From contig NZ_CAJKIS010000005.1 in the NCBI RefSeq assembly GCF_905200055.1, positions 12,192-76,191 of the forward strand: a stretch of 64,000 nucleotides of DNA, given 5' to 3'. Source of the stretch: an uncultured Fusobacterium sp. (GTDB lineage: Bacteria > Fusobacteriota > Fusobacteriia > Fusobacteriales > Fusobacteriaceae). This document shows positions 1-64,000 of this stretch, piece by piece. Both the position numbers and the translations under genes were made by a program. Under the pieces are notes generated by a model. That model had not been told where the DNA came from. It worked only from the letters and a program-made list of their open reading frames with translations, and made no database searches. Positions within the stretch are counted from its first letter, which is position 1. Each line of letters opens with the position of its first letter.

Positions 1-383
1 ATCATCTTCTTTAATATTCTTTATCTCTTCTAACAATCTTACTATATTCTCTTGACTTATCTTAGGAGATTTTCCAGCTACTTCACTCTCTTTTTTTTCT
101 GTTTTTAGTTTTAAATTTATTCTTGTATTCTCTTCTAGCTCTATAAATTTTTCACTTATATTACAATTTTTTAGATCATTTTTTATAAAACTACCTGTAA
201 AACCACCAATAAAACCAAGAGCTATACTATCTTTTCCAAAGTTTTTTAAAACCTTAGAAACATTTATTCCCTTTCCTCCTGCTAAAGTATATCCCTCTTC
301 TGCTGTATTTAAACTTCCTTCAACAAACTCTTTCATTACAACATAATAATCAACAGCAGGATTTAAAGTTAATGTATAGATCA
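1..383 (-). CDS. fruK: 1-phosphofructokinase / PfkB-family sugar kinase, N-terminal ~127 codons; gene runs off the left edge
   Basis: Reverse-strand translation from the ATG at 381-383 gives MIYTLTLNPAVDYYVVMKEF...GKGINVS, a PfkB-family N-terminus. Its start overlaps the stop of the upstream DeoR gene (ATGA), typical of fruR-fruK. Confidence 0.7.
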
Positions 384-1118
384 TCTTTTCTCCTCCTTTC
401 CATTAATAATCTTTTCTAATTCTTTTGGAATATTTCCATCTGTTATCAATATTCCATCTTCTAATGATGCAAAGTTCATAAAACTATTTTCCTTAAACTT
501 TGAACTATCACAAAGAAAATAAACTTTTTTACTTCTTTTAATTGCTTCACTTTTTACTATTACCTCTTCAGGATCTGGAGTTGAATATCCATCAGCTGTT
601 ATTCCATTAGCACCTATAAAAGCTATATCAAAATTATAATTTTTTAAAGAGATTACTGCTGTTGCTCCAACTGTTGCCCCTGTTTTTAACTTTACCTTTC
701 CACCTATTATATAAGCTTCCACTCCTGCTTTTGTTAACTCTTCTATGTGGGTAAAACCATTTGTTACCACTTTTATATCCTCTTTTTCTTTCAGATATTT
801 TATTACACTCTCTGTTGTACTTCCAGCATCTAAATAGATAATATCTCCATTTTTTATCAATGCAGCAGCTTTTTTTCCTATAATATCTTTTTCTTCAGAG
901 TATACCATCTTTTTATAAACAATATCCTCTTCCTTATTCTCCACTAATACTGCTCCACCATGTACTCTTTTTATTTTTCCTTTTTCCTCTAAAAAGTTCA
1001 GATCTCTTCTAACTGTTGCTTCTGAGACTTTTAGTTCTTCTATCAATTCATTTAACTTTATGTTTTTTTTATTTTTTATAAGTTCTAATATAGTATTGTA
1101 TCTTTGGATATTTAACAT
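381..1118 (-). CDS. DeoR-family transcriptional repressor (FruR-like)
   Basis: 245 aa with an N-terminal DeoR HTH (LNELIEELKVSEATVRRDLNFLEE) and a C-terminal sugar-phosphate sensor domain. Translationally coupled to the pfkB gene. Confidence 0.8.
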   Translation of the reverse strand: MLNIQRYNTILELIKNKKNIKLNELIEELKVSEATVRRDLNFLEEKGKIKRVHGGAVLVENKEEDIVYKKMVYSEEKDIIGKKAAALIKNGDIIYLDAGSTTESVIKYLKEKEDIKVVTNGFTHIEELTKAGVEAYIIGGKVKLKTGATVGATAVISLKNYNFDIAFIGANGITADGYSTPDPEEVIVKSEAIKRSKKVYFLCDSSKFKENSFMNFASLEDGILITDGNIPKELEKIINGKEEKR

Positions 1119-1322
1119 TTTTTCTACCCCCTCTCCTATTAATTGTATAATATCACTTTTCTTTCAAAAAATCAATCATTTTCTTTCAAAAACTTTAATT
1201 TTCTTGCAAGTAATTTTTTAATTATTTTCAAATAATATCTATTTTTTTATCTTTAATTTCTTTTTTCCTTGTAAAAAATATCAAAAAATAAAAAGGAATC
1301 GACCTAAGCCAATTCCATTTTA

Positions 1323-2660
1323 TTAATCTTTTTTATCAATTATCTCTTTTGCTAGTTTAATTAATATCTCTTTTTTATTTAATTCAGAATCTTCTAAAAC
1401 TCTTTCAAATATAAGTTTTAATACTACTCCAACTTCCCTTCCTTGAGATACTCCAAGTTCGATAATATCTTTCCCACTAATTTTTAGATCTTTTACACTC
1501 ACAGCTTCATCTTTTTCTATAATCTCATTATATAATCTTTTTAATTCATTCAATGATCTAAAATCATGTGGTGGAGTATGAGCGATTCGATCAAATTCCA
1601 TCAACTTAAATAATTTTAAAACTTGATCTTTTCCCATCTCATTAATAAGCTTTTTTACATATTTTCTTCCACAATTTTTAAAAGTATTTAGATGATAGAG
1701 AACAAGATTTCTTATATTATCACTTATCTTTGTAGAATATTTCATCCTTTTTAAAATACTCTCTGCTATCTTAGCACTTTCAATCTCGTGGTTATAAAAA
1801 TGCCCTTTTCCTTCAATGTCTAATGTAAATGTTTGTGGTTTTCCAATATCGTGTAAAAGAGCTGCCATTCTTAATTCTAAATCTTGATTACATAGAGAAA
1901 CAACTTTTTTTATATGCTCGTCTACTGTTAAATAGTGATGATGATTTTTCTGATCAAATCCTATTGTTGCACTCCACTCTGGAATAATATATTCTAATAC
2001 CCCACTTTTTTCTAAAATTTCCAAAGCCTTGTCTATGTCTTTAGAAAGGATTATCTTATTAAACTCATCTCTTATTCTCTCCATTGAAATTTTATCCAAA
2101 AGATATAGATAATCTTTCAATTTTTCTATTTTAAAAGCACTCTCTAAATTTTTAGTAGCTAAAAATCTAATAAATCTCATTATTCTTAATGGATCCTCTT
2201 TAATTCTTTCAATAGGATCTCCTACAAATCTAAGAGTTTTATTTTTTAAATCTTCCTCTGCTCCCTCAACATATTTGAAATTTTTTCCATCATAGGCTAT
2301 TGCATTAATAGTGAAATCTCTTCTTTTCAAATCTTCCATTATATTATTAGTAAACTCTATCTCTTGCTTTTTTCTATCCTCTGGAACGCCAATATCTTTT
2401 CTATATTTTGCTATCTCATAAGCTTTTCCATTGTAAATTATTTGAATAATTCCAAAATGTTTTCCTATCTCTTTAGGTGAATAATCTTTAAATATCTCTA
2501 AAAGTTTACTGTACTCTAAATTGGTAACAAAATCACAATCACTTGGCTCAATTCCTAAAAGTGAATCTCTTACATATCCACCAACTATATATCCCTCTCC
2601 ATATTTTTGAAGTATCTCTAATATCTCTTTTTCATCTTTAGATAGATTTATCTTTTCCAT
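1323..2660 (-). CDS. cca: CCA-adding tRNA nucleotidyltransferase with HD domain
   Basis: 445 aa. N-terminal GGYVRDSLLG...DCDF polymerase-beta nucleotidyltransferase motif and a C-terminal HD motif (LLHDIGK). Confidence 0.8.
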   Translation of the reverse strand: MEKINLSKDEKEILEILQKYGEGYIVGGYVRDSLLGIEPSDCDFVTNLEYSKLLEIFKDYSPKEIGKHFGIIQIIYNGKAYEIAKYRKDIGVPEDRKKQEIEFTNNIMEDLKRRDFTINAIAYDGKNFKYVEGAEEDLKNKTLRFVGDPIERIKEDPLRIMRFIRFLATKNLESAFKIEKLKDYLYLLDKISMERIRDEFNKIILSKDIDKALEILEKSGVLEYIIPEWSATIGFDQKNHHHYLTVDEHIKKVVSLCNQDLELRMAALLHDIGKPQTFTLDIEGKGHFYNHEIESAKIAESILKRMKYSTKISDNIRNLVLYHLNTFKNCGRKYVKKLINEMGKDQVLKLFKLMEFDRIAHTPPHDFRSLNELKRLYNEIIEKDEAVSVKDLKISGKDIIELGVSQGREVGVVLKLIFERVLEDSELNKKEILIKLAKEIIDKKD

Positions 2661-2682
2661 ATTTTTATCCTCAATTAAAATT

Positions 2683-3267
2683 TTAATTTTTATCTCTATG
2701 TTTTATCTTACATATTCCTTGAGTTATTGTTCCCATAGGACAATATACGCACCAAGTTCTTGGTCTAAAGACAAGCATAGTTATAAATCCTATAATACTT
2801 GATGTCAGCATAATACTATACATTCCAAAAGCAAACTGAGCTATCCACGGGGAAAGATTTGTATTTTTATAAGCAAATCCCCATGGAATTTTAAAGTTCC
2901 ATAAAATTGTCACTATCTCTTTTAACTCCTTCTCTCCCAAAAATACTTTAAAAGTTGTAATAAGCATTAAAACAAACATTGTCATAAAAAACATAAGAAA
3001 TCCATATCTAAACCAAGTTGATGATAAAAATAGAGGTGGTTTTCTATTTTTAGAAAGTTTCAGATCCTTTCCAAGAAGATTAAATAACTGCCCTTTTCCA
3101 CAGAAATGGTTACAGAACAGTTTATCCCCTCCAAATAGAGCAATAATAAGAGGGACAGCAAACTCAATAACCCCTAACCAAGCAAAAAAGATATTATAAA
3201 CTCCTAGTATAAGATATAAAATAGAATAAACCCATAAATAATCATACCAATGTTTTTTTCTAATCAT
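2683..3267 (-). CDS. Polytopic membrane protein with CxxxC/CxxC motifs (putative 4Fe-4S-binding, NapH-like)
   Basis: 194 aa with several TM helices and CNHFCGKG plus WCVYCPMG motifs. Overlaps the ferredoxin gene by 8 nt, suggesting co-translation. Confidence 0.4.
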   Translation of the reverse strand: MIRKKHWYDYLWVYSILYLILGVYNIFFAWLGVIEFAVPLIIALFGGDKLFCNHFCGKGQLFNLLGKDLKLSKNRKPPLFLSSTWFRYGFLMFFMTMFVLMLITTFKVFLGEKELKEIVTILWNFKIPWGFAYKNTNLSPWIAQFAFGMYSIMLTSSIIGFITMLVFRPRTWCVYCPMGTITQGICKIKHRDKN

Positions 3268-3463
3268 TTTTTATCCTTTCAACTCTCTCAATTATTCCAG
3301 CAGGGCAAATATTTGCACATAATCCACAACCAACACACAAATTTATATCTACAACAGATTTTATACCATTTTTTACTTTTATTGCCTCTCTTGGACATAC
3401 ATTTTCACATGCTCCACAGGCAACACAATTTTTTCCAACTTTAACTATAAATTTACTTAACAT
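3260..3463 (-). CDS. 2x[4Fe-4S] ferredoxin
   Basis: 67 aa with two CxxCxxCxxxCP motifs (CVACGACENVCP, CVGCGLCANICP). Confidence 0.85.
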   Translation of the reverse strand: MLSKFIVKVGKNCVACGACENVCPREAIKVKNGIKSVVDINLCVGCGLCANICPAGIIERVERIKND

Positions 3464-3485
3464 ATTTCTCCTAAATTTTTTTTAA

Positions 3486-4391
3486 TTAATTTATCTCATC
3501 AAAAAAATCACTATCTATCTTTTTTATTTCATATATATTTTCAACAGATACTCCAATATTATATTCTATCATTAATTTTGCTAACTCCATACCATCTATC
3601 AAAACAATTTTTGCAGTATGTTGTTTTTGAGAATACTCTATAGCTCCATCAGAAAATTTTGCAGTTGTTATAAATAAACCTTTACTTGCTCCTTGCCCTG
3701 CTAATGCTCCTACAAATTTTTGTATCTCTGGTCTACTCACTGTAGAATCTTTATCCCATTTTTTTGCTTGAATATATATTGAATCAAAACCTAGTTTATC
3801 TTGATTGATTATTCCATCAATTCCCTCATCATTAGTTCTCTTAGTTACTTTTCCAGAATTTTTAAAAGTTCCGTAACCTATTTTTTGTAATAATTTAACA
3901 ACTAAATTTTCGAAAAAATATGGTGTTTGTCTTATTACCTCTTCTAAAATCTCCTCTTGTAAAATTCTATTTATCTCATTAAAAGATTTCTCAAATATAT
4001 CTTGTAGAGTTTCCTCTTCAACTATTTCAATTTTTTCATTTTCTTGAATTTTCTTAGGATTTATAAATTCATTAAATTCAGGATATTTTTTAAGAGTTTC
4101 GTTATCAATTTTTTCTGGATTTGTTGCTAAAAGATCTAATCCTCTTTGAGTTATTTTAATTACTCCCCTTTTAGTAGCTTCTAATAATTTAGCCTTTTTT
4201 AAATAAACAACAGTCCAATTTAAAGTAGTATTATATACGTTCCCTCCACTTTCTAAAGTTTTTTTCCTCTCTCCAATAGATATATTTAATTTATTAGCTA
4301 CTATTTCTCTATACTCTTTTGTTGTATATTCTTTTTGATTTTTTATTGTTTCAAGTACTTCTTTATACATTTCATTATACTTAGGTATCAT
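3486..4391 (-). CDS. mrr: Mrr-family restriction endonuclease (Mrr_N winged helix + Mrr_cat PD-(D/E)xK)
   Basis: 301 aa. The C-terminus DGIINQDKLGFDSIYIQAKKW...GLFITTAKFSDGAIEY...LIDGMELAKLMIEYNIGV matches the Mrr catalytic domain. Confidence 0.75.
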   Translation of the reverse strand: MIPKYNEMYKEVLETIKNQKEYTTKEYREIVANKLNISIGERKKTLESGGNVYNTTLNWTVVYLKKAKLLEATKRGVIKITQRGLDLLATNPEKIDNETLKKYPEFNEFINPKKIQENEKIEIVEEETLQDIFEKSFNEINRILQEEILEEVIRQTPYFFENLVVKLLQKIGYGTFKNSGKVTKRTNDEGIDGIINQDKLGFDSIYIQAKKWDKDSTVSRPEIQKFVGALAGQGASKGLFITTAKFSDGAIEYSQKQHTAKIVLIDGMELAKLMIEYNIGVSVENIYEIKKIDSDFFDEIN

Positions 4392-4467
4392 TTTTTTCTC
4401 CCTATATAATACTTTTATTTTCTACATAATATTATTTTTATCTTATCTCCCATTAAGATAAATATTT

Positions 4468-5202
4468 TTATGCCTCTATATCACAATACTTTATAAAAGT
4501 TTCAAATATTTTTTTCATATCCTGGTTTCCTCTAGCAGTCATCATTTCAGGATGCCATTGAATACCATAAAGAAATTTATGATCTTTCTTCTGAAAAGCC
4601 TCTACTATTCCATCATTTGCTTTGGCTATAACTGTTAGCCCTTCCCCTAATCTATCAACACTTTGATGATGAAAAGAGTTAGTTGCCACTTTATCTCCAT
4701 AAAGTTTAGCTAACATATTATCCTTTTCCACTATATTTACAATATGTGTTGCTAATTCCGGATATAACTCTTGTCCATGTTTTAAATAATCTTTTCCATA
4801 ATATCTCATATCTTGAAACAATGTCCCATTAAAATATATATTTATAAGCTGATGTCCCCTACAAATTCCAAGAATAGGTTTTCCTGTTTTCAAAAACTCT
4901 TCCAATATTATCATTTCACACTCATCTCTTTCTGGTGAAATTATTCCTATCCCCTCTTTAAAATCTTGTCCATATAAAAATGGATTTATGTCAGCACCTC
5001 CTGACAAAATAAGTCCATCTATTAACTCTAATTGTGCTTTTATTATCTCTCTATCTTTTGTAACTGGAATAACTAGAGGAATCCCTCCACTTACTACAAC
5101 TGATTTAGTATAATCTATACTTACAGTGGTTCTATGATAATTTCTTAATCCCTCTTCCTTTTCATATGCCGATGTGATTCCTATTATAGGTTTTTTTATC
5201 AT
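4468..5202 (-). CDS. Class I glutamine amidotransferase-like hydrolase (peptidase C26, gamma-glutamyl-GABA hydrolase family)
   Basis: 244 aa with GICRGHQL (Cys nucleophile) and an HH..S motif near the C-terminus. Confidence 0.7.
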   Translation of the reverse strand: MIKKPIIGITSAYEKEEGLRNYHRTTVSIDYTKSVVVSGGIPLVIPVTKDREIIKAQLELIDGLILSGGADINPFLYGQDFKEGIGIISPERDECEMIILEEFLKTGKPILGICRGHQLINIYFNGTLFQDMRYYGKDYLKHGQELYPELATHIVNIVEKDNMLAKLYGDKVATNSFHHQSVDRLGEGLTVIAKANDGIVEAFQKKDHKFLYGIQWHPEMMTARGNQDMKKIFETFIKYCDIEA

Positions 5203-5351
5203 AAAAATCCCCCCTATTTTAATGTCTATATAGTATATTTATATTTAATTTTACTACTTTTTTTATACCTAAATCAACTATTATTTTGTTATCAAAAATT
5301 AAAAAAGAAGTTGAAATTTAATTTTTATTAAATCTCAACTTCTTACTTTTA

Positions 5352-5909
5352 TTATAGACTATCTCTTGAAATTATAAATTCTACTCTTCTATTTTTAGCT
5401 CTTCCTGCTGCTGTTGCATTATTAGCTATAGGATTTTGTTTTCCATATCCTTCAATAGAGATATTTGAACTTTTAACTCCTCTATCCACAAGATAATTTC
5501 TTATAGATTTTGCTCTTTTTACTGATAGTTCTAAGTTATACCCTTCACTTCCAATAAAATCAGTATATCCATCTATTTTTATTCTTATATCTGGGTTTTC
5601 CTCCAATGCTTTTGCCAAAGTATTTAAACTTCCTTTAACTTTATTTTTAACTTCATATTTATTGAAATCAAAAAGTACTAATTCAGGCATTGAAAGCACA
5701 AGGTTATTTCCCTCTTTTCTAATAGTTACTCCCTCTTCATTAAATACTATAAGCTCTTCTAAAGTCTTTTTAGAAACATCAATATCTTCCATTACAAATT
5801 GATTTTCAGTTTCTGTTATTACCATCTCTTTCATTGGTTTTTCTGCTGATGTACATCCTGTTAATGCAATGATGGCTGCTGCTGATAATAAAATTAAGCT
5901 CTTTTTCAT
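5352..5909 (-). CDS. OmpA-family lipoprotein (OmpA/MotB C-terminal domain)
   Basis: Lipobox signal MKKSLILLSAAAIIALTGCTS. OmpA_C motif IDGYTDFIGSEGYNLELSVKRAKSIRNYL. Confidence 0.8.
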   Translation of the reverse strand: MKKSLILLSAAAIIALTGCTSAEKPMKEMVITETENQFVMEDIDVSKKTLEELIVFNEEGVTIRKEGNNLVLSMPELVLFDFNKYEVKNKVKGSLNTLAKALEENPDIRIKIDGYTDFIGSEGYNLELSVKRAKSIRNYLVDRGVKSSNISIEGYGKQNPIANNATAAGRAKNRRVEFIISRDSL

Positions 5910-5930
5910 TTTTCCTCCTCTAATAATAAA

Positions 5931-7091
5931 TTAGAAAATAACAAACATTACATTTTCACTAGGAACTTGTTCATTTCTATTCTTATTAGGATTTTTTACC
6001 ATCCATTCAAATAGATATTTTGCATGTGGTTCTGTTGTTCTTATACATTTTCTTGTTCCTGTAAATGTCCCAAGTGTTTTTTCTTTTGCTCTCATAAAGA
6101 ACTCTCTATTTGTTTCTTCTTCATAATTTATAGGAGTTCCGTGAAGATATCCCCCACCAGAAAATCTAATAGCATATCTAGCATACCCTTGTTTCTCTCC
6201 TACTTCACTATTATATGGCATAATATATTTTGCCATAGGTGCTATAAAGAAACCTTTTGGTGTTTCAAATCCTAGTTCACTTTCTATACCAGTTTTACTA
6301 TAAACATATGATACAACTTCCCAAACATCATTATTCTTTTCAAAAACAATCATATTTTGATTTTCTATATCAATAGCAATAACTTTTCTAAAATTTTTAC
6401 TTATTTTAGGATTTCTTGATATTCTTTTATTTTCAATTACTAAAGGTTCTTTGATAGACGCTACTTTTACTTTTGAAGTTGTTGCTCCTTTTTCTAAAAT
6501 TGATAATACTGATCTATCTGGAACAAATATTCTTTCATCACCATAGTAACCAACTATATTTTGATCTAATGAAGTTCCATATTTATCTTTCTCTCTTTTA
6601 AAATTAACATTATTAGGATTTGGTACATAAGAGTTTGTACTTACTACCTCTCTTCCCTCTTCCATTTCTGTAACTATAAATTTTTCAAGCTCTTTTATCT
6701 TATCAAGTGCTTTCTCAAATCTAAACATTCTCTTTCTTACAACTGTTGAAGATATGTATCCCACTTCTCCTGTTGTAGATTTTACCTTATACCAATAATT
6801 TCCATAATCATATATTTTTTCTAAAGCTATAAGTTTAGTATCATAGTTAAATTTTTTAATAACTTTAGATTTAGTATTTGGTTGTTCTCTTAAATTTGCA
6901 GTTCTAGTTCTAACAAAAACATAATCTAAAACTTTTGGATGTCCACCAGAATACTTTTCATTTAAAATAACCCCATCTGCTATTTCATTATCATATGTAG
7001 CAACAGTTGTCCATTTCTGTTCTCCTTCAAATCCGAATACTGTTGTTCCTACAACGAATAATGAAATTAATAATGATTTTATAAATTTCAT
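5931..7091 (-). CDS. L,D-transpeptidase (YkuD domain) with N-terminal SH3b domain
   Basis: YkuD motif LHGTP...GTRKCIRT. SH3b-like ANLREQPNTKSKVIKKF...YWYKV. The start was trimmed to MKFIKSLLISLFVV (signal peptide); the ORF-track start at 7154 is probably too early. Confidence 0.7.
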   Translation of the reverse strand: MKFIKSLLISLFVVGTTVFGFEGEQKWTTVATYDNEIADGVILNEKYSGGHPKVLDYVFVRTRTANLREQPNTKSKVIKKFNYDTKLIALEKIYDYGNYWYKVKSTTGEVGYISSTVVRKRMFRFEKALDKIKELEKFIVTEMEEGREVVSTNSYVPNPNNVNFKREKDKYGTSLDQNIVGYYGDERIFVPDRSVLSILEKGATTSKVKVASIKEPLVIENKRISRNPKISKNFRKVIAIDIENQNMIVFEKNNDVWEVVSYVYSKTGIESELGFETPKGFFIAPMAKYIMPYNSEVGEKQGYARYAIRFSGGGYLHGTPINYEEETNREFFMRAKEKTLGTFTGTRKCIRTTEPHAKYLFEWMVKNPNKNRNEQVPSENVMFVIF

Positions 7092-7216
7092 TTTCCTCAC
7101 CCTATCTTTTTTTCCTCTCAAATAAAAAGAGAGCCTTGAATGATATTTTAACACTAAATCAAATTTGATTCAAGTATTTTTCATCCAATGCTCTCTAAAT
7201 GCTACACCATTTTATA

Positions 7217-8011
7217 TTATTTTTTTACCATTCCTCTAGCAACCATTTCTTTTACTATAAATGTTGCTACGTCATCAGCATATTTTCCAGGTCCAAATCC
7301 TGCATCATATCCTAACTCTTTTGCTAAATCGTTAGTAATTCTTGCTCCTCCAGCTATTAAGATAACTTTGTCTCTTAATCCTTCAGCTTCAAGAAGTTCA
7401 ACTAAGTTAGTTAAGTTATGAATATGAACATCTTTTTGAGTTACAGTTTGAGAAACTATTAGAGCATCTGCTTTTAATTCAATAGCTTTTTGAATAAACT
7501 CTTCATTTGTTACTTGGCTTCCTAGGTTATAAGCTTCTACACCTTTATATCTTTCTAGTCCATAGTGTCCAGCATAACCTTTCATATTCATTATAGCATC
7601 AATTCCAACAGTATGAGCGTCAGTACCTGTACTTGCTCCTATCATAACAACTGGTCTTCCTATATTTTCAGCAATATACTCTTCACATTCATGCATATCC
7701 ATAGTATCTATTTCAAGAGCTTGAACTTTAATAGCTGTATAATCTACAGTATGAGTTGTAGCTCCATATACTACATAGAATGAGAATTCTTTATCTAGTG
7801 CTTCTGAGAAAGCTACTGCTGGATCTTTAAATCCCATTTTTCTAGCTAATTGAAGAGCAGCTTCTACACCTTTTTCATTATTTGGTACTGGTAAAGTAAA
7901 ACTCATTTGTACTTTACCGTCGTTCATTGTATCCCCATATGGCTTTAATTGTGTAAGATCAAGTGTTTTATCAAAATCTTTTTTATCAGTAGAATATAAA
8001 CCTCCAGACAT
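7217..8011 (-). CDS. kamE: D-lysine 5,6-aminomutase beta subunit (B12-binding)
   Basis: 264 aa with the B12-binding DxHxxG motif (GTDAHTVGIDAI). Sits at the end of the lysine fermentation operon and overlaps kamD by 1 nt. Confidence 0.85.
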   Translation of the reverse strand: MSGGLYSTDKKDFDKTLDLTQLKPYGDTMNDGKVQMSFTLPVPNNEKGVEAALQLARKMGFKDPAVAFSEALDKEFSFYVVYGATTHTVDYTAIKVQALEIDTMDMHECEEYIAENIGRPVVMIGASTGTDAHTVGIDAIMNMKGYAGHYGLERYKGVEAYNLGSQVTNEEFIQKAIELKADALIVSQTVTQKDVHIHNLTNLVELLEAEGLRDKVILIAGGARITNDLAKELGYDAGFGPGKYADDVATFIVKEMVARGMVKK

Positions 8012-9567
8012 TATCTATTACCTCCAAGCATTAATTCTATAAATGGATTAAAGTAACTAGAATCTTTTTCAAATACTCCAGCAAGTCCTTTTCCTCCATC
8101 TAATGGTCTTTTTATACCAGCAAAAATTCCACCTTCAAGAGTCTTGAATATTCCAATTCCTTCTATTGTTTTTAATAGTTCAGTTGCTTTTTCAAGAACC
8201 TCTTTAGCTCTATTTACCATAATTCCATCTTTTTTGAATTCTATATCGTTTCCAAAGTCTTCCATGTTATTGAAGATATATTTAGCATTTTCAATTGAAA
8301 GAGCTCTGTCTGACATAAATGGAGTATGGATTGCTTCTGTCAACATTCCTAATAAGTGAACTTTTTGGTTTGTCATAATAGTTACCATGTTGAATAAAGC
8401 ATCTTGTACATGTCCTTTAAATATATTTCCTGTCATGAATTTTGTAGGTGGCATATATTTTAGAGGAGCTTTAGGGAAGATTTCTCTTGCCATTTGAGCT
8501 TGAGCTAATTCAAATAGGAATCCATTTTTTGTATCTGGATGCATTTCAAATGCGTGTCCAAGTCCCATTTGTTCTTCTGGTAATCCAGCAACTAGAGCAA
8601 ATTGTTCATTGATAAATTGAGAAGCTAATACTGTATGAGCTTCTTCGATAGCATCAGCAGTAGTTAGGTAGTTATCTTCTCCAGTATTGATAATAACTCC
8701 TGCAAATCCGTTGATTACTCTTGAGAAGAATTGGTCAATAAGAGTTCTCTTCATGTTAATATCTCTAAATAGAATTCCGTATAGAGCATCGTTTAACATC
8801 ATATCTAGTCTTTCAAGAGCTCCCATTGCAGCTATTTCTGGCATACAAAGTCCTGAACAGTAGTTACATAGTCTAATATATCTTTTTAATTCTACTCCAA
8901 CTTCATCAAGAGCACTTCTCATGATTCTGAAGTTTTCTTGAGTAGCCATTGTTCCTCCGAATCCTTCAGTAGTAGCTCCATATGGAACATAGTCTAGTAA
9001 TGATTGTCCAGTAGTTCTGATAACTGCTATTACGTCAGCTCCTTGTCTAGCTGCAGCAACTGCTTGAGTTACGTCTTCATAAATATTTCCTGTAGCAACG
9101 ATTACATAAATGTAAGGACCTTTTTTATCTCCATATACATTTAGATATTCTTCTCTTTTTGCTCTGTTTGTTTTAATTCTTTCTACTGTTCCAATAGCTA
9201 TTTCTTTAAGAGCTAATTTAATATCAAAGTCATCATGCCATTTCATTTTAGTGATATCTAATTCTTTATTAGCTACTTTTTCAGCTATTTCTTGAGGTTT
9301 TAAACCTGTTTCAAGCATTGCATTTCCTAAATATTTTGCAACTCCAAGAGAAAGGTTTCCATTTTCTTTAATGAAATCTACTACCACGTTTGGTAATGGT
9401 ACATCGAATTCATCTACTCCATCTATCCCTAATAGTCTGCATATTGTTCTTTCTACTGTCACAGTACTGTGAGCATCAATGAAAACTTGTGCATCTGCAG
9501 CTATTTTTTTAGCTGAAGCACGTGCTTCATCTACTAAATTCCAGTTAAGATTTAGTTTGCTAGTCAT
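8011..9567 (-). CDS. kamD: D-lysine 5,6-aminomutase alpha subunit
   Basis: 518 aa, the typical length. Placed between the MutS-like ORF and kamE. Confidence 0.8.
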   Translation of the reverse strand: MTSKLNLNWNLVDEARASAKKIAADAQVFIDAHSTVTVERTICRLLGIDGVDEFDVPLPNVVVDFIKENGNLSLGVAKYLGNAMLETGLKPQEIAEKVANKELDITKMKWHDDFDIKLALKEIAIGTVERIKTNRAKREEYLNVYGDKKGPYIYVIVATGNIYEDVTQAVAAARQGADVIAVIRTTGQSLLDYVPYGATTEGFGGTMATQENFRIMRSALDEVGVELKRYIRLCNYCSGLCMPEIAAMGALERLDMMLNDALYGILFRDINMKRTLIDQFFSRVINGFAGVIINTGEDNYLTTADAIEEAHTVLASQFINEQFALVAGLPEEQMGLGHAFEMHPDTKNGFLFELAQAQMAREIFPKAPLKYMPPTKFMTGNIFKGHVQDALFNMVTIMTNQKVHLLGMLTEAIHTPFMSDRALSIENAKYIFNNMEDFGNDIEFKKDGIMVNRAKEVLEKATELLKTIEGIGIFKTLEGGIFAGIKRPLDGGKGLAGVFEKDSSYFNPFIELMLGGNR

Positions 9568-9572
9568 CTTTT

Positions 9573-11045
9573 TTAATCCTCCTTAATATACTCGTCTAGT
9601 ATTATTTCAGTAAATCTTTTGTCAATACCTATAAGCTTTGCTATGTTTAAAGCGTCTTTTGGAACCTCTTCTTTTCCTGCTTTTTCAAGTCTAAAATCCA
9701 TATATTCTTGGATAAGCCCCATAGAGTTACTGCTTAATTCTATCTTAGTTTTTAGTTTGTTAAAATCCACATTTTTTAATCCTACTACTTGGTAATGATT
9801 CATTCCCTCTCTTACAATTCCATCAAAATGGGTTGTCATAAGGGAAATAGTAGGTCTGTCATTTAAATATTTAGCTAAAGCTTCTACAAATTTTTGCCCC
9901 TCTTTAGGATTAGTTCCTCTTGCAAATTCATCAAAGACTACAAATCCAATTCCTAAATCAAGAAATACATTTACTTCTTTTAGCTTCATTATTTCTGCAC
10001 CAAAAGTACTTAAACCTTTTGAAATATCCTGCATATCATCTGATATAAAGAATACAAAATCTATTAGTGGGAATTTCGCTTCCTCTGCTATTACAAAAAA
10101 TCCCATATGGAAAAGAAGAAGGTTTTCAGTTATAGTCTTTAATGCAACACTTTTTCCTCCCATATTTGCTCCAGTTATTATTGTAACTCCTGAACCTATA
10201 CTTATATCTATTGGAGTAAAAGGTCTGCTTTTAGCTTCTAGTACTTCTCTTACTTCTATGTTAACTAAACCTTTAACATCAATCTCATAATTTTTTGATA
10301 TTTCAGGTCTAATTCCACCATAAGTTTTTGCAAATCTGACTTTCGCCATTAAAAAATCTAGATTCCCAATTTTTTCTATATTCTCTAAAAAATCTTCTGC
10401 TTCATCATATAAAATTGATGTTAGCTTCTTTTTGATCTCTAATTCTACTCTCTCTTCTTCTACTAGAACTTTTAAACGTTCCTCTTTCAATCTAGTTATC
10501 TCATCGAAATCATTTGAAGCATAAATCTCTTTTTCTATGCCTTTTTTCTTTTCTCTAATCTCTCTTAATTCTGGTGAATAACTTTCATATATATAGAAAG
10601 TTGGTGTTCTATCGTTATCTGGATCTAAAGCTTTTATTACTCTACTTACATCTTTTAATAAGAAATCATGTAACTCACTTGGAAACTCTTTTAAATACTC
10701 GTTCATTTCCTCCATAAGAAGAGCTTGTGCTTTTATTTCAAAAAGATCCACTTCATCTAGAATATGTTCTTTTAAACAGTTATTTATTGCTGTTTTTATA
10801 TCTTTTAATCTATGAATTATTCCTTCGACATTTCTAACAATGTCTCTATTATTTGAAGAGAATTCCATAAAAGTTTCCATTTTATTAAATTCTTCCTCAA
10901 GAAGATCCTCCTCTCCTCTTAGGTAATTTTTCAATCCTTTTAATTTACTTTTACCATAAGGAGAGAGAGTTTCTACTCTTGACAAGAGTTTCTTAAATCC
11001 TAATCTTTCTAAACTTTTATCATCTATAAATCTCATTACGCTCAC
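9573..11045 (-). CDS. MutS-domain-V-like ATPase, conserved partner of kamDE (function unknown, possible reactivase component)
   Basis: 490 aa with a MutS-like Walker A region (TGANMGGKSVALKTI). Embedded in the kam operon. Confidence 0.55.
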   Translation of the reverse strand: MSVMRFIDDKSLERLGFKKLLSRVETLSPYGKSKLKGLKNYLRGEEDLLEEEFNKMETFMEFSSNNRDIVRNVEGIIHRLKDIKTAINNCLKEHILDEVDLFEIKAQALLMEEMNEYLKEFPSELHDFLLKDVSRVIKALDPDNDRTPTFYIYESYSPELREIREKKKGIEKEIYASNDFDEITRLKEERLKVLVEEERVELEIKKKLTSILYDEAEDFLENIEKIGNLDFLMAKVRFAKTYGGIRPEISKNYEIDVKGLVNIEVREVLEAKSRPFTPIDISIGSGVTIITGANMGGKSVALKTITENLLLFHMGFFVIAEEAKFPLIDFVFFISDDMQDISKGLSTFGAEIMKLKEVNVFLDLGIGFVVFDEFARGTNPKEGQKFVEALAKYLNDRPTISLMTTHFDGIVREGMNHYQVVGLKNVDFNKLKTKIELSSNSMGLIQEYMDFRLEKAGKEEVPKDALNIAKLIGIDKRFTEIILDEYIKED

Positions 11046-12060
11046 CTACTACATCAATGACTTTCATTTTTAATTTATTTTGTAAAAGTTCTTTGAACTT
11101 TTCCTTTGGAAATTCATACCCAAGAGGAGAGCGAGGATTACATGTTACAAAAAGAAGATTTATATTATTCATAACTCTCAGCTCTACATTACTTGCCTCT
11201 AGTTTTCTTAAAGTTAAGAAATCTGCAAAAACCCTTGTTCCATCTTTTGCTATCAATGTTAGTTTTTTAAAATTACCTCTATTTTTTATCAAAACTTCTA
11301 AAAATTTTTTAGTAATAGCTCCCCTAACAGCTATTACCTGTATTTTATCGTTAAGATAACTTTTAATCTCTTCATTTGACTCTAAAGGTCCTATTCCTTC
11401 TAAAGTCTTTACTTCTCCATCATTATATACAATTCCAACTCTAGATTCTTCGAAAATTTTGTCAATTTTTTCTTTTAATACAGGATCTTCTATTTCTGGC
11501 AGATTTAATAAAGAAACTGTATTTGCTGTTTCATCTATTACTTTTCCCATATCTAAAGATAGAGCTGCTCCTGTAGAAAGAATAGTAGCATCTGTAACAT
11601 CGCTCATAGCACTTCCTTTTCTACTTAAAGCTCCATCAACTATTGAAAGTTCACTTCCAAAATGTTCCATTATATCTAGAATTACTTTTATCTGAGCATT
11701 ATATGATGGCCCTGCTATATCAACATATCCTGCTGAAATAGCTCTCAATATAATGATATCCCCCATAGGGGTTGAGAAATCTGTAGTGTACAAAATCTCT
11801 TTTGTAACATCACAGTTTCTCAAACAATCTCTTGCAGTAGCTATTATAGTACCCTGATTGACATATATTCTAGGTTTATGTGTATTAGTTACTACGTCTG
11901 TATCCTCTCCATCTCTTCCAATTGAAGTTAAGCCTATTGTCTTTTGCAATCCAATATCCTCTATCAATTTATTTAAGACAGTAGTTTTACCTACGTTCTT
12001 TTCCATACCTATTATTGACAATCTTTTATAATCTTTTAGTAGACTATAAGTATTTACCAT
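11020..12060 (-). CDS. P-loop NTPase of unknown function in the lysine-fermentation operon
   Basis: 346 aa with Walker A GMEKNVGKTT. Overlaps the downstream MutS-like gene by 26 nt. Confidence 0.5.
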   Translation of the reverse strand: MVNTYSLLKDYKRLSIIGMEKNVGKTTVLNKLIEDIGLQKTIGLTSIGRDGEDTDVVTNTHKPRIYVNQGTIIATARDCLRNCDVTKEILYTTDFSTPMGDIIILRAISAGYVDIAGPSYNAQIKVILDIMEHFGSELSIVDGALSRKGSAMSDVTDATILSTGAALSLDMGKVIDETANTVSLLNLPEIEDPVLKEKIDKIFEESRVGIVYNDGEVKTLEGIGPLESNEEIKSYLNDKIQVIAVRGAITKKFLEVLIKNRGNFKKLTLIAKDGTRVFADFLTLRKLEASNVELRVMNNINLLFVTCNPRSPLGYEFPKEKFKELLQNKLKMKVIDVVGERNEIYR

Positions 12061-12085
12061 ATCGCTACTCCTTGTTTTCTAAAAA

Positions 12086-13333
12086 TTATTTTTCATTTCT
12101 TTTATGTCTTTCAAGTTCTTTTGGTTCAATTGCCATAGCTCCACCACTTAGAAGTTTTGAAACTCCTGTATTCATTTTGTGAGCTTTACAATCTTCACAA
12201 TGACAATCTTGATGATATTCTTCTGGTTCTGTATAAGTAGTGATAACTCCTTCAAAGTTTCTCAATACTACTTTATGAGGAGCTTGAGAAATTACATATT
12301 GAGGCATTACAGGAGTTTTTCCTCCTCCACCAGGTGCGTCTACAACAAATGTAGGTACTGCATATCCAGAAGTATGTCCTCTTAATCCTTCAATAATTTC
12401 GATTCCTTTAGAAACTGGAGTTCTGAAGTGTTCTAATCCCATTGAAAGGTCACATTGATAAATGTAGTAAGGTCTTACTCTCATTTTAACTAGTTCATGA
12501 ACTAATCTCTTCATTACATGTACACAGTCATTGATTCCTCTTAATAGAACTGATTGGTTTCCTAGAGGGATTCCTGCGTTAGCTAGTAATTCACAAGCTC
12601 TCTTAGCTTCTGGAGTTACTTCTTTTGGATGGTTAAAGTGAGTATTTAACCAGATTGGATGATATTTTTTAAGCATTTCTACAAGTTCTGGAGTTATTCT
12701 TTGAGGTAGAACAACTGGAGTTCTTGATCCGATTCTTACTATTTCAACATGAGGGATAGCTCTTAATTTGCTGATGATATATTCTAGAGTTTCATCAGAT
12801 ACTAGTAAAGCGTCTCCTCCTGATAGTAATACGTCTCTTACTTGTGGAGTTTTAGCAATATATTCTATTGCTTTATCAATTCTTTCCATAGGCATTGCAT
12901 TGTCGCTTGCTCCTGCAAATCTTCTACGAGTACAGTGTCTACAGTACATAGAACACATATCAGTTATTAGAAGAAGTACTCTGTCTGGATATCTGTGAGT
13001 TAATCCTGGAACTGGAGAGTCTTCATCTTCATGTAGAGGGTCAAGTAAATCTGCTTCTGATTTATGAACTTCTTTAACTGATGGAATAGCTTGCATTCTT
13101 ACTGGACAGTGAGGATCATCTATGTCCATTAGTGAGAAGTAGTATGGAGTGATTGCCATTCTTAAAGTTTCAAGAGTTTTCTTAACTCCTTCTTCTTCTT
13201 CAGCACTTAAGTTTATATATTTTTTTAAATCATCTAAAGTTTCAATTCTATTTCTTACTTGCCATTTCCAATCGTTCCATTCTGCGTCAGTTACGTTTGG
13301 GAAAAACTTTGCTCTATTGCTTACTGTGTTCAT
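12086..13333 (-). CDS. kamA: Lysine 2,3-aminomutase (radical SAM, PLP)
   Basis: 415 aa with the radical-SAM motif [12 protein letters not shown]. Highly conserved KamA sequence. Confidence 0.9.
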
Positions 13334-13396
13334 TTTATCATCTCCTCTTATTTATGGTGCTCTCGTTTTAATTTCATAATTTCAATTTATTTTTAA

Positions 13397-14434
13397 TTAA
13401 ACATATAATTCGTTAAAGATTTCTCTTAAAACAGCACTTTCTCTTAATTCTTCAAGAGTAATTGCAGCGTGATCTTTAGTATATCCGTTTCCTACGATCA
13501 TAGTAACGTCTTTTCCTACTCCTTCAGCTCCTAGAGCAGCTTTTGTAAATCCAGTAGCCATTGAGAAGAAGTATACAATTCCTAGATCTTTAACTGGAAG
13601 GATTGTTGACATTTCTGTATTTGCTACGTTTACACAGTTGATAGCTACATCTACTTCTTGTCCATCGTTAGCTTCTAGTATTGCATTTAATACTTCGATA
13701 GGTTTAGTTGCGTCAGCTATAACAACTCTTACTTTGTCGCTTACTCTTCTTAATAAAGCAGCTTCTTTTTCATTTCTTACAAGTCCAATTACTTTTCCTG
13801 TAGGTCCTACTCTCTTAACTGCTTCATAAGCACATAGCATTCCTGATTTTCCTGCTGATCCTAAAATTGCTACTGATTGACAAGGTCTTACTAATTTAGC
13901 AACTTGTGCTGGAGCTCCTGCTACGTCTAGAGCTGCTAGAGCTAGAGTTTCTGGCATATCTTCTGGTAATACTGCATAGATTCCACTTTCAAATAAGATA
14001 GCTTTTCCTTTAATTTCAACTCTATCTATTTCAGGTTTAACATCTATAATTTCATCTATTCTTAATGGAGTTAATGATAAAGAAACTAGAGTAGCTATTT
14101 TATCTCCAACTTTTAAGTTAGTTTTTCCTACTAAATCGTCTCCAATTTTTTCAATAGTTCCAATTAGCATTCCACCTGATCCAGTAACAGGGTTTTGCAT
14201 TTTTCCTCTTTCTCCAACTATTTCTTTGATTTTAGCTTTGATTTTTTCTACATCGTGTCCTGCTTCTTCTTCGATTTGAGTGAATGATGCAGAGTCAACG
14301 TTTAGTGCAATTACATCTATTAAAATTTCATTTGAATAAATTTCCATGTTATTATCTATTTTTAAAGCTGGTTGAGGTAAAACTCCTTTTGGTTCTATTA
14401 CTCTGTGAGTTCCGTATTTACATCCTTTTATCAT
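13397..14434 (-). CDS. kdd: L-erythro-3,5-diaminohexanoate dehydrogenase
   Basis: 345 aa, Rossmann fold (ILGSAGKSG). Located between kamA and kce. Confidence 0.8.
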   Translation of the reverse strand: MIKGCKYGTHRVIEPKGVLPQPALKIDNNMEIYSNEILIDVIALNVDSASFTQIEEEAGHDVEKIKAKIKEIVGERGKMQNPVTGSGGMLIGTIEKIGDDLVGKTNLKVGDKIATLVSLSLTPLRIDEIIDVKPEIDRVEIKGKAILFESGIYAVLPEDMPETLALAALDVAGAPAQVAKLVRPCQSVAILGSAGKSGMLCAYEAVKRVGPTGKVIGLVRNEKEAALLRRVSDKVRVVIADATKPIEVLNAILEANDGQEVDVAINCVNVANTEMSTILPVKDLGIVYFFSMATGFTKAALGAEGVGKDVTMIVGNGYTKDHAAITLEELRESAVLREIFNELYV

Positions 14435-14564
14435 TTGATTCTCCTCCTTAATTTAAATTAATTTTAAAGAATTTTTACAATATTTCAATTGACAGGTTGT
14501 TATATTGTTTCTATTCTGATTAAAATTTAATTTTCTTCATTAATATATATGTTTAAGTTTTAAA

Positions 14565-15377
14565 TTAAGCTAATCCTAATATTTTTCTTGCTTCTGCTGG
14601 AGTAGCAATTTCTCTTCCAAGTTCTTTAGCAAGTCTTACAACTTTTTCTACTAACTCTCCATTTGATTTAGCAAGAACACCTTTTTCTATATAAACGTTA
14701 TCTTCAAATCCTACTCTTACATGTCCTCCCATAGTAATTGCTAAAGCTGCCATTGGGAATTCATGTCTTCCTATTCCTGCAACTGTCCAAGTTGAACCTG
14801 CTGGAATGCTTTCACTGATGAAAACAAGATCTCTTGCACTTGCAGTCATTTGTACACCTAGTACAAAGTCAAAGTGCATTGGATATTTGATATATCCTTG
14901 TTTAGCATATTTTATTGCATAATCTACCATTCCTTTGTCAAATACTTCAATTTCAGGTTTTACTCCTCTTTCTATCATTATTTTTCCAAAGTTTTTAATA
15001 GTATTTTCTGTATTTGTGAATACTTCATCTCCTCCAAAGTTACAAGTTCCACAGTCTAGAGTTGCCATTTCTGGTCCTAATTCTGTAGGTTGTAATCTTT
15101 CAAGGTCAGTCATTCCAACTGCTCCTCCAGTAGATGGTTGAATTATTGCATCAGGACATTTTTCTTTGATAGCATCTATACAAGCTTTAAATCTTTCTTT
15201 AGATTGTGTAGGAGTTCCATCGTCTTCTCTTACATGAAGGTGAATTATTGATGCTCCTGCTTTATAAGCTGATTCAGCTTCTCTTACTATCTCTTCAACA
15301 GTATAAGGTACTGCTGGGTTTTGTTCTTTAGTTACCTCAGCTCCACAAATAGCTGCTGTAATTATTAATTTTTCCAT
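14565..15377 (-). CDS. kce: 3-keto-5-aminohexanoate cleavage enzyme (BKACE/DUF849 family)
   Basis: 270 aa with a BKACE-like N-terminus (MEKLIITAAICGAEVTKEQNPAVPYTVEEI). Confidence 0.85.
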   Translation of the reverse strand: MEKLIITAAICGAEVTKEQNPAVPYTVEEIVREAESAYKAGASIIHLHVREDDGTPTQSKERFKACIDAIKEKCPDAIIQPSTGGAVGMTDLERLQPTELGPEMATLDCGTCNFGGDEVFTNTENTIKNFGKIMIERGVKPEIEVFDKGMVDYAIKYAKQGYIKYPMHFDFVLGVQMTASARDLVFISESIPAGSTWTVAGIGRHEFPMAALAITMGGHVRVGFEDNVYIEKGVLAKSNGELVEKVVRLAKELGREIATPAEARKILGLA

Positions 15378-15419
15378 TTCTTTCTCCTTTCACAATATTT
15401 CTAATTTTTCACTTTTTTA

Positions 15420-15803
15420 TTATTTTTTTCTTTGTTTATCTTTAGGAGTTACACAAGTTCCACTTGCTCTACATACAACTATTGGTTCAGCTAGTACATC
15501 AGCTGCTGAGTCATTAATATCTGGTCTAGGAACAATTACTTTTCTTGCCTCAAAAACCATTTTTCTTGAGCTGTTTCCAGTGCTTACGATTTCTCCAACT
15601 GCTTCAATGAAGTCTCCAGCAAAAACTGGTGCCATAAATTCTACATTGTCATAAGCTTTGAATAATCCTTCGTCTCCATCCATTTGAATTAGAAGCTCTG
15701 TAGCAACGTCTCCAAATAATTGAAGCATTCTTGCACCATCAACAAGATTTCCTCCATAATGTGCATCATGTGAACTCATTCTCATTCTGATCATTGATTT
15801 CAT
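15420..15803 (-). CDS. kal: 3-aminobutyryl-CoA ammonia-lyase (hot-dog fold)
   Basis: 127 aa. First gene of the kam/kce operon. RBS AGGAGG lies upstream. Confidence 0.75.
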
Positions 15804-16299
15804 ATTAATTTCCTCCTATCACTAACTTTAATTTTCAAAAAAACAAAAAGATGCATGTATTAAATAGACATAGTTAAACTGTAAGCATGACTTATTTCTA
15901 AAAACTTCAAGTCAAAATAGCTCTCCACAATTATATTGTGACAGTTGTTACATTTTTATGTAACCCCCAAAGAAAAAGATCCACAAGCCCTCTTTTTCTT
16001 TTCGGCAACTATGTCCTTCGTATGAAGCATTGAGCGCTTTTTCTCTTAGCATCTCCATACTACCCCCATAAATGCACCTCTATTTTTATAATCAATAGTA
16101 ATATTTAGTTGTCTCTTGCGCTATGCCATTCTTTTTTATAAAGAAAAACATTTATATAATATATATAAACTTTTTCTAAAAAAGTAACACATTTCTTTCA
16201 ATATAAGTATACTTTGACTTCTTTTAAAAGTCAATAGAAATTTTTATTTTTTTTTATTTTTCTATTTTTTATAAAATCAAACTCTTATTTTAAAGGAAT

Positions 16300-16328
16300 T
16301 TGCGACTTCTTATAGTATATTTTATAAT
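16300..16328 (+). promoter_or_regulatory. Sigma70-like promoter for the cNMP-binding gene (TTGCGA-17-TATAAT)
   Basis: TTGCGA at 16300-16305, a 17-nt spacer, then TATAAT at 16323-16328. A GGAGG RBS precedes the ATG at 16375. Confidence 0.5.
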
Positions 16329-16374
16329 CATAAAGATTTTTATTAAAACATCTATTTTAAAAAAAGGAGGAAAA

Positions 16375-16872
16375 ATGAATAACAGTTCCAATTTAATTTC
16401 TGTTTTAAAAATTATAACACAAACACCTTTATTCAGTGCTCTTTCAATTAACGAATCTGAAGAACTTTTGTCATATTTAGAAATTAACGAATATAAAAAA
16501 GGAGATTTTATTTTTCTACAAAATGGTTCACCAAATAGTATCTATTTAATTTTAAATGGGACTGTTGATCTTATTCGAGAAAAAGAAAAAAGTCAATTTA
16601 AAATAAATAGTTTTTCTAAAGGAGATTGTTTTGGAGAAACAGATCTTCTTGGAATATTACCCTATATGGCATCTGCTATAGTCACTGAAGATAGCACAAT
16701 TTTAAAACTATCAAAAACTTCTTTTCATAAATTATCTAAGAATAATTTAACTCTCTTTAATAAGTTTCTTTTTAATATGACTAGAGAAGTTTGTAGACGA
16801 TTACATAACACAGACCTGCTTTTAACTGATGTTCTTAATGAAAATAATAACTTAAAAAAATCATTGAAATAA
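16375..16872 (+). CDS. Cyclic-nucleotide-binding domain protein (Crp-like effector domain, no HTH)
   Basis: Start trimmed to MNNSSNL, which has a GGAGG RBS. cNMP-binding motifs FGETDLLG. Only ~165 aa, too short for a Crp/Fnr DNA-binding domain. Confidence 0.7.
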   Translation: MNNSSNLISVLKIITQTPLFSALSINESEELLSYLEINEYKKGDFIFLQNGSPNSIYLILNGTVDLIREKEKSQFKINSFSKGDCFGETDLLGILPYMASAIVTEDSTILKLSKTSFHKLSKNNLTLFNKFLFNMTREVCRRLHNTDLLLTDVLNENNNLKKSLK

Positions 16873-16934
16873 AAAAAAATAAAGGTTATACTTTAATTAT
16901 AAATGTTATCTAAATATAAGTTGGAGGTTAATTT

Positions 16935-17276
16935 ATGAAAAAATATGTATGTGAAGTTTGTGGATATGTTTATGATCCTGCTATTGGTGATGTAGATCAC
17001 AATATTCCTGCTGGTACTGATTTTAATGATTTGCCTGATTCTTGGACTTGCCCTCCTTGTGGTGCTGATAAACATGCTTTTAGTGAATTAAAAACACATG
17101 AAACTACATTAGATGAAAAGTTTATTTGTGAAGTTTGTGGATATGTTTACGACCCTGCTATCGGTGATGTTGAACATGGTGTTCCTGTTGGTACTGCTTT
17201 TAATGACTTACCTGATTCTTGGACTTGCCCTCCTTGTGGTGCTGATAGACACGCTTTCAAAAAATTTGAATATTAA
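16935..17276 (+). CDS. Tandem (double) rubredoxin
   Basis: 113 aa with two repeats of [14 protein letters not shown]...WTCPPCGA, i.e. four CxxC pairs and two Fe sites. Confidence 0.9.
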
Positions 17277-17280
17277 TATT

Positions 17281-17320
17281 TTTACAAGACTGAAAGTTTA
17301 TAGCCTTTCAGTCTTTTTTA
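17281..17320 (+). terminator. Rho-independent terminator after the rubredoxin gene
   Basis: Hairpin GACTGAAAGGCTATAAACTTTCAGTC followed by a T-rich tract. Confidence 0.6.
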
Positions 17321-17458
17321 TTTGTTAGTGTAATAATTTTTTAAATAAGCACAAAAAACTCTCTTATTATTAATAAGTTTAACATCAATAACTTAATCAA
17401 TAATTAAGAGAGTTCTTTATTCAATTTTAAATTATAGGATATAAATTTTTATATAAAA

Positions 17459-17749
17459 TTATTTTTCTTCTCTTGTAGTTGTTGGAAGAATTCCTTCTAC
17501 TTCTGAATGAGGTCTAGGAATTACATGTACAGATATTAATTCTCCAACACGTTGAGCTGCTGCTGCTCCTGCATCTGTAGCTGCTTTAACTGCTCCAACG
17601 TCTCCTCTAACCATTACTGTAACTAGTCCTCCACCAATGTATTCTTTTCCTACTAGATATACGTTAGCTGCCTTTACCATAGCGTCTGCTGCCTCAATTG
17701 ATCCTATTAATCCTTTTGTTTCAATCATACCTAATGCATCATATTTCAT
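17459..17749 (-). CDS. BMC shell protein, BMC-H (PduA/EutM-like)
   Basis: 96 aa. [30 protein letters not shown] is the canonical BMC domain. Confidence 0.9.
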
Positions 17750-17794
17750 AATTTTATCCTCCTGTTTTTTACTTTTATTTTTTATTTATAATTT

Positions 17795-18439
17795 TTATTT
17801 TTCTTCTAAAATTGTAATTCTACTTTTTGAATTTAAACCAAAAGCATTTGCTTCTTCAACATCTAAATGACACTCTAAAGCTGAGGCAGTTGTTACTCTT
17901 ACTATTGTATTTTCTAAAACTCCTCCTCTTTCTCCAGTAACTTTTATTGCTACTTTGTCTCCATCTTTTACATTAAACTTTGTTGCATCTTCTGGAGTCA
18001 TGTGAATATGTCTTTGAGAAACTATAACACCTTCATGTAAATATATACTTCCTTTAGGTCCTACAACAGTTATTCCTGGAGTCCCTGTTATATCTCCTGA
18101 AAGTCTTACTACTGATTTTATTCCTAATTTTATACAGTCTCCTGCTGATACTTCTACTTGAGTATATTTTCTTTCTGGTCCTAAAACTCTTACTTTTTCT
18201 ATACAACCTTTAGGTCCACAAATAGTAACTGTTTCTTTACAAGCAAATTGTCCTACTTGTGATAAATCTTTTATTTTCTCAAAAGAATAATCTTTTCCAA
18301 ATAAAACTTCAACATGTTCTTTTGACAAATGTATATGTCTGTTTGAAATTCCAACAGGAATTGTTTTATCTTGTTTCTTTCTTTCTTCTATCAATCTAAA
18401 AATCTCTTCTAATAACTTTTCTAAATTTGGTGTTTCCAT
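17795..18439 (-). CDS. pduL: Phosphate acyltransferase PduL-like (two PduL repeats)
   Basis: 214 aa. Two repeats with NRHIHLS and SQRHIHMT metal-binding His motifs. Confidence 0.8.
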   Translation of the reverse strand: METPNLEKLLEEIFRLIEERKKQDKTIPVGISNRHIHLSKEHVEVLFGKDYSFEKIKDLSQVGQFACKETVTICGPKGCIEKVRVLGPERKYTQVEVSAGDCIKLGIKSVVRLSGDITGTPGITVVGPKGSIYLHEGVIVSQRHIHMTPEDATKFNVKDGDKVAIKVTGERGGVLENTIVRVTTASALECHLDVEEANAFGLNSKSRITILEEK

Positions 18440-18442
18440 TTC

Positions 18443-19945
18443 TTACCCCTTCATTGAAGCAACTATTTGATCTATTAGTCCTAATAACTCTTCTTTACCT
18501 AAGCTATTAATAGTCTCCTCAATATTTTCAAATCTTTCTTTACATTGATTTTTAACTTCAACGTTATGACTCATACTATTATTTAGTTTTAATTCATTAC
18601 TTTCAATTAAACCATAAGCCACTCTTTTTAAGTTTAAAAGGTGAAGTGGAGTTACGTTTTCTGAAACAGAACTTCCTCCCCATGTTCCACAACCTAATGT
18701 AAATGCTGGCATCAATCCTGTAGTTGCTCCTGTTCCTCCTTGAGAACCTCCTGCATTTACTAGAATTCTTGATGCTGGTTTTTTAGCAAATTTTCTAACT
18801 ACATTTTTATCCTCTGTATGAATACTCATTGTATGTCCAATTCCATTTTGAAGTAGTTCTATACTTAGTTCACATGCTTCGTGCCAATCATTAACTACAT
18901 AGAATCCTAATACAGTTGTAAGCTTTTCATATGATAATGGATATCCAGGTCCTACTCCATTTTGTCTTCCAACTAAAACTTTTGTTCCTTCTGGCACACA
19001 AATTCCAGCTTCTTTTGCAATATATTCAGCTGCTCTTCCTACAAATTTTGCATTCATTGCATGTCCTTGTTTAAATAATAGCTTACATACTTTAGCTGTT
19101 TCATCTTCGCTCATAAAGTATGCTCCTTGCTTTCTTAACTCACTGATTACTTCATTTTCATTACATTTTTCACAAACTATTGATTGTTCTGAAGCACATA
19201 TAGTACCATTATCAAAAGTTTTACTTGCAATAATTCTTTCTACTGCTTTTTGAACATTTGCTGTTCTTTCAATATAAGCTGGAGAGTTTCCTGCACCTAC
19301 TCCTAATGCTGGTTTTCCAGAACTATAAGCAGCTTTTACCATTCCTGGTCCTCCAGTTGCAATTATCATAGCAACTTCTGGAGCTTTCATTAATTCATTT
19401 GTTGCTTCCATAGTACAAATTTCTACACAGTTAATAATATCTTCTGGAGCTCCTGCTGCTATAGCAGCTTCTTTCATTAATCTTGCAGCTTCTCTAGTAC
19501 ATTTTTGAGCTGATGGATGTGGTGAAAATAAAATAGCATTTCTTGATTTTAGAGCTATTATAGATTTATAAATAGCTGTAGATGTTGGATTTGTTGAAGG
19601 TACTATTCCTAAAACAAGTCCCATAGGTTCTGCAACTGTTAATATTTTTTTCTCTTCATCTTCTTCTATAATATCTACTGTTTTCATATCTTTTATAGCT
19701 TCATAAACCATTGTAGATGCCATATGATTTTTAAATTCTTTATCTTGAACCTTTCCAAAACCTGTTTCTTCAACTGCCATTTTTGCTAAATAAAATCTAT
19801 TTTCTTCAGCAACTCTTACCATATTTTTTAAAATACATTCAACTTGTTCTTGAGTATATTCAGCCATTTTTGCTGCTGCAATTTTTCCTCTTCTTGCAAG
19901 GTCTCTTGCTCTTTGAATTGATTCCAAATCCTTATCAAATTCCAT
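18443..19945 (-). CDS. CoA-acylating aldehyde dehydrogenase (EutE/PduP/CutF-like), catalytically competent
   Basis: 500 aa. Catalytic Cys in FDNGTICASEQS and NAD-binding ATGGPGMV. The amphipathic C-terminal helix EELLGLIDQIVASM looks like an encapsulation peptide. Confidence 0.85.
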   Translation of the reverse strand: MEFDKDLESIQRARDLARRGKIAAAKMAEYTQEQVECILKNMVRVAEENRFYLAKMAVEETGFGKVQDKEFKNHMASTMVYEAIKDMKTVDIIEEDEEKKILTVAEPMGLVLGIVPSTNPTSTAIYKSIIALKSRNAILFSPHPSAQKCTREAARLMKEAAIAAGAPEDIINCVEICTMEATNELMKAPEVAMIIATGGPGMVKAAYSSGKPALGVGAGNSPAYIERTANVQKAVERIIASKTFDNGTICASEQSIVCEKCNENEVISELRKQGAYFMSEDETAKVCKLLFKQGHAMNAKFVGRAAEYIAKEAGICVPEGTKVLVGRQNGVGPGYPLSYEKLTTVLGFYVVNDWHEACELSIELLQNGIGHTMSIHTEDKNVVRKFAKKPASRILVNAGGSQGGTGATTGLMPAFTLGCGTWGGSSVSENVTPLHLLNLKRVAYGLIESNELKLNNSMSHNVEVKNQCKERFENIEETINSLGKEELLGLIDQIVASMKG

Positions 19946-20631
19946 TATTCTTCACCTCTTAAATTATAAAACTCTAGTATTCTATTTATTAAATTTTCCT
20001 TATTAAGTTTTGAAATTGTTCTGTTACTTAAATTTAGTTCTTGATATTCTTTCAGCAATTTTCTTAGTTCTGAAATTTTTAATATATTTAATTCAGAAAT
20101 TATTTCCTCTTTTTTATTCTCCCTTAAATATTCCTCAATATCTTTTCTAGTAAACTTTTTTTCTTCGATTGCTATTTCTATCTTTTCCTCTTCAACAATT
20201 TCCAGATTTTCTACTTGAGAATCAGCTTCTAAACTATCACTAAATATTTCATCTTCACTTTCTGTTTCTTCAATTTTTTCAACAACTATCTCTTTTTCTA
20301 AGATCTGTTCTTTAACTTCTACATCAGTTATATTTTCTTTTATCTCTTCTTTTTTTTGTCCAAATTCCATTATAGCTTTTAAATCTTCATGTGGTCTCGG
20401 GATAATATGTTCAGAAATTAAGAACTCCTCACCTAAAGTTTTTACTGCTGCAACACCTGCATCTACAGCTGCTCTAACTGCTCCCACATCTCCATTTACT
20501 ATTATTGTAACTAGTCCTCCACCAACATAAACTTTTTCTAAAATTTGAACATTTGCTGATTTTGTCATAGAATCTGCACTTTCAATAGCAGCTAACAATC
20601 CTTTTGTTTCAATCATTCCTATTGCCTGCAT
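19945..20631 (-). CDS. BMC-H shell protein with long acidic/basic C-terminal extension
   Basis: N-terminal BMC domain ([28 protein letters not shown]) followed by a ~130-aa E/K-rich tail. Confidence 0.8.
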   Translation of the reverse strand: MQAIGMIETKGLLAAIESADSMTKSANVQILEKVYVGGGLVTIIVNGDVGAVRAAVDAGVAAVKTLGEEFLISEHIIPRPHEDLKAIMEFGQKKEEIKENITDVEVKEQILEKEIVVEKIEETESEDEIFSDSLEADSQVENLEIVEEEKIEIAIEEKKFTRKDIEEYLRENKKEEIISELNILKISELRKLLKEYQELNLSNRTISKLNKENLINRILEFYNLRGEE

Positions 20632-20634
20632 CTA

Positions 20635-21300
20635 CTATTTCCCCTCCAAAATCAAATTTTCTCTAGTCCATGTAATTTTTTCAGAGATGGAAAAAAACTT
20701 AGCTCTCTCTTCTATATGAAAATTAATAGCTTTTACTGTTGAAGGAATATAAATAATATCTCCCTCTTTTCCTTCATAAGTTCTTTTATCTATTTCAAAG
20801 GAAACTTTTCCATCAGTGATATAAAGAATCTCTTCTGAGGCTATCTTCTTTAAAAAATTAGAGTTTTCTATCTCTAAAATAGTTGCTCTTTTCTCTTTAT
20901 CTTGTAAAACTTCTTGATATGAAATATTTACATTTTCATCTTTTATATGGTTAAAAGTCATATTTTTCCCTTTTATAAGAGTAAAACCTGACAAATCTTT
21001 TTCTTGATCAAAATTTTTCTTAGTCAATAAGCTCATTATTAAATCACGATATGTCTCTTCTTTAGCTAATAGTTTAAAAAAGTCTATAACCTTCTCCATA
21101 TCTATATCTTTAAATTCTCTTTTAGTGTCAGCAAATTTTTCTTTTAAAACTATTTCCATGTTATTATTTGCTATAATATCTTTAGCTGAAGGTGTTAAAA
21201 TAGTTTTAGAAGTTATATAAACTTTTTTTTCGCCTTTTTCCAAGATCTCTTCAATTTGGCTGGCACATATTAACTCTTTCATCTTTTCACACCCTTTCAC
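20635..21300 (-). CDS. EutQ-like cupin-domain protein
   Basis: 221 aa. C-terminal cupin-like GDIIYIPSTVKAINFHIEE. The position between the shell gene and EutN matches the EutQ context in GRM/eut loci. Confidence 0.5.
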   Translation of the reverse strand: MKGCEKMKELICASQIEEILEKGEKKVYITSKTILTPSAKDIIANNNMEIVLKEKFADTKREFKDIDMEKVIDFFKLLAKEETYRDLIMSLLTKKNFDQEKDLSGFTLIKGKNMTFNHIKDENVNISYQEVLQDKEKRATILEIENSNFLKKIASEEILYITDGKVSFEIDKRTYEGKEGDIIYIPSTVKAINFHIEERAKFFSISEKITWTRENLILEGK

Positions 21301-21302
21301 TA

Positions 21303-21572
21303 TTAATCAAGAATACAATCTGCATCTATTATTCCAACTACCACAGCATCTGCTGGAATCCTTTCATCATTAAACATCTCTCTTGCTGATGATCCTATCG
21401 AGATAATAACTCTATCTCCTATTCCAGCACCTATAATATCTGCAGCTATTATTCTTTTTCCTGTTCTTGATTCATCTCCAGTTAGTTCTTCAACTAATAA
21501 GAATTTTAAACCATTTAATTTTTCAGCTTTTCTTGTAGCCCAAACATTTGAAATTACCTTTGCAAGTATCAT
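21303..21572 (-). CDS. eutN: BMC vertex protein, BMC-P (EutN/PduN/CcmL family)
   Basis: 89 aa. MILAKVISNVWATRKAEKLNGLKFLLVEE is the typical EutN N-terminus. Confidence 0.9.
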   Translation of the reverse strand: MILAKVISNVWATRKAEKLNGLKFLLVEELTGDESRTGKRIIAADIIGAGIGDRVIISIGSSAREMFNDERIPADAVVVGIIDADCILD

Positions 21573-21582
21573 TTTTCCTCCC

Positions 21583-22428
21583 TTAATCTAAAATATTAGA
21601 AGTACAACTTAATGCTATTCCCAATGGTGTTACAAACATAGGGTTTTTAGGCTTATATGTATGGACTTTTGTATATTTTTCTATAATTTCTTCTATCCCT
21701 GTTAAACAGGCTGTTCCCCCAACTAAAGAGATACTATCAACATCATAACCATCTATATGATCCGCTATAATTGATGCGACTTTCTCTATAACAGGTTTTA
21801 ATACTGGTAATAACTCCTTATGATTCTTAGGATCTCTCTTATATTTATCTGCTTCTTCAAAATTCTTTCTATACATTCCAGAAATTACTAATGAAAAATG
21901 TGTTCCTCCAGTAGCTTCATCTGCAACTGCTATCACTTCTCCATTTTTTATTATAGAAGTTCCTGTAGTTCCTCCACCTATATCAACTACTGCACCATTT
22001 TGTAATTTTAAAACTTCATTAGCAGCTGTTGGCTCATCTAAAATATTTGTAAGTTCAAATCCTGCAGCTTGAACAACATTCTTTACAGCTCCTCCATCTA
22101 AACTATCTGTTCCTGGTGGAAGGGCTACTGCTGCATAAATTAATTCTGTTTGAAGTTTTTTCTCTAACTCCTCTTTCATCTCTCTAACTAATTTTATTGC
22201 ACCGATGTAATCAACTACCATTCCATCTTTGACAACATCTGCATATTTATATGCTCCTGCTACAGGTTTATAATTTTCATCTAGAACAGCTAAAACAACA
22301 CAAGCAGTTCCTAAATCAACTCCTGTATAATATACTGATGATTTTCTTAATATTGGTTTCTTTATAACTTTTTCAAACTCCTCTACTAATTCATCACAGT
22401 ATCTATAATCTATTTGTTTTTCTGACAC
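21583..22428 (-). CDS. eutJ: EutJ-like actin/Hsp70-fold ATPase
   Basis: 281 aa. Motifs GVDLGTACVVLAVLD and DIGGGTTGTSI. Confidence 0.85.
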   Translation of the reverse strand: MSEKQIDYRYCDELVEEFEKVIKKPILRKSSVYYTGVDLGTACVVLAVLDENYKPVAGAYKYADVVKDGMVVDYIGAIKLVREMKEELEKKLQTELIYAAVALPPGTDSLDGGAVKNVVQAAGFELTNILDEPTAANEVLKLQNGAVVDIGGGTTGTSIIKNGEVIAVADEATGGTHFSLVISGMYRKNFEEADKYKRDPKNHKELLPVLKPVIEKVASIIADHIDGYDVDSISLVGGTACLTGIEEIIEKYTKVHTYKPKNPMFVTPLGIALSCTSNILD

Positions 22429-23075
22429 TGTTCTCCTCCTAATAATTCAACTACTATATTAAAGATCTTGCTCTTCACATATTTTAAATTTTGAAGAAAG
22501 ATTTTCATATCATCATCAATTTCACTCTCTAAAATCTCTTCTTCTAAAAAGCTCATTTCATATAAAATAGAGTGTAACTTAAATATTCCCACTGCATTTT
22601 TATTGTGAATATAGATATCATGTATCTCTACATCTTCCAACATTATATTTTCTATTTTTTCTTCCTTTAAACTATTTTTCTTATTTAAACTTCTAAAGCT
22701 TCTAGCAACTTCTAAAAGTTTTTGAGCTAAAGGCATATTTTTTTCTAAATTCTCAGATACTAAAGAAAAAAGTTGTGATTCAAAAGATTTGATTTTATAG
22801 ACATATTTGCTTTTTTTCAAGTTAATTTTTTCTTCTACTTTTATAATATTGATATTTTTATTAAATTTAACTTGTTCCTTCTTTGGTTCTTTAACTTTCT
22901 CTATCTCTTTTTTTATCTCTTCTTTTTCCTCTTTATTTTCTACTTTTATTCTTTTATCTACTAAAAATTGTCGCCCTCCTGGAGTTAATCTTTGCTCCTT
23001 TTCTAATTTAAAAATTTCAAAGGGCGTTTTTTTATATATTTCTCTTAAATATTGTTCGGTAATAAATTTAAGCAT
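22410..23075 (-). CDS. Hypothetical K/E-rich protein conserved in the BMC operon
   Basis: 221 aa with no recognisable catalytic motif. Overlaps eutJ by 19 nt and sits directly downstream of the activase. Confidence 0.4.
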   Translation of the reverse strand: MLKFITEQYLREIYKKTPFEIFKLEKEQRLTPGGRQFLVDKRIKVENKEEKEEIKKEIEKVKEPKKEQVKFNKNINIIKVEEKINLKKSKYVYKIKSFESQLFSLVSENLEKNMPLAQKLLEVARSFRSLNKKNSLKEEKIENIMLEDVEIHDIYIHNKNAVGIFKLHSILYEMSFLEEEILESEIDDDMKIFLQNLKYVKSKIFNIVVELLGGEQCQKNK

Positions 23076-23113
23076 TATTTTTCACCTACCATGCTCTTTT
23101 ACCTAAAAAATTT

Positions 23114-24064
23114 TTAATGTCTTATAACTTTTACAGACATACCACTATTTTTTATGTACCCTTCTATTCTTTCTAAATCTTCAGATGACAAGCTTGGGTC
23201 CTCTTTTATAGCATATTCCATTCCTAACTGGTTATATTTATTAACTCCCATCTTATGATAAGGTAATAAATCTACACCTTTTAAGTTTTTATAATTTTTA
23301 TACGGTAACAAAAGCTCAACTAATTTTTCTATATCTTCTTTGCTATCGTTTACTCCTTTTAATAAAGGAAGTCTTATATGAACATTATATTTATTCTCTA
23401 ATAAATACTTTAGATTTTTTATAATCTGTTCATTTCTTACTCCAGTCCAATAAAAATGCTTTTCAGAATCTATCTGTTTTAAGTCAAAAAGAAACAGATC
23501 TACAAATTCAGCAACTTTTTCTATAACACTGCTTGAGGTATATCCACAAGTTTCAATAGCTGTATTGATTCCTTCATTCTTACATGCCATTAATAAACTT
23601 AGTGCTGCTTCTGGTTGCATTAAAACTTCTCCACCTCCAAGAGTAACTCCCCCTCCTGAAGTCTCGTAAAAAGGTCTATCCTCTTCTACTATTTTTAAGA
23701 TTTCTGAAATGCTTTTTTGTTCCCCAACTATACTAATAGCTGAATTATAACAAGCCTCTTCACATTTTCTACAACCTATACAATCTGTAGTCCTGTCTAT
23801 AAGATGAGTGCCATCTGCACTCATCTTATGTACTCCTACAGGACAAACATTTACACAAGCACCACAGTCTTGACATAGATTCTTTTTAAAAAGCACTCTA
23901 CTTTTTTTCATTAATCCTTCAGGATTTGCACACCATTTACATCTCAATGGACACCCTTGGAAAAAAACTAATGTTCTTACTCCCGGTCCATCATACATGT
24001 TATATTTTTGTATATTAAATATAGTGGCTTTCCTTTCTATAAGACTATTCTGCTCTTTATTCAT
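23114..24064 (-). CDS. cutD: Glycyl-radical enzyme activating enzyme (radical SAM, CutD/PflA family) with extra ferredoxin-like clusters
   Basis: 316 aa. CPLRCKWCANPE radical-SAM motif plus CQDCGACVNVCP...CIGCRKCEEAC auxiliary cluster motifs. Confidence 0.85.
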   Translation of the reverse strand: MNKEQNSLIERKATIFNIQKYNMYDGPGVRTLVFFQGCPLRCKWCANPEGLMKKSRVLFKKNLCQDCGACVNVCPVGVHKMSADGTHLIDRTTDCIGCRKCEEACYNSAISIVGEQKSISEILKIVEEDRPFYETSGGGVTLGGGEVLMQPEAALSLLMACKNEGINTAIETCGYTSSSVIEKVAEFVDLFLFDLKQIDSEKHFYWTGVRNEQIIKNLKYLLENKYNVHIRLPLLKGVNDSKEDIEKLVELLLPYKNYKNLKGVDLLPYHKMGVNKYNQLGMEYAIKEDPSLSSEDLERIEGYIKNSGMSVKVIRH

Positions 24065-24082
24065 ATCATTTTCTCCATATTT

Positions 24083-26620
24083 TTAAAAATGTGTTAATAC
24101 AGTTCTACTAATAATCTCATCTTGTACATCTTTACATAGTTCAACAAAGTATGCACTATATCCTGCAACACGTACTATTAGATCTCTATGAGCTTCTGGA
24201 TTAATTTGAGCATCTTTTAACACTTTATTATCTAAGTAGTTAAATTGCATCTCTCCAAGTTGTAACATACATGCTGTACGTAACAATGTGATTATTCCAT
24301 TTTCTCCCTCTGGAGTTTCTAGTAGTCCAGATATTAGTTTGAAGTTATGAACCATTCCAATATTCATATTATCACAAGACATTTTTGATACTGATTTAAT
24401 TATAGCTGTAGGTCCTTTTGTATCTGAACCTTGGCTTGGACTGATTCCATCTGATAATGGTGTCCATGCTTTACGTCCATTTGCTGTAGCTCCTGTTAAT
24501 TGTCCAAATGGAGTATTGTTAGAAATTGATAGTGTTCCATGACTTAACACAGAGTATAGTGTCTTATATTTTCTGTGTTCCATCTCTGTAAAGTTAATTA
24601 GATCAGTTGCTATATAGTCAGCATAGTCATCATCGTTTCCATATTTTGGAGCTTCTATACAATCTTTTCTAACTTTTTCATATCCTACAAAGTCAGCTTT
24701 AAGTGCATCTCTTATCTCTTTTAAAGTATATTTTTTATCATCAAATACTAATTTTTTAATTGCTGCCATTGAGTCAACATAAGTTGCTAGTCCACTCCAT
24801 ACAACTCCTGGTCCAAAGTTATACATAGCTCCACCAGCTTCTACTCCTCTACCTTTTTCCATACATCCTTCATACATTAATGACATTAAAGGTTTTGGTG
24901 CTACTTCTCTGTGAACTCTTTGAGATATTACAGTTGCTATACTTGTCCATTTTGTTATATATTTAATTTGTTCTTTTACTGCTGCATCAAATTCTTCATA
25001 AGTTTTAAATTGATCTAAATCTCCTAGATCTGGACAAACTTGTTTTCCATACCATAGAGGTACTCCATTATTTAACACAAGCTCTATACAAATAGGCCAT
25101 TGTGTATATCCTGTTGATGTCCATTGATATAATCTTCCAGCTTTTTGAGGTTCAACACATCCCATTAAGCAATAATCTCTTGCATCTTCTATAGATACAC
25201 CTTTTGCTAGCATCATTTTGATATGTACATCATCAAAGTGACAAGCTGGGAATCCTAATCCTGCTTTAATTACTTGAACAATTTTCTTTAAGTAAGCGTT
25301 TGGTGATCCTTTGTGAATACGACATGCTAATGATGGTTGGTATACTTTTACATGTCTTACAGCATCCATTAATAAGTATGTTAAATCATTTGTAGCATCT
25401 ACTCCTGATCTAGTAACTCCTCCTACACACATATTTACAAATGGTTGATATCCTGCGAAGAATTTAGATCCTCCTTCACTTGTGATCCACATAACTTCAG
25501 ACATTTTTATAAGCATACATCCTGCTAATTCAAATGCTTCAAATTTTGACATTCTTCCACTTTCAATATCAGCTTTAAAGAATGGATACATATATTGGTC
25601 AACACGTCCAATTGACATTCCTGTTTGGTTTTCTTCTACTACTAAAAGTGATTCTATTGTCCAAACTGCTTGAATTGCTTCCCAGAAAGTTGTAGGTTTA
25701 TGTGCTGGAACTCTTGCGTTAACTTCAGAAATTTTTAGTAGTTCAGCTTTTCTTTTTGGATTTGTTTCTTTTGCAGCTAATTCAGCAGCGTAATCTGATA
25801 GACGCTTAGCATATATCATTACCCCTTCAGCTGTATCTATTATTGATTTATAGAAATAGATCTTATCAATATCTTCTGGATTAGCATATGATAAAGTTTC
25901 TAATTTTTCTTCTGCTTCTCTTTTAATATCAAGCATTCCTTTTTTCATTAATATTACGTCATATCCTGGATTTGAGTCTCCTCCTCCATTAACTGCATGA
26001 TATGAACAATCTGAAACAAAAGATTCTCCTGATAATTCCCATACTCCAGCTTCTCTATATTGATCTTCACAATACTCATCTACTGATTTTCCTCTCCAGA
26101 ATGGGAAGATTTGCTCTCTTAAAACTTTTTTATCTTCTTCAGATATATAGAACGGATCTTGAGGTCTTTTTCCAATTGTATCTAATTCAGTTTCCATCCA
26201 TCTCCAAGCAATATCTGGAGAAAATGCTCCTGCTCTAGGTGCTCCATTAGGACATCCTACGATTAACTCATTATCTTGAATAACTAGAGGAGCTGTTTCA
26301 CAACAATGTTTAAAACTTTTTCCTCTTAAAATAGCTTTTGGCATTCCTGGATTTTCTTGAGCTATTTTAGTGATAACTTTTGCTCTGTGTATTGTTATTG
26401 ATGGAACTTGTTTAAGATAATTTTCTCTTAATCTTTTTAATCTTTCAGTTATTCCTTCTGGAACTTCTGTTTCACAATGGTCTGAACAACAATGGTGTCC
26501 AGCTTCTTTTCTTATTTCATTAGAAACTCCTTGAAACATCTTTAATAAAGCTTCACGTTCTTCATTAGACATATTTTCTGTAGCTTCCATAAATTTATTT
26601 AAAAATTCACGAATTTCCAT
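24083..26620 (-). CDS. cutC: Glycyl radical enzyme, choline trimethylamine-lyase (CutC)-like
   Basis: 845 aa. Glycyl radical motif RVAGY (Gly820). Cys loop GCVEP (C488/E490). T501, Y505, F394, Y207 and D215 are all at CutC-numbering minus 1. Carries the ~50-aa N-terminal extension typical of CutC. Confidence 0.7.
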
Positions 26621-26633
26621 TTCTTCCTCTCCT

Positions 26634-28058
26634 TTACTTTAGTATTGTTTTTATAATCTCTTTAAGTTTTTCTTCTAAATTTTTATTTTTTAAAATCTCT
26701 TCTACTTTTCTTACTCCGTATCCAACTTTTCTAATATAGATTAGATTTCTAGGAGAAACATTACAAGAAGTTATTCCCTTTCCTATTACTCCACTTCCCA
26801 AAGTCATAGCTGGAAAAAGATTAGTTGTTATTCCTAAGCTACCAAAACTTCCTCCAGTATTTACTAAAACTCTTCCAACTGGTTTTTTCAATATAAATTG
26901 TTCTATTATATTTTCATCCTGAGAGTGTATTATTAATGTATGTCCTTGTTTATCACTTAATAAAAGTTCTATACATTTTTCACAAGCATTTTTCCAATCC
27001 TCTTCTACATAAAGATCAAGTACTGGACAAAGCTTTTCTTTAGAATATTCACTATCTAATGTTAAATATTTTTCATTAGTTATTAATAACTTCACATTTT
27101 TTTCTACTTTTATTCCAGCTTTCTCTGCTAAAAATTGTGAACTTTTTCCTATATAGTTTTTATTAAATTTTCCAAATTTATCAAAAATAATCTCTTTTAA
27201 TCTCTTAGATTCCTCTTCATTTAGGAAATAAGCATTATTTTTTATAAACTCTTTTTTTACCTCTTCCAAGATAACCTTTTCTACAACTATTATCTCTTCA
27301 CTTCCAGGAATAATACCATTATCAAAAGTTTTACTATCTACTATATTTTTTACTGCTTCTTTGATATCTGCTGTTCTTTCTATAAATACTGGACTATCTC
27401 CATTTCCACCATAGATATATGATTTCCCACTTGTTTTTATCTCATCTAAAAGTTCATCTATCCCAGTATTTAATATAAGATTTATATCTTTATGATTTAA
27501 CAGCTCTTTGCTTCCATTTAGTGAACATCTACTTATATAAGAGATAATACCTTGAGGTGCTCCTGATTTTTCTATAATATCTATAATTGTATCCATAACT
27601 TTTTTAGTAGTTTTTTTAGCTTTCTTAGACATTCCAAAAACTATTCCATTTCCTGATTTAATAGCTATTATACTCTTATAAATTAGAGTGGAAACTATAT
27701 TGGCTTCTGAACAAAAAGCTGCAATTACTCCTACAGGAACACCAACATCTAAAGTTTTATCTTCTTTATTATTTTCAATTACTCCTACACATCTCATATT
27801 TTTTAAAGCTTTTTCTAAATTATTTAAAAACAATTCTAGTTTTAATTTTTTATCTTCAACATTTCCTATCTCTGTTTCCTCATAATCTAGTTTTGCAAAC
27901 TCTTCAATATGATCTTTTATTTCTTTAAAAATATTATTTACAATGAAATCTAGTTGTTCTTGAGAGAAATTTTTTACTATTTTCTGTGCTTCTCTTGCAT
28001 TTTCAACTAATATTCTTGCCTCTTGCATAGAAAGTAAGTCGTTATCTATAATATCCAT
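26634..28058 (-). CDS. Aldehyde-dehydrogenase-fold paralogue lacking the catalytic cysteine (putative non-catalytic/scaffold BMC protein)
   Basis: 474 aa. Aligns to the 500-aa AldDH, but the catalytic-Cys motif TICASEQ is IIPGSEE here and the GGPGMV NAD-binding motif is GIDELL. The amphipathic C-terminus [14 protein letters not shown] is retained. Confidence 0.7.
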
Positions 28059-28080
28059 TTCTCTTCACCTTCATGTAAAA

Positions 28081-28404
28081 CTATAAATTTTCAATAGCAT
28101 ATCTATCTATTATCTTTTGTAAATCATTGTGTGGTCTAGCAATTACTACTGAACTATATAAATTTCCACCTTCCATATTATTTACAGCATATACTCCTGC
28201 ATCAACTGCTGCTTTACAAGCTCCTACATCTCCAGTTACAATTACAGATATATACCCTGATGCAACATTTTCATATCCAACTAGTTCAACATCTGCTGCT
28301 TTACACATAGCATCTGCTGCTTCTAGAGCAAATACCAGTCCAAATGTTTCTATTAATCCTATTGCTTCACGTCTTATCATATCCCTACTCCTTCTATTCT
28401 CCAT
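28081..28404 (-). CDS. BMC shell protein, BMC-H
   Basis: 107 aa. BMC domain IGLIETFGLVFALEAADAMCKAADV. Confidence 0.85.
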   Translation of the reverse strand: MENRRSRDMIRREAIGLIETFGLVFALEAADAMCKAADVELVGYENVASGYISVIVTGDVGACKAAVDAGVYAVNNMEGGNLYSSVVIARPHNDLQKIIDRYAIENL

Positions 28405-28693
28405 CTATATCATGAACTGAAACTATTTTTCCTACTTCACTAATAGGTCTTGGCATAACATTTTTTGCTGTAAGTGTACCAATTGCTTTTGCTGCTGCTG
28501 CTCCAGCTTCAACTGCTGCTGTTACTGCTGCCACATCACCTTTTATCATTATTGTTACCAATGTAGAACCTATATTTTCATAAGATACAAGTTCTACGTT
28601 TGCTGCTTTTAGCATCTTATCTGCTGCATCTAAAGCTGGAACTAATCCTATTGTTTCTACAAGCCCTAATGCTTCATTTCCATAATATTTCAT
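28394..28693 (-). CDS. BMC shell protein, BMC-H
   Basis: 99 aa. BMC domain LGLVETIGLVPALDAADKMLKAANV. Confidence 0.85.
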   Translation of the reverse strand: MKYYGNEALGLVETIGLVPALDAADKMLKAANVELVSYENIGSTLVTIMIKGDVAAVTAAVEAGAAAAKAIGTLTAKNVMPRPISEVGKIVSVHDIDGE

Positions 28694-28709
28694 TTTATCC
28701 TCCTTCTTT

Positions 28710-28976
28710 TTAGTCCTTTATAAAGCTATTTATTGTTTTTTTACTTTCTTCACTTGCTTGATAATAGATAATTAATTCCCCATCATCACTTAAATCTGCT
28801 GCTACCTCTTCTATTAATCCGTTTGCTTCTGCTGTTAAAAGAGCATCTTTTATATCTTTTTTATTAAATGCTTTAAAAGATGAATATTCATTTTTTAATG
28901 CTTCCATCACATCATTTGCTGATGCTTTAGAAACTTTTGTAAAATATTTTAATATAGCATAATTTAATGGTTTCAT
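28710..28976 (-). CDS. Small (88 aa) protein of unknown function, translationally coupled to the upstream permease
   Basis: Start trimmed to MKPLNYAILKYF, preceded by AGGAGG. Its ATG overlaps the TAA of the permease (TAATG). The longer ORF-track version overlaps the permease and is probably wrong. Confidence 0.5.
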   Translation of the reverse strand: MKPLNYAILKYFTKVSKASANDVMEALKNEYSSFKAFNKKDIKDALLTAEANGLIEEVAADLSDDGELIIYYQASEESKKTINSFIKD

Positions 28977-30070
28977 TAATTTTCCTCCTTTTTCTTGAAA
29001 AAATCTAATGGATTTACAGCAATTAATAATATTCCAAAGATCATAACTACTGCTCCTATCCAAGCAACTGTTGGTAAGTTCCAACCATCAATTCCTGAAA
29101 TAACTCCTAAAAATAACCAACAGAAGAAAGGACTAAAGAATGAATAAGTTCCATTACATGCTGTTCCAAGTCCTGCTCCACACATACTGTTTCCTTTATA
29201 CCAAGTCATAAATGAAACAAATGTTGACAATCCACTTAATGCAAACCAGATCATTGCTGGCATACTTGTTAATGCTTGGATAGTTAAAGAAGTTGAAATA
29301 TCAATTCCTCCTGCCATTACTCCAATTGCTGGTACAACTATGAAAAGGTTTACTATTCCACAAGTCAATTGTCTTACACAAATTCCAATTTGAGTGTCAA
29401 CCATTGCTGAAGCATATCCAGCTACACAACCTTCAAATCCCCAACCAAATGCTGCTATAATTGCAATAACAAGACCTAATAGAAGTTCTGTTGAGAAGTT
29501 CTCTCCCATTCCTGTACTACCAATCATGAAACTAGCAAAAACACAAATTCCGATTCCTAAAGCCATTCTTTTATTTATCTCTTGTTTATAAAAGATTTTT
29601 CCTAAAATAGCTGCTATTGCAGGACATAATGCTGAAATTGGAACTATTATTGATCCTGCCATTTGTAGTGCCACAACAAATGCTGTTCCTGCTATTGGTC
29701 CTCCTATTAATGCTGCAAGCATAATTTGTTTACCAGGTTTTGTATTTAGTGTTCTTAGAAAATCTTGAAATTTTCCTTGATATATTGAGTTTAATATCGC
29801 CCAAAATGAACTTGAAATATCATTTATTGCATTTCCTAAAGCTGCTAGAAGATAAACTATTACAAATGCTGAAAGTCCTGCTGTGTTTTCTCCATACCAG
29901 TCTGACCATACTCCTTTTGTCATTCCCAATGTTAAGCATGCTGTATAAATACCATATGTTATTCCAGAAAATAACGCTATTTGTATTCCCTTCTTTAAAA
30001 ATTTATTCTTAACTTCAGCCTTCAATTTAAGAATTTTTATTTCTTTTTCCGTTAATTCACTGTTGATCAT
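28976..30070 (-). CDS. Polytopic (about 10 TM) permease of unrecognised family, first gene of the BMC operon (candidate substrate transporter)
   Basis: 364 aa, strongly hydrophobic with Gly-rich helices (GGPIAGTAFVVAL, CGAGLGTACNG). Does not resemble BCCT or EutH sequences I know. Confidence 0.5.
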   Translation of the reverse strand: MINSELTEKEIKILKLKAEVKNKFLKKGIQIALFSGITYGIYTACLTLGMTKGVWSDWYGENTAGLSAFVIVYLLAALGNAINDISSSFWAILNSIYQGKFQDFLRTLNTKPGKQIMLAALIGGPIAGTAFVVALQMAGSIIVPISALCPAIAAILGKIFYKQEINKRMALGIGICVFASFMIGSTGMGENFSTELLLGLVIAIIAAFGWGFEGCVAGYASAMVDTQIGICVRQLTCGIVNLFIVVPAIGVMAGGIDISTSLTIQALTSMPAMIWFALSGLSTFVSFMTWYKGNSMCGAGLGTACNGTYSFFSPFFCWLFLGVISGIDGWNLPTVAWIGAVVMIFGILLIAVNPLDFFKKKEEN

Positions 30071-30332
30071 CTAACTCCTCCTAAAAAATATTAATATTAT
30101 TTTTAAATTATTCTAATTTAGACTAAAAGGTTGGCTTAAATCTTTTTCAAATTTATTATAGACCTTCCATTTAAGGTTAAAGTCAAATATTTTTTCATTT
30201 TTTATGATAGTTCTTTTATAGAACGTTAACTTCTAAAATTATTCTTTTATTTCTTTTTCAAAATTAATTAAAGTGTCATTTTGGTAAATTAATGTCTGAT
30301 TTTTATTTTTGTATATATTTTTAGTCAAAATT

Positions 30333-30404
30333 AAAACCTTCCATATAGGTGGAAGGTTTTGATTTTATATAATAAAAAAGACCTTAATACTTTTACTAAG
30401 GTCT
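30333..30404 (-). terminator. Two tandem palindromic terminators downstream of the merR-type gene
   Basis: AAAACCTTCCATATAGGTGGAAGGTTTT at 30333-30360 and AGACCTTAATACTTTTACTAAGGTCT at 30379-30404, both flanked by A/T runs. Confidence 0.55.
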
Positions 30405-30416
30405 TTTTATACTAAA

Positions 30417-31241
30417 TTATTGTATTTTTAATTTCACCATTATCTCTGTAACATACTTTTGTTCATCTTTTGTGCTCCAATAATCAATCACATATCTTTC
30501 AAAACATATATCATCATATTTATAGTTATGGTATTTCAACCAATCTTTTATTTTTTTATATGTTTCATCAATATTTTCATGTGATCCTATATGATAAGCT
30601 GAAGCCACCATATAACCACCATATTTAGTTAATTTATCACTTGAACATTTTTTTAAATTTTTCTGTAAAATTCTTACTTTTTTACATTTCTTTTCTATCT
30701 TTTCATCAAAAGAAGGAAACTCTATAATGACTGGGCCTGTTATTGCATTTTCTATCTTTTCAATGTAATTTGTAAATTCTATATTTATAACAGATTTTAC
30801 ATAATCATAGTCATAATCTTGTTCTAAAAAAAGCATCTCAGCTTCTTCTAAAAACTTTATTTTAACATCTTGAATATCATATTCTATAACCATTTTTGCT
30901 TCTCTAACTAATGAATACCAATCTTCTATAGATTTTTTCTTTAAATTCAATTCCTCTTCTATTGATTGCAACTCTTTAATTTTTTCTCCAAAATCTTCTT
31001 CTATTGTTGAAAATCCAGAACTATAAATCAATGATTTTATTTGATCAAGAGTAAATCCACTTTGTTTATAATATTTTATTACTGGTATTGTATATAAATT
31101 ATCCTTATCATAATAACGATAACCATTTTCATTTATTTCACAAGGAGATAACAAACCAATTTGATCATAAAATCTCAATGTTTTTTTTCCTATTTTACAT
31201 ATCTTTTCCACTTTTCCTATGCAATATTTTTTCTCACTCAT
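30417..31241 (-). CDS. MerR-family transcriptional regulator with C-terminal GyrI-like effector domain
   Basis: 274 aa. N-terminal MerR HTH (YCIGKVEKICKIGKKTLRFYDQIGLLSP). Confidence 0.75.
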   Translation of the reverse strand: MSEKKYCIGKVEKICKIGKKTLRFYDQIGLLSPCEINENGYRYYDKDNLYTIPVIKYYKQSGFTLDQIKSLIYSSGFSTIEEDFGEKIKELQSIEEELNLKKKSIEDWYSLVREAKMVIEYDIQDVKIKFLEEAEMLFLEQDYDYDYVKSVINIEFTNYIEKIENAITGPVIIEFPSFDEKIEKKCKKVRILQKNLKKCSSDKLTKYGGYMVASAYHIGSHENIDETYKKIKDWLKYHNYKYDDICFERYVIDYWSTKDEQKYVTEIMVKLKIQ

Positions 31242-31272
31242 TATCTCACCACAGCATTCAATTTTTTATTTT

Positions 31273-32418
31273 CTAGCCAATTACTTTGTCTAAAATTTTA
31301 TAAATTTCTTCTTGAGATACTTTCTTAGGATTAGATTTTGTACATACATCTTTTTCTAATGCTCTATACACTTCTTCTTTAAATATATTTATATCTTCTA
31401 TATTTTTCCCAAGTTCCTTTAAGTTTTTAGGAATTCCTAATTTTTTATTTAATTCAGATATATATCTCACTAAATTATTGGCTCCTATTATAGGATTACA
31501 TGAATTTAACCCTATAATTTTTGCTAATTTTTGATATTTTTTAGTCACTAAATTACAATTCTCTCCAACATAAGATGTTACTTTACAATCTGAATTATAC
31601 TCAATTACATAAGGCAAAATAATAGCATTTATCTTTCCATGTGGAATATGAAGTTTTCCTCCTATTGCATGAGCTAAACTATGTGTTATTCCTAACCCAG
31701 CATTATTAAATGCTAATCCTGCTAAACATGAGGCATTATGCATTCTCTCACGATAATATAAATTTTCACCTTCTAAGTAAGCTTTTTCTAGATTTTCTAT
31801 AGCTAAACTAAAAGCTTTTTCTGCAAAGGCATCTGTAAAATCATTTGCTCCATTTGAGACATAAGCTTCTATTGCATGAGTTATTACATCCATTCCTGTA
31901 TCTGCTGTTATACTTTTTGGTACACTTTTAATTAAATCTGCATCTAAAATAGCAACTGTTGGTAATAATTCCTTTGAAGTTAAAGCATATTTAAGATGTT
32001 CTGCTTCATTTGTAATAACAGAATATTCTGTTACTTCTGATCCTGTTCCACTAGTAGTAGGAATTGCATAAAATTCAATTTTTTTAGAATGATCTTTATT
32101 TAATTTATTATAATACTCTCTTATAGCCTTTGCTCCATCAATTGAAGATCCTCCACCTAAAGCTATAATTAAATCGATATTTTCATTCTTTAAAACTTGA
32201 ACTCCCATTGCTACTATTTTTACTGTAGGATCTGGTATTACCTCATCAAATACTGCTACATTACAGTTGTGAATATAATTTTTAACTTTTTCAACCATCC
32301 CAGAACTATTAATAAACTTATCGCATACTATTAAAATATTTTTATCAACAAGTTCCCCTAATTTTTTTAAAGCCTCTTCACCAAAACAAATTGTAGTGCT
32401 AATAGTAAATTCTTGCAT
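31273..32418 (-). CDS. Iron-containing alcohol dehydrogenase (CutO/PduQ/EutG-like)
   Basis: 381 aa. Fe-ADH motifs GGGSSIDGAK and H-x3-H in the metal site region. Confidence 0.85.
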   Translation of the reverse strand: MQEFTISTTICFGEEALKKLGELVDKNILIVCDKFINSSGMVEKVKNYIHNCNVAVFDEVIPDPTVKIVAMGVQVLKNENIDLIIALGGGSSIDGAKAIREYYNKLNKDHSKKIEFYAIPTTSGTGSEVTEYSVITNEAEHLKYALTSKELLPTVAILDADLIKSVPKSITADTGMDVITHAIEAYVSNGANDFTDAFAEKAFSLAIENLEKAYLEGENLYYRERMHNASCLAGLAFNNAGLGITHSLAHAIGGKLHIPHGKINAIILPYVIEYNSDCKVTSYVGENCNLVTKKYQKLAKIIGLNSCNPIIGANNLVRYISELNKKLGIPKNLKELGKNIEDINIFKEEVYRALEKDVCTKSNPKKVSQEEIYKILDKVIG

Positions 32419-32593
32419 CTTTCTATCTCCTTAAAATAAAATTTTAAAAAGATTTAAAGTTTGCCTATTCCTTTCAGTCATTTTCATAATAACATATAAA
32501 CTTTATAAAATCAACATGTTTATCTGTCATCTATATTGATTTAATTATTACTATTTTTGTCATAAATAATTCAATAACATAGCATTTCATATA

Positions 32594-32625
32594 AAAAGGT
32601 GATTAAAAAAATTTAATCACCTTTT
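32594..32625 (-). terminator. Palindromic terminator after the RSH-SIR2 operon
   Basis: AGGTGATTAAAAAAATTTAATCACCT with T-runs on both sides. Separates the three-gene operon from the ADH gene. Confidence 0.55.
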
Positions 32626-32633
32626 CTTGTTTT

Positions 32634-33416
32634 TTATTTAAACTTATTATCTAGTTCTCTCGGTGGACACTCTTTATCATTATGTAAACTAAATTGAGAT
32701 TTCATCTTTTTAATAAATGTTCCCATTTCATCAGCACTTCCAACAATTCTATTAAATATACCTAAATACTCTGTAATTATTGGGTTATCAACATCATAAG
32801 GATATCTCATCAAGTGATCTATCTCACTCCACGCCTCTTCAAACACTGTTCTAACTTGAATTTCTACAAGAATCTCATCTTTTCTAGTAACTGGTATTCC
32901 TATCAAATAGTGAACAGAACGATATCCATGATCTCTTACTACAATTTCACAATTTAACTCTGATATACTCTCTTGAAGTTGAGCAACATTGTAGTCCCCT
33001 CTTCTTATATTTATTTGTGGAGTTTCCCTTATCTCCCATAAATTCATAATATCTTCATGTATACCACGCCAATCATCTTTAAAAAGATGTAATACTCTTA
33101 TTCCAATAAGATCTGTTACAATTTTTTTATATGTTTCTACAGAAATCCCTCTATCAACATATTTTTTTCCTTTGCGAATAATCTTTTCAATAAGATGTTC
33201 TGGTTTTTTAACTCTTCTTCTTACAGAGTGCACATTATTTCCATCAATTAATTTTGAAACTATATGTTCTGCCTCTTTTTCTAAATATGGAACAAGGGCT
33301 GTATAATCTTCATATATTTTCAATAGCTCTTCCCAAACTAATCCTGTTGATTCAAAGTATTTTTCATCAATAGAAAACCTTTTAAAGAACTGTTCTTTAT
33401 CTAAAATATCAGACAT
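32634..33416 (-). CDS. RelA/SpoT-homologue (RSH) nucleotidyltransferase-domain protein, small alarmone synthetase / toxSAS-like
   Basis: 260 aa. Motifs HSVRRRVKKPEHLIEKIIRK, LIGIRVLHLF, DHGYRSVHYLI, EIQVRTVFEEAWSEIDH. Confidence 0.75.
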   Translation of the reverse strand: MSDILDKEQFFKRFSIDEKYFESTGLVWEELLKIYEDYTALVPYLEKEAEHIVSKLIDGNNVHSVRRRVKKPEHLIEKIIRKGKKYVDRGISVETYKKIVTDLIGIRVLHLFKDDWRGIHEDIMNLWEIRETPQINIRRGDYNVAQLQESISELNCEIVVRDHGYRSVHYLIGIPVTRKDEILVEIQVRTVFEEAWSEIDHLMRYPYDVDNPIITEYLGIFNRIVGSADEMGTFIKKMKSQFSLHNDKECPPRELDNKFK

Positions 33417-33427
33417 TTTTCACCTCT

Positions 33428-34660
33428 TTAATTAAATTTTTCTACCTTTTCTAAAGATATTTCAACTGCTTTTCTATAACCACATATTTCATTATCTTTT
33501 GTAAACTCTCTCTCACTAACTTCAGATTTAACCTTTATAATCTCTTTAATATCAAAATTAATTCCTCTAAATTCTAATTTATGAACCCTTTCAAAAGTCA
33601 GATTATCTCCAGCCTGAATATCAAAGCTATTTTTTATTCTAAAGTTAATCCAGCTATCAATTTTTTTACCTTCTAAAATAGCTTCAGTTAAAAAAACTTC
33701 ATAGAAACTATTAGTTATCTCTGCAAAATTCTTTTCTCTATTTAAAGAAAATGAGTTCACTATATTTTTATATGAATTTGCTAACTCTTGTAATAGATTA
33801 AATTTATATACCTCTATTCTATTTTCGAAAGTTATATCTCCAACTAATTTTTTAAATTTAAACTCTATTTTTGCTCCACTAAATATCTCTTTTAAAATAT
33901 TTACAACCTCTATAAAACGAGAGTTTTTTATCTTATTAAAGATCTCATATTTATAGAAATCTCCATTTTTTACAAGAGTCTCTCCATTTAGAAGATCTAT
34001 GCTTAAAGCCACTTTAAATTCTCTTGTTTTTATCTCTAAAAGCTTAAATTTATCATAAACTAAAATTTTTAATGAAGTATTATTCAAAAGAGTCTCTCCA
34101 ATTTTTACTGTTGAAGTTCCTACGCTTATAACCTCATTAAAAGATAGTTCATTTGAAAAATTTGAATAAGAAATAGGAAAATTATTTAGGTGTAGAGAAG
34201 TATATTGTATTTCTAATCCGCTTTCAACTAACCTTACATCATCATTATCTGTTAAGATTGTAATATCTTTAGGATCTCTTTTCTCCTCTAAATTTTCAGC
34301 TACAACATTTTCAACTATAATTTCATCTTTTTTTTCCTCTTCAGGCTCTTCTGAAACTATTTCGCTCTCTGTTGTTTCTTTTAAATTTACCTCTTCCTTT
34401 TCACTCTCATTGTTTGTCGAAGTTTCTTGAACTTCTATTTTTTCTTCTTTCTCTATCTTTAAATTTCCCTCAGCAGGTAGAACTTTTTCTTCAGTTATAT
34501 CAGCTAAAGTATTCTCTTGAGTTTCTACTTCCTTTTTCTCTTCCTCTTGGGATTTTATCTCTAACTCTTTTTCAGCAAATAGCTTTTTTTGTTGAAGTTC
34601 ATCAAAAATTTCACTACTTTTTTCATCTTTTTTTTCGGTAATAATGTCCCCAGATTCCAT
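33428..34660 (-). CDS. Hypothetical protein with ~130-aa E/K-rich disordered N-terminus and novel C-terminal region
   Basis: 410 aa with no recognisable domain. Its start is 1 nt from the SIR2-like stop and its end is 11 nt from the RSH start. Confidence 0.5.
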   Translation of the reverse strand: MESGDIITEKKDEKSSEIFDELQQKKLFAEKELEIKSQEEEKKEVETQENTLADITEEKVLPAEGNLKIEKEEKIEVQETSTNNESEKEEVNLKETTESEIVSEEPEEEKKDEIIVENVVAENLEEKRDPKDITILTDNDDVRLVESGLEIQYTSLHLNNFPISYSNFSNELSFNEVISVGTSTVKIGETLLNNTSLKILVYDKFKLLEIKTREFKVALSIDLLNGETLVKNGDFYKYEIFNKIKNSRFIEVVNILKEIFSGAKIEFKFKKLVGDITFENRIEVYKFNLLQELANSYKNIVNSFSLNREKNFAEITNSFYEVFLTEAILEGKKIDSWINFRIKNSFDIQAGDNLTFERVHKLEFRGINFDIKEIIKVKSEVSEREFTKDNEICGYRKAVEISLEKVEKFN

Positions 34661-34662
34661 TA

Positions 34663-35472
34663 TTACCTCACTAACTTTTTTTCTATCTTATCACTGTCCT
34701 CTTTTTGTAATAGACTTTTAACTCCATCTAAGAATTCAATCTCATCAAAAACAGTTAGTTTCAAATTGTATCTATTGATTACTTCACTAACTTTATTATC
34801 TATAACAGAGGTAGAAGAAACTATATACATAGGTTGTTCTATTTTACCAGCTTTTTTCATTATAAAATCTAACATATCTATAAAATCTGGATCTTTTAAC
34901 TCTACTCCTAAAAATAAAGTAGGTCTACTTTTTAATTCTGTACATATTTGTTCAAAAAATCCATTATAAAAATCAAGTACCTTTAATTTTCTTACATCTT
35001 GACTTGTAATAAAAAGATCTTCTGGATTACAAATATTCCCCATGATCTTATAAAAGTTGATTTTTTCATCATCTGAAAAATCATTTTTTGTTGGAGTAAT
35101 TGTATTTATGTAATTTGGATATAATTTTTCTAAAACTATATCATAGTTCATTGTCATTATTGTTTTAAAATAATCAAGCTCAAAAATATTGTCATATATA
35201 TCAACATTCTTATAATGTTTCATATCAAAGATTTCTCTTATTTGTTTTAAAAGAGAATTTTTTGAACTTATAACTGCATCTAGATAAGCTTGAGCCACAT
35301 CTGAAAAAGAGTCTCTATTTTTAATATAACCTTTTGCTGATTGTTTGATATCAAAAATTATCATATCTGCAAGTTCTGCTCTTTTTGGAAATCCTGTTAT
35401 TTCACTAACAAAATCTCCTATAAATAGATTTAATTTTTGTGCTTCTCCAAACTTATCAAAAAAGTTCTTCAT
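34663..35472 (-). CDS. SIR2-like domain protein (SIR2_2/ThsA-type fold, degenerate catalytic motifs)
   Basis: 269 aa. LFIGDFVSEITGFP, MTMNYDIVLEKL, YKIMGNICNPEDLFITSQD and TLFLGVELKDPDFIDML parallel the ThsA SIR2 motifs GAGxS, TTNYD, KxHG and FxGxSxxDP. The GAG and His positions are substituted. Confidence 0.65.
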   Translation of the reverse strand: MKNFFDKFGEAQKLNLFIGDFVSEITGFPKRAELADMIIFDIKQSAKGYIKNRDSFSDVAQAYLDAVISSKNSLLKQIREIFDMKHYKNVDIYDNIFELDYFKTIMTMNYDIVLEKLYPNYINTITPTKNDFSDDEKINFYKIMGNICNPEDLFITSQDVRKLKVLDFYNGFFEQICTELKSRPTLFLGVELKDPDFIDMLDFIMKKAGKIEQPMYIVSSTSVIDNKVSEVINRYNLKLTVFDEIEFLDGVKSLLQKEDSDKIEKKLVR

Positions 35473-35668
35473 GTTGTCACCTACCTTGTGTTTTGTTTTC
35501 TATCACTATTAGTATAACTTAATTTCTTAAATTTAACAACAAAAAACTTACAAAAAGTCAAGAAAAATTTTTTTATTTACATTTAATAAAAAGGAAATAG
35601 TTTATGATTTTATTAGTAATATATTAAAAAAAGTGCTATTATTAAAATATAAACTATGAGGTGATAAA

Positions 35669-37117
35669 ATGAATCTGATTATAACTTTTTTTAAAGACTA
35701 TATTGTAATTATAAACATATTCTTTTTAATTACGATTGTACTCTTAGAAAGAAAAAAACCTGTATACACTTTGTTTTGGATAACTATACTTATTCTTGCT
35801 CCATATATTGGTTTTATATTCTATCTATTTTTTGGATTGAGCTTTAGAAAAAAAAGAGTTGTTGATAAATTCTATAAATGGAAATTTCTTCATAGCAAAA
35901 AAGTTATCAGTTCCTCTGAAAGAAAAGATCTAAATAGATGGAAGCAACTTATCTCATACCTTGAAATAGCTTCTAATAATAAATTAACAACTTTAAATGC
36001 TTTTAAATTATTTACTGATGGAAATGTTTTTTTTAATCATATGATAGAAGATTTAAACGAAGCTAAACATTCAATTAATATGGAATATTATATTTTTAGA
36101 TATGATGAGTTAGGAAAAAGAATAATAGATATTCTTATTGAAAAAGCTAAAAATGGAGTTGAAGTAAATGTAATCATTGATGAAGCTGGTGGGGCTGACA
36201 GAAAAATGATAAAACTTATGAGAGATAATAATATTAATGTAGAGATATTCTTTCCCTCTCCCTTTGCTTCTTTCAAAATAGCTAATCTAAGAGCAAATTA
36301 TCGTGATCATAGAAAACTTTGCCTTATTGATAGCAAACTAGGTTATATTGGTGGTTTTAATATAGGTTTAGAGTATTTAAGCAAAGGAAAACTTGGACAC
36401 TGGCGTGATACAGGAGTAAGAGTTTTTGGAGAAGCGGTTCTGGAATTAGAAAAAGAATTTTTCTTCTCATGGGGAATTGCTAAAAAGAAACCTGTTGTGT
36501 ATCAAGCTAAAGAATATGCTTTTGAACATGAAGCTTTCCAAGAGATAATAAGAACAAGAGGTAAATACTCTGGATATTCTCAAGTTGTTAGTAGTGGACC
36601 AAATTATCAATTTAAAACTATGAGAGATACATTTTTAAAGATAATTTTAGAAGCAAAAAAATATATCTATATTCAAACACCATACTTTGTTCCAGATGAT
36701 ACTATCTTGGAAGCTTTAAAAATAGCTACTCTTTCTGGAGTAAAGATTAAAATAATGATACCTGATAAACCAGATCACTTCTTTATTTATTGGGTTAATC
36801 AATATTTTGTAGGAGAACTTCTTGATTTAGGAGTTACTGTTTATAGATATCATAAAGGATTCTTACATAGTAAAATGGTACTTGCAGATGATGAGGTTGT
36901 AAGTATTGGAACTGCTAATTTTGATAATAGAAGTTTTTACCAAAATTTTGAGATAAATATTAATATCTATGAAAAGGATATTGCTGAGAAATTTAGAGAG
37001 ATTTTCTATGATGATATGAAAACAAGTAGCAAATTATTAAGAAGTGAATATAGCAAAAGAGGTTTCTACATCAAATCTAAAGAATCAATTTGTAGGCTTC
37101 TTGCTCCTATACTATAA
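35669..37117 (+). CDS. cls: Cardiolipin synthase (PLD superfamily, two HKD motifs, N-terminal TM helices)
   Basis: 482 aa. HRKLCLID and HSKMVLADD HKD motifs. N-terminal two-TM segment. Confidence 0.85.
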   Translation: MNLIITFFKDYIVIINIFFLITIVLLERKKPVYTLFWITILILAPYIGFIFYLFFGLSFRKKRVVDKFYKWKFLHSKKVISSSERKDLNRWKQLISYLEIASNNKLTTLNAFKLFTDGNVFFNHMIEDLNEAKHSINMEYYIFRYDELGKRIIDILIEKAKNGVEVNVIIDEAGGADRKMIKLMRDNNINVEIFFPSPFASFKIANLRANYRDHRKLCLIDSKLGYIGGFNIGLEYLSKGKLGHWRDTGVRVFGEAVLELEKEFFFSWGIAKKKPVVYQAKEYAFEHEAFQEIIRTRGKYSGYSQVVSSGPNYQFKTMRDTFLKIILEAKKYIYIQTPYFVPDDTILEALKIATLSGVKIKIMIPDKPDHFFIYWVNQYFVGELLDLGVTVYRYHKGFLHSKMVLADDEVVSIGTANFDNRSFYQNFEININIYEKDIAEKFREIFYDDMKTSSKLLRSEYSKRGFYIKSKESICRLLAPIL

Positions 37118-37140
37118 TTACATATATTCATTTACACGAG

Positions 37141-37908
37141 GTGACAAAAATGGTAGAATTTCAAAAACTTTCTTCTTTCTTTTTTAAATTTTTAGAAAGT
37201 GATGCTAAATTTATAGGGGATTTTTATTATGATCTTCATATTCATACAACTGCGTCAGATAGTTTTATTAAGCCTGATTTTTTAAAAAATTTTGTTAAAA
37301 ATAAAAGATATCTATTATCTGTAACAGATCATAATGAAATAAGAGGATCTGTTGAACTTTATGAAAAGGGAATTAATGTAGTTCCGGGTATAGAGATTGG
37401 TTGTGAAGATGGATTTGAAATGCTTGTTTATTTTAATGAGATGCAAGATTTAGAAGATTTTTATAGAAGAGAGGTTGAAGGATATAAGAATCTAAAAAGA
37501 ATGGCAAAAACACATAGAACTATTTATGAATATCTTGATGCTTTACAAGGGATAAACTGTCATAAATCTATACCTCATATTTGTGGAGTTGTTCAAAAAA
37601 ACTTCATTCACAATAAACCATACATATATGATATTATAAAAAAAGTTGACTCTATTGAAACTCACAATCATGCTCTACCTATGGTTAGAAATCTACAAGC
37701 TGCTGAAATTAGAGAACAGTTTAACTTAACTGCTACTTTTGGAAGTGATGCTCACATAATAAGAGAGGCTATAGCCTTCTATAAATATGCTAACATGGCA
37801 TCTGTTGGAGTCGGTGATACTGTTATGAACTATCTTTTTAAAATAGGTAGTATCAGTGGAATAGGACAAAAACATCTAATACATATGTTAAAGAATACTT
37901 TACTATAA
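37141..37908 (+). CDS. PHP-domain phosphoesterase
   Basis: 255 aa. DLHIHTTASD PHP motif and later His/Asp metal ligands. Confidence 0.65.
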   Translation: MTKMVEFQKLSSFFFKFLESDAKFIGDFYYDLHIHTTASDSFIKPDFLKNFVKNKRYLLSVTDHNEIRGSVELYEKGINVVPGIEIGCEDGFEMLVYFNEMQDLEDFYRREVEGYKNLKRMAKTHRTIYEYLDALQGINCHKSIPHICGVVQKNFIHNKPYIYDIIKKVDSIETHNHALPMVRNLQAAEIREQFNLTATFGSDAHIIREAIAFYKYANMASVGVGDTVMNYLFKIGSISGIGQKHLIHMLKNTLL

Positions 37909-37960
37909 ATGAAATTTTTCTTTTCAAAATCTGAATTTTGTAGTATAATAAAAATTGAGT

Positions 37961-38037
37961 GATCCCGTAGCTCAATTGGATAGAGCAATTCCCTCCTAAG
38001 GAATAGGTTGTGTGTTCAAACCACATCGGGATCGCCA
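37961..38037 (+). tRNA. tRNA-Arg (anticodon CCU)
   Basis: Acceptor stem GATCCCG/CGGGATC, D-arm GCTCAATTGGATAGAGC, anticodon loop CTCCTAA, T-arm GTTCAAA, and an encoded CCA. Confidence 0.85.
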
Positions 38038-38059
38038 TTTTTATTTTAGGAGTACTATC

Positions 38060-38368
38060 ATGAAAAAATTATCTTTTATTTTTCTTATTATTTTTATTTT
38101 CAGTGGTTGTAGTAATCTAAATTTTTGGAGTAAATATAAAGAAAATAAGATTAAAAAACAATATACTCAACTATCTAAAAGATTTGATTCTCTTGTATCT
38201 GAAGAGATTGAAGAGGATAAGAGAGCTGAACTAGAAGAGGATTTCTCTAAGTATAGAAATAGAATCAATTCTAGTGGTGGAAAAGATAAAGAATATAATA
38301 ATACAGTTAGAGAGTTAGTTTTAAGTTCTGATATAAAAATACAATATTTAAAAGATTTAAAAGATTAG
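38060..38368 (+). CDS. Small lipoprotein of unknown function
   Basis: Start trimmed to MKKLSFIFLIIFIFSGCS (lipobox). The ORF-track version overlaps the tRNA. Confidence 0.55.
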   Translation: MKKLSFIFLIIFIFSGCSNLNFWSKYKENKIKKQYTQLSKRFDSLVSEEIEEDKRAELEEDFSKYRNRINSSGGKDKEYNNTVRELVLSSDIKIQYLKDLKD

Positions 38369-38375
38369 TGTGATA

Positions 38376-38412
38376 AGCTGGAGCAAGTTAATAATTACTC
38401 CAGCTTTTTTAT
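38376..38412 (+). terminator. Rho-independent terminator
   Basis: AGCTGGAGCAAGTTAATAATTACTCCAGCT followed by TTTTTTAT. Confidence 0.65.
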
Positions 38413-38738
38413 ATTAAACTATAGTTTATCTAACTAAGCTCAGTTATCTTGCACATCGCTAGGTTTTGACAAAGTGCCTTTGTATTTAGCGATTATTCGT
38501 CAAGTTAAGTTATCTCTATTTCTTTTAAATATCAGCTAAATTCCATGTCGTAGAATAAAGAGAGAGTAACACTCATCTGACTAAAATTCCGAAACTCACT
38601 TCGTTCAAACACGTCGGAATTTTTAGCGTCAGATTTCGTAACTCTCTCTAATATTCTTCTCCAAATTACATTTAGCTGATATTAGGGAAAACGAAAATAA
38701 CTTAATATAAATTAGAATGATAAGTTATAGTTTATCTA
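38410..38738. repeat. MITE-like element: ~300 bp with long imperfect inverted-repeat arms, flanked by 13-bp direct repeats TATAGTTTATCTA
   Basis: Direct repeats at 38410-38422 and 38726-38738. Internal arms 38527-38592 and 38615-38684 are near-reverse-complements (shared AATATCAGCTAAAT..AGAGAGAGT(A/T)AC..ATCTGAC..TAAAATTCCGA). Confidence 0.5.
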
Positions 38739-38802
38739 CAATTTAAAAAAAATCATATTTATGATATAATTTAAAAGAATTAAATTAAAAAAGGAGATAT
38801 GT

Positions 38803-39564
38803 ATGAAACTAATTTCATGGAATGTAAATGGATTGAGAGCTGCTGTACAAAAAGGTTTCTTAGATTATTTTAATCAAGAAGATGCAGATATATTTTGCTT
38901 ACAAGAAACTAAATTACAAGCTGGACAAATTGATCTTGAACTTAATGGATATCATCAATATTGGAATTATGCTGAAAAAAAAGGTTACTCTGGAACAGCT
39001 ATTTTCACTAAAAAAGAGCCTATATCTGTTACTTATGGATTAGGAATAGAGGAGCATGATAAAGAGGGAAGAGTTATAACATTAGAATTTGAAAATTTCT
39101 TTATGATTACAGTTTATACTCCAAACTCTCAAGAAGCTCTTGCTAGATTAGATTATAGAATGAAATGGGAAGATGATTTTAGAGCTTATCTTCTAAAATT
39201 AAATGAGATAAAACCTGTTATTGTTTGTGGGGATCTAAATGTTGCACATCAAGAGATAGATCTGAAAAATCCTAAAACAAATAGAAAAAATGCTGGTTTC
39301 TCTGATGAAGAGAGAGAAAAAATGGGAAAACTTTTAGACAGTGGATTTATTGACACTTTTAGATATTTTTATCCAGAATTAACAGGAGCTTACTCTTGGT
39401 GGTCTTATAGATTCAATGCTAGAAAAAACAATGCTGGGTGGAGAATAGATTATTTCCTTGTTTCTGAAAGATTAAAGGATTCTTTAGAAAATGCTGAAAT
39501 ACATAAAGATATTTTAGGATCTGATCACTGTCCTGTTGTTTTAAAATTAAAGGAGAATTTTTAG
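38803..39564 (+). CDS. xth: Exodeoxyribonuclease III (AP endonuclease)
   Basis: 253 aa. [13 protein letters not shown]...LQETK...DHCPV motifs. Confidence 0.9.
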
Positions 39565-39572
39565 GAGGAATA

Positions 39573-39815
39573 ATGGAAAACTTTAAAAGATTTTGTGAAG
39601 TTTGGGAGAAAGAAAAGCCAGTTCCTGAAGAAAGATACAGATTTTTTGAGCCAATGAGTTGTGTAATGATATTTTTCCTTACTCCTAACGATGTTGATAA
39701 TATAAATGCTTTCTTTAGAAAAAATGGAAGTTTCAACCCTGAAAGACCTATACATGAAGATATAGTAGTTGACGAAATCCATTATAATGGAAATTATATG
39801 ATTAAAATAGGATAG
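39573..39815 (+). CDS. Small hypothetical protein (80 aa)
   Basis: Good RBS GGAGGAATA before the ATG. No recognisable domain. Confidence 0.4.
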   Translation: MENFKRFCEVWEKEKPVPEERYRFFEPMSCVMIFFLTPNDVDNINAFFRKNGSFNPERPIHEDIVVDEIHYNGNYMIKIG

Positions 39816-39826
39816 GAGGATATTCT

Positions 39827-40630
39827 ATGAAAAATATTTTAACTATTGCTGGTTCTGACAGTTGTGGAGGAGCAGGAATACAAGCTGATTTAAAAACAAT
39901 GAGTGCTTTAGGTGTCTATGGTATGAGTGTAATCACTGCTATAACTGCTCAAAATAGTATGGGGGTTCATGCTGTTCAAGAGGTTTCTGAAGATATGATC
40001 AGAATGCAACTAGAGGCAATTTTTGATGATATTGAAGTTGATGCTATAAAAATAGGTATGCTCTCTAGTAGTACAGTTATAAAAACTATTCTTTCAACTT
40101 TAAAAAAATATAGTTGTAAAAATATTGTTATAGATACTGTTATGCTTTCTAAAAATAGATATAAACTTTTACAAGATGAGGGCATGGAAGATTTAAAAAA
40201 ACTTATATCATTAGGGACAGTTGTTACTCCTAATATCCCTGAGGCTGAAGTTTTGGCTAATATGGAGATAAAAAATGAAAATGATATGATTGAGGCTGGA
40301 AAAAAAATTCAGGCTTTAGGTGCTAAAAATATTTTAATTAAAGGTGGACATAGAGAAGATGATTGCACTGATATTCTTCTGTTAGAAAGTGGAGAAGTTT
40401 TAAAATTCCCAGAAGTGAGAATCTCTACAAAACATACTCATGGTACTGGTTGTACCCTTTCTTCTGCTATTGCATCCTTTATTGGAAAAGGATACTCAGT
40501 TGAAGAGAGTGTAAAACTTTCTAAAGAATACATTACTGAAGCTATTAGAAACTCTTTTCCTCTTGGTAAAGGGGTAGGACCTTTAGGACATCTTATTGAT
40601 CTTTATAAAAAAGCTGGTATTGAATATTAA
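39827..40630 (+). CDS. thiD: Hydroxymethylpyrimidine/phosphomethylpyrimidine kinase (ThiD/PdxK family)
   Basis: 267 aa. TIAGSDSCGGAGIQADLKT is the ThiD N-terminal signature. Confidence 0.85.
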   Translation: MKNILTIAGSDSCGGAGIQADLKTMSALGVYGMSVITAITAQNSMGVHAVQEVSEDMIRMQLEAIFDDIEVDAIKIGMLSSSTVIKTILSTLKKYSCKNIVIDTVMLSKNRYKLLQDEGMEDLKKLISLGTVVTPNIPEAEVLANMEIKNENDMIEAGKKIQALGAKNILIKGGHREDDCTDILLLESGEVLKFPEVRISTKHTHGTGCTLSSAIASFIGKGYSVEESVKLSKEYITEAIRNSFPLGKGVGPLGHLIDLYKKAGIEY

Positions 40631-41004
40631 AAAAATTAGAGAGGAAATAGACCTCTCTTTTTTTAATTCACTTAATAAATTTCTATAATTTTAAGAATTT
40701 CCATTTAGTCAATATTAAAATAATTTTTATCTTTTTTATGATTTTTTTACAATTGTATATTCAAATAGTTACCTCTTTTTTAATTTTATTCAAACTTTTT
40801 CTGTTCAAATTATATAATTTTTAAATATTATGTTTTATTTTTTTAAATTATAGATAGATTTTTTTACATTTTATATTTTTTGATAATATTTTTTTATATC
40901 TATTTTTATCTCAATTCCATTCTTTTTTTAAATTCAATTTTTATATTCTTAATTTGTTTACTTTCAGTTAAAATCATTTTATAAAAAGACTAAAAATTTG
41001 ATTA

Positions 41005-41033
41005 TTGACAACTAAAAAAGAAAAATGTATACT
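41005..41033 (+). promoter_or_regulatory. Sigma70-like promoter of the PTS operon (TTGACA-17-TATACT)
   Basis: TTGACA at 41005-41010, a 17-nt spacer, then TATACT at 41028-41033. Confidence 0.55.
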
Positions 41034-41089
41034 TGGGATATCAGTCGTAAAGGTACGAACAACAGTATAATTTTAAGGAGGAATTTTTT

Positions 41090-41563
41090 ATGCCAAATAT
41101 AGTTTTAACCAGAATTGATAACAGATTGATACATGGACAAGTTGCAACAGCATGGGCTCAATATTCAGGAGCAAACCTTTTATTGGTTCCTAATGATGAC
41201 GTTAGCGTGAACCCTACAAGACAAAATTTAATGAATCTTGCTGCACCAAAAGGAATGCAAACAAGATATTTTTCAGTTCAAAAAACAATAGATATTATTC
41301 ATAAAGCTGCCGATAGACAACTTATTGCAATAATAGCTGAAACACCTCAAGATGTAGTTAGATTAGTTGAAGGTGGAGTACCTATTAAAAAAGTAAATGT
41401 TGGAAATATGCATATGTCTGAAGGAAAAAAACAAATTTCAAAAGCAGTTTGTGTTAATGAAGCAGATATAGCTGCATTTAAAAGACTAAAGGAACTTGGT
41501 GTTGAAGTTGAAATACAAAGAGTTCCTACAGAAGCAAAAGAAAATATATGGGATTTAATTTAA
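41090..41563 (+). CDS. PTS mannose/fructose/sorbose family IIB component
   Basis: 157 aa. MPNIVLTRIDNRLIHGQV has the IIB-Man phospho-His. Confidence 0.85.
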   Translation: MPNIVLTRIDNRLIHGQVATAWAQYSGANLLLVPNDDVSVNPTRQNLMNLAAPKGMQTRYFSVQKTIDIIHKAADRQLIAIIAETPQDVVRLVEGGVPIKKVNVGNMHMSEGKKQISKAVCVNEADIAAFKRLKELGVEVEIQRVPTEAKENIWDLI

Positions 41564-41644
41564 TTTTAACTATGGGTTTTTAGACAAATTTTTAATTATA
41601 TGATTTTAATTTTATTAAAATATAGTTAAGGAGGGAAAACATTT

Positions 41645-42430
41645 ATGTTAATGGAGTCATTGTTAATAGCAATATTTGCTGGAATAGCAGGTATTGACTT
41701 ATTTGATGGGTTGATACATATTCATAGACCCATCGTAACAGGAGCAGTAGTAGGGCTTATATTGGGTGATCTTAGAATGGGACTTATAGCTGGAGCAACA
41801 CTTGAACTAGTATGGATGGGAGCCGTACCAGTTGGAGGAGCACAGCCACCTAACGTTGTTGTTGGAGGTATTATTGGAAGTACATTTGCAATTCTTACAA
41901 AACAAGATCCTGCAACAGCAGTAGGAATAGCTATTCCATTTGCAGTAGCTGTACAAGCTTGTATCACTTTATTATTTACTTTCTTCTCACCTGTAATGCA
42001 TAAAGCAGATAAATATGCTGAAGAAGCAAATACAAGTGGAATTGAAAGAATCAATTACCTTGGATTAGTATTGTTGTTTGTATTCTATTTCACAGTAACT
42101 TTCTTACCTATTTCAATGGGAGCAAAAGCTGCTCAAGAGATTGTAGAATTACTACCTCAATGGTTAATAGATGGATTTGGTGTAGCTGGTGGTTTAATGC
42201 CTGCAATTGGATTTGCTATGCTTTTAAATATCATGTTCAAGAAAAATTATATTATTTTCTTTGTACTTGGATTTATTCTTGCAACATATTTACACTTACC
42301 TGTAATAGGAATAGCTGCAGTTGGATTTATAATTGCTATTTATGATTATCAAGTAAATAAAAAAATGGATAATATACAACCTACAGTTGGAGTAACAGCA
42401 GAGGAGGAGGATTATAGCGATGGAATATAG
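41645..42430 (+). CDS. PTS mannose-family IIC component
   Basis: 261 aa polytopic membrane protein in the IIC position. Confidence 0.8.
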   Translation: MLMESLLIAIFAGIAGIDLFDGLIHIHRPIVTGAVVGLILGDLRMGLIAGATLELVWMGAVPVGGAQPPNVVVGGIIGSTFAILTKQDPATAVGIAIPFAVAVQACITLLFTFFSPVMHKADKYAEEANTSGIERINYLGLVLLFVFYFTVTFLPISMGAKAAQEIVELLPQWLIDGFGVAGGLMPAIGFAMLLNIMFKKNYIIFFVLGFILATYLHLPVIGIAAVGFIIAIYDYQVNKKMDNIQPTVGVTAEEEDYSDGI

Positions 42431-43229
42431 AGACAACAGTAAAGAAAAAGTTATAACTAAAAAAGATTTGAATAATATGGTATGGAGATCACTTCTTTTA
42501 CAAGCATCTTTTAACTATGAAAGAATGCAAGCTGGTGGTTGGCTATATTCAATTCTTCCTGGGCTTAAAAAAATTCATAAAAATAAAGAAGATCTTTCAA
42601 ATTCAATGAAACTTCACCTTGAATTCTTCAATGTACATCCATTCTTAGTTACATTTGTTCAAGGACTTGTTCTTGCAATGGAAGAAAATAAAGAGAGTCA
42701 AGATTCAATAAGAGGTATTAAAATTGCTTTAATGGGACCTCTTGGAGGAATCGGAGATGCTCTATGTTGGTTTACACTTCTACCTATAACTGCAAGTATT
42801 GGAGTTTCTCTTGCAAAAGATGGTAATATTGCTGGTCCAATAGTATTTTTACTTCTATTTAATATAGTTCATATCTTCTTAAGATTTTTCTTAATGCACT
42901 ATTCTTATAAAATGGGAGTTGGAGCTATTTCAAAACTAAAAGATGATACAGAATATGTTACAAATGGATCTTTAATTTTAGGACTTACAGTAATTGGAGG
43001 ACTAATTGCTTCATTTGTAAACTTAAAAATAGCAACTGTTATAAATCTTGGAAATGATGTTATGGTTAATATTCAACAAGATGTTTTTGATAAAATAATA
43101 CCTAATATTTTACCATTACTTTATACATTGTTTATGTTCTATCTTCTTAAAAAAGGTAAAAAACCAATAACTCTTATTCTTCTTACTCTTGTAATAGGTA
43201 TAGCAGGAAGAGGACTTGGAATTTTATAA
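42420..43229 (+). CDS. PTS mannose-family IID component
   Basis: 269 aa. WRSLLLQASFNYERMQAGGW is the IID signature. Confidence 0.8.
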   Translation: MEYRDNSKEKVITKKDLNNMVWRSLLLQASFNYERMQAGGWLYSILPGLKKIHKNKEDLSNSMKLHLEFFNVHPFLVTFVQGLVLAMEENKESQDSIRGIKIALMGPLGGIGDALCWFTLLPITASIGVSLAKDGNIAGPIVFLLLFNIVHIFLRFFLMHYSYKMGVGAISKLKDDTEYVTNGSLILGLTVIGGLIASFVNLKIATVINLGNDVMVNIQQDVFDKIIPNILPLLYTLFMFYLLKKGKKPITLILLTLVIGIAGRGLGIL

Positions 43230-43244
43230 TAAAGGAGATAAGTT

Positions 43245-43673
43245 ATGACACCAATTATAGTAACAGGACATGGGGAGTTTGCTTCAGCTCTTGAAAAAAC
43301 TATGGAGTATGTTGTTGGCCCTCAAGAAGATATTTATTTTATAAATTTTAATAACGGAATGGGAAATGGGGAACTTGAAGAGAAACTAAGAAAAGTTGTT
43401 TCAGAAACAGGAAGTGACGAAATAATATTCTTAGCTGACATAGTTGGAGGAACTCCCTTTTCTACAGCTGTTTTAATTTCTCAAGATATACCAAAAAGCA
43501 AAGTATTTGGTGGATGTAATATGCCTATGCTATTTGCTGCTCTTGAAATGAGAGAAGAAGGAACTCTTGAGGAGATAGCAGAAAATATATTAGCAGATGC
43601 AAAAGCTAATATAGCTCTTTTTGAAAATACAATAGCTATCTGTGAAATTGATGATTTTGAAGATGGTATTTAA
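43245..43673 (+). CDS. PTS mannose-family IIA component
   Basis: 142 aa. MTPIIVTGHGEFASAL carries the IIA-Man active His. Confidence 0.8.
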   Translation: MTPIIVTGHGEFASALEKTMEYVVGPQEDIYFINFNNGMGNGELEEKLRKVVSETGSDEIIFLADIVGGTPFSTAVLISQDIPKSKVFGGCNMPMLFAALEMREEGTLEEIAENILADAKANIALFENTIAICEIDDFEDGI

Positions 43674-43685
43674 ACTAAACAATAA

Positions 43686-43722
43686 AAGACCTGCACTTCA
43701 TTTAGTAGTGCAGGTCTTTATT
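43686..43722. terminator. Bidirectional palindromic terminator between the PTS operon and kdsC
   Basis: AGACCTGCACTTCATTTAGTAGTGCAGGTCT flanked by A/T runs. Confidence 0.6.
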
Positions 43723-43724
43723 TA

Positions 43725-44228
43725 TTATTTTTGATTTAAAAATCTATTTATTACATTTTCCCAAGTTCCATTTTCTTTCATTAGAAATTCAATGAATTCT
43801 CTTACTGCTCCATCTCCACCATCTTTAGTAGAAATAAAATGAACTCTCTCTAAAACTTCAGCTGCACTATTTTTAGGAGCTGCTGCAATTTTTACCATTC
43901 TCATTACACCAAGATCGTTGATGTCATCTCCCATATATGCTACTTCATCTAAAGTTATACCTAATTTAGTTATTAATTTCTCCATCTCTTGAACTTTATT
44001 TGATATCCCTTGAGCTACCTCTTGGATTCCTAATTCGTCTGCTCTTCTTTGTACAATATTAGAAGATTTTCCAGTAATTATTGCAACTATTCCACCCTCT
44101 TTTATCCATTGAGCTATTGCAAATCCATCTTTAACATCAAAAGCCTTTAAGTTGTTGTCTTTATCATCTGTATATATCTTTCCATTTGATAATGTTCCAT
44201 CCACATCTAAAGCTATTAATTTTATCAT
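43725..44228 (-). CDS. kdsC: KdsC-family HAD phosphatase (3-deoxy-D-manno-octulosonate-8-phosphate phosphatase-like)
   Basis: 167 aa. LIALDVDGTLSNGKIY...LKAFDVKDGFAI...AYMGDDINDLGVM...GGDGAVRE closely parallels KdsC. Confidence 0.75.
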   Translation of the reverse strand: MIKLIALDVDGTLSNGKIYTDDKDNNLKAFDVKDGFAIAQWIKEGGIVAIITGKSSNIVQRRADELGIQEVAQGISNKVQEMEKLITKLGITLDEVAYMGDDINDLGVMRMVKIAAAPKNSAAEVLERVHFISTKDGGDGAVREFIEFLMKENGTWENVINRFLNQK

Positions 44229-44310
44229 CTTTCCTCATCTCCCTTTTAAATTTTTATATAAAGAAAAAAGGATATCCAATACAGGATATCCTCTCACATA
44301 CTAAGAAAAA

Positions 44311-44571
44311 TTATAGTGCGTTTACTTTAGCAGCTAATCTTGCTTTCTTTCTAGATGCTGTATTTTTCTTCATGATTCCTTTGCTTACTGCTTTATCTAA
44401 TTCTTTGTAAGCTACTGATAGAGCTGCTTTTGCTGCTTCTACATCTTTAGTATCTACAGTTGTTAAAACTTTTTTAGTCATTGTTTTAACTCTAGATTTT
44501 ACTGCTTGATTTCTTTCTCTGTTTCTTTCTGCTACTAAAACTCTCTTTTTAGCTGATCTTGAATGTGCCAA
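44311..44571 (-). CDS. rpsT: 30S ribosomal protein S20
   Basis: AHSRSAKKRVLVAERNRERN... matches S20. Likely TTG start with a GGAGG RBS; the ORF-track M lies upstream of the RBS. Confidence 0.8.
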   Translation of the reverse strand: MAHSRSAKKRVLVAERNRERNQAVKSRVKTMTKKVLTTVDTKDVEAAKAALSVAYKELDKAVSKGIMKKNTASRKKARLAAKVNAL

Positions 44572-45046
44572 ATTAAAAACCTCCAATTATTTTCAAATAA
44601 ATAAATTATTTTTCCATAAAATGATATCATAAATTAAACAAAATGTCAACTTGTTATTGACAAGAAGTAATTTTAATTTGTTTAAGTTAAGCTACAAAAG
44701 AGACACCTTTTCTTGTACAATGGACCATATTTATTCTATCATAATTTCCCAAAAATTAAAAGTATTTTTTATATAAATTTCTTTTAAATCTTTATTTGTT
44801 AGATTTCAATACATCTATATAATCTGGTGTAATAAATGAATTTTAGGTACTCATTTTTGGACTACTCAAACTCTAAAACAGCTAGTCATAGACATTTTAT
44901 AGCAATAATCAAGGGAGATAAAGTTCATTTTAAGGCAAAAATGGGTGTTTATTTTCCGTTCAGTAGTTTTAATTGAAAAAAGCAGATTTTTTTAACTACT
45001 GAAATACAGCCATTAATACCTTTAATTTTCACGTAAAAGAATAAAA

Positions 45047-45392
45047 AGTGTAATCAGATGTAATCATTTGTAATCAAAGTGTAATCATAAAAATTTATAC
45101 TAAAAATTAGAAATAACAATATAAAATAAAAGTGTAATCAAAAATGGGAGTAAGGGGACGTATATATATAGGTAATTTATAATATATTTGTATAAAAAAG
45201 TCTCCCTATATAAGATAGGTCTGTGTAAATTTGATTACACTTCACCCTAATTTCTATATATAACTATCTTAAATACATATAAAATTAAGTATAATTAATG
45301 ATTACACTTAATTTTTAAAATATATATTAATAAATAGAAATAATAGTAATTAATAGATGTAATCAAAAGTTGGTTACATATTGATTACACTT
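45047..45392. repeat. Iteron-like array: nine copies of (AAG)TGTAATCA / TGATTACA(CTT) in ~350 bp of a 1.1 kb non-coding spacer
   Basis: Forward copies at 45047, 45059, 45069, 45078 (10-11 bp phasing), 45131 and 45358. Reverse copies at 45232, 45299 and 45382. Six copies share the 11-mer AAGTGTAATCA. Confidence 0.6.
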
Positions 45393-45647
45393 ACAAGATT
45401 AAAACTATCTATAAAACTATATAAAAATAAAAACATAAAGAAAAATATTGAAAAAAAACTCTTTAGAACAGTAGTATTTTAGTAAAATAGACTAGTTGTC
45501 TAAGAGAAAAAAAGGAGCTTTTTACAACCTCTATAGCTATTTTAAGTGGGGTGAGTGACAGTAAAAAAGAGCTAAAGTACTTAAAAATATATAAAAAATC
45601 ACATTTAATATGGCAAATTTATCTAAATATTCAATTAAAATATTATA

Positions 45648-45688
45648 AAAAGTAGCTCCAGTACTAGTACCAGAGCTACTCAATTATA
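45648..45688 (-). terminator. Rho-independent terminator of carB
   Basis: GTAGCTCCAGTACT/AGTACCAGAGCTAC hairpin followed, on the minus strand, by TTTTTAT. Confidence 0.6.
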
Positions 45689-45705
45689 ATTATTAATAAT
45701 ATTTA

Positions 45706-48700
45706 CTAAATTTTACTTACATCGAATACTTCAAGTTTATCTTCTTCAACATGTCTATCTTGCATTCTTAAAATTGCACTGATAGTGTCTAAAGCTGTTA
45801 AAACTTCAACTCCATATTCAATAGCAGTTCTTCTCATTTTAAATCCATCTCTTTGAGCGTCATTTGCTTTTGTAGGTGTATTGATTAGTAGATCAACTTC
45901 TCTATTTTTCAATACATCAGAGATGTTAGGTGATGCTTCTCCCATTCTGTTTACTATTTTAGCTTCAACACCATTGTCAGCTAGGAATTTTTGAGTTCCT
46001 TTAGTTGCATAAAGGATAGATCCATGTTCAACAAGGCTCTTAGCTATTGGTAAGAATTCCTCTTTATCTTTATCTCTAATAGTAACAAGTATCTTTCTAT
46101 CTTTGATTAGGTGAACTCTCTTAGCTCCTAAAAGTCCTTTATAGATAGCTTCATCTACGTTGTTTCCAACTCCAAGAACTTCTCCTGTAGATCTCATTTC
46201 AGGTCCTAATGATACTTCAACACTTGAAAGTTTTTCAGTAGAGAATACTGGTACTTTTACAGCAACTACATTTGGTTTTTTATAGATTCCTGTTCCATAA
46301 GGCATATCTTTTAATTTTTCTCCAAGAGCCACTCTTGTAGCTATTTCAATTGCAGGTACTCCTGAAACTTTTGAAATATATGGAACTGTTCTTGAAGATC
46401 TTGGGTTAACTTCAATTACATATAATTTATGCTCATAAGCTATAAATTGAATGTTCATCATACCTTTAACTTCAAGAGCTTTAGCTATTTTCTTAGTAAT
46501 TTCAAGAAGTTCTTCTTCTGTTCCTTCATATAGATTTTGTTGTGGATAGATAGTTATTGAGTCTCCAGAGTGAACTCCTGCTCTTTCTAAGTGTTCCATA
46601 ACTCCAGGGATTAATACATCTTCTCCATCACAGATAGCATCTACTTCAAGTTCAATACCGTTTAGATATTTATCTATTAATACTGGGTTTGAAGGGTCTC
46701 TATCAAATGATGCTTCTAGATATTTAACTAGGTTATATTCATCGTGACAAATTTCCATTCCTTGTCCTCCAAGTACATATGAAGGTCTTACAAGTACTGG
46801 GTATTTAATTTCATTTGCTATTGAGATTCCGTGGTTTACATCCCATACTGCTCTTCCTTTTGGTCTAGCAATATCAAGTTCTTCCATCATCTCTTCAAAT
46901 CTTTCTCTATCTTCTGCTTCGTCAATTTTGTCTGCACTTGTTCCAATTACTTTTATTCCTCTATCGCTTAGGTCATTTGCTAATTTAATAGCTGTTTGTC
47001 CTCCAAATTGAAGAATAACTCCTTCTGGTTTTTCTTTTTCAAGAATATTCATAATATCTTCTGTTACAAGTGGTTCAAAGTATAGTTTATCAGCAGTTGA
47101 GAAGTCTGTTGATACAGTTTCTGGGTTGTTGTTGATAATTATACTTTCAATTCCAAGTTTTTTAAGTGTTTTAACTGCATGTACTGTACAGTAGTCAAAT
47201 TCTATTCCTTGTCCAATTCTGATTGGTCCTGAACCTATAACAACTATTTTTCTTCTATCTGATACTGTTGCATCATCATATTGATCATAAGTTGAGTAGT
47301 AGTATGAAGATGTAGCTTTAAACTCTCCAGCACAAGTGTCAACCATTTTGTAAACTGGTGTTATATGATAAGCTTTTCTCTTAGTGTAGATGTCATCTTC
47401 ACTGATTCCCATAAGATCTGCTATTCCTTTATCTGAGAATCCTTTATTTTTTAATTTTCTTAAATAATCTGGATCTAATTCTTTGAATTTTAATCCTTTT
47501 AAAATCTCTTCTTGTTTAACTATCCATTCGATTTTTTCCATGAAGAATTTATCTATTCCAGTTAATTTTTGAAGTTTTTCTTTTATATATCCTCTTCTTA
47601 ACATTTCTGCAACAACGAAGATTCTTTCATCATCTGGTTTAACTACAGCAGCTTTTAATTGTTCCATAGTCATTTTCTTAGCTACTGGGTGTTCTAAACT
47701 ATATCTTCCAATTTCAAGTGATCTGATTCCTTTTAAGAAAGCTGATTCAAATGTACTTCCGATAGCCATAACTTCTCCAGTTGCCATCATTTTTGTTCCT
47801 AGTGTTCTATTTGCTTTTTTGAACTTATCAAATGGCCACTTAGGAATTTTTACAACTATATAGTCAATAGTTGGATCAAAACAAGCATAAGTTGTTTGAG
47901 TAGCTTCGTTTACTATTTCATCAAGAGTATATCCCATAGCAAGTTTTGTAGATACTCTAGCTATTGGGTAACCAGTTGCTTTTGATGCAAGAGCTGATGA
48001 TCTTGAAACTCTTGGGTTAATTTCTATAATTGCATATTCAAATGATTTTGGATGAAGAGCAAATTGAACATTACATCCTCCAATAACTCCAACTTCATTT
48101 ACTATTTTAACTGCTGATGCTCTAAGCATTGCACACTCTTTAGCTGAAAGTGTTTGAGTTGGTGCAACAACTATTGAGTCTCCAGTATGGATTCCAACTG
48201 GGTCAACGTTTTCCATGTTACATACAACTATTGTATTTCCATTTTTATCTCTGATTACTTCATATTCAATCTCTTTCCATCCATAGATTGATTTTTCAAG
48301 AAGTACTTGTCCTACCATTGAAAGAGCAAGTCCTTTTACTAATATATCTTCTAGTTCTTTAGGGTTGTTAGCAATTCCCCCTCCAGTTCCTCCAAGAGTA
48401 TATGCAGGTCTTACAACGATTGGGTATCCAATCTCTCTTGCAACTTCGAATCCTTCTTCAAGAGTTTCAACTATTTTACTTTGAATAATAGGTTCTCCTA
48501 ATTTATTCATTGTTTCTCTGAATATTTCTCTGTCTTCTCCCTTTTTAATAGATTCAACAGAAGTTCCAATTACTCTTACTCCATATTTTTCAAGGATACC
48601 TTTTTCTGAAAGCTCAACTACCATGTTAAGTCCAGTTTGTCCTCCCATTCCTGCAATAATAGAGTCTGGTCTTTCTTTAGATATTACTTTTTCAACAAAT

Positions 48701-48912
48701 TCTATAGTGATTGGTTCAATATATATTCTATCAGCAACTGCTTTATCTGTCATAATTGTAGCAGGGTTTGAGTTGATAAGTACAACTTCAATTCCCTCTT
48801 TTTTTAGAGTTTCACAAGCTTGAGTTCCTGAATAGTCAAATTCAGCAGCTTGTCCTATTATAATTGGTCCTGAACCTATTACAAGTGTTTTCTTTATAGA
48901 TTTATCTAACAT
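45706..48912 (-). CDS. carB: Carbamoyl-phosphate synthase large subunit
   Basis: 1068 aa with duplicated ATP-grasp halves and a C-terminal MGS-like domain. Confidence 0.95.
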
Positions 48913-48967
48913 CTTTTTCTTTCCTCCTAATTATCTAAAAACTTTTAACCTTCAACTTCACAAAATA

Positions 48968-50017
48968 CTACGCTTTTTTCTCTATAGTCTTTAAAAAATC
49001 AGCAAATAAGTTATTTGAATCTTCTGGATATGCTTCAGGTAAGAATTGTACTCCCATAGCTGAAAGTTCAACATTTCTAAATCCTTCTACAGTTTTATCA
49101 TTTAAATTTACATGAGTAGCTTCAGCATTTCCTAAAGCATCTATTGTATATCCATGATTTTGAGATGTTACATATATTCTGTTTCTTGCTATATCTTTAA
49201 CTGGGTGGTTAGCTCCTCTATGTCCATTATTCATTTTAGCTATAGTTCCTCCAAGAGCAAGATTTAATACTTGTGCTCCTAAAGATACTCCAAATACTGG
49301 AAGTTTTCCTAATACTTCTTTCACTGTAGCTACAACTTCTGGTACATCTGCTGGATTTCCAGGTCCACTTGATAAGAATAATGCATCTATATTGTGTTTT
49401 TTCATTTCTTCAAATGTTGTATTGTATGGGAATACTGAAACTGCAAATCCCATTTTAGAAAGAGAATCTATAGTACTTCTTTTAACTCCTAGATCTAGAA
49501 CTCCTATTCTAAGTCCATTTCCTCCAACTTCAATTATCTCTTTTCTACTTACTTCAGCAACTGCATTTTCATATGAGAAATTATCAAACTTTTCTTTTAA
49601 TTCTTTGTGTGTAAGATCATCAGTTGTAATAATAGCTTTCATAGATCCATTGTCTCTTATTATTTTAGCTATCTCTCTTGTATCTACTCCTTTAAATCCT
49701 ACTACATTATATTGTCTTAAGAATCCGTCTAATGTCATTTCACATCTAAAGTTGTTAGGTAATTTTGCATCTTCTTTAATAACAAATCCTTTTAAATGAA
49801 TCTTATCTGATTCCATATCATCTAAGTTGATTCCGTAGTTTCCTACCATTGGATATGTCATAACTACTATCTTTCCATAAAGTGATGGATCAGTAAGAGT
49901 TTCTTGATACCCTACCATTCCAGTAGTAAAAACTATTTCTCCAGTAGTTTCACCTAAATGTCCAAAGATTTTTCCATCAAAGCTCATGCCATTTTCAAGA
50001 ATAAGTTTACCTTTCAT
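48968..50017 (-). CDS. carA: Carbamoyl-phosphate synthase small (glutaminase) subunit
   Basis: 349 aa. GATase Cys in the GVSLGAQV region and HG..E near the C-terminus. Confidence 0.9.
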   Translation of the reverse strand: MKGKLILENGMSFDGKIFGHLGETTGEIVFTTGMVGYQETLTDPSLYGKIVVMTYPMVGNYGINLDDMESDKIHLKGFVIKEDAKLPNNFRCEMTLDGFLRQYNVVGFKGVDTREIAKIIRDNGSMKAIITTDDLTHKELKEKFDNFSYENAVAEVSRKEIIEVGGNGLRIGVLDLGVKRSTIDSLSKMGFAVSVFPYNTTFEEMKKHNIDALFLSSGPGNPADVPEVVATVKEVLGKLPVFGVSLGAQVLNLALGGTIAKMNNGHRGANHPVKDIARNRIYVTSQNHGYTIDALGNAEATHVNLNDKTVEGFRNVELSAMGVQFLPEAYPEDSNNLFADFLKTIEKKA

Positions 50018-50508
50018 TTCCCCTCCTAAAAAAAAAGATACAACTACAAAAAGTTATATCTTAGAAAATTTAAAATATTTAAAATTATGAATAACAAATC
50101 TAAAAGAAAAATCAAAAAGAATAGCAAATAGTTTTAACTTAAATGTGTTATTATACTTTTTATTTGATAGTATAACCTCTGCCATATAACATCCCTCCTG
50201 ATTTTTACTAAAAAATATTATATCTTTTTTTCAAACCTTTGTCAAGAAGTTTATTCTGTAAAATAACTAAAGCTATTTTTAATAAAAAACTTTTTTAAAG
50301 ACAATTTAATTTTTATTTTTACAATATTTACTTTTATTAATATAATATGTATCAGATTTAAACTTTTATTAGATTAAAATTTTTTTATTTTTTTCCTCTA
50401 TTTACAAAAAAATTAAATTAAGATTATATTTTCAAAAGACTGCTTAAATCAAATTAATGTACTGCACCCAAAATCTTAGACAACTAAGATGGAGGGTGTA
50501 GTTTTTTT

Positions 50509-51024
50509 ATGGCTAAATTAACAAATGAACAACGAATTGAAATTTATGAAAGAAGATTAAAAGGAGAAACACTAAGCTCATTAGCTTTGGAATTTAATAT
50601 AAATATTAACAGGTTAAAATATTTAGTTAGACTTCTAAAAAAGCATGGATATAATATTCTTAGAACTGACAAAAATAGATACTATTCTAAAGAATTTAAA
50701 GAATTAATAATTAATAGAGTTTTAGTGAATAAAGAATCTATAGTATCAGTAGCGATTGATATTGGACTTAGTTCAGAAGGAATTTTAATAAATTGGATTA
50801 AAAAATATAAAGAAAACTGCTATAATGTCATAGAAAATAAAAAAGGGAGAATACCAAAAACTATGACTAAAATAAAAAAATCTAAAAAAACATTGACTAA
50901 AGAAGATAAAATTAAAGAATTAGAAAATAAAATTTTGTATTTAGAAGCTGAAAATGAATATTTAAAAAAGTTAAATGCTCTGGTTCAGGAAGAAGAATTA
51001 GCAAAGAGCAAAGAGTCAGAGTAA
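50509..51024 (+). CDS. IS3-family transposase OrfA (HTH + leucine zipper)
   Basis: 171 aa. Helix-turn-helix near the N-terminus and a heptad leucine repeat LENKILYLEAENEYLKKL. Confidence 0.85.
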   Translation: MAKLTNEQRIEIYERRLKGETLSSLALEFNININRLKYLVRLLKKHGYNILRTDKNRYYSKEFKELIINRVLVNKESIVSVAIDIGLSSEGILINWIKKYKENCYNVIENKKGRIPKTMTKIKKSKKTLTKEDKIKELENKILYLEAENEYLKKLNALVQEEELAKSKESE

Positions 51025-51878
51025 TAACTGAACTTAGAGCTAAATATCCTTTAAAAATATTACTTAAAATATCTGGTATAGCAAGAGCAACATACTATTT
51101 TTATACAAATAAACAAGATAAAGATTTAAAAAATCAAGATATTATCGAGAAAATCAAAGAAATATTTTACGCGAATAAAAAGAGATATGGATATCGCAGA
51201 ATTACATTAGAGCTTAAAAATCAAGGAATAAATATTAATCATAAAAAAGTATTAAGACTTATGAATAAATTGAATTTACAAAGTATTACACACAAAAGAA
51301 AGAGAAAATATTCTTCTTATCAAGGAACTATTGGTAAAATCGCTGACAATCATATTAAACGAAATTTTGAAGCAAATAGACCAAATGAAAAATGGTTTAC
51401 AGATGTAACAGAATTTAATTTAAGAGGAAGTAAACTGTATTTATCGCCAATATTAGACGCATATGGAAGATATATAGTTTCATATAATTTATCATTATCA
51501 CCAAATTTAAATCAAATAATAGATATGCTAGAAAGAGCATTTAGTGTTAATACTGATGTAAATAATTTAACGCTTCATAGTGATCAAGGTTGGCAATATC
51601 AACATAGTTTCTATAGTAAAAGATTAGAAGAAAAAAATATTATTCAAAGTATGTCAAGAAAAGGAAATAGTTTAGACAATGGATTAATGGAAGGTTTCTT
51701 TGGAATAATAAAAACAGAAATGTTTTATGGACAAGAAAAGAATTACAGAAATATAGAAGAACTAAAGCTAGCAATAGAAGAATATATAGATTATTACAAC
51801 AACAAAAGAATTAAAGTAAAATTAAAAGGATTAACCCCTGCATCATACAGGAATCAATCCTTGTTAATCAACAATTAA
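50965..51878 (+). CDS. IS3-family transposase OrfB (DDE/rve integrase core), expressed by programmed -1 frameshift as OrfAB
   Basis: The -1 frame is open from the A6G site at 50964-50970 (…KKVKCSGSGRRISKEQRVRVITELRAKYP…) through the rve domain (HSDQGWQY...DNGLMEGFFG). The ORF-track fragment 51261-51878 is only its C-terminal part. Confidence 0.75.
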
Positions 51879-51943
51879 AATATGTATCTAAGAAAATGGG
51901 TTCACTACATAACCTTCAACTATAGCAGTCTTTTGCTTTCTAT

Positions 51944-53467
51944 CTATTCTACAACATCTAAATTATATAGATTATGCATTGTTGTTGGGTCATATTTAAA
52001 ACCTTTAACTCTCTTATTAATTCCTATATTTTCATTTTTATAAATTAAAACAATTAAAGGTGATTCCTCTTGTAAAATCATTTGAGCTTTTTTGTAATGT
52101 TCTTTTCTTTCCTCAACATTAACACTTTCTCTTCCTAATTCAACTTCTTTATCAAACTCTTTATTAGTATAGAATGCTCTATTTCCTGCTCCACCATGAG
52201 AACTACTATGTAATAATGGATATAGTACAATGTCAGCATCAGAAGTTCCTGATACCCAACCACCTATATATGCTGTATGCTCTCCTTGGGCAGTTTTTTG
52301 AATATAAGCTCCCCACTCAAGAGTTTCTATTTTCATATCTATTCCTATATCTTTCAAGTTAGCTTGAATAATTTGAGCAAGTTGTAATCTTATAGCACTA
52401 TCATTACAATATAAAGTAAAATTAGGATTTTTTACCCCTGATTTAGCAATTAACTCCTTAGCTTTTTCAGGGTTATACTCATAACCTGGTACTTCTTTAG
52501 AAAATCCAAAAACATTGGGATTTACTATTGATGTTGCAGGTTGTGCCATTCCCATAAATACAGAATCTGCCATTCCTTGTTTATTTAAAGCATAGTTAAT
52601 AGCTATTCTATAATCTTTATTATCAAAAGGTGGTTTTGTTGTATTTAAAGTGATATACTCTGTTGATGTTGTCGGTTTAGATATCAACTCCAACTTCTCA
52701 TTTTTATTTACTATTTCAGAATCTATTGGAGATACACTTAAAGCAATATCTATCTCCCCTGTTTCAAGAGCTGCCAATCTACTACTTGCCTCAGTTATAG
52801 ATCTTATAATAAGTTTATCAATTTTTGGTCTACCTTCAAAATAGTCATCAAAAGCTACAAGTTCTATTTTCTCTCCATCTCCCCAACCAACAAATTTATA
52901 TGGTCCTGTTCCCATTGGTTCTATAGAGATCATATCATTTTTAGCTTTTGTATCTTTTTCATTTAAAATAGCTGTCAATGGATGAGCTAAACTAAATAAT
53001 AGAGGTGCTGAACTATTTTTTAATACTAATTTAATAGCTGAATCATCAATAACTTCTACTTTATCAATAACTTCTATCATTATTCTACTTGCTGGTTTTT
53101 CTAACATTCTATTAATACTAAATACAACGTCATTCACTGTCAAAGTATCTCCATTGTGGAATTTTACACCTTTTTTTATTTTTATTACTAATTCAGTAGG
53201 TGAAAGATACTCATAAGACTCAGCTAATTCAGGTACAATATTTCCATTGTCATCTATTTTAAATAGTGTATTAAAAATTTGCTCTGTTACAAAAAGAGCT
53301 GGAACTTCATTATACATATTAGGATCTAGAGTTTTTGGTTTTGATCCTTGTGATACTACTACAGTTTTTTCTTTAGTTAAATTTGCTTTCTCTTCTGTTT
53401 TTTCTGAAGAACAACCAACTAAAAGAAATGCTGTAGCTAAAGCTATAGCAATTTTTCTCATAATCAT
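51944..53467 (-). CDS. ABC transporter substrate-binding lipoprotein, family 5 (OppA/NikA-like)
   Basis: 507 aa. Lipobox LLVGCSS and SBP_bac_5 architecture. Confidence 0.8.
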   Translation of the reverse strand: MIMRKIAIALATAFLLVGCSSEKTEEKANLTKEKTVVVSQGSKPKTLDPNMYNEVPALFVTEQIFNTLFKIDDNGNIVPELAESYEYLSPTELVIKIKKGVKFHNGDTLTVNDVVFSINRMLEKPASRIMIEVIDKVEVIDDSAIKLVLKNSSAPLLFSLAHPLTAILNEKDTKAKNDMISIEPMGTGPYKFVGWGDGEKIELVAFDDYFEGRPKIDKLIIRSITEASSRLAALETGEIDIALSVSPIDSEIVNKNEKLELISKPTTSTEYITLNTTKPPFDNKDYRIAINYALNKQGMADSVFMGMAQPATSIVNPNVFGFSKEVPGYEYNPEKAKELIAKSGVKNPNFTLYCNDSAIRLQLAQIIQANLKDIGIDMKIETLEWGAYIQKTAQGEHTAYIGGWVSGTSDADIVLYPLLHSSSHGGAGNRAFYTNKEFDKEVELGRESVNVEERKEHYKKAQMILQEESPLIVLIYKNENIGINKRVKGFKYDPTTMHNLYNLDVVE

Positions 53468-53572
53468 TCCTCCAAATACATAAAAATATAGTATATTAAC
53501 ACTAATATACTACTACTTTCAATATAAAATGAAAAATATATTTAATATATAATGATTATTTGAAAAAATTTT

Positions 53573-54163
53573 TTATATTTCTTTTAAAATGTTTTCTTTA
53601 ACCTTTTTACATAGTTTAGAATATATTCTATCTACAAACCATTTTTCACTTGATTTTTTAGAAATCTCATCTACTTTTATCCACTCTACTCCACTATTTT
53701 CATCAGGTTTAATTTTTAAAGAAAGTTTTTCATCTGCCTCTAATAAAAAAGTAAAATTTAAATGAAGATGTGAAGATACATATTCTCCCCTTTTTTCATG
53801 TCCATCTACTGTTAAAATCTCCATAGAAAAAATATCTGTTGATAAAAATTTAACCTCTTTAATTCCACTTTCCTCTTCTACTTCCTTTAAAACAACCTCT
53901 TTTAAATTCTTATTTCCATCAGCATGTCCACCTAACCATGCCCAAGAATCATAAATATTATGATATGCCATTAATACTTTATCTCTTTTATTATTTACAA
54001 TCCAAGCTGAAACAGTAATATGAGCTATTTTATTTTCTCTTGTAAAAATTTCATCCCCATTTTGTAGCCATTGTAAAATAAGCTCTTTATCCCTTTTCTC
54101 CTGTTCATTAAAAGGTTCGTACTCTCTTAACTCCTTTTCTAAATTTTCCATCTTTCCCTCCAT
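53573..54163 (-). CDS. NUDIX hydrolase
   Basis: Nudix box GGHADGNKNLKEVVLKEVEEESGI. Confidence 0.8.
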   Translation of the reverse strand: MEGKMENLEKELREYEPFNEQEKRDKELILQWLQNGDEIFTRENKIAHITVSAWIVNNKRDKVLMAYHNIYDSWAWLGGHADGNKNLKEVVLKEVEEESGIKEVKFLSTDIFSMEILTVDGHEKRGEYVSSHLHLNFTFLLEADEKLSLKIKPDENSGVEWIKVDEISKKSSEKWFVDRIYSKLCKKVKENILKEI

Positions 54164-54226
54164 AAAAATCAGTTTTATATAAAAAAACTGCTGTAAACTT
54201 TTTAATTTACAACAGCAATTTTTTAA

Positions 54227-54466
54227 TTATAATCTTTTTAAAATTTTAGCAAGTTGATCAGGACAAGAAGTTCCTCTACCTCTACAATCAATTCCTTCAA
54301 GTTTTGCTATAGCATCCTCTTTTTTCATTCCAAGAAGAAGATTTTGAAGTCCGTGAGTATTTCCATCACATCCTCCAACAAACTCTATTTCAGTGATGTA
54401 ACCATCATAATCTACAGTAACTCCAATTTGTTTAGCACAAACTTTTTCTGTTGAATAATAATGCAT
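54227..54466 (-). CDS. Stand-alone TSCPD-domain protein
   Basis: 79 aa with TSCPDQL and a conserved Cys pattern (CAKQ...GGCDGNTHG...CRGRGTSCPD). Confidence 0.7.
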   Translation of the reverse strand: MHYYSTEKVCAKQIGVTVDYDGYITEIEFVGGCDGNTHGLQNLLLGMKKEDAIAKLEGIDCRGRGTSCPDQLAKILKRL

Positions 54467-54701
54467 TTTTCCTCCTCATAAAATTAGATCATAGCGAATA
54501 CTTTAAAAATATTCAAAGTTATTATACAAAATTTTTCATATTTTGTAAATATTTTATAATAAATATTATAAACTTTTTTATCTATTTTTTTATATTTTTA
54601 AGATGTTTTCAATCTTTTATTTTTCGTTCTTACTTTAACTTTTTATGATATTTTGATATAATATTGTATTATAAACTCTATATCCAAAAAGGAGGATAAT
54701 T

Positions 54702-55187
54702 ATGTTAAAAAAATTTATAATTATATTAGCTGCTTTTTCAATTATAGCTTGCTCTGGAAGAGAAGTAGATATATCTAAAAAGCAAGAAAGAGGAGGTATA
54801 GTTTACATTGTCAATGAAGAAAAACCTTTCTCTGGAGTAATTACAGGAAAATATGGAAATGGACAAATTAAGATAAAAGAAACTTTTAAAGATGGTAAAT
54901 ATAATGGAGAACAATATACTTACTATGATAATGGACAAGTTGAATCAAAAGCAGACTTTGAAAATGGTGTAGCTAAAGGAACTTACTTCCAATATCATAG
55001 AAATGGAGAAATTTCATACACTGGACAATTTATGAATGGTAAACGTCAAGGTGAATGGAATAGATATACTGATGATAAGAAACTTATTCTTACTGAATTT
55101 TATAACAATGGAACTCTTGAAGATGTAAAACAATATCTTGTGGATACTGATAAGGTTAAACAAAAAATATTAGATTTTTTTAATTAA
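54702..55187 (+). CDS. Lipoprotein with MORN-variant repeats (YwqK-like)
   Basis: Lipobox AAFSIIACS. Repeated YxNGQ/YHRNGE..G motifs. Confidence 0.65.
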   Translation: MLKKFIIILAAFSIIACSGREVDISKKQERGGIVYIVNEEKPFSGVITGKYGNGQIKIKETFKDGKYNGEQYTYYDNGQVESKADFENGVAKGTYFQYHRNGEISYTGQFMNGKRQGEWNRYTDDKKLILTEFYNNGTLEDVKQYLVDTDKVKQKILDFFN

Positions 55188-55287
55188 AATTTTAATTCTT
55201 TTATACTAAAAAATTAGTATTATCTTATAAAGCAAGAATTATTTTTCAACATTTTTTAAAAAATTAAAAAATTTTTTCAAATTTTAC

Positions 55288-55316
55288 TTGCATTTTTTAA
55301 TTTTTAGATGTATACT
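55288..55316 (+). promoter_or_regulatory. Near-consensus sigma70 promoter (TTGCAT-17-TATACT) driving a small-peptide transcript
   Basis: TTGCAT at 55288-55293, a 17-nt spacer, then TATACT at 55311-55316. Confidence 0.55.
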
Positions 55317-55371
55317 CACAGTAACAAAAAAAGGAATCATAAAATCAAGATTAAAAGAGGAGGGAGAGAAT

Positions 55372-55476
55372 ATGTTACTACTTAACATAATATCATTTGT
55401 CATATGTGTCATAATAATAAGAGTCATACAAAGCTTGACTAAAATCTCATATGCCTATGATTATGTTAGGGATTAA
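55372..55476 (+). CDS. Candidate 34-aa hydrophobic small protein (type-I-toxin-like / small membrane peptide)
   Basis: Strong RBS AGAGGAGGGAGAG 5 nt before the ATG. MLLLNIISFVICVIIIRVIQSLTKISYAYDYVRD has a single TM helix. Has its own promoter and terminator. Confidence 0.4.
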   Translation: MLLLNIISFVICVIIIRVIQSLTKISYAYDYVRD

Positions 55477-55570
55477 TTTTGCATATTCTTTAAACTATAT
55501 AAGGGGAATAATAAATATATATTATTGTTTTAAATAAATTTATTATTTTCTTGTATCCTTTGAGATAGAA

Positions 55571-55597
55571 GCAACCTAACAGGGTTGCTTTTTTTTA
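55571..55597 (+). terminator. Rho-independent terminator
   Basis: GCAACCTAACAGGGTTGC followed by TTTTTTTT. Confidence 0.7.
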
Positions 55598-55691
55598 TAC
55601 CTATAATTGTCCAAAATTTAGGTATTAAAATTCTTTATTTTAAGTATTCAATTTTAATTAATTTTATAAAATTTTAAAGGGGGAAATAATT

Positions 55692-56846
55692 ATGAAAAAA
55701 CTTACATTAATGCTTTTAGGAGTGACTTGTTTATTAACAGCTTGTGGGGGAAATGAAACTAAAGAAGCTGCTGCACCTAAGAAAGAGGAAGTTGTAAAAA
55801 TTGGAGCTACTGCACCACTTACTGGACCACTAGCAATCTATGGAGTTACAGCAACAAATGGTTCAAAACTAGCTATGGAAGAGATCAATAAAAATGGTGG
55901 AGTACTTGGTAAAAAAGTAGATTTCGTTGTGCTTGACTCAAAAGGAGATTCGACTGAAGCTGTAATGGCATACAATAGATTAGTTGATGAAGGAATGGTA
56001 GCATTTATTGGAGACGCTCCATCTAAACCAAGTCTTGCAATTGCAGAGGTAGCAGCTCAAGACAATATGCCTATGATTACACCAACAGGAACTCAATTTA
56101 ATATCACTGAAGCTGGTAAAAACGTATTCCGTGCTTGTTTCACAGACCCATATCAAGGAAGAATCTTAGCAAACTTTGCTAAAAATAATTTAAAAGTTAA
56201 AACTGCTGCTATTGTTGTTAATAACTCAAGTGACCACTCAAATGGAGTTACAGAAGCATTCTTGAAAGAAGCTCAAGCTCTTGGTATTGAAGTAGTAGCT
56301 AAAGAAGGATATTCTGATGGAGATAAAGATTTCAGAGCTCAACTTACAAAAATCTTACCTACTAATCCTGATGTATTAGTAATTCCTGATTACTATGAAC
56401 AAGTTGCTTTAATCACTGCTCAAGCTAGAGAAATTGGACTTAAATCTACATTCATCGGACCAGATGGTTGGGATGGAGTTTCAAAAACTCTTGACCCTAG
56501 TGCTTATGGAGTTATTGAAAATTCTTACTTCACTAACCACTACTCTTTAGATGATCAATCTGAAAAAGTTCAAAACTTCGTAAAAGCTTATAGAGAAACA
56601 TATAAAGAAGATCCATCTTCATTTGCTGCTCTATCTTATGATGCTGCATATATGATGAAAGCTGCTATCGAAAAAGCTGGAACTACTGAAAAACAAGCTG
56701 TTGTTGATGCTTTAAAAGGAATTGAATATGATGGTGTTACTGGACATCTAACATTTGATGAAAAAAATAACCCTATTAAAGCTGTTACTGTTTTAAAAAT
56801 CGTTAATGGAAAATATACTTTTGACTCAATTGTTGAAGCAAAATAA
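55692..56846 (+). CDS. livJ: Branched-chain amino acid ABC transporter substrate-binding protein
   Basis: 384 aa. Lipobox LLTACGG. Type I periplasmic binding fold. Confidence 0.85.
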   Translation: MKKLTLMLLGVTCLLTACGGNETKEAAAPKKEEVVKIGATAPLTGPLAIYGVTATNGSKLAMEEINKNGGVLGKKVDFVVLDSKGDSTEAVMAYNRLVDEGMVAFIGDAPSKPSLAIAEVAAQDNMPMITPTGTQFNITEAGKNVFRACFTDPYQGRILANFAKNNLKVKTAAIVVNNSSDHSNGVTEAFLKEAQALGIEVVAKEGYSDGDKDFRAQLTKILPTNPDVLVIPDYYEQVALITAQAREIGLKSTFIGPDGWDGVSKTLDPSAYGVIENSYFTNHYSLDDQSEKVQNFVKAYRETYKEDPSSFAALSYDAAYMMKAAIEKAGTTEKQAVVDALKGIEYDGVTGHLTFDEKNNPIKAVTVLKIVNGKYTFDSIVEAK

Positions 56847-56940
56847 TATTTTTAAAGGATGATAAAAACTCTAATCAGCACTAAACTTAGTGCTGATTGG
56901 AGAAATTATCTATATATTAAAAAGGAGAGGAAAGAAAAAA

Positions 56941-57825
56941 ATGGAATTTTTACTTCAGATTATAAATGGACTACAAATTGGAAGCATCTATGCCCTTATT
57001 TCTCTTGGGTACACCATGGTATATGGAATTGCACAACTTATTAACTTTGCACATGGGGATATTATCATGGTAGGTGCATATGTTTCATTATTTAGTATCC
57101 CAATGTTTACTAAAATAGGTTTACCCGTATGGCTTACAATGGTACCTGCTATTATTGTCTGCATCCTCTTAGGAATGCTTACTGAAAGAGTTGCTTACAG
57201 ACCTCTTAGAAATTCTCCAAGAATCTCTAACTTAATCACAGCCATAGGAGTAAGCTTATTATTAGAAAATAGCTTTATGAAAATTTTCACACCTAATACT
57301 AGACCATTTCCAAAAGTATTTACTCAACCACCTATTTTAATAGGAGATCTTCACTTAAACTTTGGAACTGTTGTAACTATTTTAGTTACATTAACACTAT
57401 CTGTTGCTCTTCAATATTTTATGAAAAAAACTAAATATGGAAAAGCAATGCTTGCAACAAGTGAAGATTATGGAGCTGCTAAATTAGTAGGAATTAATGT
57501 TGATCACACTATCCAATTAACATTTGCTATCGGTAGTGGACTTGCAGCAGTTGCAGCTGTTTTATATGTAGCTGCTTATCCTCAAGTTCAACCATTAATG
57601 GGATCTATGCCTGGTATCAAAGCATTTATTGCAGCAGTTTTAGGAGGTATCGGAATTCTTCCTGGAGCTGTTCTTGGAGGATTTATTCTTGGAATTGTAG
57701 AAAGCTTAACAAGAGCATACATCTCATCTCAATTAGCTGATGCAATTGTATTTTCAATATTAATTATCGTACTATTAGTTAAACCTACTGGAATTTTAGG
57801 TAAAAATATGAGAGAAAAGGTATAA
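56941..57825 (+). CDS. livH: Branched-chain amino acid ABC permease LivH
   Basis: Start trimmed to MEFLLQIINGLQIGSIYALISLGYTMVYG. LivH family. Confidence 0.85.
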   Translation: MEFLLQIINGLQIGSIYALISLGYTMVYGIAQLINFAHGDIIMVGAYVSLFSIPMFTKIGLPVWLTMVPAIIVCILLGMLTERVAYRPLRNSPRISNLITAIGVSLLLENSFMKIFTPNTRPFPKVFTQPPILIGDLHLNFGTVVTILVTLTLSVALQYFMKKTKYGKAMLATSEDYGAAKLVGINVDHTIQLTFAIGSGLAAVAAVLYVAAYPQVQPLMGSMPGIKAFIAAVLGGIGILPGAVLGGFILGIVESLTRAYISSQLADAIVFSILIIVLLVKPTGILGKNMREKV

Positions 57826-57837
57826 GGTGATTGGGAA

Positions 57838-58809
57838 ATGTCAAAAACAAAGATGCTTAGTTATATTGCAACATTTGTATTACTTACTGTTGTTTATATT
57901 ATTTTAATGAGTTTAATCAATACTGGTATTATTTCTAGATACCAAACAAATATATTAACATTAATCTGTATTAATATTATCCTTGCTGTTAGTTTAAATG
58001 TTACTGTTGGTTGTTTAGGGCAAATTACAATTGGACATGCTGGATTTATGTCAGTTGGTGCTTATGCTGCTGCTCTATTTACTAAAAGTGGACTTGTAGA
58101 GGGGTTACCTGGATATTTCTTAGCCCTAATTATTGGTGGAGCTGTTGCAGGAGTAGTTGGAATTATAATTGGAATTCCGGCTCTTAGATTAAACGGTGAC
58201 TATCTTGCAATTATTACTCTTGCTTTTGGAGAAATTATCAGAGTTTTAATTGAATACTTTGACTTTACTGGGGGAGCTCAAGGGTTACGTGGTATCCCTC
58301 GTTACAATAAAATCGAGATTATCTTTATTATCATGGTTGTATGTGTAATGATGATGTTCTCTCTTATGACAAGTAGACATGGAAGGGCTGTTCTATCAAT
58401 TAGAGATGACGAAATTGCCAGTGGTGCATCAGGAGTTAATACAACTTATTATAAAACATTTGCATTTACTGTATCAGCAGTTTTTGCAGGAATTGCAGGA
58501 GCTGTATATGCTCATCACTTAGGAATCTTAGGAGCTAAACAATTTGACTTTAACTATTCAATTAACATCTTAACAATGGTAGTTTTAGGAGGAATGGGAA
58601 GTTTCACAGGTTCTATTCTATCAGCTATCGTTTTAACAATTGTACCTGAAATGCTACGTGAATTTTCAGATTACCGTATGATTGTTTACTCTTTACTACT
58701 TATCTTAACTATGATCTTCCGTCCAACAGGACTTTTAGGACGTAAAGAGTTTCAAATTACAAAAGTTATTGAAAGATTTATGAAAAAAGGAGGAAATGTC
58801 AATGAATAA
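57838..58809 (+). CDS. livM: Branched-chain amino acid ABC permease LivM
   Basis: 323 aa LivM-type permease. Confidence 0.85.
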   Translation: MSKTKMLSYIATFVLLTVVYIILMSLINTGIISRYQTNILTLICINIILAVSLNVTVGCLGQITIGHAGFMSVGAYAAALFTKSGLVEGLPGYFLALIIGGAVAGVVGIIIGIPALRLNGDYLAIITLAFGEIIRVLIEYFDFTGGAQGLRGIPRYNKIEIIFIIMVVCVMMMFSLMTSRHGRAVLSIRDDEIASGASGVNTTYYKTFAFTVSAVFAGIAGAVYAHHLGILGAKQFDFNYSINILTMVVLGGMGSFTGSILSAIVLTIVPEMLREFSDYRMIVYSLLLILTMIFRPTGLLGRKEFQITKVIERFMKKGGNVNE

Positions 58810-59587
58810 CCTTGTATTAGATGCTAAAGATATTTCTATTACCTTTGGTGCATTAAAGGCTGTAACTGATTTTAACTTACAATTGAGAGAAAATGAGCTT
58901 GTAGGACTTATCGGTCCCAATGGTGCTGGTAAAACTACTGTTTTCAATATTTTAACTGGGGTATATTCTCCAACATCTGGGATATATACTTTTAATGGTG
59001 AAGTAATTAATAAGATGCCTACATATAAATTAGTAAAAAAAGGACTTGCTAGAACTTTCCAAAATATCAGACTTTTTAAATATATGAGTGTTTTAGATAA
59101 TGTTCTTGTAGCTAATAACTTTAATATGAAATATGGAATTTTAAGTGGTACATTCCGTTTCCATAACTATTGGAAAGAAGAAAAAGAAGTTAAAGCTAAA
59201 GCTTTAGAACTTTTAAAAATATTTGATTTAGATAAATATGCTGATATGCCTGCTGGAAATCTTCCTTACGGACAACAAAGAAAGCTTGAAATTGCTAGAG
59301 CTATGGCAACAAATCCAAAAGTTTTACTACTTGACGAGCCAGCAGCAGGAATGAACCCTACTGAAACTGAAGAATTAATGAAAACTATTAAACTTATTAG
59401 AGATAAATTTAATATTGCTATACTTTTAATTGAACATGATATGAAACTTGTTTTAGGTATTTGTGAAAGGCTTATTGTATTAGATCATGGAAATGTTATT
59501 GCATCAGGAGATCCACATGAAGTTGTTAATAATCCAACTGTTATTACAGCTTATCTAGGTGCTGATGATGAAGGAGATGAAGAGTAA
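58802..59587 (+). CDS. livG: Branched-chain amino acid ABC ATP-binding protein LivG
   Basis: Walker A GPNGAGKTT, signature and Walker B LLLDEPAAG. Confidence 0.85.
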   Translation: MNNLVLDAKDISITFGALKAVTDFNLQLRENELVGLIGPNGAGKTTVFNILTGVYSPTSGIYTFNGEVINKMPTYKLVKKGLARTFQNIRLFKYMSVLDNVLVANNFNMKYGILSGTFRFHNYWKEEKEVKAKALELLKIFDLDKYADMPAGNLPYGQQRKLEIARAMATNPKVLLLDEPAAGMNPTETEELMKTIKLIRDKFNIAILLIEHDMKLVLGICERLIVLDHGNVIASGDPHEVVNNPTVITAYLGADDEGDEE

Positions 59588-59589
59588 CA

Positions 59590-60312
59590 ATGGAAAATCA
59601 AAATATGTTAGAAATCAAAGATTTACACGTTTATTACGATAATATTCATGCTTTAAAAGGAATCTCATTAAATGTTAAACAAGGTGAGATTGTATCACTT
59701 ATTGGAGCTAACGGAGCTGGTAAAACTACTACTCTACAAACTATCTCTGGACTTATCAACTCTAGAGAGGGACAAATTTTCTTTGAAGGAAAGGATATTA
59801 CAAAGGAAAAATCACATAAGATTTGTGAAATTGGAATTGCTCAAGTTCCTGAGGGAAGAAGAGTTTTTGCTAAACTTCCTGTAAAAGATAACTTAAAATT
59901 AGGTGCTTTTACTGTAAAGGATACTCCTGAAAATCTTGAAAAAGATAGAGCTAATTTCTATAAAAATTTCCCAAGAATGTCTGAACGTAAAAATCAATTA
60001 GCTGGTACTCTTTCTGGTGGAGAACAACAGATGCTTGCTATGGGTAGAGCTATTATGAGCAGACCTAAACTTTTAATCCTTGATGAGCCATCAATGGGAC
60101 TTTCTCCTCTATTTGTAAAAGAGATCTTCTCAGTTATTAAAAAACTTAAAGAGATGGGAACTACTATTCTTTTAGTTGAGCAAAATGCTAAAATGGCTCT
60201 TGCTATTTCTGATAGAGCCTATGTAATTGAAACTGGAAAAATCACTCTTGAGGGAGATGCAAAAGAGTTAATGAACAATCCACAAATTAAAAAAGCTTAC
60301 TTAGGAGCTTAA
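59590..60312 (+). CDS. livF: Branched-chain amino acid ABC ATP-binding protein LivF
   Basis: Walker A GANGAGKTT, LSGGEQQ signature and Walker B LLILDEPS. Confidence 0.85.
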   Translation: MENQNMLEIKDLHVYYDNIHALKGISLNVKQGEIVSLIGANGAGKTTTLQTISGLINSREGQIFFEGKDITKEKSHKICEIGIAQVPEGRRVFAKLPVKDNLKLGAFTVKDTPENLEKDRANFYKNFPRMSERKNQLAGTLSGGEQQMLAMGRAIMSRPKLLILDEPSMGLSPLFVKEIFSVIKKLKEMGTTILLVEQNAKMALAISDRAYVIETGKITLEGDAKELMNNPQIKKAYLGA

Positions 60313-60362
60313 TTAAAAAAGGGAGTATTGAAAAATATTCCCTTTTTAGTTATCTATCTACT

Positions 60363-61352
60363 TTAAAATTTAGGTATTTTCTGTATATTGCTTATCTCTT
60401 TTCCTAAACATCTTCTTAAAAAATTAGGAACAAATACAGAATAATATAGTAGTTGAGCTTCTATATTTCCCTTTTCAACTTTCTTTAACTCTCTATATAT
60501 CTCTTTATACCTATTATGAACTCTCTTCCAATCTCCACCACCATTATATCTTTTATATATAACAACTGAGTAGAAACTTAGAATAAGTTTAGCTAAAGTT
60601 TCCTTTCCAATTTTAGAATCAAGATTTTGATACTCTTTAAAAAATTTTTCACATATCTTCTCAAGAGAGATTATACTTTTTTCAGAAACTTTATTCATTA
60701 TACTTCCTGTTCTCTGTCTATAAAAATAAAAAGCTCTATCTATATATTTTACTCTTTTAGCTTTAAGATAAACCATTGGAGTAAATTCGCTATCCTCATG
60801 TACAATCTCTTCATTAAACCAAATATTATTATCAATTAAAAATTTTCTTCTATATATATCATCTACAACCTCTTCTCTAAAACATTTAGGTTGTTGAAAA
60901 AGCTTTCCAAAAAATTCTATCCCTGTTACTACTCCAGAATTTTTTACTAAATCAGATCTAAAAAGTGGAGCTCCTGTTTTTTCTGGTGTATAATATCTCA
61001 TATTACCAACCATAACATCAAGATCTTCCATCTCTCCTTCAAAGAAAAACTTTTTATACTCTTGAACATCTATAAAATCATCACTATCAATAAAAGAGAT
61101 ATACTCTCCCTTTGCAACTCTCATTCCTGCATTTCTAGCTGAAGATAATCCACCATTTTCTTTATCTACAATAACTGTTCTCTCTGGATAACTTTGTTTA
61201 AACTCCTCCATTATCTCTCTACTTCTATCTTTAGAACCGTCATTTACAAGGATTACTTCATAATCTATCCCATCAATTTTATATAAACTATCTAAACACT
61301 CCCTTAAATATTGCTCAACATTATATATTGGAACAATTATACTCAATTGCAT
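60363..61352 (-). CDS. Glycosyltransferase family 2
   Basis: N-terminal LSIIVPIYNVEQYL...DGSKDRS...DSDD GT2 motifs. Confidence 0.8.
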   Translation of the reverse strand: MQLSIIVPIYNVEQYLRECLDSLYKIDGIDYEVILVNDGSKDRSREIMEEFKQSYPERTVIVDKENGGLSSARNAGMRVAKGEYISFIDSDDFIDVQEYKKFFFEGEMEDLDVMVGNMRYYTPEKTGAPLFRSDLVKNSGVVTGIEFFGKLFQQPKCFREEVVDDIYRRKFLIDNNIWFNEEIVHEDSEFTPMVYLKAKRVKYIDRAFYFYRQRTGSIMNKVSEKSIISLEKICEKFFKEYQNLDSKIGKETLAKLILSFYSVVIYKRYNGGGDWKRVHNRYKEIYRELKKVEKGNIEAQLLYYSVFVPNFLRRCLGKEISNIQKIPKF

Positions 61353-61361
61353 CTTATCACC

Positions 61362-62471
61362 TTACAATTCTAGAATCTTTTCTCTATATATATTAATAAT
61401 AATTTTTTCATCAAATTCCTTTAAAATTTTCTCTCTTCCAGCTATTCCCATAGCTTTTCTCTCTTCAGCTGAAAGATTGATAAATTTTCTCATTCCTTGA
61501 GCTAGATCTTCACTATCTGCAACTTTAACTAGATATCCTGTAACATTGTTTTCAACTATCTCTTTACAACCAGTTACGTTTGTAGCAATTATAGGCTTTT
61601 CCATTGCTGCTCCTTCCATCAATACTTTAGAGATTCCCTCTCTATATGATGGTAAAACTATACAATCTGCCTCTTTTATAACTAATTCTGGCTTATTAAC
61701 TGTACCTAAATAGTTAATAATTCCTTCAGCAACTAATTTATCCATATGCTCTTTAGTTACCCCTGATACTGCCTCTCCACCTAAAGCTCCTAAAAATTGA
61801 AACTCAACTTTCTCTCCATACTCTTTCTTTAAAATTCTAGCTGCCTCTTCATACTCTCTAAATCCCTTATCAAAAAAGGCTCTAGCAACCATTAAGAAAA
61901 CTATTTTTTCATCTTTTCTCTCCATAAGCATAGGTTTAAATCTTTCACAATCTGTTCCCTCACCAGGTAAAATAAATATCTTTTTACTATCTCCTATATC
62001 TGAATTAATTAGAGTTTCCTTATCATCACTATTTAAAACCCATATCTCTTTTGAAAATTTAAGAGAAAATTTATATAAACCTACTGCTATTTTTGCTATA
62101 ACTCCACCTTTTACAAAAGAATATCCAAGCCCAGTAAGAATTGCCACTGATTTTTTCCCAGCCATTTTAGCTGCTAAAGTTCCATAGATATTTGGTTTAA
62201 TTGTATAGTGAAAAATTATATCTGGGTTCTCTCTCTTGTATAATTTATATAATTCTAAAGTTAATTTCAGATCTTCTATAGGATTTATACCTCTTTTATT
62301 AAGATTAATAGAGATTGATTTTACTCCTGGTATAGCTCTTTCCATATCTATTCTTCCATCATCAGGAGCAACTACTACCACCTCATGTCCATCTGATACT
62401 AATGCTCTAATAACTCCTGCTCTAAAAATATATATATCCCACATATAATTTGCTACAAATAATATCTTCAT
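61362..62471 (-). CDS. Glycosyltransferase family 4 (GT-B, group 1)
   Basis: 369 aa. C-terminal EGISKVLMEGAAMEKPIIAT is the GT4 E-x7-E-type motif. Confidence 0.8.
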   Translation of the reverse strand: MKILFVANYMWDIYIFRAGVIRALVSDGHEVVVVAPDDGRIDMERAIPGVKSISINLNKRGINPIEDLKLTLELYKLYKRENPDIIFHYTIKPNIYGTLAAKMAGKKSVAILTGLGYSFVKGGVIAKIAVGLYKFSLKFSKEIWVLNSDDKETLINSDIGDSKKIFILPGEGTDCERFKPMLMERKDEKIVFLMVARAFFDKGFREYEEAARILKKEYGEKVEFQFLGALGGEAVSGVTKEHMDKLVAEGIINYLGTVNKPELVIKEADCIVLPSYREGISKVLMEGAAMEKPIIATNVTGCKEIVENNVTGYLVKVADSEDLAQGMRKFINLSAEERKAMGIAGREKILKEFDEKIIINIYREKILEL

Positions 62472-62489
62472 ATTTTCACCTTTTTAATA

Positions 62490-63680
62490 TTAATATAGTA
62501 ATGATAACTCTTTCCCATGCCCTTGATTTAAATATTTAAAAGAATCTACAACCATTTTTCTTCTCTCTTCAGCACCTTTATGCTCTAAAAAGATATTTTC
62601 ATATTGATATAATTTTTTATTTCCTATAAAATTTATCTGATTATCCAATCTAAAATATGATACTCCTAGAGCTAAGATTAAAACTCCTATTTTTATCAGT
62701 AACATATCTTCTAAATCAGCTAACATTGGTAAAATAAACCAATATGAATATACAAAAAGAATTCCTATTCTTAAAGTAAGAACTGAAAATTCTGCTCCAA
62801 ACAGAAATATAAATACTGATAAAAACAGACTATTAGCAAAAATAGTCCCGTATCTTTTTTCTGACAATCTATTTAGCATCAAAAATACTAAAACAAAAAT
62901 AATTATTCTTTCTAAATAAAATAGTGTTACTCCCAATGGAAAATAATCTGGAACTATTGAAATATACACTGATATTTTTTTACCAATGCTTCCTGGTAAC
63001 ATATTTGCCAAACTTCCTATATTTTTTATTATTAATCTTTTATCTAATAAATAATAGATATTTCCTAAAATAAAAGTTACAAAAATAAATATCTTATTCC
63101 AATTAATTTTTAATAAAAAGTACATTGGAAAATATATCAAAGAGCTTGAATGAAAAAAGAAGCCTAAAAGATTTAGTGCAATAAATGGCATTATCTTTCT
63201 ATCCTCTATATATTTTATTGAAAGTATAAACAGAAGAATACTTTTTAAATTTCTTATCATATCTATTTCAAAAGCTACTCCATAAACTCCAAAATATATA
63301 AATAAAGCAAAAATTGGATATTTTGAGTATCTCTTAAAGATAAAATATAAAATTATAAAATCTATAACTGTATTTATAAAATTAAATATCAGATAATTAT
63401 CTGTAAATAATTTTATACTTGCACAGTAAACTTGAAACCCTTTTTCAAATCCCCCTGCTATAAAACCGTTCTTTACTAATTCAATTATATTTTTACTTTT
63501 TTCAAAACTTGGCATATAACTATACCAATCATATCCTATATAAGCTCTTGTCCCGAAAAAAACAACTAAAATTCCTATTAAAAAAATATAAATATTTCTT
63601 TTAAATTCTCTATTTTCACTAAAAATATCTATTAAACTTCCTACCCCAAGAATTATTAATATTATGAAATATAGATTCAT
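62490..63680 (-). CDS. EpsG-family / Wzy-like polysaccharide polymerase membrane protein
   Basis: 396 aa with ~11 TM helices. N-terminus and loop pattern typical of EpsG family. Confidence 0.6.
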   Translation of the reverse strand: MNLYFIILIILGVGSLIDIFSENREFKRNIYIFLIGILVVFFGTRAYIGYDWYSYMPSFEKSKNIIELVKNGFIAGGFEKGFQVYCASIKLFTDNYLIFNFINTVIDFIILYFIFKRYSKYPIFALFIYFGVYGVAFEIDMIRNLKSILLFILSIKYIEDRKIMPFIALNLLGFFFHSSSLIYFPMYFLLKINWNKIFIFVTFILGNIYYLLDKRLIIKNIGSLANMLPGSIGKKISVYISIVPDYFPLGVTLFYLERIIIFVLVFLMLNRLSEKRYGTIFANSLFLSVFIFLFGAEFSVLTLRIGILFVYSYWFILPMLADLEDMLLIKIGVLILALGVSYFRLDNQINFIGNKKLYQYENIFLEHKGAEERRKMVVDSFKYLNQGHGKELSLLY

Positions 63681-63683
63681 TTA

Positions 63684-64000
63684 TCATTCCCTCTCTAACG
63701 TTTTTTTATATAGTTCCAAATACTCCTTTGCACTATTCTCTATAGTAAACTTTTTACTTCTCTCTAAACATTTATCTGCTACTTCTTTATAAAGTTTTTC
63801 ATCTTTTAATTTTAGAATAAGCTTTGCTAATTCCTTAGGGTTATCATTTGAACATAAAAAACCTGCTCCTCTAACTACTTCAGCAAGTCCGGGAACATCA
63901 CTTGCTATTACAGGTTTATGTGACGCCATTCCCTCAACAGCAGTAATTCCAAACCCTTCAAAAAAAGAGTATTGAATCACAATATCAGCTGTTTTTAAAA
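63684..64000 (-). CDS. Glycosyltransferase family 4, C-terminal part; gene runs off the right edge
   Basis: EGFGITAVEGMASHKPVIASDVPG is the GT4 C-terminal motif. The frame remains open past position 64000. Confidence 0.7.
   Translation of the reverse strand, partial: LKTADIVIQYSFFEGFGITAVEGMASHKPVIASDVPGLAEVVRGAGFLCSNDNPKELAKLILKLKDEKLYKEVADKCLERSKKFTIENSAKEYLELYKKTLERE

Follow-up and report, generated by a model that had tools for sequence, protein, structure and literature searches.

A cysteine-less aldehyde dehydrogenase paralogue, CutB, in a type I choline microcompartment operon of Fusobacterium: a candidate structural cargo protein

Choline microcompartments produce trimethylamine, the precursor of TMAO, itself studied as a disease risk factor, and the way in which their enzymatic core is assembled is for that reason of practical interest. 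In 2014, GRM1 loci were described that possess a second, likely inactive aldehyde dehydrogenase (AldDH) lacking the catalytic cysteine, with serine or proline in its place, for which a role as scaffold or regulator was suggested (Axen 2014, PMC4207490). The corresponding gene was named cutB one year later, and type II (GRM2) clusters were shown to be devoid of it (Martinez-del Campo 2015, PMC4453576). More recently, a "putatively inactive second copy" has been marked in both GRM1A and GRM1B loci (Sutter 2021, PMC8217296). CutB is present in every type I cluster, and its role has been an explicitly stated question since 2014. A search of the literature for functional, structural or proteomic work on this protein was negative.

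Related systems provide some clues regarding this role. In the GRM2 type, CutF is a tetramer which cross-links CutC through an N-terminal dead-GRE domain carried by CutC itself and enlarges the core (Kalnins 2020, PMC6971018). The GRM1 CutC is devoid of this N-terminal domain, and GRM1 loci have CutB instead. This complementarity between the dead-GRE domain in GRM2 and CutB in GRM1 is suggestive, as a correlation only. Like CutB, the dead-GRE domain is a dead cargo-enzyme fold kept in the gene set of the organelle. Inactive enzyme domains found in carboxysome proteins (cited by Axen 2014, PMC4207490) are likewise dead enzyme folds, and for such folds a role in core assembly has been either proposed or shown. 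CutB differs from both in having an AldDH fold and in forming a polypeptide of its own, and its organising role is a putative one. If CutB were a dedicated scaffold, it would be to the metabolosome what the organiser proteins are to the carboxysome.

The gene analyzed here is found in a window of 64,000 nucleotides from an uncultured Fusobacterium sp. (contig NZ_CAJKIS010000005.1), to which all the coordinates below refer. It occupies positions 26634..28058 on the minus strand as a single open reading frame with an ATG start, which encodes a 474-residue cysteine-less paralogue of CoA-acylating aldehyde dehydrogenases matching Pfam Aldedh and PDB 3k9d. Its start codon is preceded by a good Shine-Dalgarno sequence (GAAGGTGA), and its end is separated by 13 nt from the start codon of the GRE gene cutC, with an AAGGAG motif inside the gap. 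A first-pass annotation of this window, made from the sequence alone, had placed the gene directly upstream of a GRE without giving its strand; this placement holds, both genes being on the minus strand. An exact-sequence look-up identified the protein as WP_294706856.1 (uncultured Fusobacterium sp.).

The surrounding genes identify the locus. Downstream of cutB, cutC (24083..26620, minus strand) codes for an 845-residue choline trimethylamine-lyase, a GRE scoring 1639 bits on TIGR04394 against a cut-off of 1050 and matching PDB 5fau with E = 0, and is followed by cutD (23114..24064, minus strand), coding for the radical SAM enzyme which activates CutC (545.6 bits on TIGR04395, cut-off 360). 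From residue 20 onward, CutC aligns with the D. alaskensis enzyme (5fau, 849 aa), and its N-terminal extension is short, unlike the ~350-residue one of the GRM2 type. Beyond cutD, the operon continues on the minus strand (17459..23075) with genes for a 221-residue protein, an EutJ-like protein, EutN (BMC-P), an EutQ-like protein, a 228-residue BMC-domain protein, CutF, a PduL-type phosphotransacylase and a BMC-H protein. This cutF-type gene (18443..19945, minus strand), about 8 kb from cutB, encodes a 500-residue active acetylating AldDH which has the catalytic cysteine, an EP-like C-terminal helix and a TIGR02518 score of 770 bits. Directly upstream of cutB are two BMC-H shell genes (28081..28404 and 28394..28693, minus strand), preceded, also on the minus strand, by a segment (28710..32418) encoding an 88-residue protein, an EamA-type transporter, a MerR/GyrI-like regulator and an iron-type alcohol dehydrogenase. 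With BMC-H and BMC-P shell genes, a core comprising AldDH, alcohol dehydrogenase and phosphotransacylase, and CutC with its activase, the locus is a complete and canonical type I cut, or GRM1, choline microcompartment operon.

Several less familiar genes of this operon deserve mention. The 88-residue open reading frame flanked by the genes for the EamA transporter and the first BMC-H protein (28710-28976, minus strand) belongs to no Pfam family (best E = 0.05), and distant GRM1 loci (L081-L089) have a gene of 87-93 residues in this place. The mechanical list of open reading frames extends it to 124 residues from a TTG start, which is probably wrong. The 221-residue protein, encoded between cutD and the EutJ-like gene (22410-23075, minus strand), is rich in lysine and glutamate and matches neither Pfam nor NCBIfam. 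It could be recognized in only 11 of 80 related loci, with ~30% identity, which points to very fast evolution, and in one distant locus (L086) a gene of 207 residues with no Pfam match is located just before the EutJ-like gene. The 228-residue BMC-domain protein (19945-20631, minus strand) has an acidic C-terminal extension of ~150 residues rich in Glu, Ile and Lys, and is unusually long for a BMC-H protein. The regulator, a MerR-family protein with a GyrI-like ligand-binding domain, is encoded upstream of the genes for the transporter and the shell (30417-31241, minus strand), and a regulator of this type is found in the same place in two distant loci (L086 and L088). This protein likely regulates the locus and possibly responds to choline. 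Finally, just past the end of the operon and on the opposite strand, a tandem two-domain rubredoxin is encoded (16935-17276, plus strand; Pfam Rubredoxin, E = 1e-42, two copies). This protein may carry electrons of relevance to CutD activation, or its position could be due to chance.

By whole-domain sequence and fold similarity, CutB is a member of the CoA-acylating branch of the ALDH superfamily. It matches Pfam PF00171 (Aldedh) with E = 8e-20, and its best solved relatives are two acetylating AldDHs, 3k9d (E = 1.6e-108 over residues 1-457) and 5j78. It also aligns along its length with the 500-residue AldDH of the operon (BLASTP: 37% identity over 457 residues, 2 gaps, E = 2e-107), as the first-pass annotation had noted. 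On TIGR02518, the acetylating-AldDH equivalog, it scores 474.3 bits and remains below the cut-off of 620.1, whereas the neighbouring enzyme passes with 770.1. CutB shares with the active EutE-type enzymes (3k9d, 5j78), PduP (5jfl-5jfn) and Cphy1178 (4c3s) the fold (TM 0.80-0.90), the length and the architecture of the terminal encapsulation peptide. Unlike them, it has a proline instead of the catalytic cysteine, altered ATGGxxxV, GVGxGN and TLGCG motifs and, as mentioned, a TIGR02518 score below the cut-off.

The replacement of the catalytic cysteine can be located precisely. The former active-site loop of CutB spans residues 245-255 (27294..27326, minus strand) and aligns without gaps to FDNGTICASEQ of the neighbouring AldDH, 3k9d and 5j78. 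In each of these three alignments, the column of the catalytic cysteine is filled by Pro251, with the top posterior probability, as the Cys-to-Pro change claimed at first pass implied. The corresponding codon, CCT (27306..27308, minus strand), is two base changes away from any cysteine codon, so Pro251 is not a sequencing slip. The protein contains seven cysteine residues (90, 116, 178, 344, 359, 362 and 432), and none of them aligns in the catalytic column. Cys344 was considered as a relocated nucleophile and dropped, as only 24% of the clade to which CutB belongs has it.

The cofactor-binding elements have degenerated as well. NTGIDELL (residues 197-204; 27447..27470, minus strand) replaces the ATGGxxxV loop and pairs with ATGGPGMV of the neighbouring AldDH, in agreement with the first-pass reading of GGPGMV as changed to GIDELL. 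In Cphy1178, the counterpart of this loop (P219, G220 and V221) closes on the adenine of NAD, and the Asn160-Pro161-His162 stretch contacts NAD and CoA through their phosphates (PMC4762007). By motif matching, FGMSKK of CutB (residues 141-146; 27621..27638, minus strand), which replaces the FSPHPS motif, would correspond to the latter stretch. None of the four NAD/CoA motifs ATGGxxxV, SPHP, GVGxGN and TLGCG is intact in the CutB of the window, SPHP reading GMSK and TLGCG reading TLGSG. The GHT, EKL and N-terminal helix motifs are retained as in active BMC AldDHs. The N-terminal region had been singled out at first pass as conserved; the motif is indeed present, but it is common to active EutE-type enzymes and not special to CutB. 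Having lost both the thiol nucleophile and most of the cofactor motifs, CutB is predicted from its sequence to be unable to oxidise acetaldehyde.

These features are those of an entire clade. Among the 120 nearest homologues (53-99% identity), all 120 are devoid of the catalytic cysteine, which is replaced by serine (the commonest residue in clostridia), proline (a minority which includes the present lineage) or, rarely, alanine, and all have a cofactor loop of the NTGVxxxL type. A rough neighbour-joining tree was built from 127 near-full-length sequences, namely 126 representatives of 50%-identity clusters and the query. In this tree, the cysteine-less sequences found in a GRM1 context form, together with the query, one large and very divergent clade, and the cysteine column of the 127 sequences contains 32 prolines versus 3 serines. 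Some divergent cysteine-less clusters, with xNGLLPGAEQ and ILGGLT motifs, were considered as members of another BMC type. This possibility was rejected for three of them (P0128, P0134 and P0158; 35-41% identity), which occur in the order EamA, small open reading frame, BMC-H, BMC-H, AldDH, CutC and are therefore CutB too.

Since the gene codes for an AldDH whose cysteine has been replaced, in a BMC locus containing cutC, cutD and a second, cysteine-containing AldDH, and shares the clade and synteny of its counterparts, it is cutB and encodes the non-catalytic AldDH-fold paralogue found in type I cut/GRM1 choline microcompartment operons. A cysteine-less AldDH having been described as CutB in 2014-2015, the initial observation, although correct, is not new, and neither is its interpretation. 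The present protein can be likened by description to CutB of the type I cut clusters of Desulfovibrio desulfuricans and D. alaskensis, which is cysteine-less and encoded in a BMC choline cluster beside active CutF, CutC and CutD; the sequences compared here came from GRM1 loci of clostridia (among them C. ljungdahlii, L063), Cetobacterium and others. Nothing essential differs from the described CutB, apart from the copy belonging to Fusobacterium, which is less frequently mentioned in connection with GRM1. Compared to its clostridial orthologues, it is the proline variant, has a shorter linker (474 versus ~495 aa) and shows additional decay of PSTNP and SPHP. It is an ordinary CutB, with slightly more erosion than its clostridial orthologues, and the present analysis makes small additions to what is known: the decay of the cofactor motifs across the clade, a dN/dS value of 0.19 and a pair of cysteine residues at positions 359 and 362.

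The extent of this decay was assessed by comparing 33 divergent CutB clusters with 86 active ones. Lost in the CutB clade are Cys251, the ATGGxxxV loop (in 97% of the CutB clusters), G216/V217 of GVGxGN (in 100%, n = 33), T119/P121 of PSTNP, K73, K128 and G423, while a second active-site cysteine at position 422 (TLGCG) falls from 84% of the active clusters to 3% of the CutB ones. Among 57 positions conserved in the superfamily, 43 are kept in the CutB of the window, versus a median of 55 in active enzymes, 47-49 in the clostridial Ser-type CutB and 19-33 in the most divergent members. Other positions have been kept in the 33 CutB clusters: G248, E254 and N400 in 100%, P251 and R396 in 91%, His373 in 79% and Glu341 in 67%. 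The best conserved motif of the clade is the former active-site loop itself (xNGxxPGxEQ).

This pattern bears on whether CutB could bind, without turnover, NAD(H), CoA or acetaldehyde and act as a buffer or a sensor. The strong conservation of the xNGxxPGxEQ loop and the retention of N400, R396 and, often, His373 and Glu341 speak for such a cofactor- or metabolite-binding pseudoenzyme, a retained ligand pocket fitting the conserved loop together with His373 and Glu341 as well as a purely structural role does, and the pocket-forming fold appears intact in a structural model of CutB. However, the loop which closes on the NAD adenine has been lost nearly throughout the clade and G216/V217 in all clusters, GMSK stands in the CutB of the window in place of SPHP, which by motif matching corresponds to the residues contacting the phosphates of NAD and CoA in Cphy1178, and confidence in the model is lowest for the active-site loop at residues 420-431. 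Clade-wide decay of the cofactor motifs argues against a cofactor store. We regard this explanation as unlikely, and the suggestion made at first pass of NAD or CoA binding for recycling loses strength.

The clade has also a signature of its own, a CxxC pair (CEKC, Cys359 and Cys362; 26973..26984, minus strand) on a predicted helix spanning residues 355-368. Cys359 is present in 100% of the 33 CutB clusters versus 14% of the active ones, and Cys362 in 94% versus 45%. An N-terminal DxDLxSxQxxR motif, W355, C359 and E360 were each considered as CutB-specific and rejected, as they are shared with CutF of the window and with 3k9d and are hence features of the subfamily instead of CutB novelties. 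The CxxC pair typical of the clade, along with purifying selection and the serine found at the cysteine position in many clostridial orthologues, could suggest that CutB is still an enzyme, using another nucleophile or catalyzing a different reaction. Proline cannot be a nucleophile, though, and occupies this position in 91% of the divergent CutB clusters, no cysteine residue aligns in the catalytic column, the cofactor motifs have decayed, and the CxxC pair, judging from the ALDH fold, would lie on a helix of the catalytic domain away from the pocket. An enzymatic function of this kind seems highly improbable.

Conservation of gene order was analyzed by scanning species-representative genomes, in which 580 relatives were found and 80 loci retained, the species of the window itself not being among the matches. 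The order BMC-H, BMC-H, CutB, CutC, CutD is observed in 78 of the 78 retained loci which extend far enough, and synteny with CutC is preserved even in the divergent cysteine-less clusters having 35-41% identity (L085-L087). Checking whether orthologous GRM loci carry the same dead paralogue, as proposed at first pass, had accordingly a clear outcome: it is cysteine-less in every one of the 120 nearest homologues and keeps its position in all the informative loci. The sequence itself diverges rapidly, with a median identity to the 80 retained loci of 57% for CutB, compared to 84% for CutC, 72% for CutD and 79-85% for the BMC-H proteins. Relative to a sister species, dN/dS is 0.19 for CutB (dS 0.58, unsaturated), higher than for the transporter (0.07), CutC (0.04) and BMC-H (0.015). 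CutB is hence under selection, albeit about five times more relaxed than CutC.

That CutB is the fastest-evolving core gene of the locus among those with calculated identities, and that the conserved positions have been lost to varying degrees over the clade (from 49 down to 19 of 57 kept), speaks for a decaying remnant devoid of function. Against this, its dN/dS indicates selection, the open reading frames are intact and full-length in 580 genome stretches, and the operon position, the ribosome-binding site and the C-terminal helix are all conserved. In C. ljungdahlii, moreover, where an AldDH gene likewise immediately precedes GRE1, a transcript table shows that choline induces this gene 2^7.2-fold (PMC12016505). 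A functionless remnant is hardly credible and is effectively refuted by selection and synteny. Collectively, the loss of cysteine in all 120 homologues, the failure on TIGR02518, the dN/dS value and the conserved position uphold the initial view of a dead AldDH paralogue retained in a BMC operon.

Regarding its structure, an AlphaFold model of CutB based on an alignment of 121 sequences has a pLDDT of 87 and a pTM of 0.86, and superimposes on 3k9d with a TM-score of 0.90 (rmsd 2.4 A over 450 columns). A first model, obtained with 20 sequences, was discarded (pLDDT 72.6, TM 0.45 to 3k9d). Confidence is lowest at residues 330-340 and in the old active-site loop (420-431). Outside the 450 columns aligned to 3k9d, a helix is predicted at residues 459-473, which corresponds to the amphipathic C-terminal helix, a candidate encapsulation peptide, encoded at 26637..26684 on the minus strand. 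Its hydrophobic moment ranks third among 460 windows, a value reached by 0.1% of shuffles. In CutB homologues, a low-complexity linker of variable length, short in the present lineage, precedes a conserved LLxxILKKIL helix. The tail of CutB has what looks like the usual anatomy of an encapsulation peptide, and both its amphipathic character and its conservation were correctly recognized at first pass. The EP-like tail of the GRM2 CutF did not give encapsulation on its own in a recombinant system (PMC6971018); since that tail is not sufficient, an EP-like helix is no proof of targeting.

Based on these data, we consider it moderately probable that CutB has no catalytic role and serves the choline microcompartment as a structural, or cross-linking, cargo protein. 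According to this proposal, CutB is co-transcribed with CutC and made just before it. As the whole acylating-AldDH fold has been kept, including the oligomerisation elements, CutB is probably a dimer or a tetramer like its active relatives. The C-terminal linker and amphipathic helix would most likely direct it to the lumen of the shell, where it would most likely act as a multivalent structural cargo which cross-links or organises the core around CutC and possibly CutF. This cross-linking is modelled on the GRM2 system, in which it is the tetrameric AldDH CutF that cross-links CutC. "Scaffold or cargo organiser" appears as the better of the two functional ideas put forward at first pass.

Tight association with CutF alone has also to be considered, CutB being in that case an obligate hetero-oligomer partner of the active enzyme, that is, a dead regulatory subunit tuning its activity or stoichiometry. 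The two proteins have a common fold, including the oligomerisation strands, along with 37% identity; both end with an EP-like helix, and an active AldDH co-occurs with CutB in the window and in the loci which extend far enough. However, it is to cutC that cutB is linked, cutF being ~8 kb away, and CutB diverges faster than CutF: among three Fusobacteriaceae loci, CutF is 72-74% identical versus 57-61% for CutB in the same genome pairs, which, though compatible with a tightly co-evolving interface, would be unexpected for it. This rival has, in our estimate, a rather low probability.

A more speculative reading is that CutB gained a new function. The dead loop (xNGxxPGxEQ), along with the frequently retained His373, and the CxxC pair would then form a ligand- or redox-sensing module, through which the state of the lumen in terms of acetaldehyde, CoA or redox would influence how CutC/CutD are organised or activated. 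Although we deem it very unlikely, such a module, if real, would bear on the supply of reducing power and the upkeep of glycyl-radical compartments.

Finally, the genes of this operon evolve at very uneven rates. CutC of the window is 77-87% identical to CutC of the 80 retained loci, which are mostly clostridial, while the adjacent CutB is 53-61% identical, and this CutC falls in a 90% cluster represented by a Clostridium moniliforme sequence. It is possible that Fusobacterium received this locus from Clostridia.

Follow-up and report, generated by a model that had tools for sequence, protein, structure and literature searches.

A Fusobacteriaceae operon encoding a degenerate SIR2-like protein, a beta-rich domain of no known fold and a probable (p)ppApp synthetase

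Locus and transcription signals

Three tightly packed genes are located on the minus strand of the window (the whole 64,000-nt stretch of an uncultured Fusobacterium sp. contig analysed here), with the open reading frames and product lengths given in the first-pass annotation (Table 1). The spacing between the stop of gene 1 and the start of gene 2, annotated as 1 nt, is 2 nt (TAA-ta-ATG) with GAGG upstream, and the 11 nt between the stop of gene 2 and the ATG of gene 3, with AGAGGTG within, are as annotated. The palindrome behind gene 3 is confirmed as a hairpin with a T-run, and is the sole terminator-like site in the 32300-35800 region.

Table 1. Coordinates of the operon and of adjacent features in the window
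Feature	Position	Strand	Description
Gene 1	34663-35472	-	269 aa; catalytically degenerate SIR2_2 (immune-type SIR2) protein
Gene 2	33428-34660	-	410 aa; two parts, acidic N-terminal segment and C-terminal domain
Gene 2, N-terminal segment, aa 1-135	34256..34660	-	acidic, low complexity, probably disordered
Gene 2, C-terminal domain, aa 136-410 and stop codon	33428..34255	-	~270 aa, beta-rich, no known fold
Gene 3	32634-33416	-	260 aa; FpRel-subfamily small alarmone synthetase (SAS), probable (p)ppApp synthetase
Bidirectional hairpin terminator, operon end	32594..32625	.	14-bp stem, 4-nt loop, T-runs on both sides
Intergenic region	35473..35668	.	AT-rich, 196 nt; common to the operon and divergent cls; holds the gene 1 RBS
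Candidate sigma-70 promoter of the operon	35539-35511	-	TTGTTA-17-TATACT
cls, cardiolipin synthase	35669..37117	+	TIGR04265, 433 bits against a cut-off of 290
PHP-domain phosphoesterase	37141..37908	+	divergent from the operon; context only
tRNA-Arg(CCT)	37961-38037

Around the operon, 23 promoter-like matches are found against 21.4 expected from shuffles, and because such matches are no commoner than in shuffled sequence, the operon promoter is considered a candidate only. In the intergenic region upstream of gene 1 no Rfam elements were found, and the inverted repeats there are AT-rich and uninformative. The GC content of the operon equals that of its flanks, and in the window neither an integrase nor a mobile element lies next to it. 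The tRNA-Arg gene was annotated correctly, as was cls, a true cardiolipin synthase by its TIGR04265 score (Table 1). A glycyl-radical-enzyme BMC (cut-type) cluster lies downstream of the operon.

Proteins encoded by the operon

The Pfam profile search places gene 1 in the SIR2_2 family (PF13289, 66.2 bits, cut-off 24.5), as had been proposed, and its Ilyobacter orthologue scores 79.4 bits; the PADLOC ThsA1 profile also matches gene 1 (1.3e-9). The fold is of the SIR2 Rossmann type, nearest to the immune clade (ThsA/KomC-like), and nearly all of the closest relatives by structure are anti-phage effectors. The annotated substitutions of the GAG and catalytic His positions are borne out both by alignment with KomC and ThsA and by 103 distinct sequences of the gene 1 family. 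Catalytic H146 of KomC aligns with Met144 of gene 1, the histidine is present in 0/103 sequences, and its position is occupied by L, M, F, Y or S, or by N in Ilyobacter; the ThsA counterpart is H152. The GAGxS NAD-binding loop is also lost, with LFVGAGVS of KomC aligned to NLFIGDFVS, and takes the form G-D/E-x in the family, Asp or Glu following the Gly in 101 of the 103 sequences. The TxNxD motif, whose Asn and Asp contact the nicotinamide ribose, is kept (MTMNYD in the window gene), 84% of the family conserving N109 and 92% conserving D111. As the KomC H146 equivalent is a methionine and both the KomA deaminase and the KomB NTP pyrophosphatase are missing, gene 1 is unlikely to act as an NADase, and the residue pattern predicts that gene 1 encodes a pseudo-enzyme lacking NAD+ hydrolysis.

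Gene 2 yields no matches in Pfam, NCBIfam, PADLOC or PHROGs. Its E/K-rich part, annotated as a tail, is in fact N-terminal (E 29%, K 14%, net charge -26, pI 4.3 over aa 1-135). The length of this segment in homologues and fusion linkers ranges from 0 to ~640 aa, from which it follows that it is dispensable for the core function; when longer than ~25 aa, it is nearly always net-acidic, with net charge down to -83. The structure model of the C-terminal domain is confident, and no structural match to it was found among solved folds. The domain was not found on viral contigs, and its "plasmid" matches are only a chromosome and a 962-kb replicon.

Approximately 24 of the 69 gene 2-domain representatives are gene 1-gene 2 fusions, and in three loci (L020, L021, and L104) the fused gene is followed by that for the RelA/SpoT-type synthetase (RSH). 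The model of a natural fusion reaches a pTM of 0.57, which does not define the interface between gene 1 and the C-terminal domain. The best explanation of these data is that the two genes act as one functional unit, which many relatives make as a single polypeptide.

Gene 3 belongs to the RelA/SpoT family (PF04607, 73.6 bits, cut-off 27) and has the full motif set, in agreement with the first-pass annotation; RRRVKK, DLIGIRV, GYRSVH, EIQVRT, and EIDH do not vary among 20 orthologues. FN0926 of F. nucleatum shares 74% identity with gene 3 along the full length (420 bits), and recombinant FN0926 was used preparatively, in vitro, for pppApp/ppApp (PMC10434055). In that study, FN0926 was cloned alone in the E. 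coli expression vector pET28a and overnight reactions were needed, and in its supplement both FN0926 and a C. collagenovorans sequence are labelled FpRel (PMC10434055). The cloning without partners and the long reactions suggest low toxicity and low turnover of FN0926. The in vitro synthesis of pppApp/ppApp, described in the methods of that study, is that of the orthologue FN0926, and by orthology (p)ppApp is the probable product of gene 3.

The annotation of gene 3 as toxSAS-like is not supported, as panel sequences of FaRel, FaRel2, PhRel, PhRel2, and CapRel score at most 16 bits (not significant) and the gene 3 family matches no toxSAS structure at E<=10. The scores are 159-200 bits with the clostridial (C. 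collagenovorans) FpRel and 54-64 bits with S. aureus RelP, the nearest characterised relatives being RelP/RelQ; the NCBIfam model NF053588 (GTPPhKinYjbM) gives 38.2 bits, far under its cut-off of 320. Of the two extensions of about 50 aa noted earlier, the C-terminal one (~45 aa) stands as the only subfamily-specific part, and the N-terminal one does not, since it aligns with the N-terminal region of RelP. FpRel relatives are also found on contigs predicted to be prophage, in phrog_2211, and in a phage of Ralstonia.

Distribution and genomic context

The loci fetched comprise 78 separate trios, three fused ones, and 13 cut by a contig end. The trio is found in syntenic position beside cls in each of the four Fusobacterium lineages sampled (varium, CP060637-like, necrophorum, and nucleatum groups), where cls is divergent and directly upstream of gene 1, and also occurs in Cetobacterium and uncultured Fusobacteriaceae. 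In all loci of Fusobacterium, Cetobacterium, and uncultured Fusobacteriaceae with enough flank, the RSH gene comes directly after gene 2, either overlapping it or a short gap away. Among the loci fetched, the only reliable cases of the RSH gene alone come from Ilyobacter and Propionigenium, where orthologues without adjacent partners are 70-72% identical to gene 3. In Ilyobacter polytropus, genes 1-2 are retained beside cls and the PHP gene, with the synthetase gene ~257 kb away on the same replicon, and hence the trio genes persist without operon linkage.

Gene 1, the C-terminal domain of gene 2 (CTD), and RSH co-diverge without shuffling, with identities (gene 1/CTD/RSH) of 55/55/88, 45/46/83, 37/38/75, and 31/35/73%. 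Genes 1-2 thus diverge faster than RSH, which retains 72-88% identity, compared to about 50% for cls at the same distance. This conservation of RSH above both its partners and cls points to a core enzyme more than to a conflict toxin.

The position of cls varies: in one clade (L052-L060/L101) it is co-directional and downstream of RSH, in Ilyobacter it adjoins genes 1-2 with RSH elsewhere, and two Cetobacterium loci (L010 and L011) keep the trio with cls not nearby. cls stays linked in several arrangements and is a possible functional associate of the operon; the linkage could instead reflect inherited synteny. The PHP gene matches PHP and PHP_C slightly under the Pfam cut-offs, and its N-terminal part weakly matches a 5'-3' exoribonuclease (7ug9) and a 3',5'-nucleoside bisphosphate phosphatase. 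Its orthologues are located beside cls in L001-L005, L015, L016, L020, L023, and Ilyobacter (53% identity), and synteny of the PHP gene is seen in the varium group, the CP060637-like group, L020, and Ilyobacter.

The defence-island neighbourhood suggested in the first-pass annotation is not upheld, given that cls and PHP are syntenic in these lineages, the GC content does not differ from that of the flanks, and no integrase adjoins the operon. Patchy spread, variable neighbours, and links to mobile or defence genes, the traits of defence islands, are not observed in the loci examined. It had also been considered that gene 3 might be a housekeeping RelQ/RelP orthologue in a conserved chromosomal context: the conserved context is observed, the RelQ/RelP orthology is not.

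Interpretation and comparison with known systems

The reading that we prefer, and to which we give about an even chance, is that the operon is an old, vertically inherited, Fusobacteriaceae-specific alarmone-signalling operon, as opposed to a mobile island for defence or toxins. Gene 3 would move pyrophosphate from ATP to ATP or ADP, yielding (p)ppApp. The gene 1-2 pair, carrying an immune-type SIR2 domain minus the NAD-binding glycine loop and the catalytic histidine, would be non-catalytic, would be made in step with the synthetase via translational coupling, and would bind the synthetase or its nucleotide. The pair would thereby act as a lineage-specific sensor or regulator of the synthetase, timing (p)ppApp production in response to an envelope, membrane-lipid or nucleotide signal; such a cue may apply because the linkage to cls persists. 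We infer that a complex of the pair with the synthetase may form, and the direction of regulation and the signal may be as outlined here.

Several observations, most of which also weigh against this signalling operon, favour a chromosomally fixed toxin-antitoxin or abortive-infection system, in which a toxic, ATP-depleting FpRel is checked or triggered by a phage-sensing gene 1-2 pair. The (p)ppApp synthetases best known, Tas1 and FaRel, are toxins (PMC11782079), the gene order is toxin-antitoxin-like (partners first, overlapping or tightly spaced), gene 1 falls structurally into the anti-phage SIR2 clade and matches the PADLOC ThsA profile, homologues of FpRel are present in phrog_2211 and on contigs predicted to be prophage, and the faster evolution of the partners also fits an arms-race sensor. 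We nevertheless consider this system improbable, as gene 3 has no significant similarity to validated toxSAS subfamilies or structures, the RSH orthologues of Ilyobacter and Propionigenium have no adjacent partners, and FN0926 was cloned alone in E. coli, with overnight reactions. The single syntenic site next to housekeeping genes in all Fusobacterium groups sampled and the co-divergence, with no mobile-element association, together with the Ilyobacter unlinking, argue against a toxin-antitoxin or mobile defence module, as does the better conservation of RSH compared to cls. Of the first-pass annotation, the conserved, co-transcribed-looking unit that joins a SIR2_2-type protein to a RelA/SpoT synthetase stands. 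A compact toxin or defence module is not supported, the Ilyobacter genes being so far apart and FN0926 having been cloned by itself, and the defence or toxin role becomes a minority reading.

Somewhat more probable than a toxin system, and still rather unlikely, is a Thoeris-like arrangement in which (p)ppApp serves as second messenger and the SIR2-like/beta-domain protein, instead of regulating the synthetase, acts as a dedicated receptor or effector for it. In this reading the nucleotide would be bound by one or the other domain, the output would be non-NADase (for example sequestration, filament formation, or an action on cls, on PHP or on some other target), and the role could be in stress adaptation or in immunity. 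The least probable reading is that genes 1-2 mainly serve cls and PHP, in membrane phospholipid or nucleotide-phosphate metabolism, the adjacency of the synthetase in Fusobacterium and Cetobacterium having arisen by a secondary fusion of operons that couples the mechanisms little. It draws on the fact that the deepest conserved linkage is that of genes 1-2 with cls/PHP, retained in Ilyobacter without RSH, and that this linkage is kept in two orientations, in Fusobacterium and in the L052-L060 clade; at the same time, RSH directly follows gene 2 in every well-flanked Fusobacterium, Cetobacterium, and uncultured Fusobacteriaceae locus, the two Cetobacterium loci keep the trio without cls nearby, and all three proteins co-diverge. 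It is also conceivable, if doubtful, that the operon is the first dedicated non-toxin (p)ppApp pathway, with FpRel and an exapted dead SIR2/new-fold receptor or gatekeeper, and that in Fusobacterium, F. nucleatum included, it links (p)ppApp either to membrane (cardiolipin) remodelling or to an abortive response of the Thoeris kind.

Work on Tas1 and FaRel has made (p)ppApp familiar as a product of toxins, and less so as a physiological signal. The operon places a probable (p)ppApp synthetase in the conserved core of a genus of medical importance (F. nucleatum, F. necrophorum, F. varium), accompanied by the same two uncharacterised partners in all Fusobacterium and Cetobacterium loci sampled. 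With three small genes, natural fusions, and genetic tools in at least one carrier species, the operon would be a testable entry to non-toxic (p)ppApp signalling, and may provide an example of an immune-type SIR2 domain repurposed after the loss of catalysis. It also calls for caution in defence prediction, as a combination of SIR2_2 and RelA/SpoT resembles a defence operon when judged by its domains alone, yet behaves as core genome. In line with the first-pass annotation, no description of this combination was found in the literature searched.

Among SIR2 systems, Kongming relies on KomC, a stand-alone 264-aa SIR2 NADase working with KomB, whereas the trio lacks both the KomA deaminase and the KomB NTP pyrophosphatase. 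Compared to Thoeris ThsA/ThsB, the trio has neither a SLOG/Macro domain nor a TIR ThsB (Pfam, PADLOC), and gene 1 differs from ThsA in lacking the catalytic His and the GAG loop and in being paired with a different second domain of unmatched fold. With toxSAS and Tas1 the trio shares an RSH synthetase in a tight two- or three-gene operon, and FaRel and Tas1 toxins make (pp)pApp (PMC11782079). The trio differs from them in that its partners are unrelated to the known antitoxins SAH, pZFD, and Tis1, and in its vertical distribution, the loci examined showing no hint of mobility.

RelP/RelQ are the best solved-structure relatives of gene 3 (S. aureus RelP, 1.6e-16, family profile positions 9-212), and are likewise single-domain, of similar size, chromosomal, and vertically inherited. 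Gene 3, however, is not their orthologue and, by orthology, would make (p)ppApp and not (p)ppGpp; RelP/RelQ are not known to share their operons with dedicated protein partners.

A further close relative is the FpRel subfamily of small alarmone synthetases (Atkinson 2011; Jimmy 2020), to which FN0926 ('Fn-SAS') belongs. Gene 3 shares with it the N-terminal FF..F.I.E.YF.STGL.W, the RRRVKK, DLIGIRV, GYRSVH, and EIQVRT motifs, and the NRIVGSADEMG helix. Rel and fpRel constitute the RSH set of Fusobacteria (Atkinson 2011), and no partner genes of FpRel are described in the literature searched. Firmicute and prophage relatives carry a C-terminal coiled-coil or low-complexity extension of 100-250 aa and have no genes 1-2, whereas in the Fusobacteriaceae clade this extension is missing, the protein terminates in RELDxKFK, and genes 1-2 lie upstream instead.

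Operon layout and the alarmone synthetase

The three minus-strand ORFs are present as the first-pass annotation has them (coordinates and lengths in the table below). The stop of gene 1 is separated from the ATG of gene 2 by 2 nt (TAA-ta-ATG) rather than the 1 nt claimed there, and, as described, 11 nt that include AGAGGTG lie between the stop of gene 2 and the ATG of gene 3. The predicted terminator is also in place and is the sole terminator-like site in the region scanned. No regulatory RNA was found near the operon with Rfam, inverted repeats of the intergenic region upstream of gene 1 are AT-rich noise, and the GC content is even across the operon and its flanks.

Features of the operon and its surroundings (positions in the window)
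Feature	Position	Strand or orientation	Description
Gene 1, SIR2_2-like protein	34663-35472	minus	ORF of 269 aa
Gene 2, acidic segment and C-terminal domain (CTD)	33428-34660	minus	ORF of 410 aa
Gene 3, RelA/SpoT small alarmone synthetase (RSH/SAS)	32634-33416	minus	ORF of 260 aa
Terminator	32594-32625		14-bp hairpin, T-runs on both flanks
Intergenic region upstream of gene 1			196 nt, common to the operon and divergent cls
cls	35669-37117	divergent to the operon	TIGR04265, 433 bits vs cut-off 290; true cardiolipin synthase
PHP phosphoesterase gene	37141-37908	divergent, beyond cls	PHP-domain match just under Pfam cut-offs
tRNA-Arg(CCT), small lipoprotein-like ORF, exonuclease III			beyond cls and the PHP gene
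Choline-type glycyl-radical-enzyme (GRE) microcompartment locus	20635-31241		downstream of the terminator
Lysine riboswitch aptamer	15910-16090	minus	RF00168, 85 bits

Synteny is lost directly past the terminator (window 32418-32634, compared to 10174-11536 of the fetched loci L001/L004). In the window and in L027/L028 a Fe-ADH/cut microcompartment locus follows, and in near relatives (RSH 97-100% identical), an F420-ligase-like gene, an Aas-like acyltransferase, a PTS gene and a Mu-type transposase. The microcompartment locus of the window encodes an 845-aa PFL-like GRE, a radical-SAM activase, two BMC shell proteins, EutN, an aldehyde dehydrogenase, an EamA transporter and a MerR-type regulator similar to the choline-utilisation activator (332 bits, under the cut-off of 450).

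Gene 3 belongs to RelA_SpoT, as proposed (73.6 bits), and has every synthetase motif intact. Orthologues with 61-87% identity occur in Fusobacterium, Cetobacterium, Ilyobacter and Propionigenium, and the family is conserved over the whole length, including the N-terminal region and the C-terminal RELDxKFK tail. The label "toxSAS-like" was not supported: when scored against a reference panel and PDB, gene 3 reached 159-200 bits with clostridial FpRel, 54-64 bits with S. aureus RelP, 26-34 bits with ActRel3, and at most 16 bits, not significant, with FaRel, FaRel2, PhRel, PhRel2 and CapRel; no toxSAS structure was matched even at E<=10. Assignment as a RelQ/RelP equivalog was rejected (38 bits vs cut-off 320), and the PADLOC PDC-S33 match (21.8 bits) spans 37 residues, that is, the catalytic motif alone. 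The RSH set of Fusobacteria consists of Rel and fpRel (Atkinson, 2011). FN0926 of F. nucleatum, classed as FpRel in the supplement of PMC10434055, is 74% identical to gene 3 over the full length. According to the methods of PMC10434055, FN0926 was cloned alone in pET28a, and the recombinant protein served in overnight reactions for the production of pppApp (from ATP) and ppApp (from ATP plus ADP). For gene 3 the label FpRel SAS fits best, and by analogy with this orthologue it is a probable (p)ppApp synthetase.

Genes 1 and 2

Placement of gene 1 in SIR2_2 was confirmed by a Pfam profile match (66 bits); PADLOC ThsA1 matches it as well. With a 21-member profile of the gene 1 family, the only solved relatives found were KomC, the SIR2 NADase of Kongming, and ThsA. 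LFVGAGVS of KomC aligns with NLFIGDFVS of gene 1, and the catalytic His146 of KomC (KFHGD), with Met144 (YKIMGN). The substitutions reported for gene 1 are a feature of the family: the catalytic His is present in none of the 103 distinct sequences, being replaced by L, M, F, Y or S, or by Asn in Ilyobacter, and the GAG loop is altered, with Asp/Glu after the conserved Gly in 101 of the 103. Most sequences retain the Asn and Asp of TxNYD, and new invariant positions are G145 and Q158-D159, in an S-Q-D-[IV]-[RK]-[KR]-L-K motif.

Gene 2 has no matches in Pfam, NCBIfam, PADLOC or PHROGs. Its N-terminal ~135 residues are acidic and of low complexity (E 29%, net charge -26), and residues 136-410 form a conserved domain, which is represented by just 69 clusters in a set of 1.84 billion proteins and has a confident AlphaFold model (pLDDT 93.6, pTM 0.88). 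Approximately 24 of these 69 representatives carry the gene 1 domain at the N-terminus, that is, are natural fusions, with acidic linkers between 1 and ~640 residues long. In the fusions P0274, P0277 and P0279 (1107-1201 aa) the linker has grown to 550-640 residues, with net charge down to -83. As the acidic segment of unfused gene 2 proteins varies from 0 to ~200 residues, it is dispensable. In the predicted structure of the most compact natural fusion the individual domains are confident and the overall pTM is 0.57, so the model carries no information on the gene 1-CTD interface. By their natural fusions, genes 1 and 2 are one unit.

Distribution and genomic context

An alignment of the gene 2 domain from 27 diverse sequences was too divergent to design patterns, and a tighter one gave one usable motif and 9 loci, hence the gene 2-side survey is thin; all nine genome loci come from Fusobacterium or other Fusobacteriaceae. 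The RSH-side search added 80 metagenomic loci, and every locus from both sides was scored with local HMMs. Co-occurrence of the three genes in other genomes was borne out: separate gene 1, gene 2 and RSH are found at 78 loci (L052 and L055 carry the full trio), and three loci (L020, L021, L104) have genes 1 and 2 fused, with RSH after them; at 13 loci the contig ends inside or before gene 1. The trio is present in F. nucleatum-group loci (RSH 93-99.6% identical to FN0926; e.g., L086, a 1.5-Mb contig), F. necrophorum, Cetobacterium and the complete 2.07-Mb Fusobacterium genome CP060637. Compared with the window type, identities (gene 1/gene 2-CTD/RSH) are 55/55/88, 45/46/83, 37/38/75 and 31/35/73%, so the three proteins co-diverge, with no reshuffling.

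Two candidate cases of decayed genes 1-2 with intact RSH (L069 1-1001, L075 1-2881) were discarded as probable chimeric assemblies, since their contigs, with a coverage of ~2.9x, have a truncated gene 2 preceded by unrelated, foreign-looking genes (SMC/FtsY/UvrB; a SusC-like fragment). Locus L067 (118-1816), where an intact F. nucleatum-type RSH is directly preceded, at the contig edge, by an IS607-like serine recombinase and TnpB, with no gene 2 between, is ambiguous: genes 1-2 may truly have been replaced, or the assembly may be at fault.

In four Fusobacterium groups the cls gene adjoins the operon divergently, upstream of gene 1; it is co-directional and downstream of RSH in the Cetobacterium-like clade (L052-L060, L101), and is absent from the vicinity of the trio at L010/L011; three cls arrangements beside the module are seen among the window and loci L052-L060, L101 and L122, the third being that of Ilyobacter, with cls next to genes 1-2 and RSH elsewhere. 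This persistent linkage may indicate a functional tie to membrane lipid remodelling, or else inherited synteny. Synteny in several groups extends to the PHP gene and the small lipoprotein-like ORF, and the PHP gene still accompanies cls and genes 1-2 in Ilyobacter; its product could be a phosphatase with 3'-phosphorylated adenine nucleotides as substrates. Weak N-terminal similarity of the PHP protein to 5'-3' exoribonuclease (7ug9) and 3',5'-nucleoside bisphosphate phosphatase is also observed.

Genes 1-2 do not adjoin the RSH orthologue (70-72% identity) in either Ilyobacter polytropus or Propionigenium maris. In both, the partnerless RSH (L006 3676-6874 and L012 4279-6868) has divergent neighbours, namely one or two small conserved hypothetical proteins (182-188 aa) and a 656-aa UvrD-like helicase; a diadenylate cyclase gene lies immediately downstream in Propionigenium, and a CDP-alcohol phosphatidyltransferase, ~1 kb downstream in Ilyobacter. 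A tblastn search against PLSDB identified a gene 2-domain homologue on the RSH-bearing 962-kb replicon of I. polytropus, ~257 kb from RSH. As annotated, cls and then the PHP gene there run divergently from lon, a "SIR2 family protein" and a hypothetical gene. The latter two clearly belong to the gene 1 and gene 2 families (gene 1, HMM 203 bits, motifs WIGD, TTNFD and YKINGD; gene 2, HMM 155 bits), and cls and PHP are 50 and 53% identical to their window counterparts. The rule that genes 1-2 never occur without adjacent RSH is overturned by this locus: given the distance to RSH, all three genes persist unlinked. Linkage of genes 1-2 with cls/PHP is the oldest one, and such a separation between toxin and neutraliser is unlike a toxin-antitoxin or compact defence module. 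Apart from this replicon, the only "plasmid" matched by the gene 2 domain is a mislabelled chromosome, and no IMG/VR contig carries the domain.

Interpretation and relation to known systems

The three-gene unit of the first-pass annotation is confirmed, and its reading as a "defence/toxin island" is supported only in part. The best-supported interpretation is a vertically inherited alarmone module, comprising an FpRel (p)ppApp synthetase and a lineage-specific non-catalytic accessory unit, in which a dead SIR2 domain is combined with one of new fold. A role in core signalling is favoured because gene 3 is orthologous to a non-toxSAS enzyme cloned and used without any partner, RSH is conserved very strongly relative to its partners and cls, the module occupies a single syntenic site in all sampled Fusobacterium lineages, and the three proteins co-diverge, as well as by the unlinking in Ilyobacter. 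For the gene 1-2 unit we favour a role as regulator or sensor, at about even odds.

That this unit is a dedicated (p)ppApp receptor is doubtful. A fixed toxin-antitoxin or abortive-infection system would agree with the known link between (p)ppApp and toxins, the immune ancestry of the SIR2 domain, the faster evolution of genes 1-2 and the phage-borne FpRel relatives, but partner-free cloning and use of FN0926 and the distant RSH of Ilyobacter speak against it, and we regard it as rather improbable. A primary tie of genes 1-2 to cls/PHP, suggested by the age of that linkage, seems the least probable explanation.

In the literature searched, the combination is, as suggested, undescribed: no SIR2-like partner of an alarmone synthetase is reported, and the neighbours of FN0926 (FN0924-FN0929) have neither description nor functional data. 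SAS neighbourhoods were surveyed by Jimmy et al. (2020), with other subfamilies chosen for study. What is new is a SAS operon with unprecedented accessory proteins, and its interest is moderate to good, since physiological (p)ppApp signalling becomes testable in Fusobacterium, a tractable and clinically relevant genus.

FpRel-type synthetases are also encoded on 16 prophage-predicted contigs (L106-L121 from IMG/VR, 38-50% identity), in phrog_2211 and in Ralstonia phage YO102_1 (ON170174 49363-50070). These relatives are 341-502 aa long, with a coiled-coil/low-complexity C-terminal extension, and gene 1/gene 2 partners are missing beside them. The Fusobacteriaceae FpRel clade, on the contrary, does not have this extension, and the upstream gene 1-2 pair may functionally replace it.

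Follow-up and report, generated by a model that had tools for sequence, protein, structure and literature searches.

A probable orphaned replication origin of a prophage-type module between carB and rpsT in a Fusobacterium genome

A 64-kb stretch of Fusobacterium DNA (hereafter, the window) was analyzed with a focus on the spacer that separates rpsT from carB (44587–45705; Table 1). The CarB protein showed 93% identity to ENA MAG proteins, 90% to that of Fusobacterium sp. THCT1E1 and 89% to that of F. varium, and the host is placed by sequence in the varium/ulcerans/mortiferum group of Fusobacterium. An earlier inspection of the same DNA, made without database searches (hereafter, the sequence-only reading), had described the spacer as devoid of ORFs of 60 aa or more, and the ORF listing agrees with this. 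The smaller ORFs were rejected as genes, as they are fragments of two pseudogenes; one of 46 aa at 44836–44976, for example, is part of the rep remnant described below. Rfam returned nothing for the spacer at gathering thresholds and only chance-level matches in a permissive scan (E above 2), and scans for tRNA and tmRNA genes gave no tRNA or tRNA-like match in it. BLAST searches with the spacer as query in PLSDB (plasmids) and INPHARED (phages) likewise gave chance AT-rich matches only, one of which was a mislabelled F. vincentii chromosome, beside ftsZ. A chromosomal oriC was considered and rejected, given that GC skew merely tracks gene orientation.

The spacer contains an array of short repeats. 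The octamer TGTAATCA occurs 15 times in the window as an exact match (3.8 expected; none of 100 shuffles attained 15), and 9 of the 15 copies, i.e., six forward and three reverse, fall within 45049–45389. All copies of the longer 11-mer AAGTGTAATCA in the window (n = 6) lie inside the array (45046–45392), and the densest 350 bp contained 9 cores, compared with at most 2 in simulations (n = 300, first-order Markov). The nine cores in about 350 bp and the six extended copies that had been reported from inspection were thus both recovered. Forward cores start at 45049, 45059, 45069, 45080, 45133, and 45358, and reverse cores at 45232, 45299, and 45382. The earlier coordinates were right within about 2 nt; three of them (45047, 45078, and 45131) deviate by about 1–2 nt since they apply to the longer motif, whose 11-mers begin at 45046, 45077, and 45130. 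The first four cores follow each other at steps of 10, 10, and 11 bp, in line with the tandem 10–11-bp spacing noted before, and the palindrome proposed for the last pair was found at 45358–45389 (TGTAATCA-N16-TGATTACA). With a degenerate tenth copy, TGGTTACA, added to the nine exact ones, the array has five forward copies on its left side (45046–45140) and, on its right side, three reverse, one degenerate reverse, and one forward copy. The centre between them holds a TA-rich run, GTATATATATAGGTAATTTATAATATATTTGTATAAAAAA, and the box CCCTATATAAGATAGGT (45203–45219). A literature search on the 8-mer returned primer noise alone.

The GC content of the array is 19%, and that of the spacer 19–28%. 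Together with the gain or loss of a 10-bp unit between strains, this would suit an artefact of AT-rich composition, or a slippage microsatellite that never had a specific function. We give this explanation practically no weight: clustering was far above the simulations, every site is kept in related elements whose flanks are just 74–78% identical, and the equivalent arrays of other Rep subgroups (see below) use different motifs. The compositional artefact, which the sequence-only reading had itself put forward as one outcome that would count against its proposal, is contradicted by the clustering.

Table 1 Features of the carB–rpsT spacer and its neighbours, with positions in the window.
Feature	Position	Strand	Remarks
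rpsT (Ribosomal_S20p)	44311–44574	−	Spacer neighbour
rpsT promoter, TTGACA-17-TATCAT	44621–44649	−	Consensus; DNA onward to 44777 common to lineages without the fossil
rep (primase-helicase) 3'-end pseudogene	44807–45044	+	Residues ~705–783 of a 783-aa protein; TAA kept at 45042–45044
Hairpin TTCAGTAGTT/AACTACTGAA	44959–45003		10-bp stem; inside the rep pseudogene
Four tandem iterons	45046–45087	+	AAGTGTAATCA, gaTGTAATCA, ttTGTAATCA, AAGTGTAATCA; same letters in L350, L393, and L468
Fifth forward iteron, AAGTGTAATCA	45130–45140	+	Kept in L350, L393, L465, and L468
Origin centre, presumed DNA-unwinding region	45141–45231		Separates forward from reverse iterons
Reverse iteron, TGATTACACTT	45232–45242	−	Exact match
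Reverse iteron, TGATTACACTT	45299–45309	−	Exact match
Right-end group	45358–45392		Forward core 45358–45365; degenerate reverse TGGTTACA 45371–45378; reverse iteron 45382–45392
HTH_17 (excisionase-family) pseudogene	45448–45613	+	83 aa if intact; 78% identity to L468
Intrinsic terminator of carB	45650–45681	−	Strong; right limit of the fossil segment
carB (CPSase_L)	45706–48912	−	Spacer neighbour

A metagenome scan yielded three AT-rich contigs that contain the 42-nt tandem block of the window (L417, L350, and L393). L417 represents the same chromosomal locus (98.8% identity). The segment 44852–45613 was 80–82% identical to the intact elements L350, L393, L468, and L465, in all of which the array begins 1–2 nt past the stop codon of a rep gene. 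On the 3' side of the array lies a small ORF (83 aa), whose start codon follows the array end by about 50 nt in L350, L465, and L468 and whose intact product in these three is recognised as HTH_17 (Pfam, 4.3e-9). The islands of L465 and L468 are ordered as primase-helicase gene, array, HTH_17 gene, small ORFs, and endolysin (phrog_465). No integrase was seen in the two islands, which suggests that they are prophage remnants themselves, and no terminal overlap was detected when small contigs were examined as circular plasmids.

Comparison with these elements revealed what flanks the array in the window. The L350 protein matched the DNA upstream of the array in tblastn at 44807–44986 (frame +2, with three in-frame stops) and at 44932–45015 (frame +1), with residues 705–774 covered by the aligned stretch, and since the matches carry stops and switch frame, the reading frame of the rep remnant is broken. 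About 240 nt of decayed rep are still present upstream of the array. Downstream, the HTH_17 remnant has two in-frame stops and a frameshift (tblastn match at 45448–45601). The spacer hence contains a fossil segment of about 830 bp (44807–45613) with the array in its middle, and the remnants on both sides bear out the earlier suggestion that the site could be a relic of an integrated element. The hairpin that had been singled out in the spacer does have its 10-bp stem, lying within the decayed rep; it has no T-run after it, and the matching stretch of the L350 and L393 gene does not form a perfect hairpin.

Intact Rep has 783 aa (counted from MEKAYKF), with a zinc-ribbon-like N-terminus, a Toprim_2 domain (Pfam, 2.6e-15), a match to phrog_239 (DNA primase/helicase, 1.9e-32), and the Walker A motif GTTSAGKT. 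Proteins homologous to Rep are common in the genus (F. necrophorum, F. varium), with 'toprim domain-containing protein' as their sole annotation. In sequence searches with Rep, the DnaG/T7-gp4-like primase part alone was recognised, and similarity to SaPI Rep was undetectable. We predicted a structure of the Rep protein P0242 with AlphaFold2 from a 40-sequence alignment (mean pLDDT 80.4) and searched the PDB with Foldseek. The N-terminus matched Aquifex DnaG and the T7 gp4 primase, and the model matched 8tch_B, the SaPIbov1 Rep (PDB title: initiation of replication protein with helicase activity, Pathogenicity Island SaPIBov1), at E = 1.4e-7 and probability 1.00 over 565 aligned columns. The NrS-1 helicase region and ORC were matched more weakly. 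Residues 709–771 of the model form a helix-helix-beta-beta, winged-helix-like arrangement. The initiator of the intact relatives is thus predicted to be an AAA+ helicase whose C-terminus is a winged helix.

The published SaPI origin lies immediately downstream of rep and consists of six to twelve short iterons of 5–6 nt and an AT-rich centre, with at least two iterons on each side in opposite directions; Rep recognises the iterons through its C-terminal winged helix, and SaPI5 has it fused to primase (PMC9371898). In the intact Fusobacterium relatives, the array likewise sits directly after the initiator gene, and in the window it directly follows the rep remnant; the number of its iterons falls within six to twelve, and they are placed in opposed orientations on the two sides of an AT-rich centre. 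The region 45141–45231, which is 88% identical to intact L468, is the presumed unwinding region by reference to the SaPI origin description. The idea of iterons at a replication site, raised from the letters of the array, is therefore supported by the intact relatives, where the array comes straight after a primase/initiator-helicase gene in a SaPI-type layout.

We consider it probable, with good confidence, that the array is the orphaned cis-acting replication origin of a Fusobacterium prophage-type module. This draws on the homology to intact elements, the pseudogenes, the architecture, the predicted fold of Rep, and the covariation of Rep with its iterons. The object in the window is not a chromosomal control site but a mobile-element fossil and, by analogy, is best classed as an orphan iteron origin of the SaPI/P4 style, a known kind of replicon. 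In an intact element, a DnaG/T7-gp4-type primase and a SaPI-Rep-like AAA+ initiator-helicase would be joined in one protein, and the origin would extend from the rep stop codon on, with about 10 short iterons of core TGTAATCA, often enlarged to AAGTGTAATCA, forward and reverse ones lying on opposite sides of the AT-rich centre and the small HTH_17 gene coming next. By the example of SaPI Rep, the initiator most likely binds the iterons through its C-terminal winged-helix domain; a pair of helicase rings, loaded head-on, would span and melt the AT-rich centre, and the fused primase would then begin synthesis.

The likeness to SaPI5 PriRep5 and SaPIbov1 Rep comprises a self-loading helicase initiator, a C-terminal winged helix, and an origin 3' of the gene, as well as the primase-Rep fusion of SaPI5 and the match of the Fusobacterium Rep model to 8tch_B. 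The Fusobacterium system differs in its iterons, which are 8–11 nt rather than 5–6 nt long, four of them in a 10–11-bp tandem, in its primase half, which is DnaG/T7-gp4-like (Toprim), and in the element that carries it, a prophage or defective island of Fusobacterium instead of a satellite of staphylococci; the copy in the window is moreover rep-less. The relatives are full prophages (L470–L473) or small endolysin islands in which no integrase was seen (L465 and L468), and thus do not conform to a phage satellite as an element with integrase, helper-dependent induction, and packaging hijack. We accordingly describe the module as one that would work like a SaPI replicon, and the element itself is not assigned as a satellite.

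Other replicons share part of this organization. The alpha protein of the satellite phage P4 combines primase, helicase, and origin binding in one polypeptide, and the short octamer that it recognises (the type I iteron, TGTTCACC) is found in both orientations in the origin. The primase of alpha is of a different fold family, P4 needs a second site, crr, several kb off, and no sequence or structure match of alpha to Fusobacterium Rep was obtained. Lambdoid phages that are otherwise alike can differ in the specificity of their initiators, with a matching change in their iterons, which adjoin an AT-rich region; the lambda iterons are about 19 bp and all lie in the coding sequence of O, a protein that brings in host DnaB via P. 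The Stx-phage O/ori complexes are reportedly the subject of a published study. Unlike in lambda, the Fusobacterium initiator itself looks helicase-like and the origin is outside the gene. Helically phased direct repeats that are bound cooperatively by a plasmid protein are also known from iteron plasmids and from R1 parC. Iteron plasmids of the Rep_3/RepA type typically have 17–22-bp iterons in one orientation, beside a Rep_3-type gene and DnaA boxes, whereas the units here are 8–11 bp in both orientations and the neighbour in intact relatives is a Toprim plus Rep-like helicase gene. The array therefore does not fall in the Rep_3/RepA class; in addition, the spacer had no PLSDB match and there are no par genes nearby.

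The 600 nt past the stop codon were also compared in 63 IMG/VR loci encoding Rep relatives. Each Rep subgroup had its own 8-mer in this stretch, with forward copies, an AT-rich gap, and then reverse copies. Across the Rep family, the 8-mer was TGTAATCA in L468 and in L521, the latter otherwise unrelated in sequence, a mixture of TGTAAGCA and TGTAATCA in L465, TGTAGTCA in L474 and L483, TGTGGTCA in L470–473 and L477–484, and a GGTAACC-type 8-mer in L492 and its relatives. For most subgroup motifs, nearly all copies in each 8–18-kb locus were confined to the post-stop stretch, and the arrays of L470–473, L474, L477, and L521 begin within 5–75 nt of the rep stop codon. The F. necrophorum homolog (52% identity) is encoded in a complete prophage, within a replication block flanked by cI/cro and TerS/TerL/portal. 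It is followed by about 380 bp of non-coding DNA with two copies of TGTGGTCA, an AT-rich centre, and three copies of TGACCACA, the sole copies in 18 kb. Because the repeat motif co-varies with the Rep subgroup, which is the best available evidence on this point, we infer that Rep reads the repeats. By analogy with SaPIs, replication may fire at the array.

The same family comparison bears on a regulatory explanation, in which the repeats would be an operator array for a regulator such as the HTH_17 protein, acting on promoters between rep and the HTH_17 gene, and the copy in the window a dead regulatory region. The short distance from the array end to the HTH_17 start codon in L350, L465, and L468 would agree with this, as would promoter-like hexamers inside the array, though these are no more frequent than in shuffles, and an environmental phage family in which similar arrays lie between divergent operons. 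In the L465 and L468 islands, the array doubles as the upstream region of the HTH_17 gene, and regulatory and origin roles are for this reason inseparable there. Against an operator, F. necrophorum prophages and L474/L521-type phages keep the array immediately behind rep, and forward copies, AT-rich centre, and reverse copies behind an initiator-helicase correspond to the published origin layout (PMC9371898). The operator is further weakened by the persistence of the array in the F. necrophorum prophages, where HTH_17 was not recorded for the called gene after the array, and by the motif varying with the Rep subgroup. We therefore regard an operator array as improbable. The partition site, lineage-specific regulator, and sRNA promoter that had been listed earlier as further options found no support.

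Repeats of the same kind were also encountered in a different setting. When species-representative genomes were scanned for pairs of 11-mers no more than 30 nt apart, Lachnospiraceae/Clostridia loci were returned and none from Fusobacterium. In more than 20 of these loci, an 11-mer dimer is found beside a tRNA 3' fragment; a tyrosine integrase (phrog_1) is encoded within about 250 nt of the repeats in L094, L118, L145, and L163, and L163 has sites on both sides of a tRNA-like core. By this comparison, the array would represent arm-type sites of a tyrosine integrase, either attP-like or left as joined attL/attR arms when an integrative element was deleted. The window, however, has neither a tRNA-like core nor an integrase homolog, its best flanking direct repeat is a low-complexity 17/21 match, and the array of the true homologs follows rep instead of neighbouring an integrase. 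As the Lachnospiraceae loci were found by searching with the 11-mer, the sharing of the motif is no independent evidence. The array in the window was thus not organized as an attP or arm site, and the att-arm explanation was dropped as very improbable, the Lachnospiraceae architecture being unlike that of the window and the matches having been selected by motif.

The outer arms of the array (45046–45066 and 45371–45392) are inverted repeats with about 305 bp between them, as might be expected if the 350-bp unit resembled a MITE whose terminal inverted repeats are rich in repeats, or if it were an inverton that a recombinase flips in trans. A single strand of it is also much more stably folded than shuffled sequences (z = −5.5), which the repeats of the array suffice to explain. 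A MITE is opposed by the lack of a target-site duplication (45041–45045 versus 45393–45397) and by the single cluster in 64 kb, so no transposon-end signature was seen within the window, and an inverton by the one orientation shared by 8/8 independent assemblies. In relatives, moreover, the position of the array behind rep is constant, and both of its flanks are homologous. We regard a MITE or an inverton as very improbable.

Viral scans further detected a very large uncultured phage family with inverted GTGTnnnCA arrays round an A/T box, upstream of a TerS-like gene; the A/T boxes of the window and of this family match at 13/17 positions, a likeness that hints at a relation but does not decide it. 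A TerS-binding pac/cos site was nevertheless rejected, since the TerS-like, VRR-NUC, and neighbour proteins are identical across phages with different repeats. The central triplet changes in all copies while the TerS-like proteins stay identical, indicating that TerS is not the repeat binder. No homolog of the Fusobacterium Rep was found within 10 kb in this family, and the TerS-like protein had at most 34% identity to named phages of INPHARED in tblastn.

The distribution of the fossil was determined from 14 rpsT loci, retrieved from relatives with RpsT 99–100% identical to that of the window. In 12 of the 14, different genes precede rpsT (DUF4250 of the BatD operon, or an SBP_bac_5 gene), and these loci share about 98% DNA identity with the window from rpsT to 44777–44780, where homology ends. 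The DNA from 44781 to 45705 was detected only in genomes with the carB–rpsT junction (the window, L086–L089, L187, L190, and L417). Downstream of carB in five relatives (CarB 88–93% identical) there were other genes and no homolog of the spacer. As the sister rpsT and carB loci are without the spacer DNA, the approximately 870 bp are lineage-specific DNA at a rearrangement junction. Absence from close relatives had been named beforehand as a finding that could speak against the site, and it was indeed observed, as expected of a mobile-element relic. The history of the window was probably that a rearrangement joined carB to rpsT, that this event or later deletions reduced rep to its last ~240 nt, and that both flanking genes decayed to pseudogenes, which would leave the origin with no cognate initiator nearby.

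These results allow the 1.1-kb 'gene-free' spacer to be annotated as a rep pseudogene, an origin, and an HTH_17 pseudogene, i.e., the fossil of a prophage replication module, which marks the lineage-specific carB–rpsT rearrangement. Beyond this locus, a fused primase/initiator-helicase of SaPI-like type seems to be in use in Fusobacterium prophages, with subgroup-specific 8-mer iterons whose cores are of the GT[AG][AG][TC]C type. The family picture as such, a Toprim primase fused to a Rep-like helicase with the origin 3' of the gene and subgroup 8-mers, appears to be undescribed in the literature searched. The origin/initiator pairs are directly testable in a genus with few genetic tools, and they are candidate replicons for shuttle vectors.

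The segments of the fossil have been preserved to different degrees. Compared with L468, identity was 73.5% in the rep remnant (44852–45040) and 78.0% in the HTH_17 remnant, versus 91.1% in the array and 91.5% in the post-array spacer (Fisher p = 2e-8 for array against gene remnants). Between the intact L468 and L465, the difference was about 8–11% per segment, except for the short post-array spacer (19%); array and spacer of the window are thus 91% identical to intact elements, compared with 89% between intact elements. Because its array is conserved far better than the flanking pseudogenes, a purely dead relic fits poorly. Either constraint persisted after gene death, or the fossil stems from a variant element in which the genes had previously diverged further than the origin.

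One form of such constraint would be selection for an orphan origin on which a primase-helicase specific for TGTAATCA, supplied in trans by a phage already resident or newly infecting, can still act. We hold this to be rather unlikely, although Reps with this specificity exist (L468 and L521). If true, firing would over-replicate the carAB–rpsT neighbourhood in situ in phage induction, leading to lateral transduction or a change in gene dosage; alternatively, the array would serve on the chromosome as a decoy and titrate the initiator of the phage. Given how well the orphan origin is preserved, one may ask whether stranded phage origins are still targets of incoming phage initiators. Among the eight assemblies of the locus, SNPs per 100 bp amounted to 4.2–4.3 in the pseudogenes, 2.2 in the array, and 0 in the rpsT promoter region. 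One extra 10-bp reverse copy at the right end of the array was present in 5/8 of these assemblies and in the intact elements and absent in 3/8, most strains of the locus having 11 copies and the window 10.

Upstream of rpsT, window 44587-44780 is 98% conserved across lineages and free of SNPs among eight assemblies (the window and the others with the carB-rpsT junction), and the conservation ends exactly at 44777-44780, irrespective of the gene that lies beyond. In addition to the rpsT promoter listed in the table, a second one of the extended -10 type (TGATAGAAT) seems, on our own reading, to lie on the minus strand at about 44725-44733. Two short-read Logan contigs (L001, L002) that encode the exact RpsT of the window break off 2 nt upstream of the gene, which leaves them just outside the 1.1-kb spacer that precedes it; given these ends, the AT-rich and repeat-rich spacer may break short-read assemblies.

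The neighbourhoods of rpsT and carA differ in gene content between conspecific assemblies (window 38000-44230 and 50500-51900; loci L086, L087 and L177-L190). Beside the HAD hydrolase gene, some assemblies have a PTS-mannose operon, whereas others have a PDDEXK_4 gene, sometimes accompanied by an ABC-transporter pair, and some strains carry an IS (a rve-family transposase and a 171-aa ORF) upstream of the carA leader. Across the whole window, Rfam and tRNA matches were limited to a lysine riboswitch and a tRNA-Arg(CCT) gene.

Features of the window and of two intact islands (L465, L468).
Feature	Location	Strand	Detail
Lysine riboswitch	window 15910-16090	-	Rfam RF00168, 85 bits
tRNA-Arg(CCT) gene	window 37961-38037	+	
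rpsT promoter	within window 44587-44780		TTGACA/TATCAT
GTTTTAAACCTTATTTTAGATGGTCGGCTCCTTATAC repeat clusters	L465 9207-9506 and 11177-11474		
GTTTTAAACCTTATTTTAGATGGTCGGCTCCTTATAC repeat clusters	L468 3762-3991 and 5662-6031		

In the intact islands, a repeat of ~37 nt with a period of ~76 nt forms two clusters flanking the endolysin cassette. These clusters, which look like mini CRISPR-like or recombination repeats, were absent from the Tandem Repeats Finder output.

Searching for the window's own 11-mer (AAGTGTAATCA) retrieved Lachnospiraceae/Clostridia loci, a subset of which (within L092-L156, e.g., L094, L118, L139, L145 and L147) are integrative elements in which a 3' tRNA gene fragment and the dimer AAGTGTAATCA-A-AAGTGTAATCA lie ~45 nt apart. 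Several of these loci encode, within ~250 nt of the dimer, a tyrosine integrase whose N-terminus carries 'GKDGRWR'. The viral contig L163 has AAGTGTAATCA sites on both sides of a tRNA-like core, a layout that resembles attP arm-type sites.

An uncultured phage family that is very large (>530 contigs, including IMG/VR L191-L344, e.g., L212, L213, L217, L218, L221 and L235, and also L030, L031 and L164) has a single repeat cluster per at least 20 kb, with a TerS-like/VRR-NUC gene pair ~100-250 bp downstream of it. Two to three GTGTnnnCA repeats are followed by an A/T box and then by two to three inverted copies, with the variants TGTCAACA, TGAGAACA, TGAGGACA, TGATGACA, TGTAAACA, TGAGTACA and TGTAATCA. 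Between phages with near-identical surrounding DNA and neighbouring proteins, the central triplet is changed in every copy; the genes next to the cluster do not encode the specificity factor. Within 10 kb in these phages, no homolog of the Fusobacterium Rep (primase-helicase) was found.

One matched PLSDB entry, NZ_CP084075.1 (L091), is listed as the 2.1-Mb 'plasmid pSB055A' of Fusobacterium vincentii. Its matched region adjoins ftsZ, and the 'plasmid' is evidently a chromosome.
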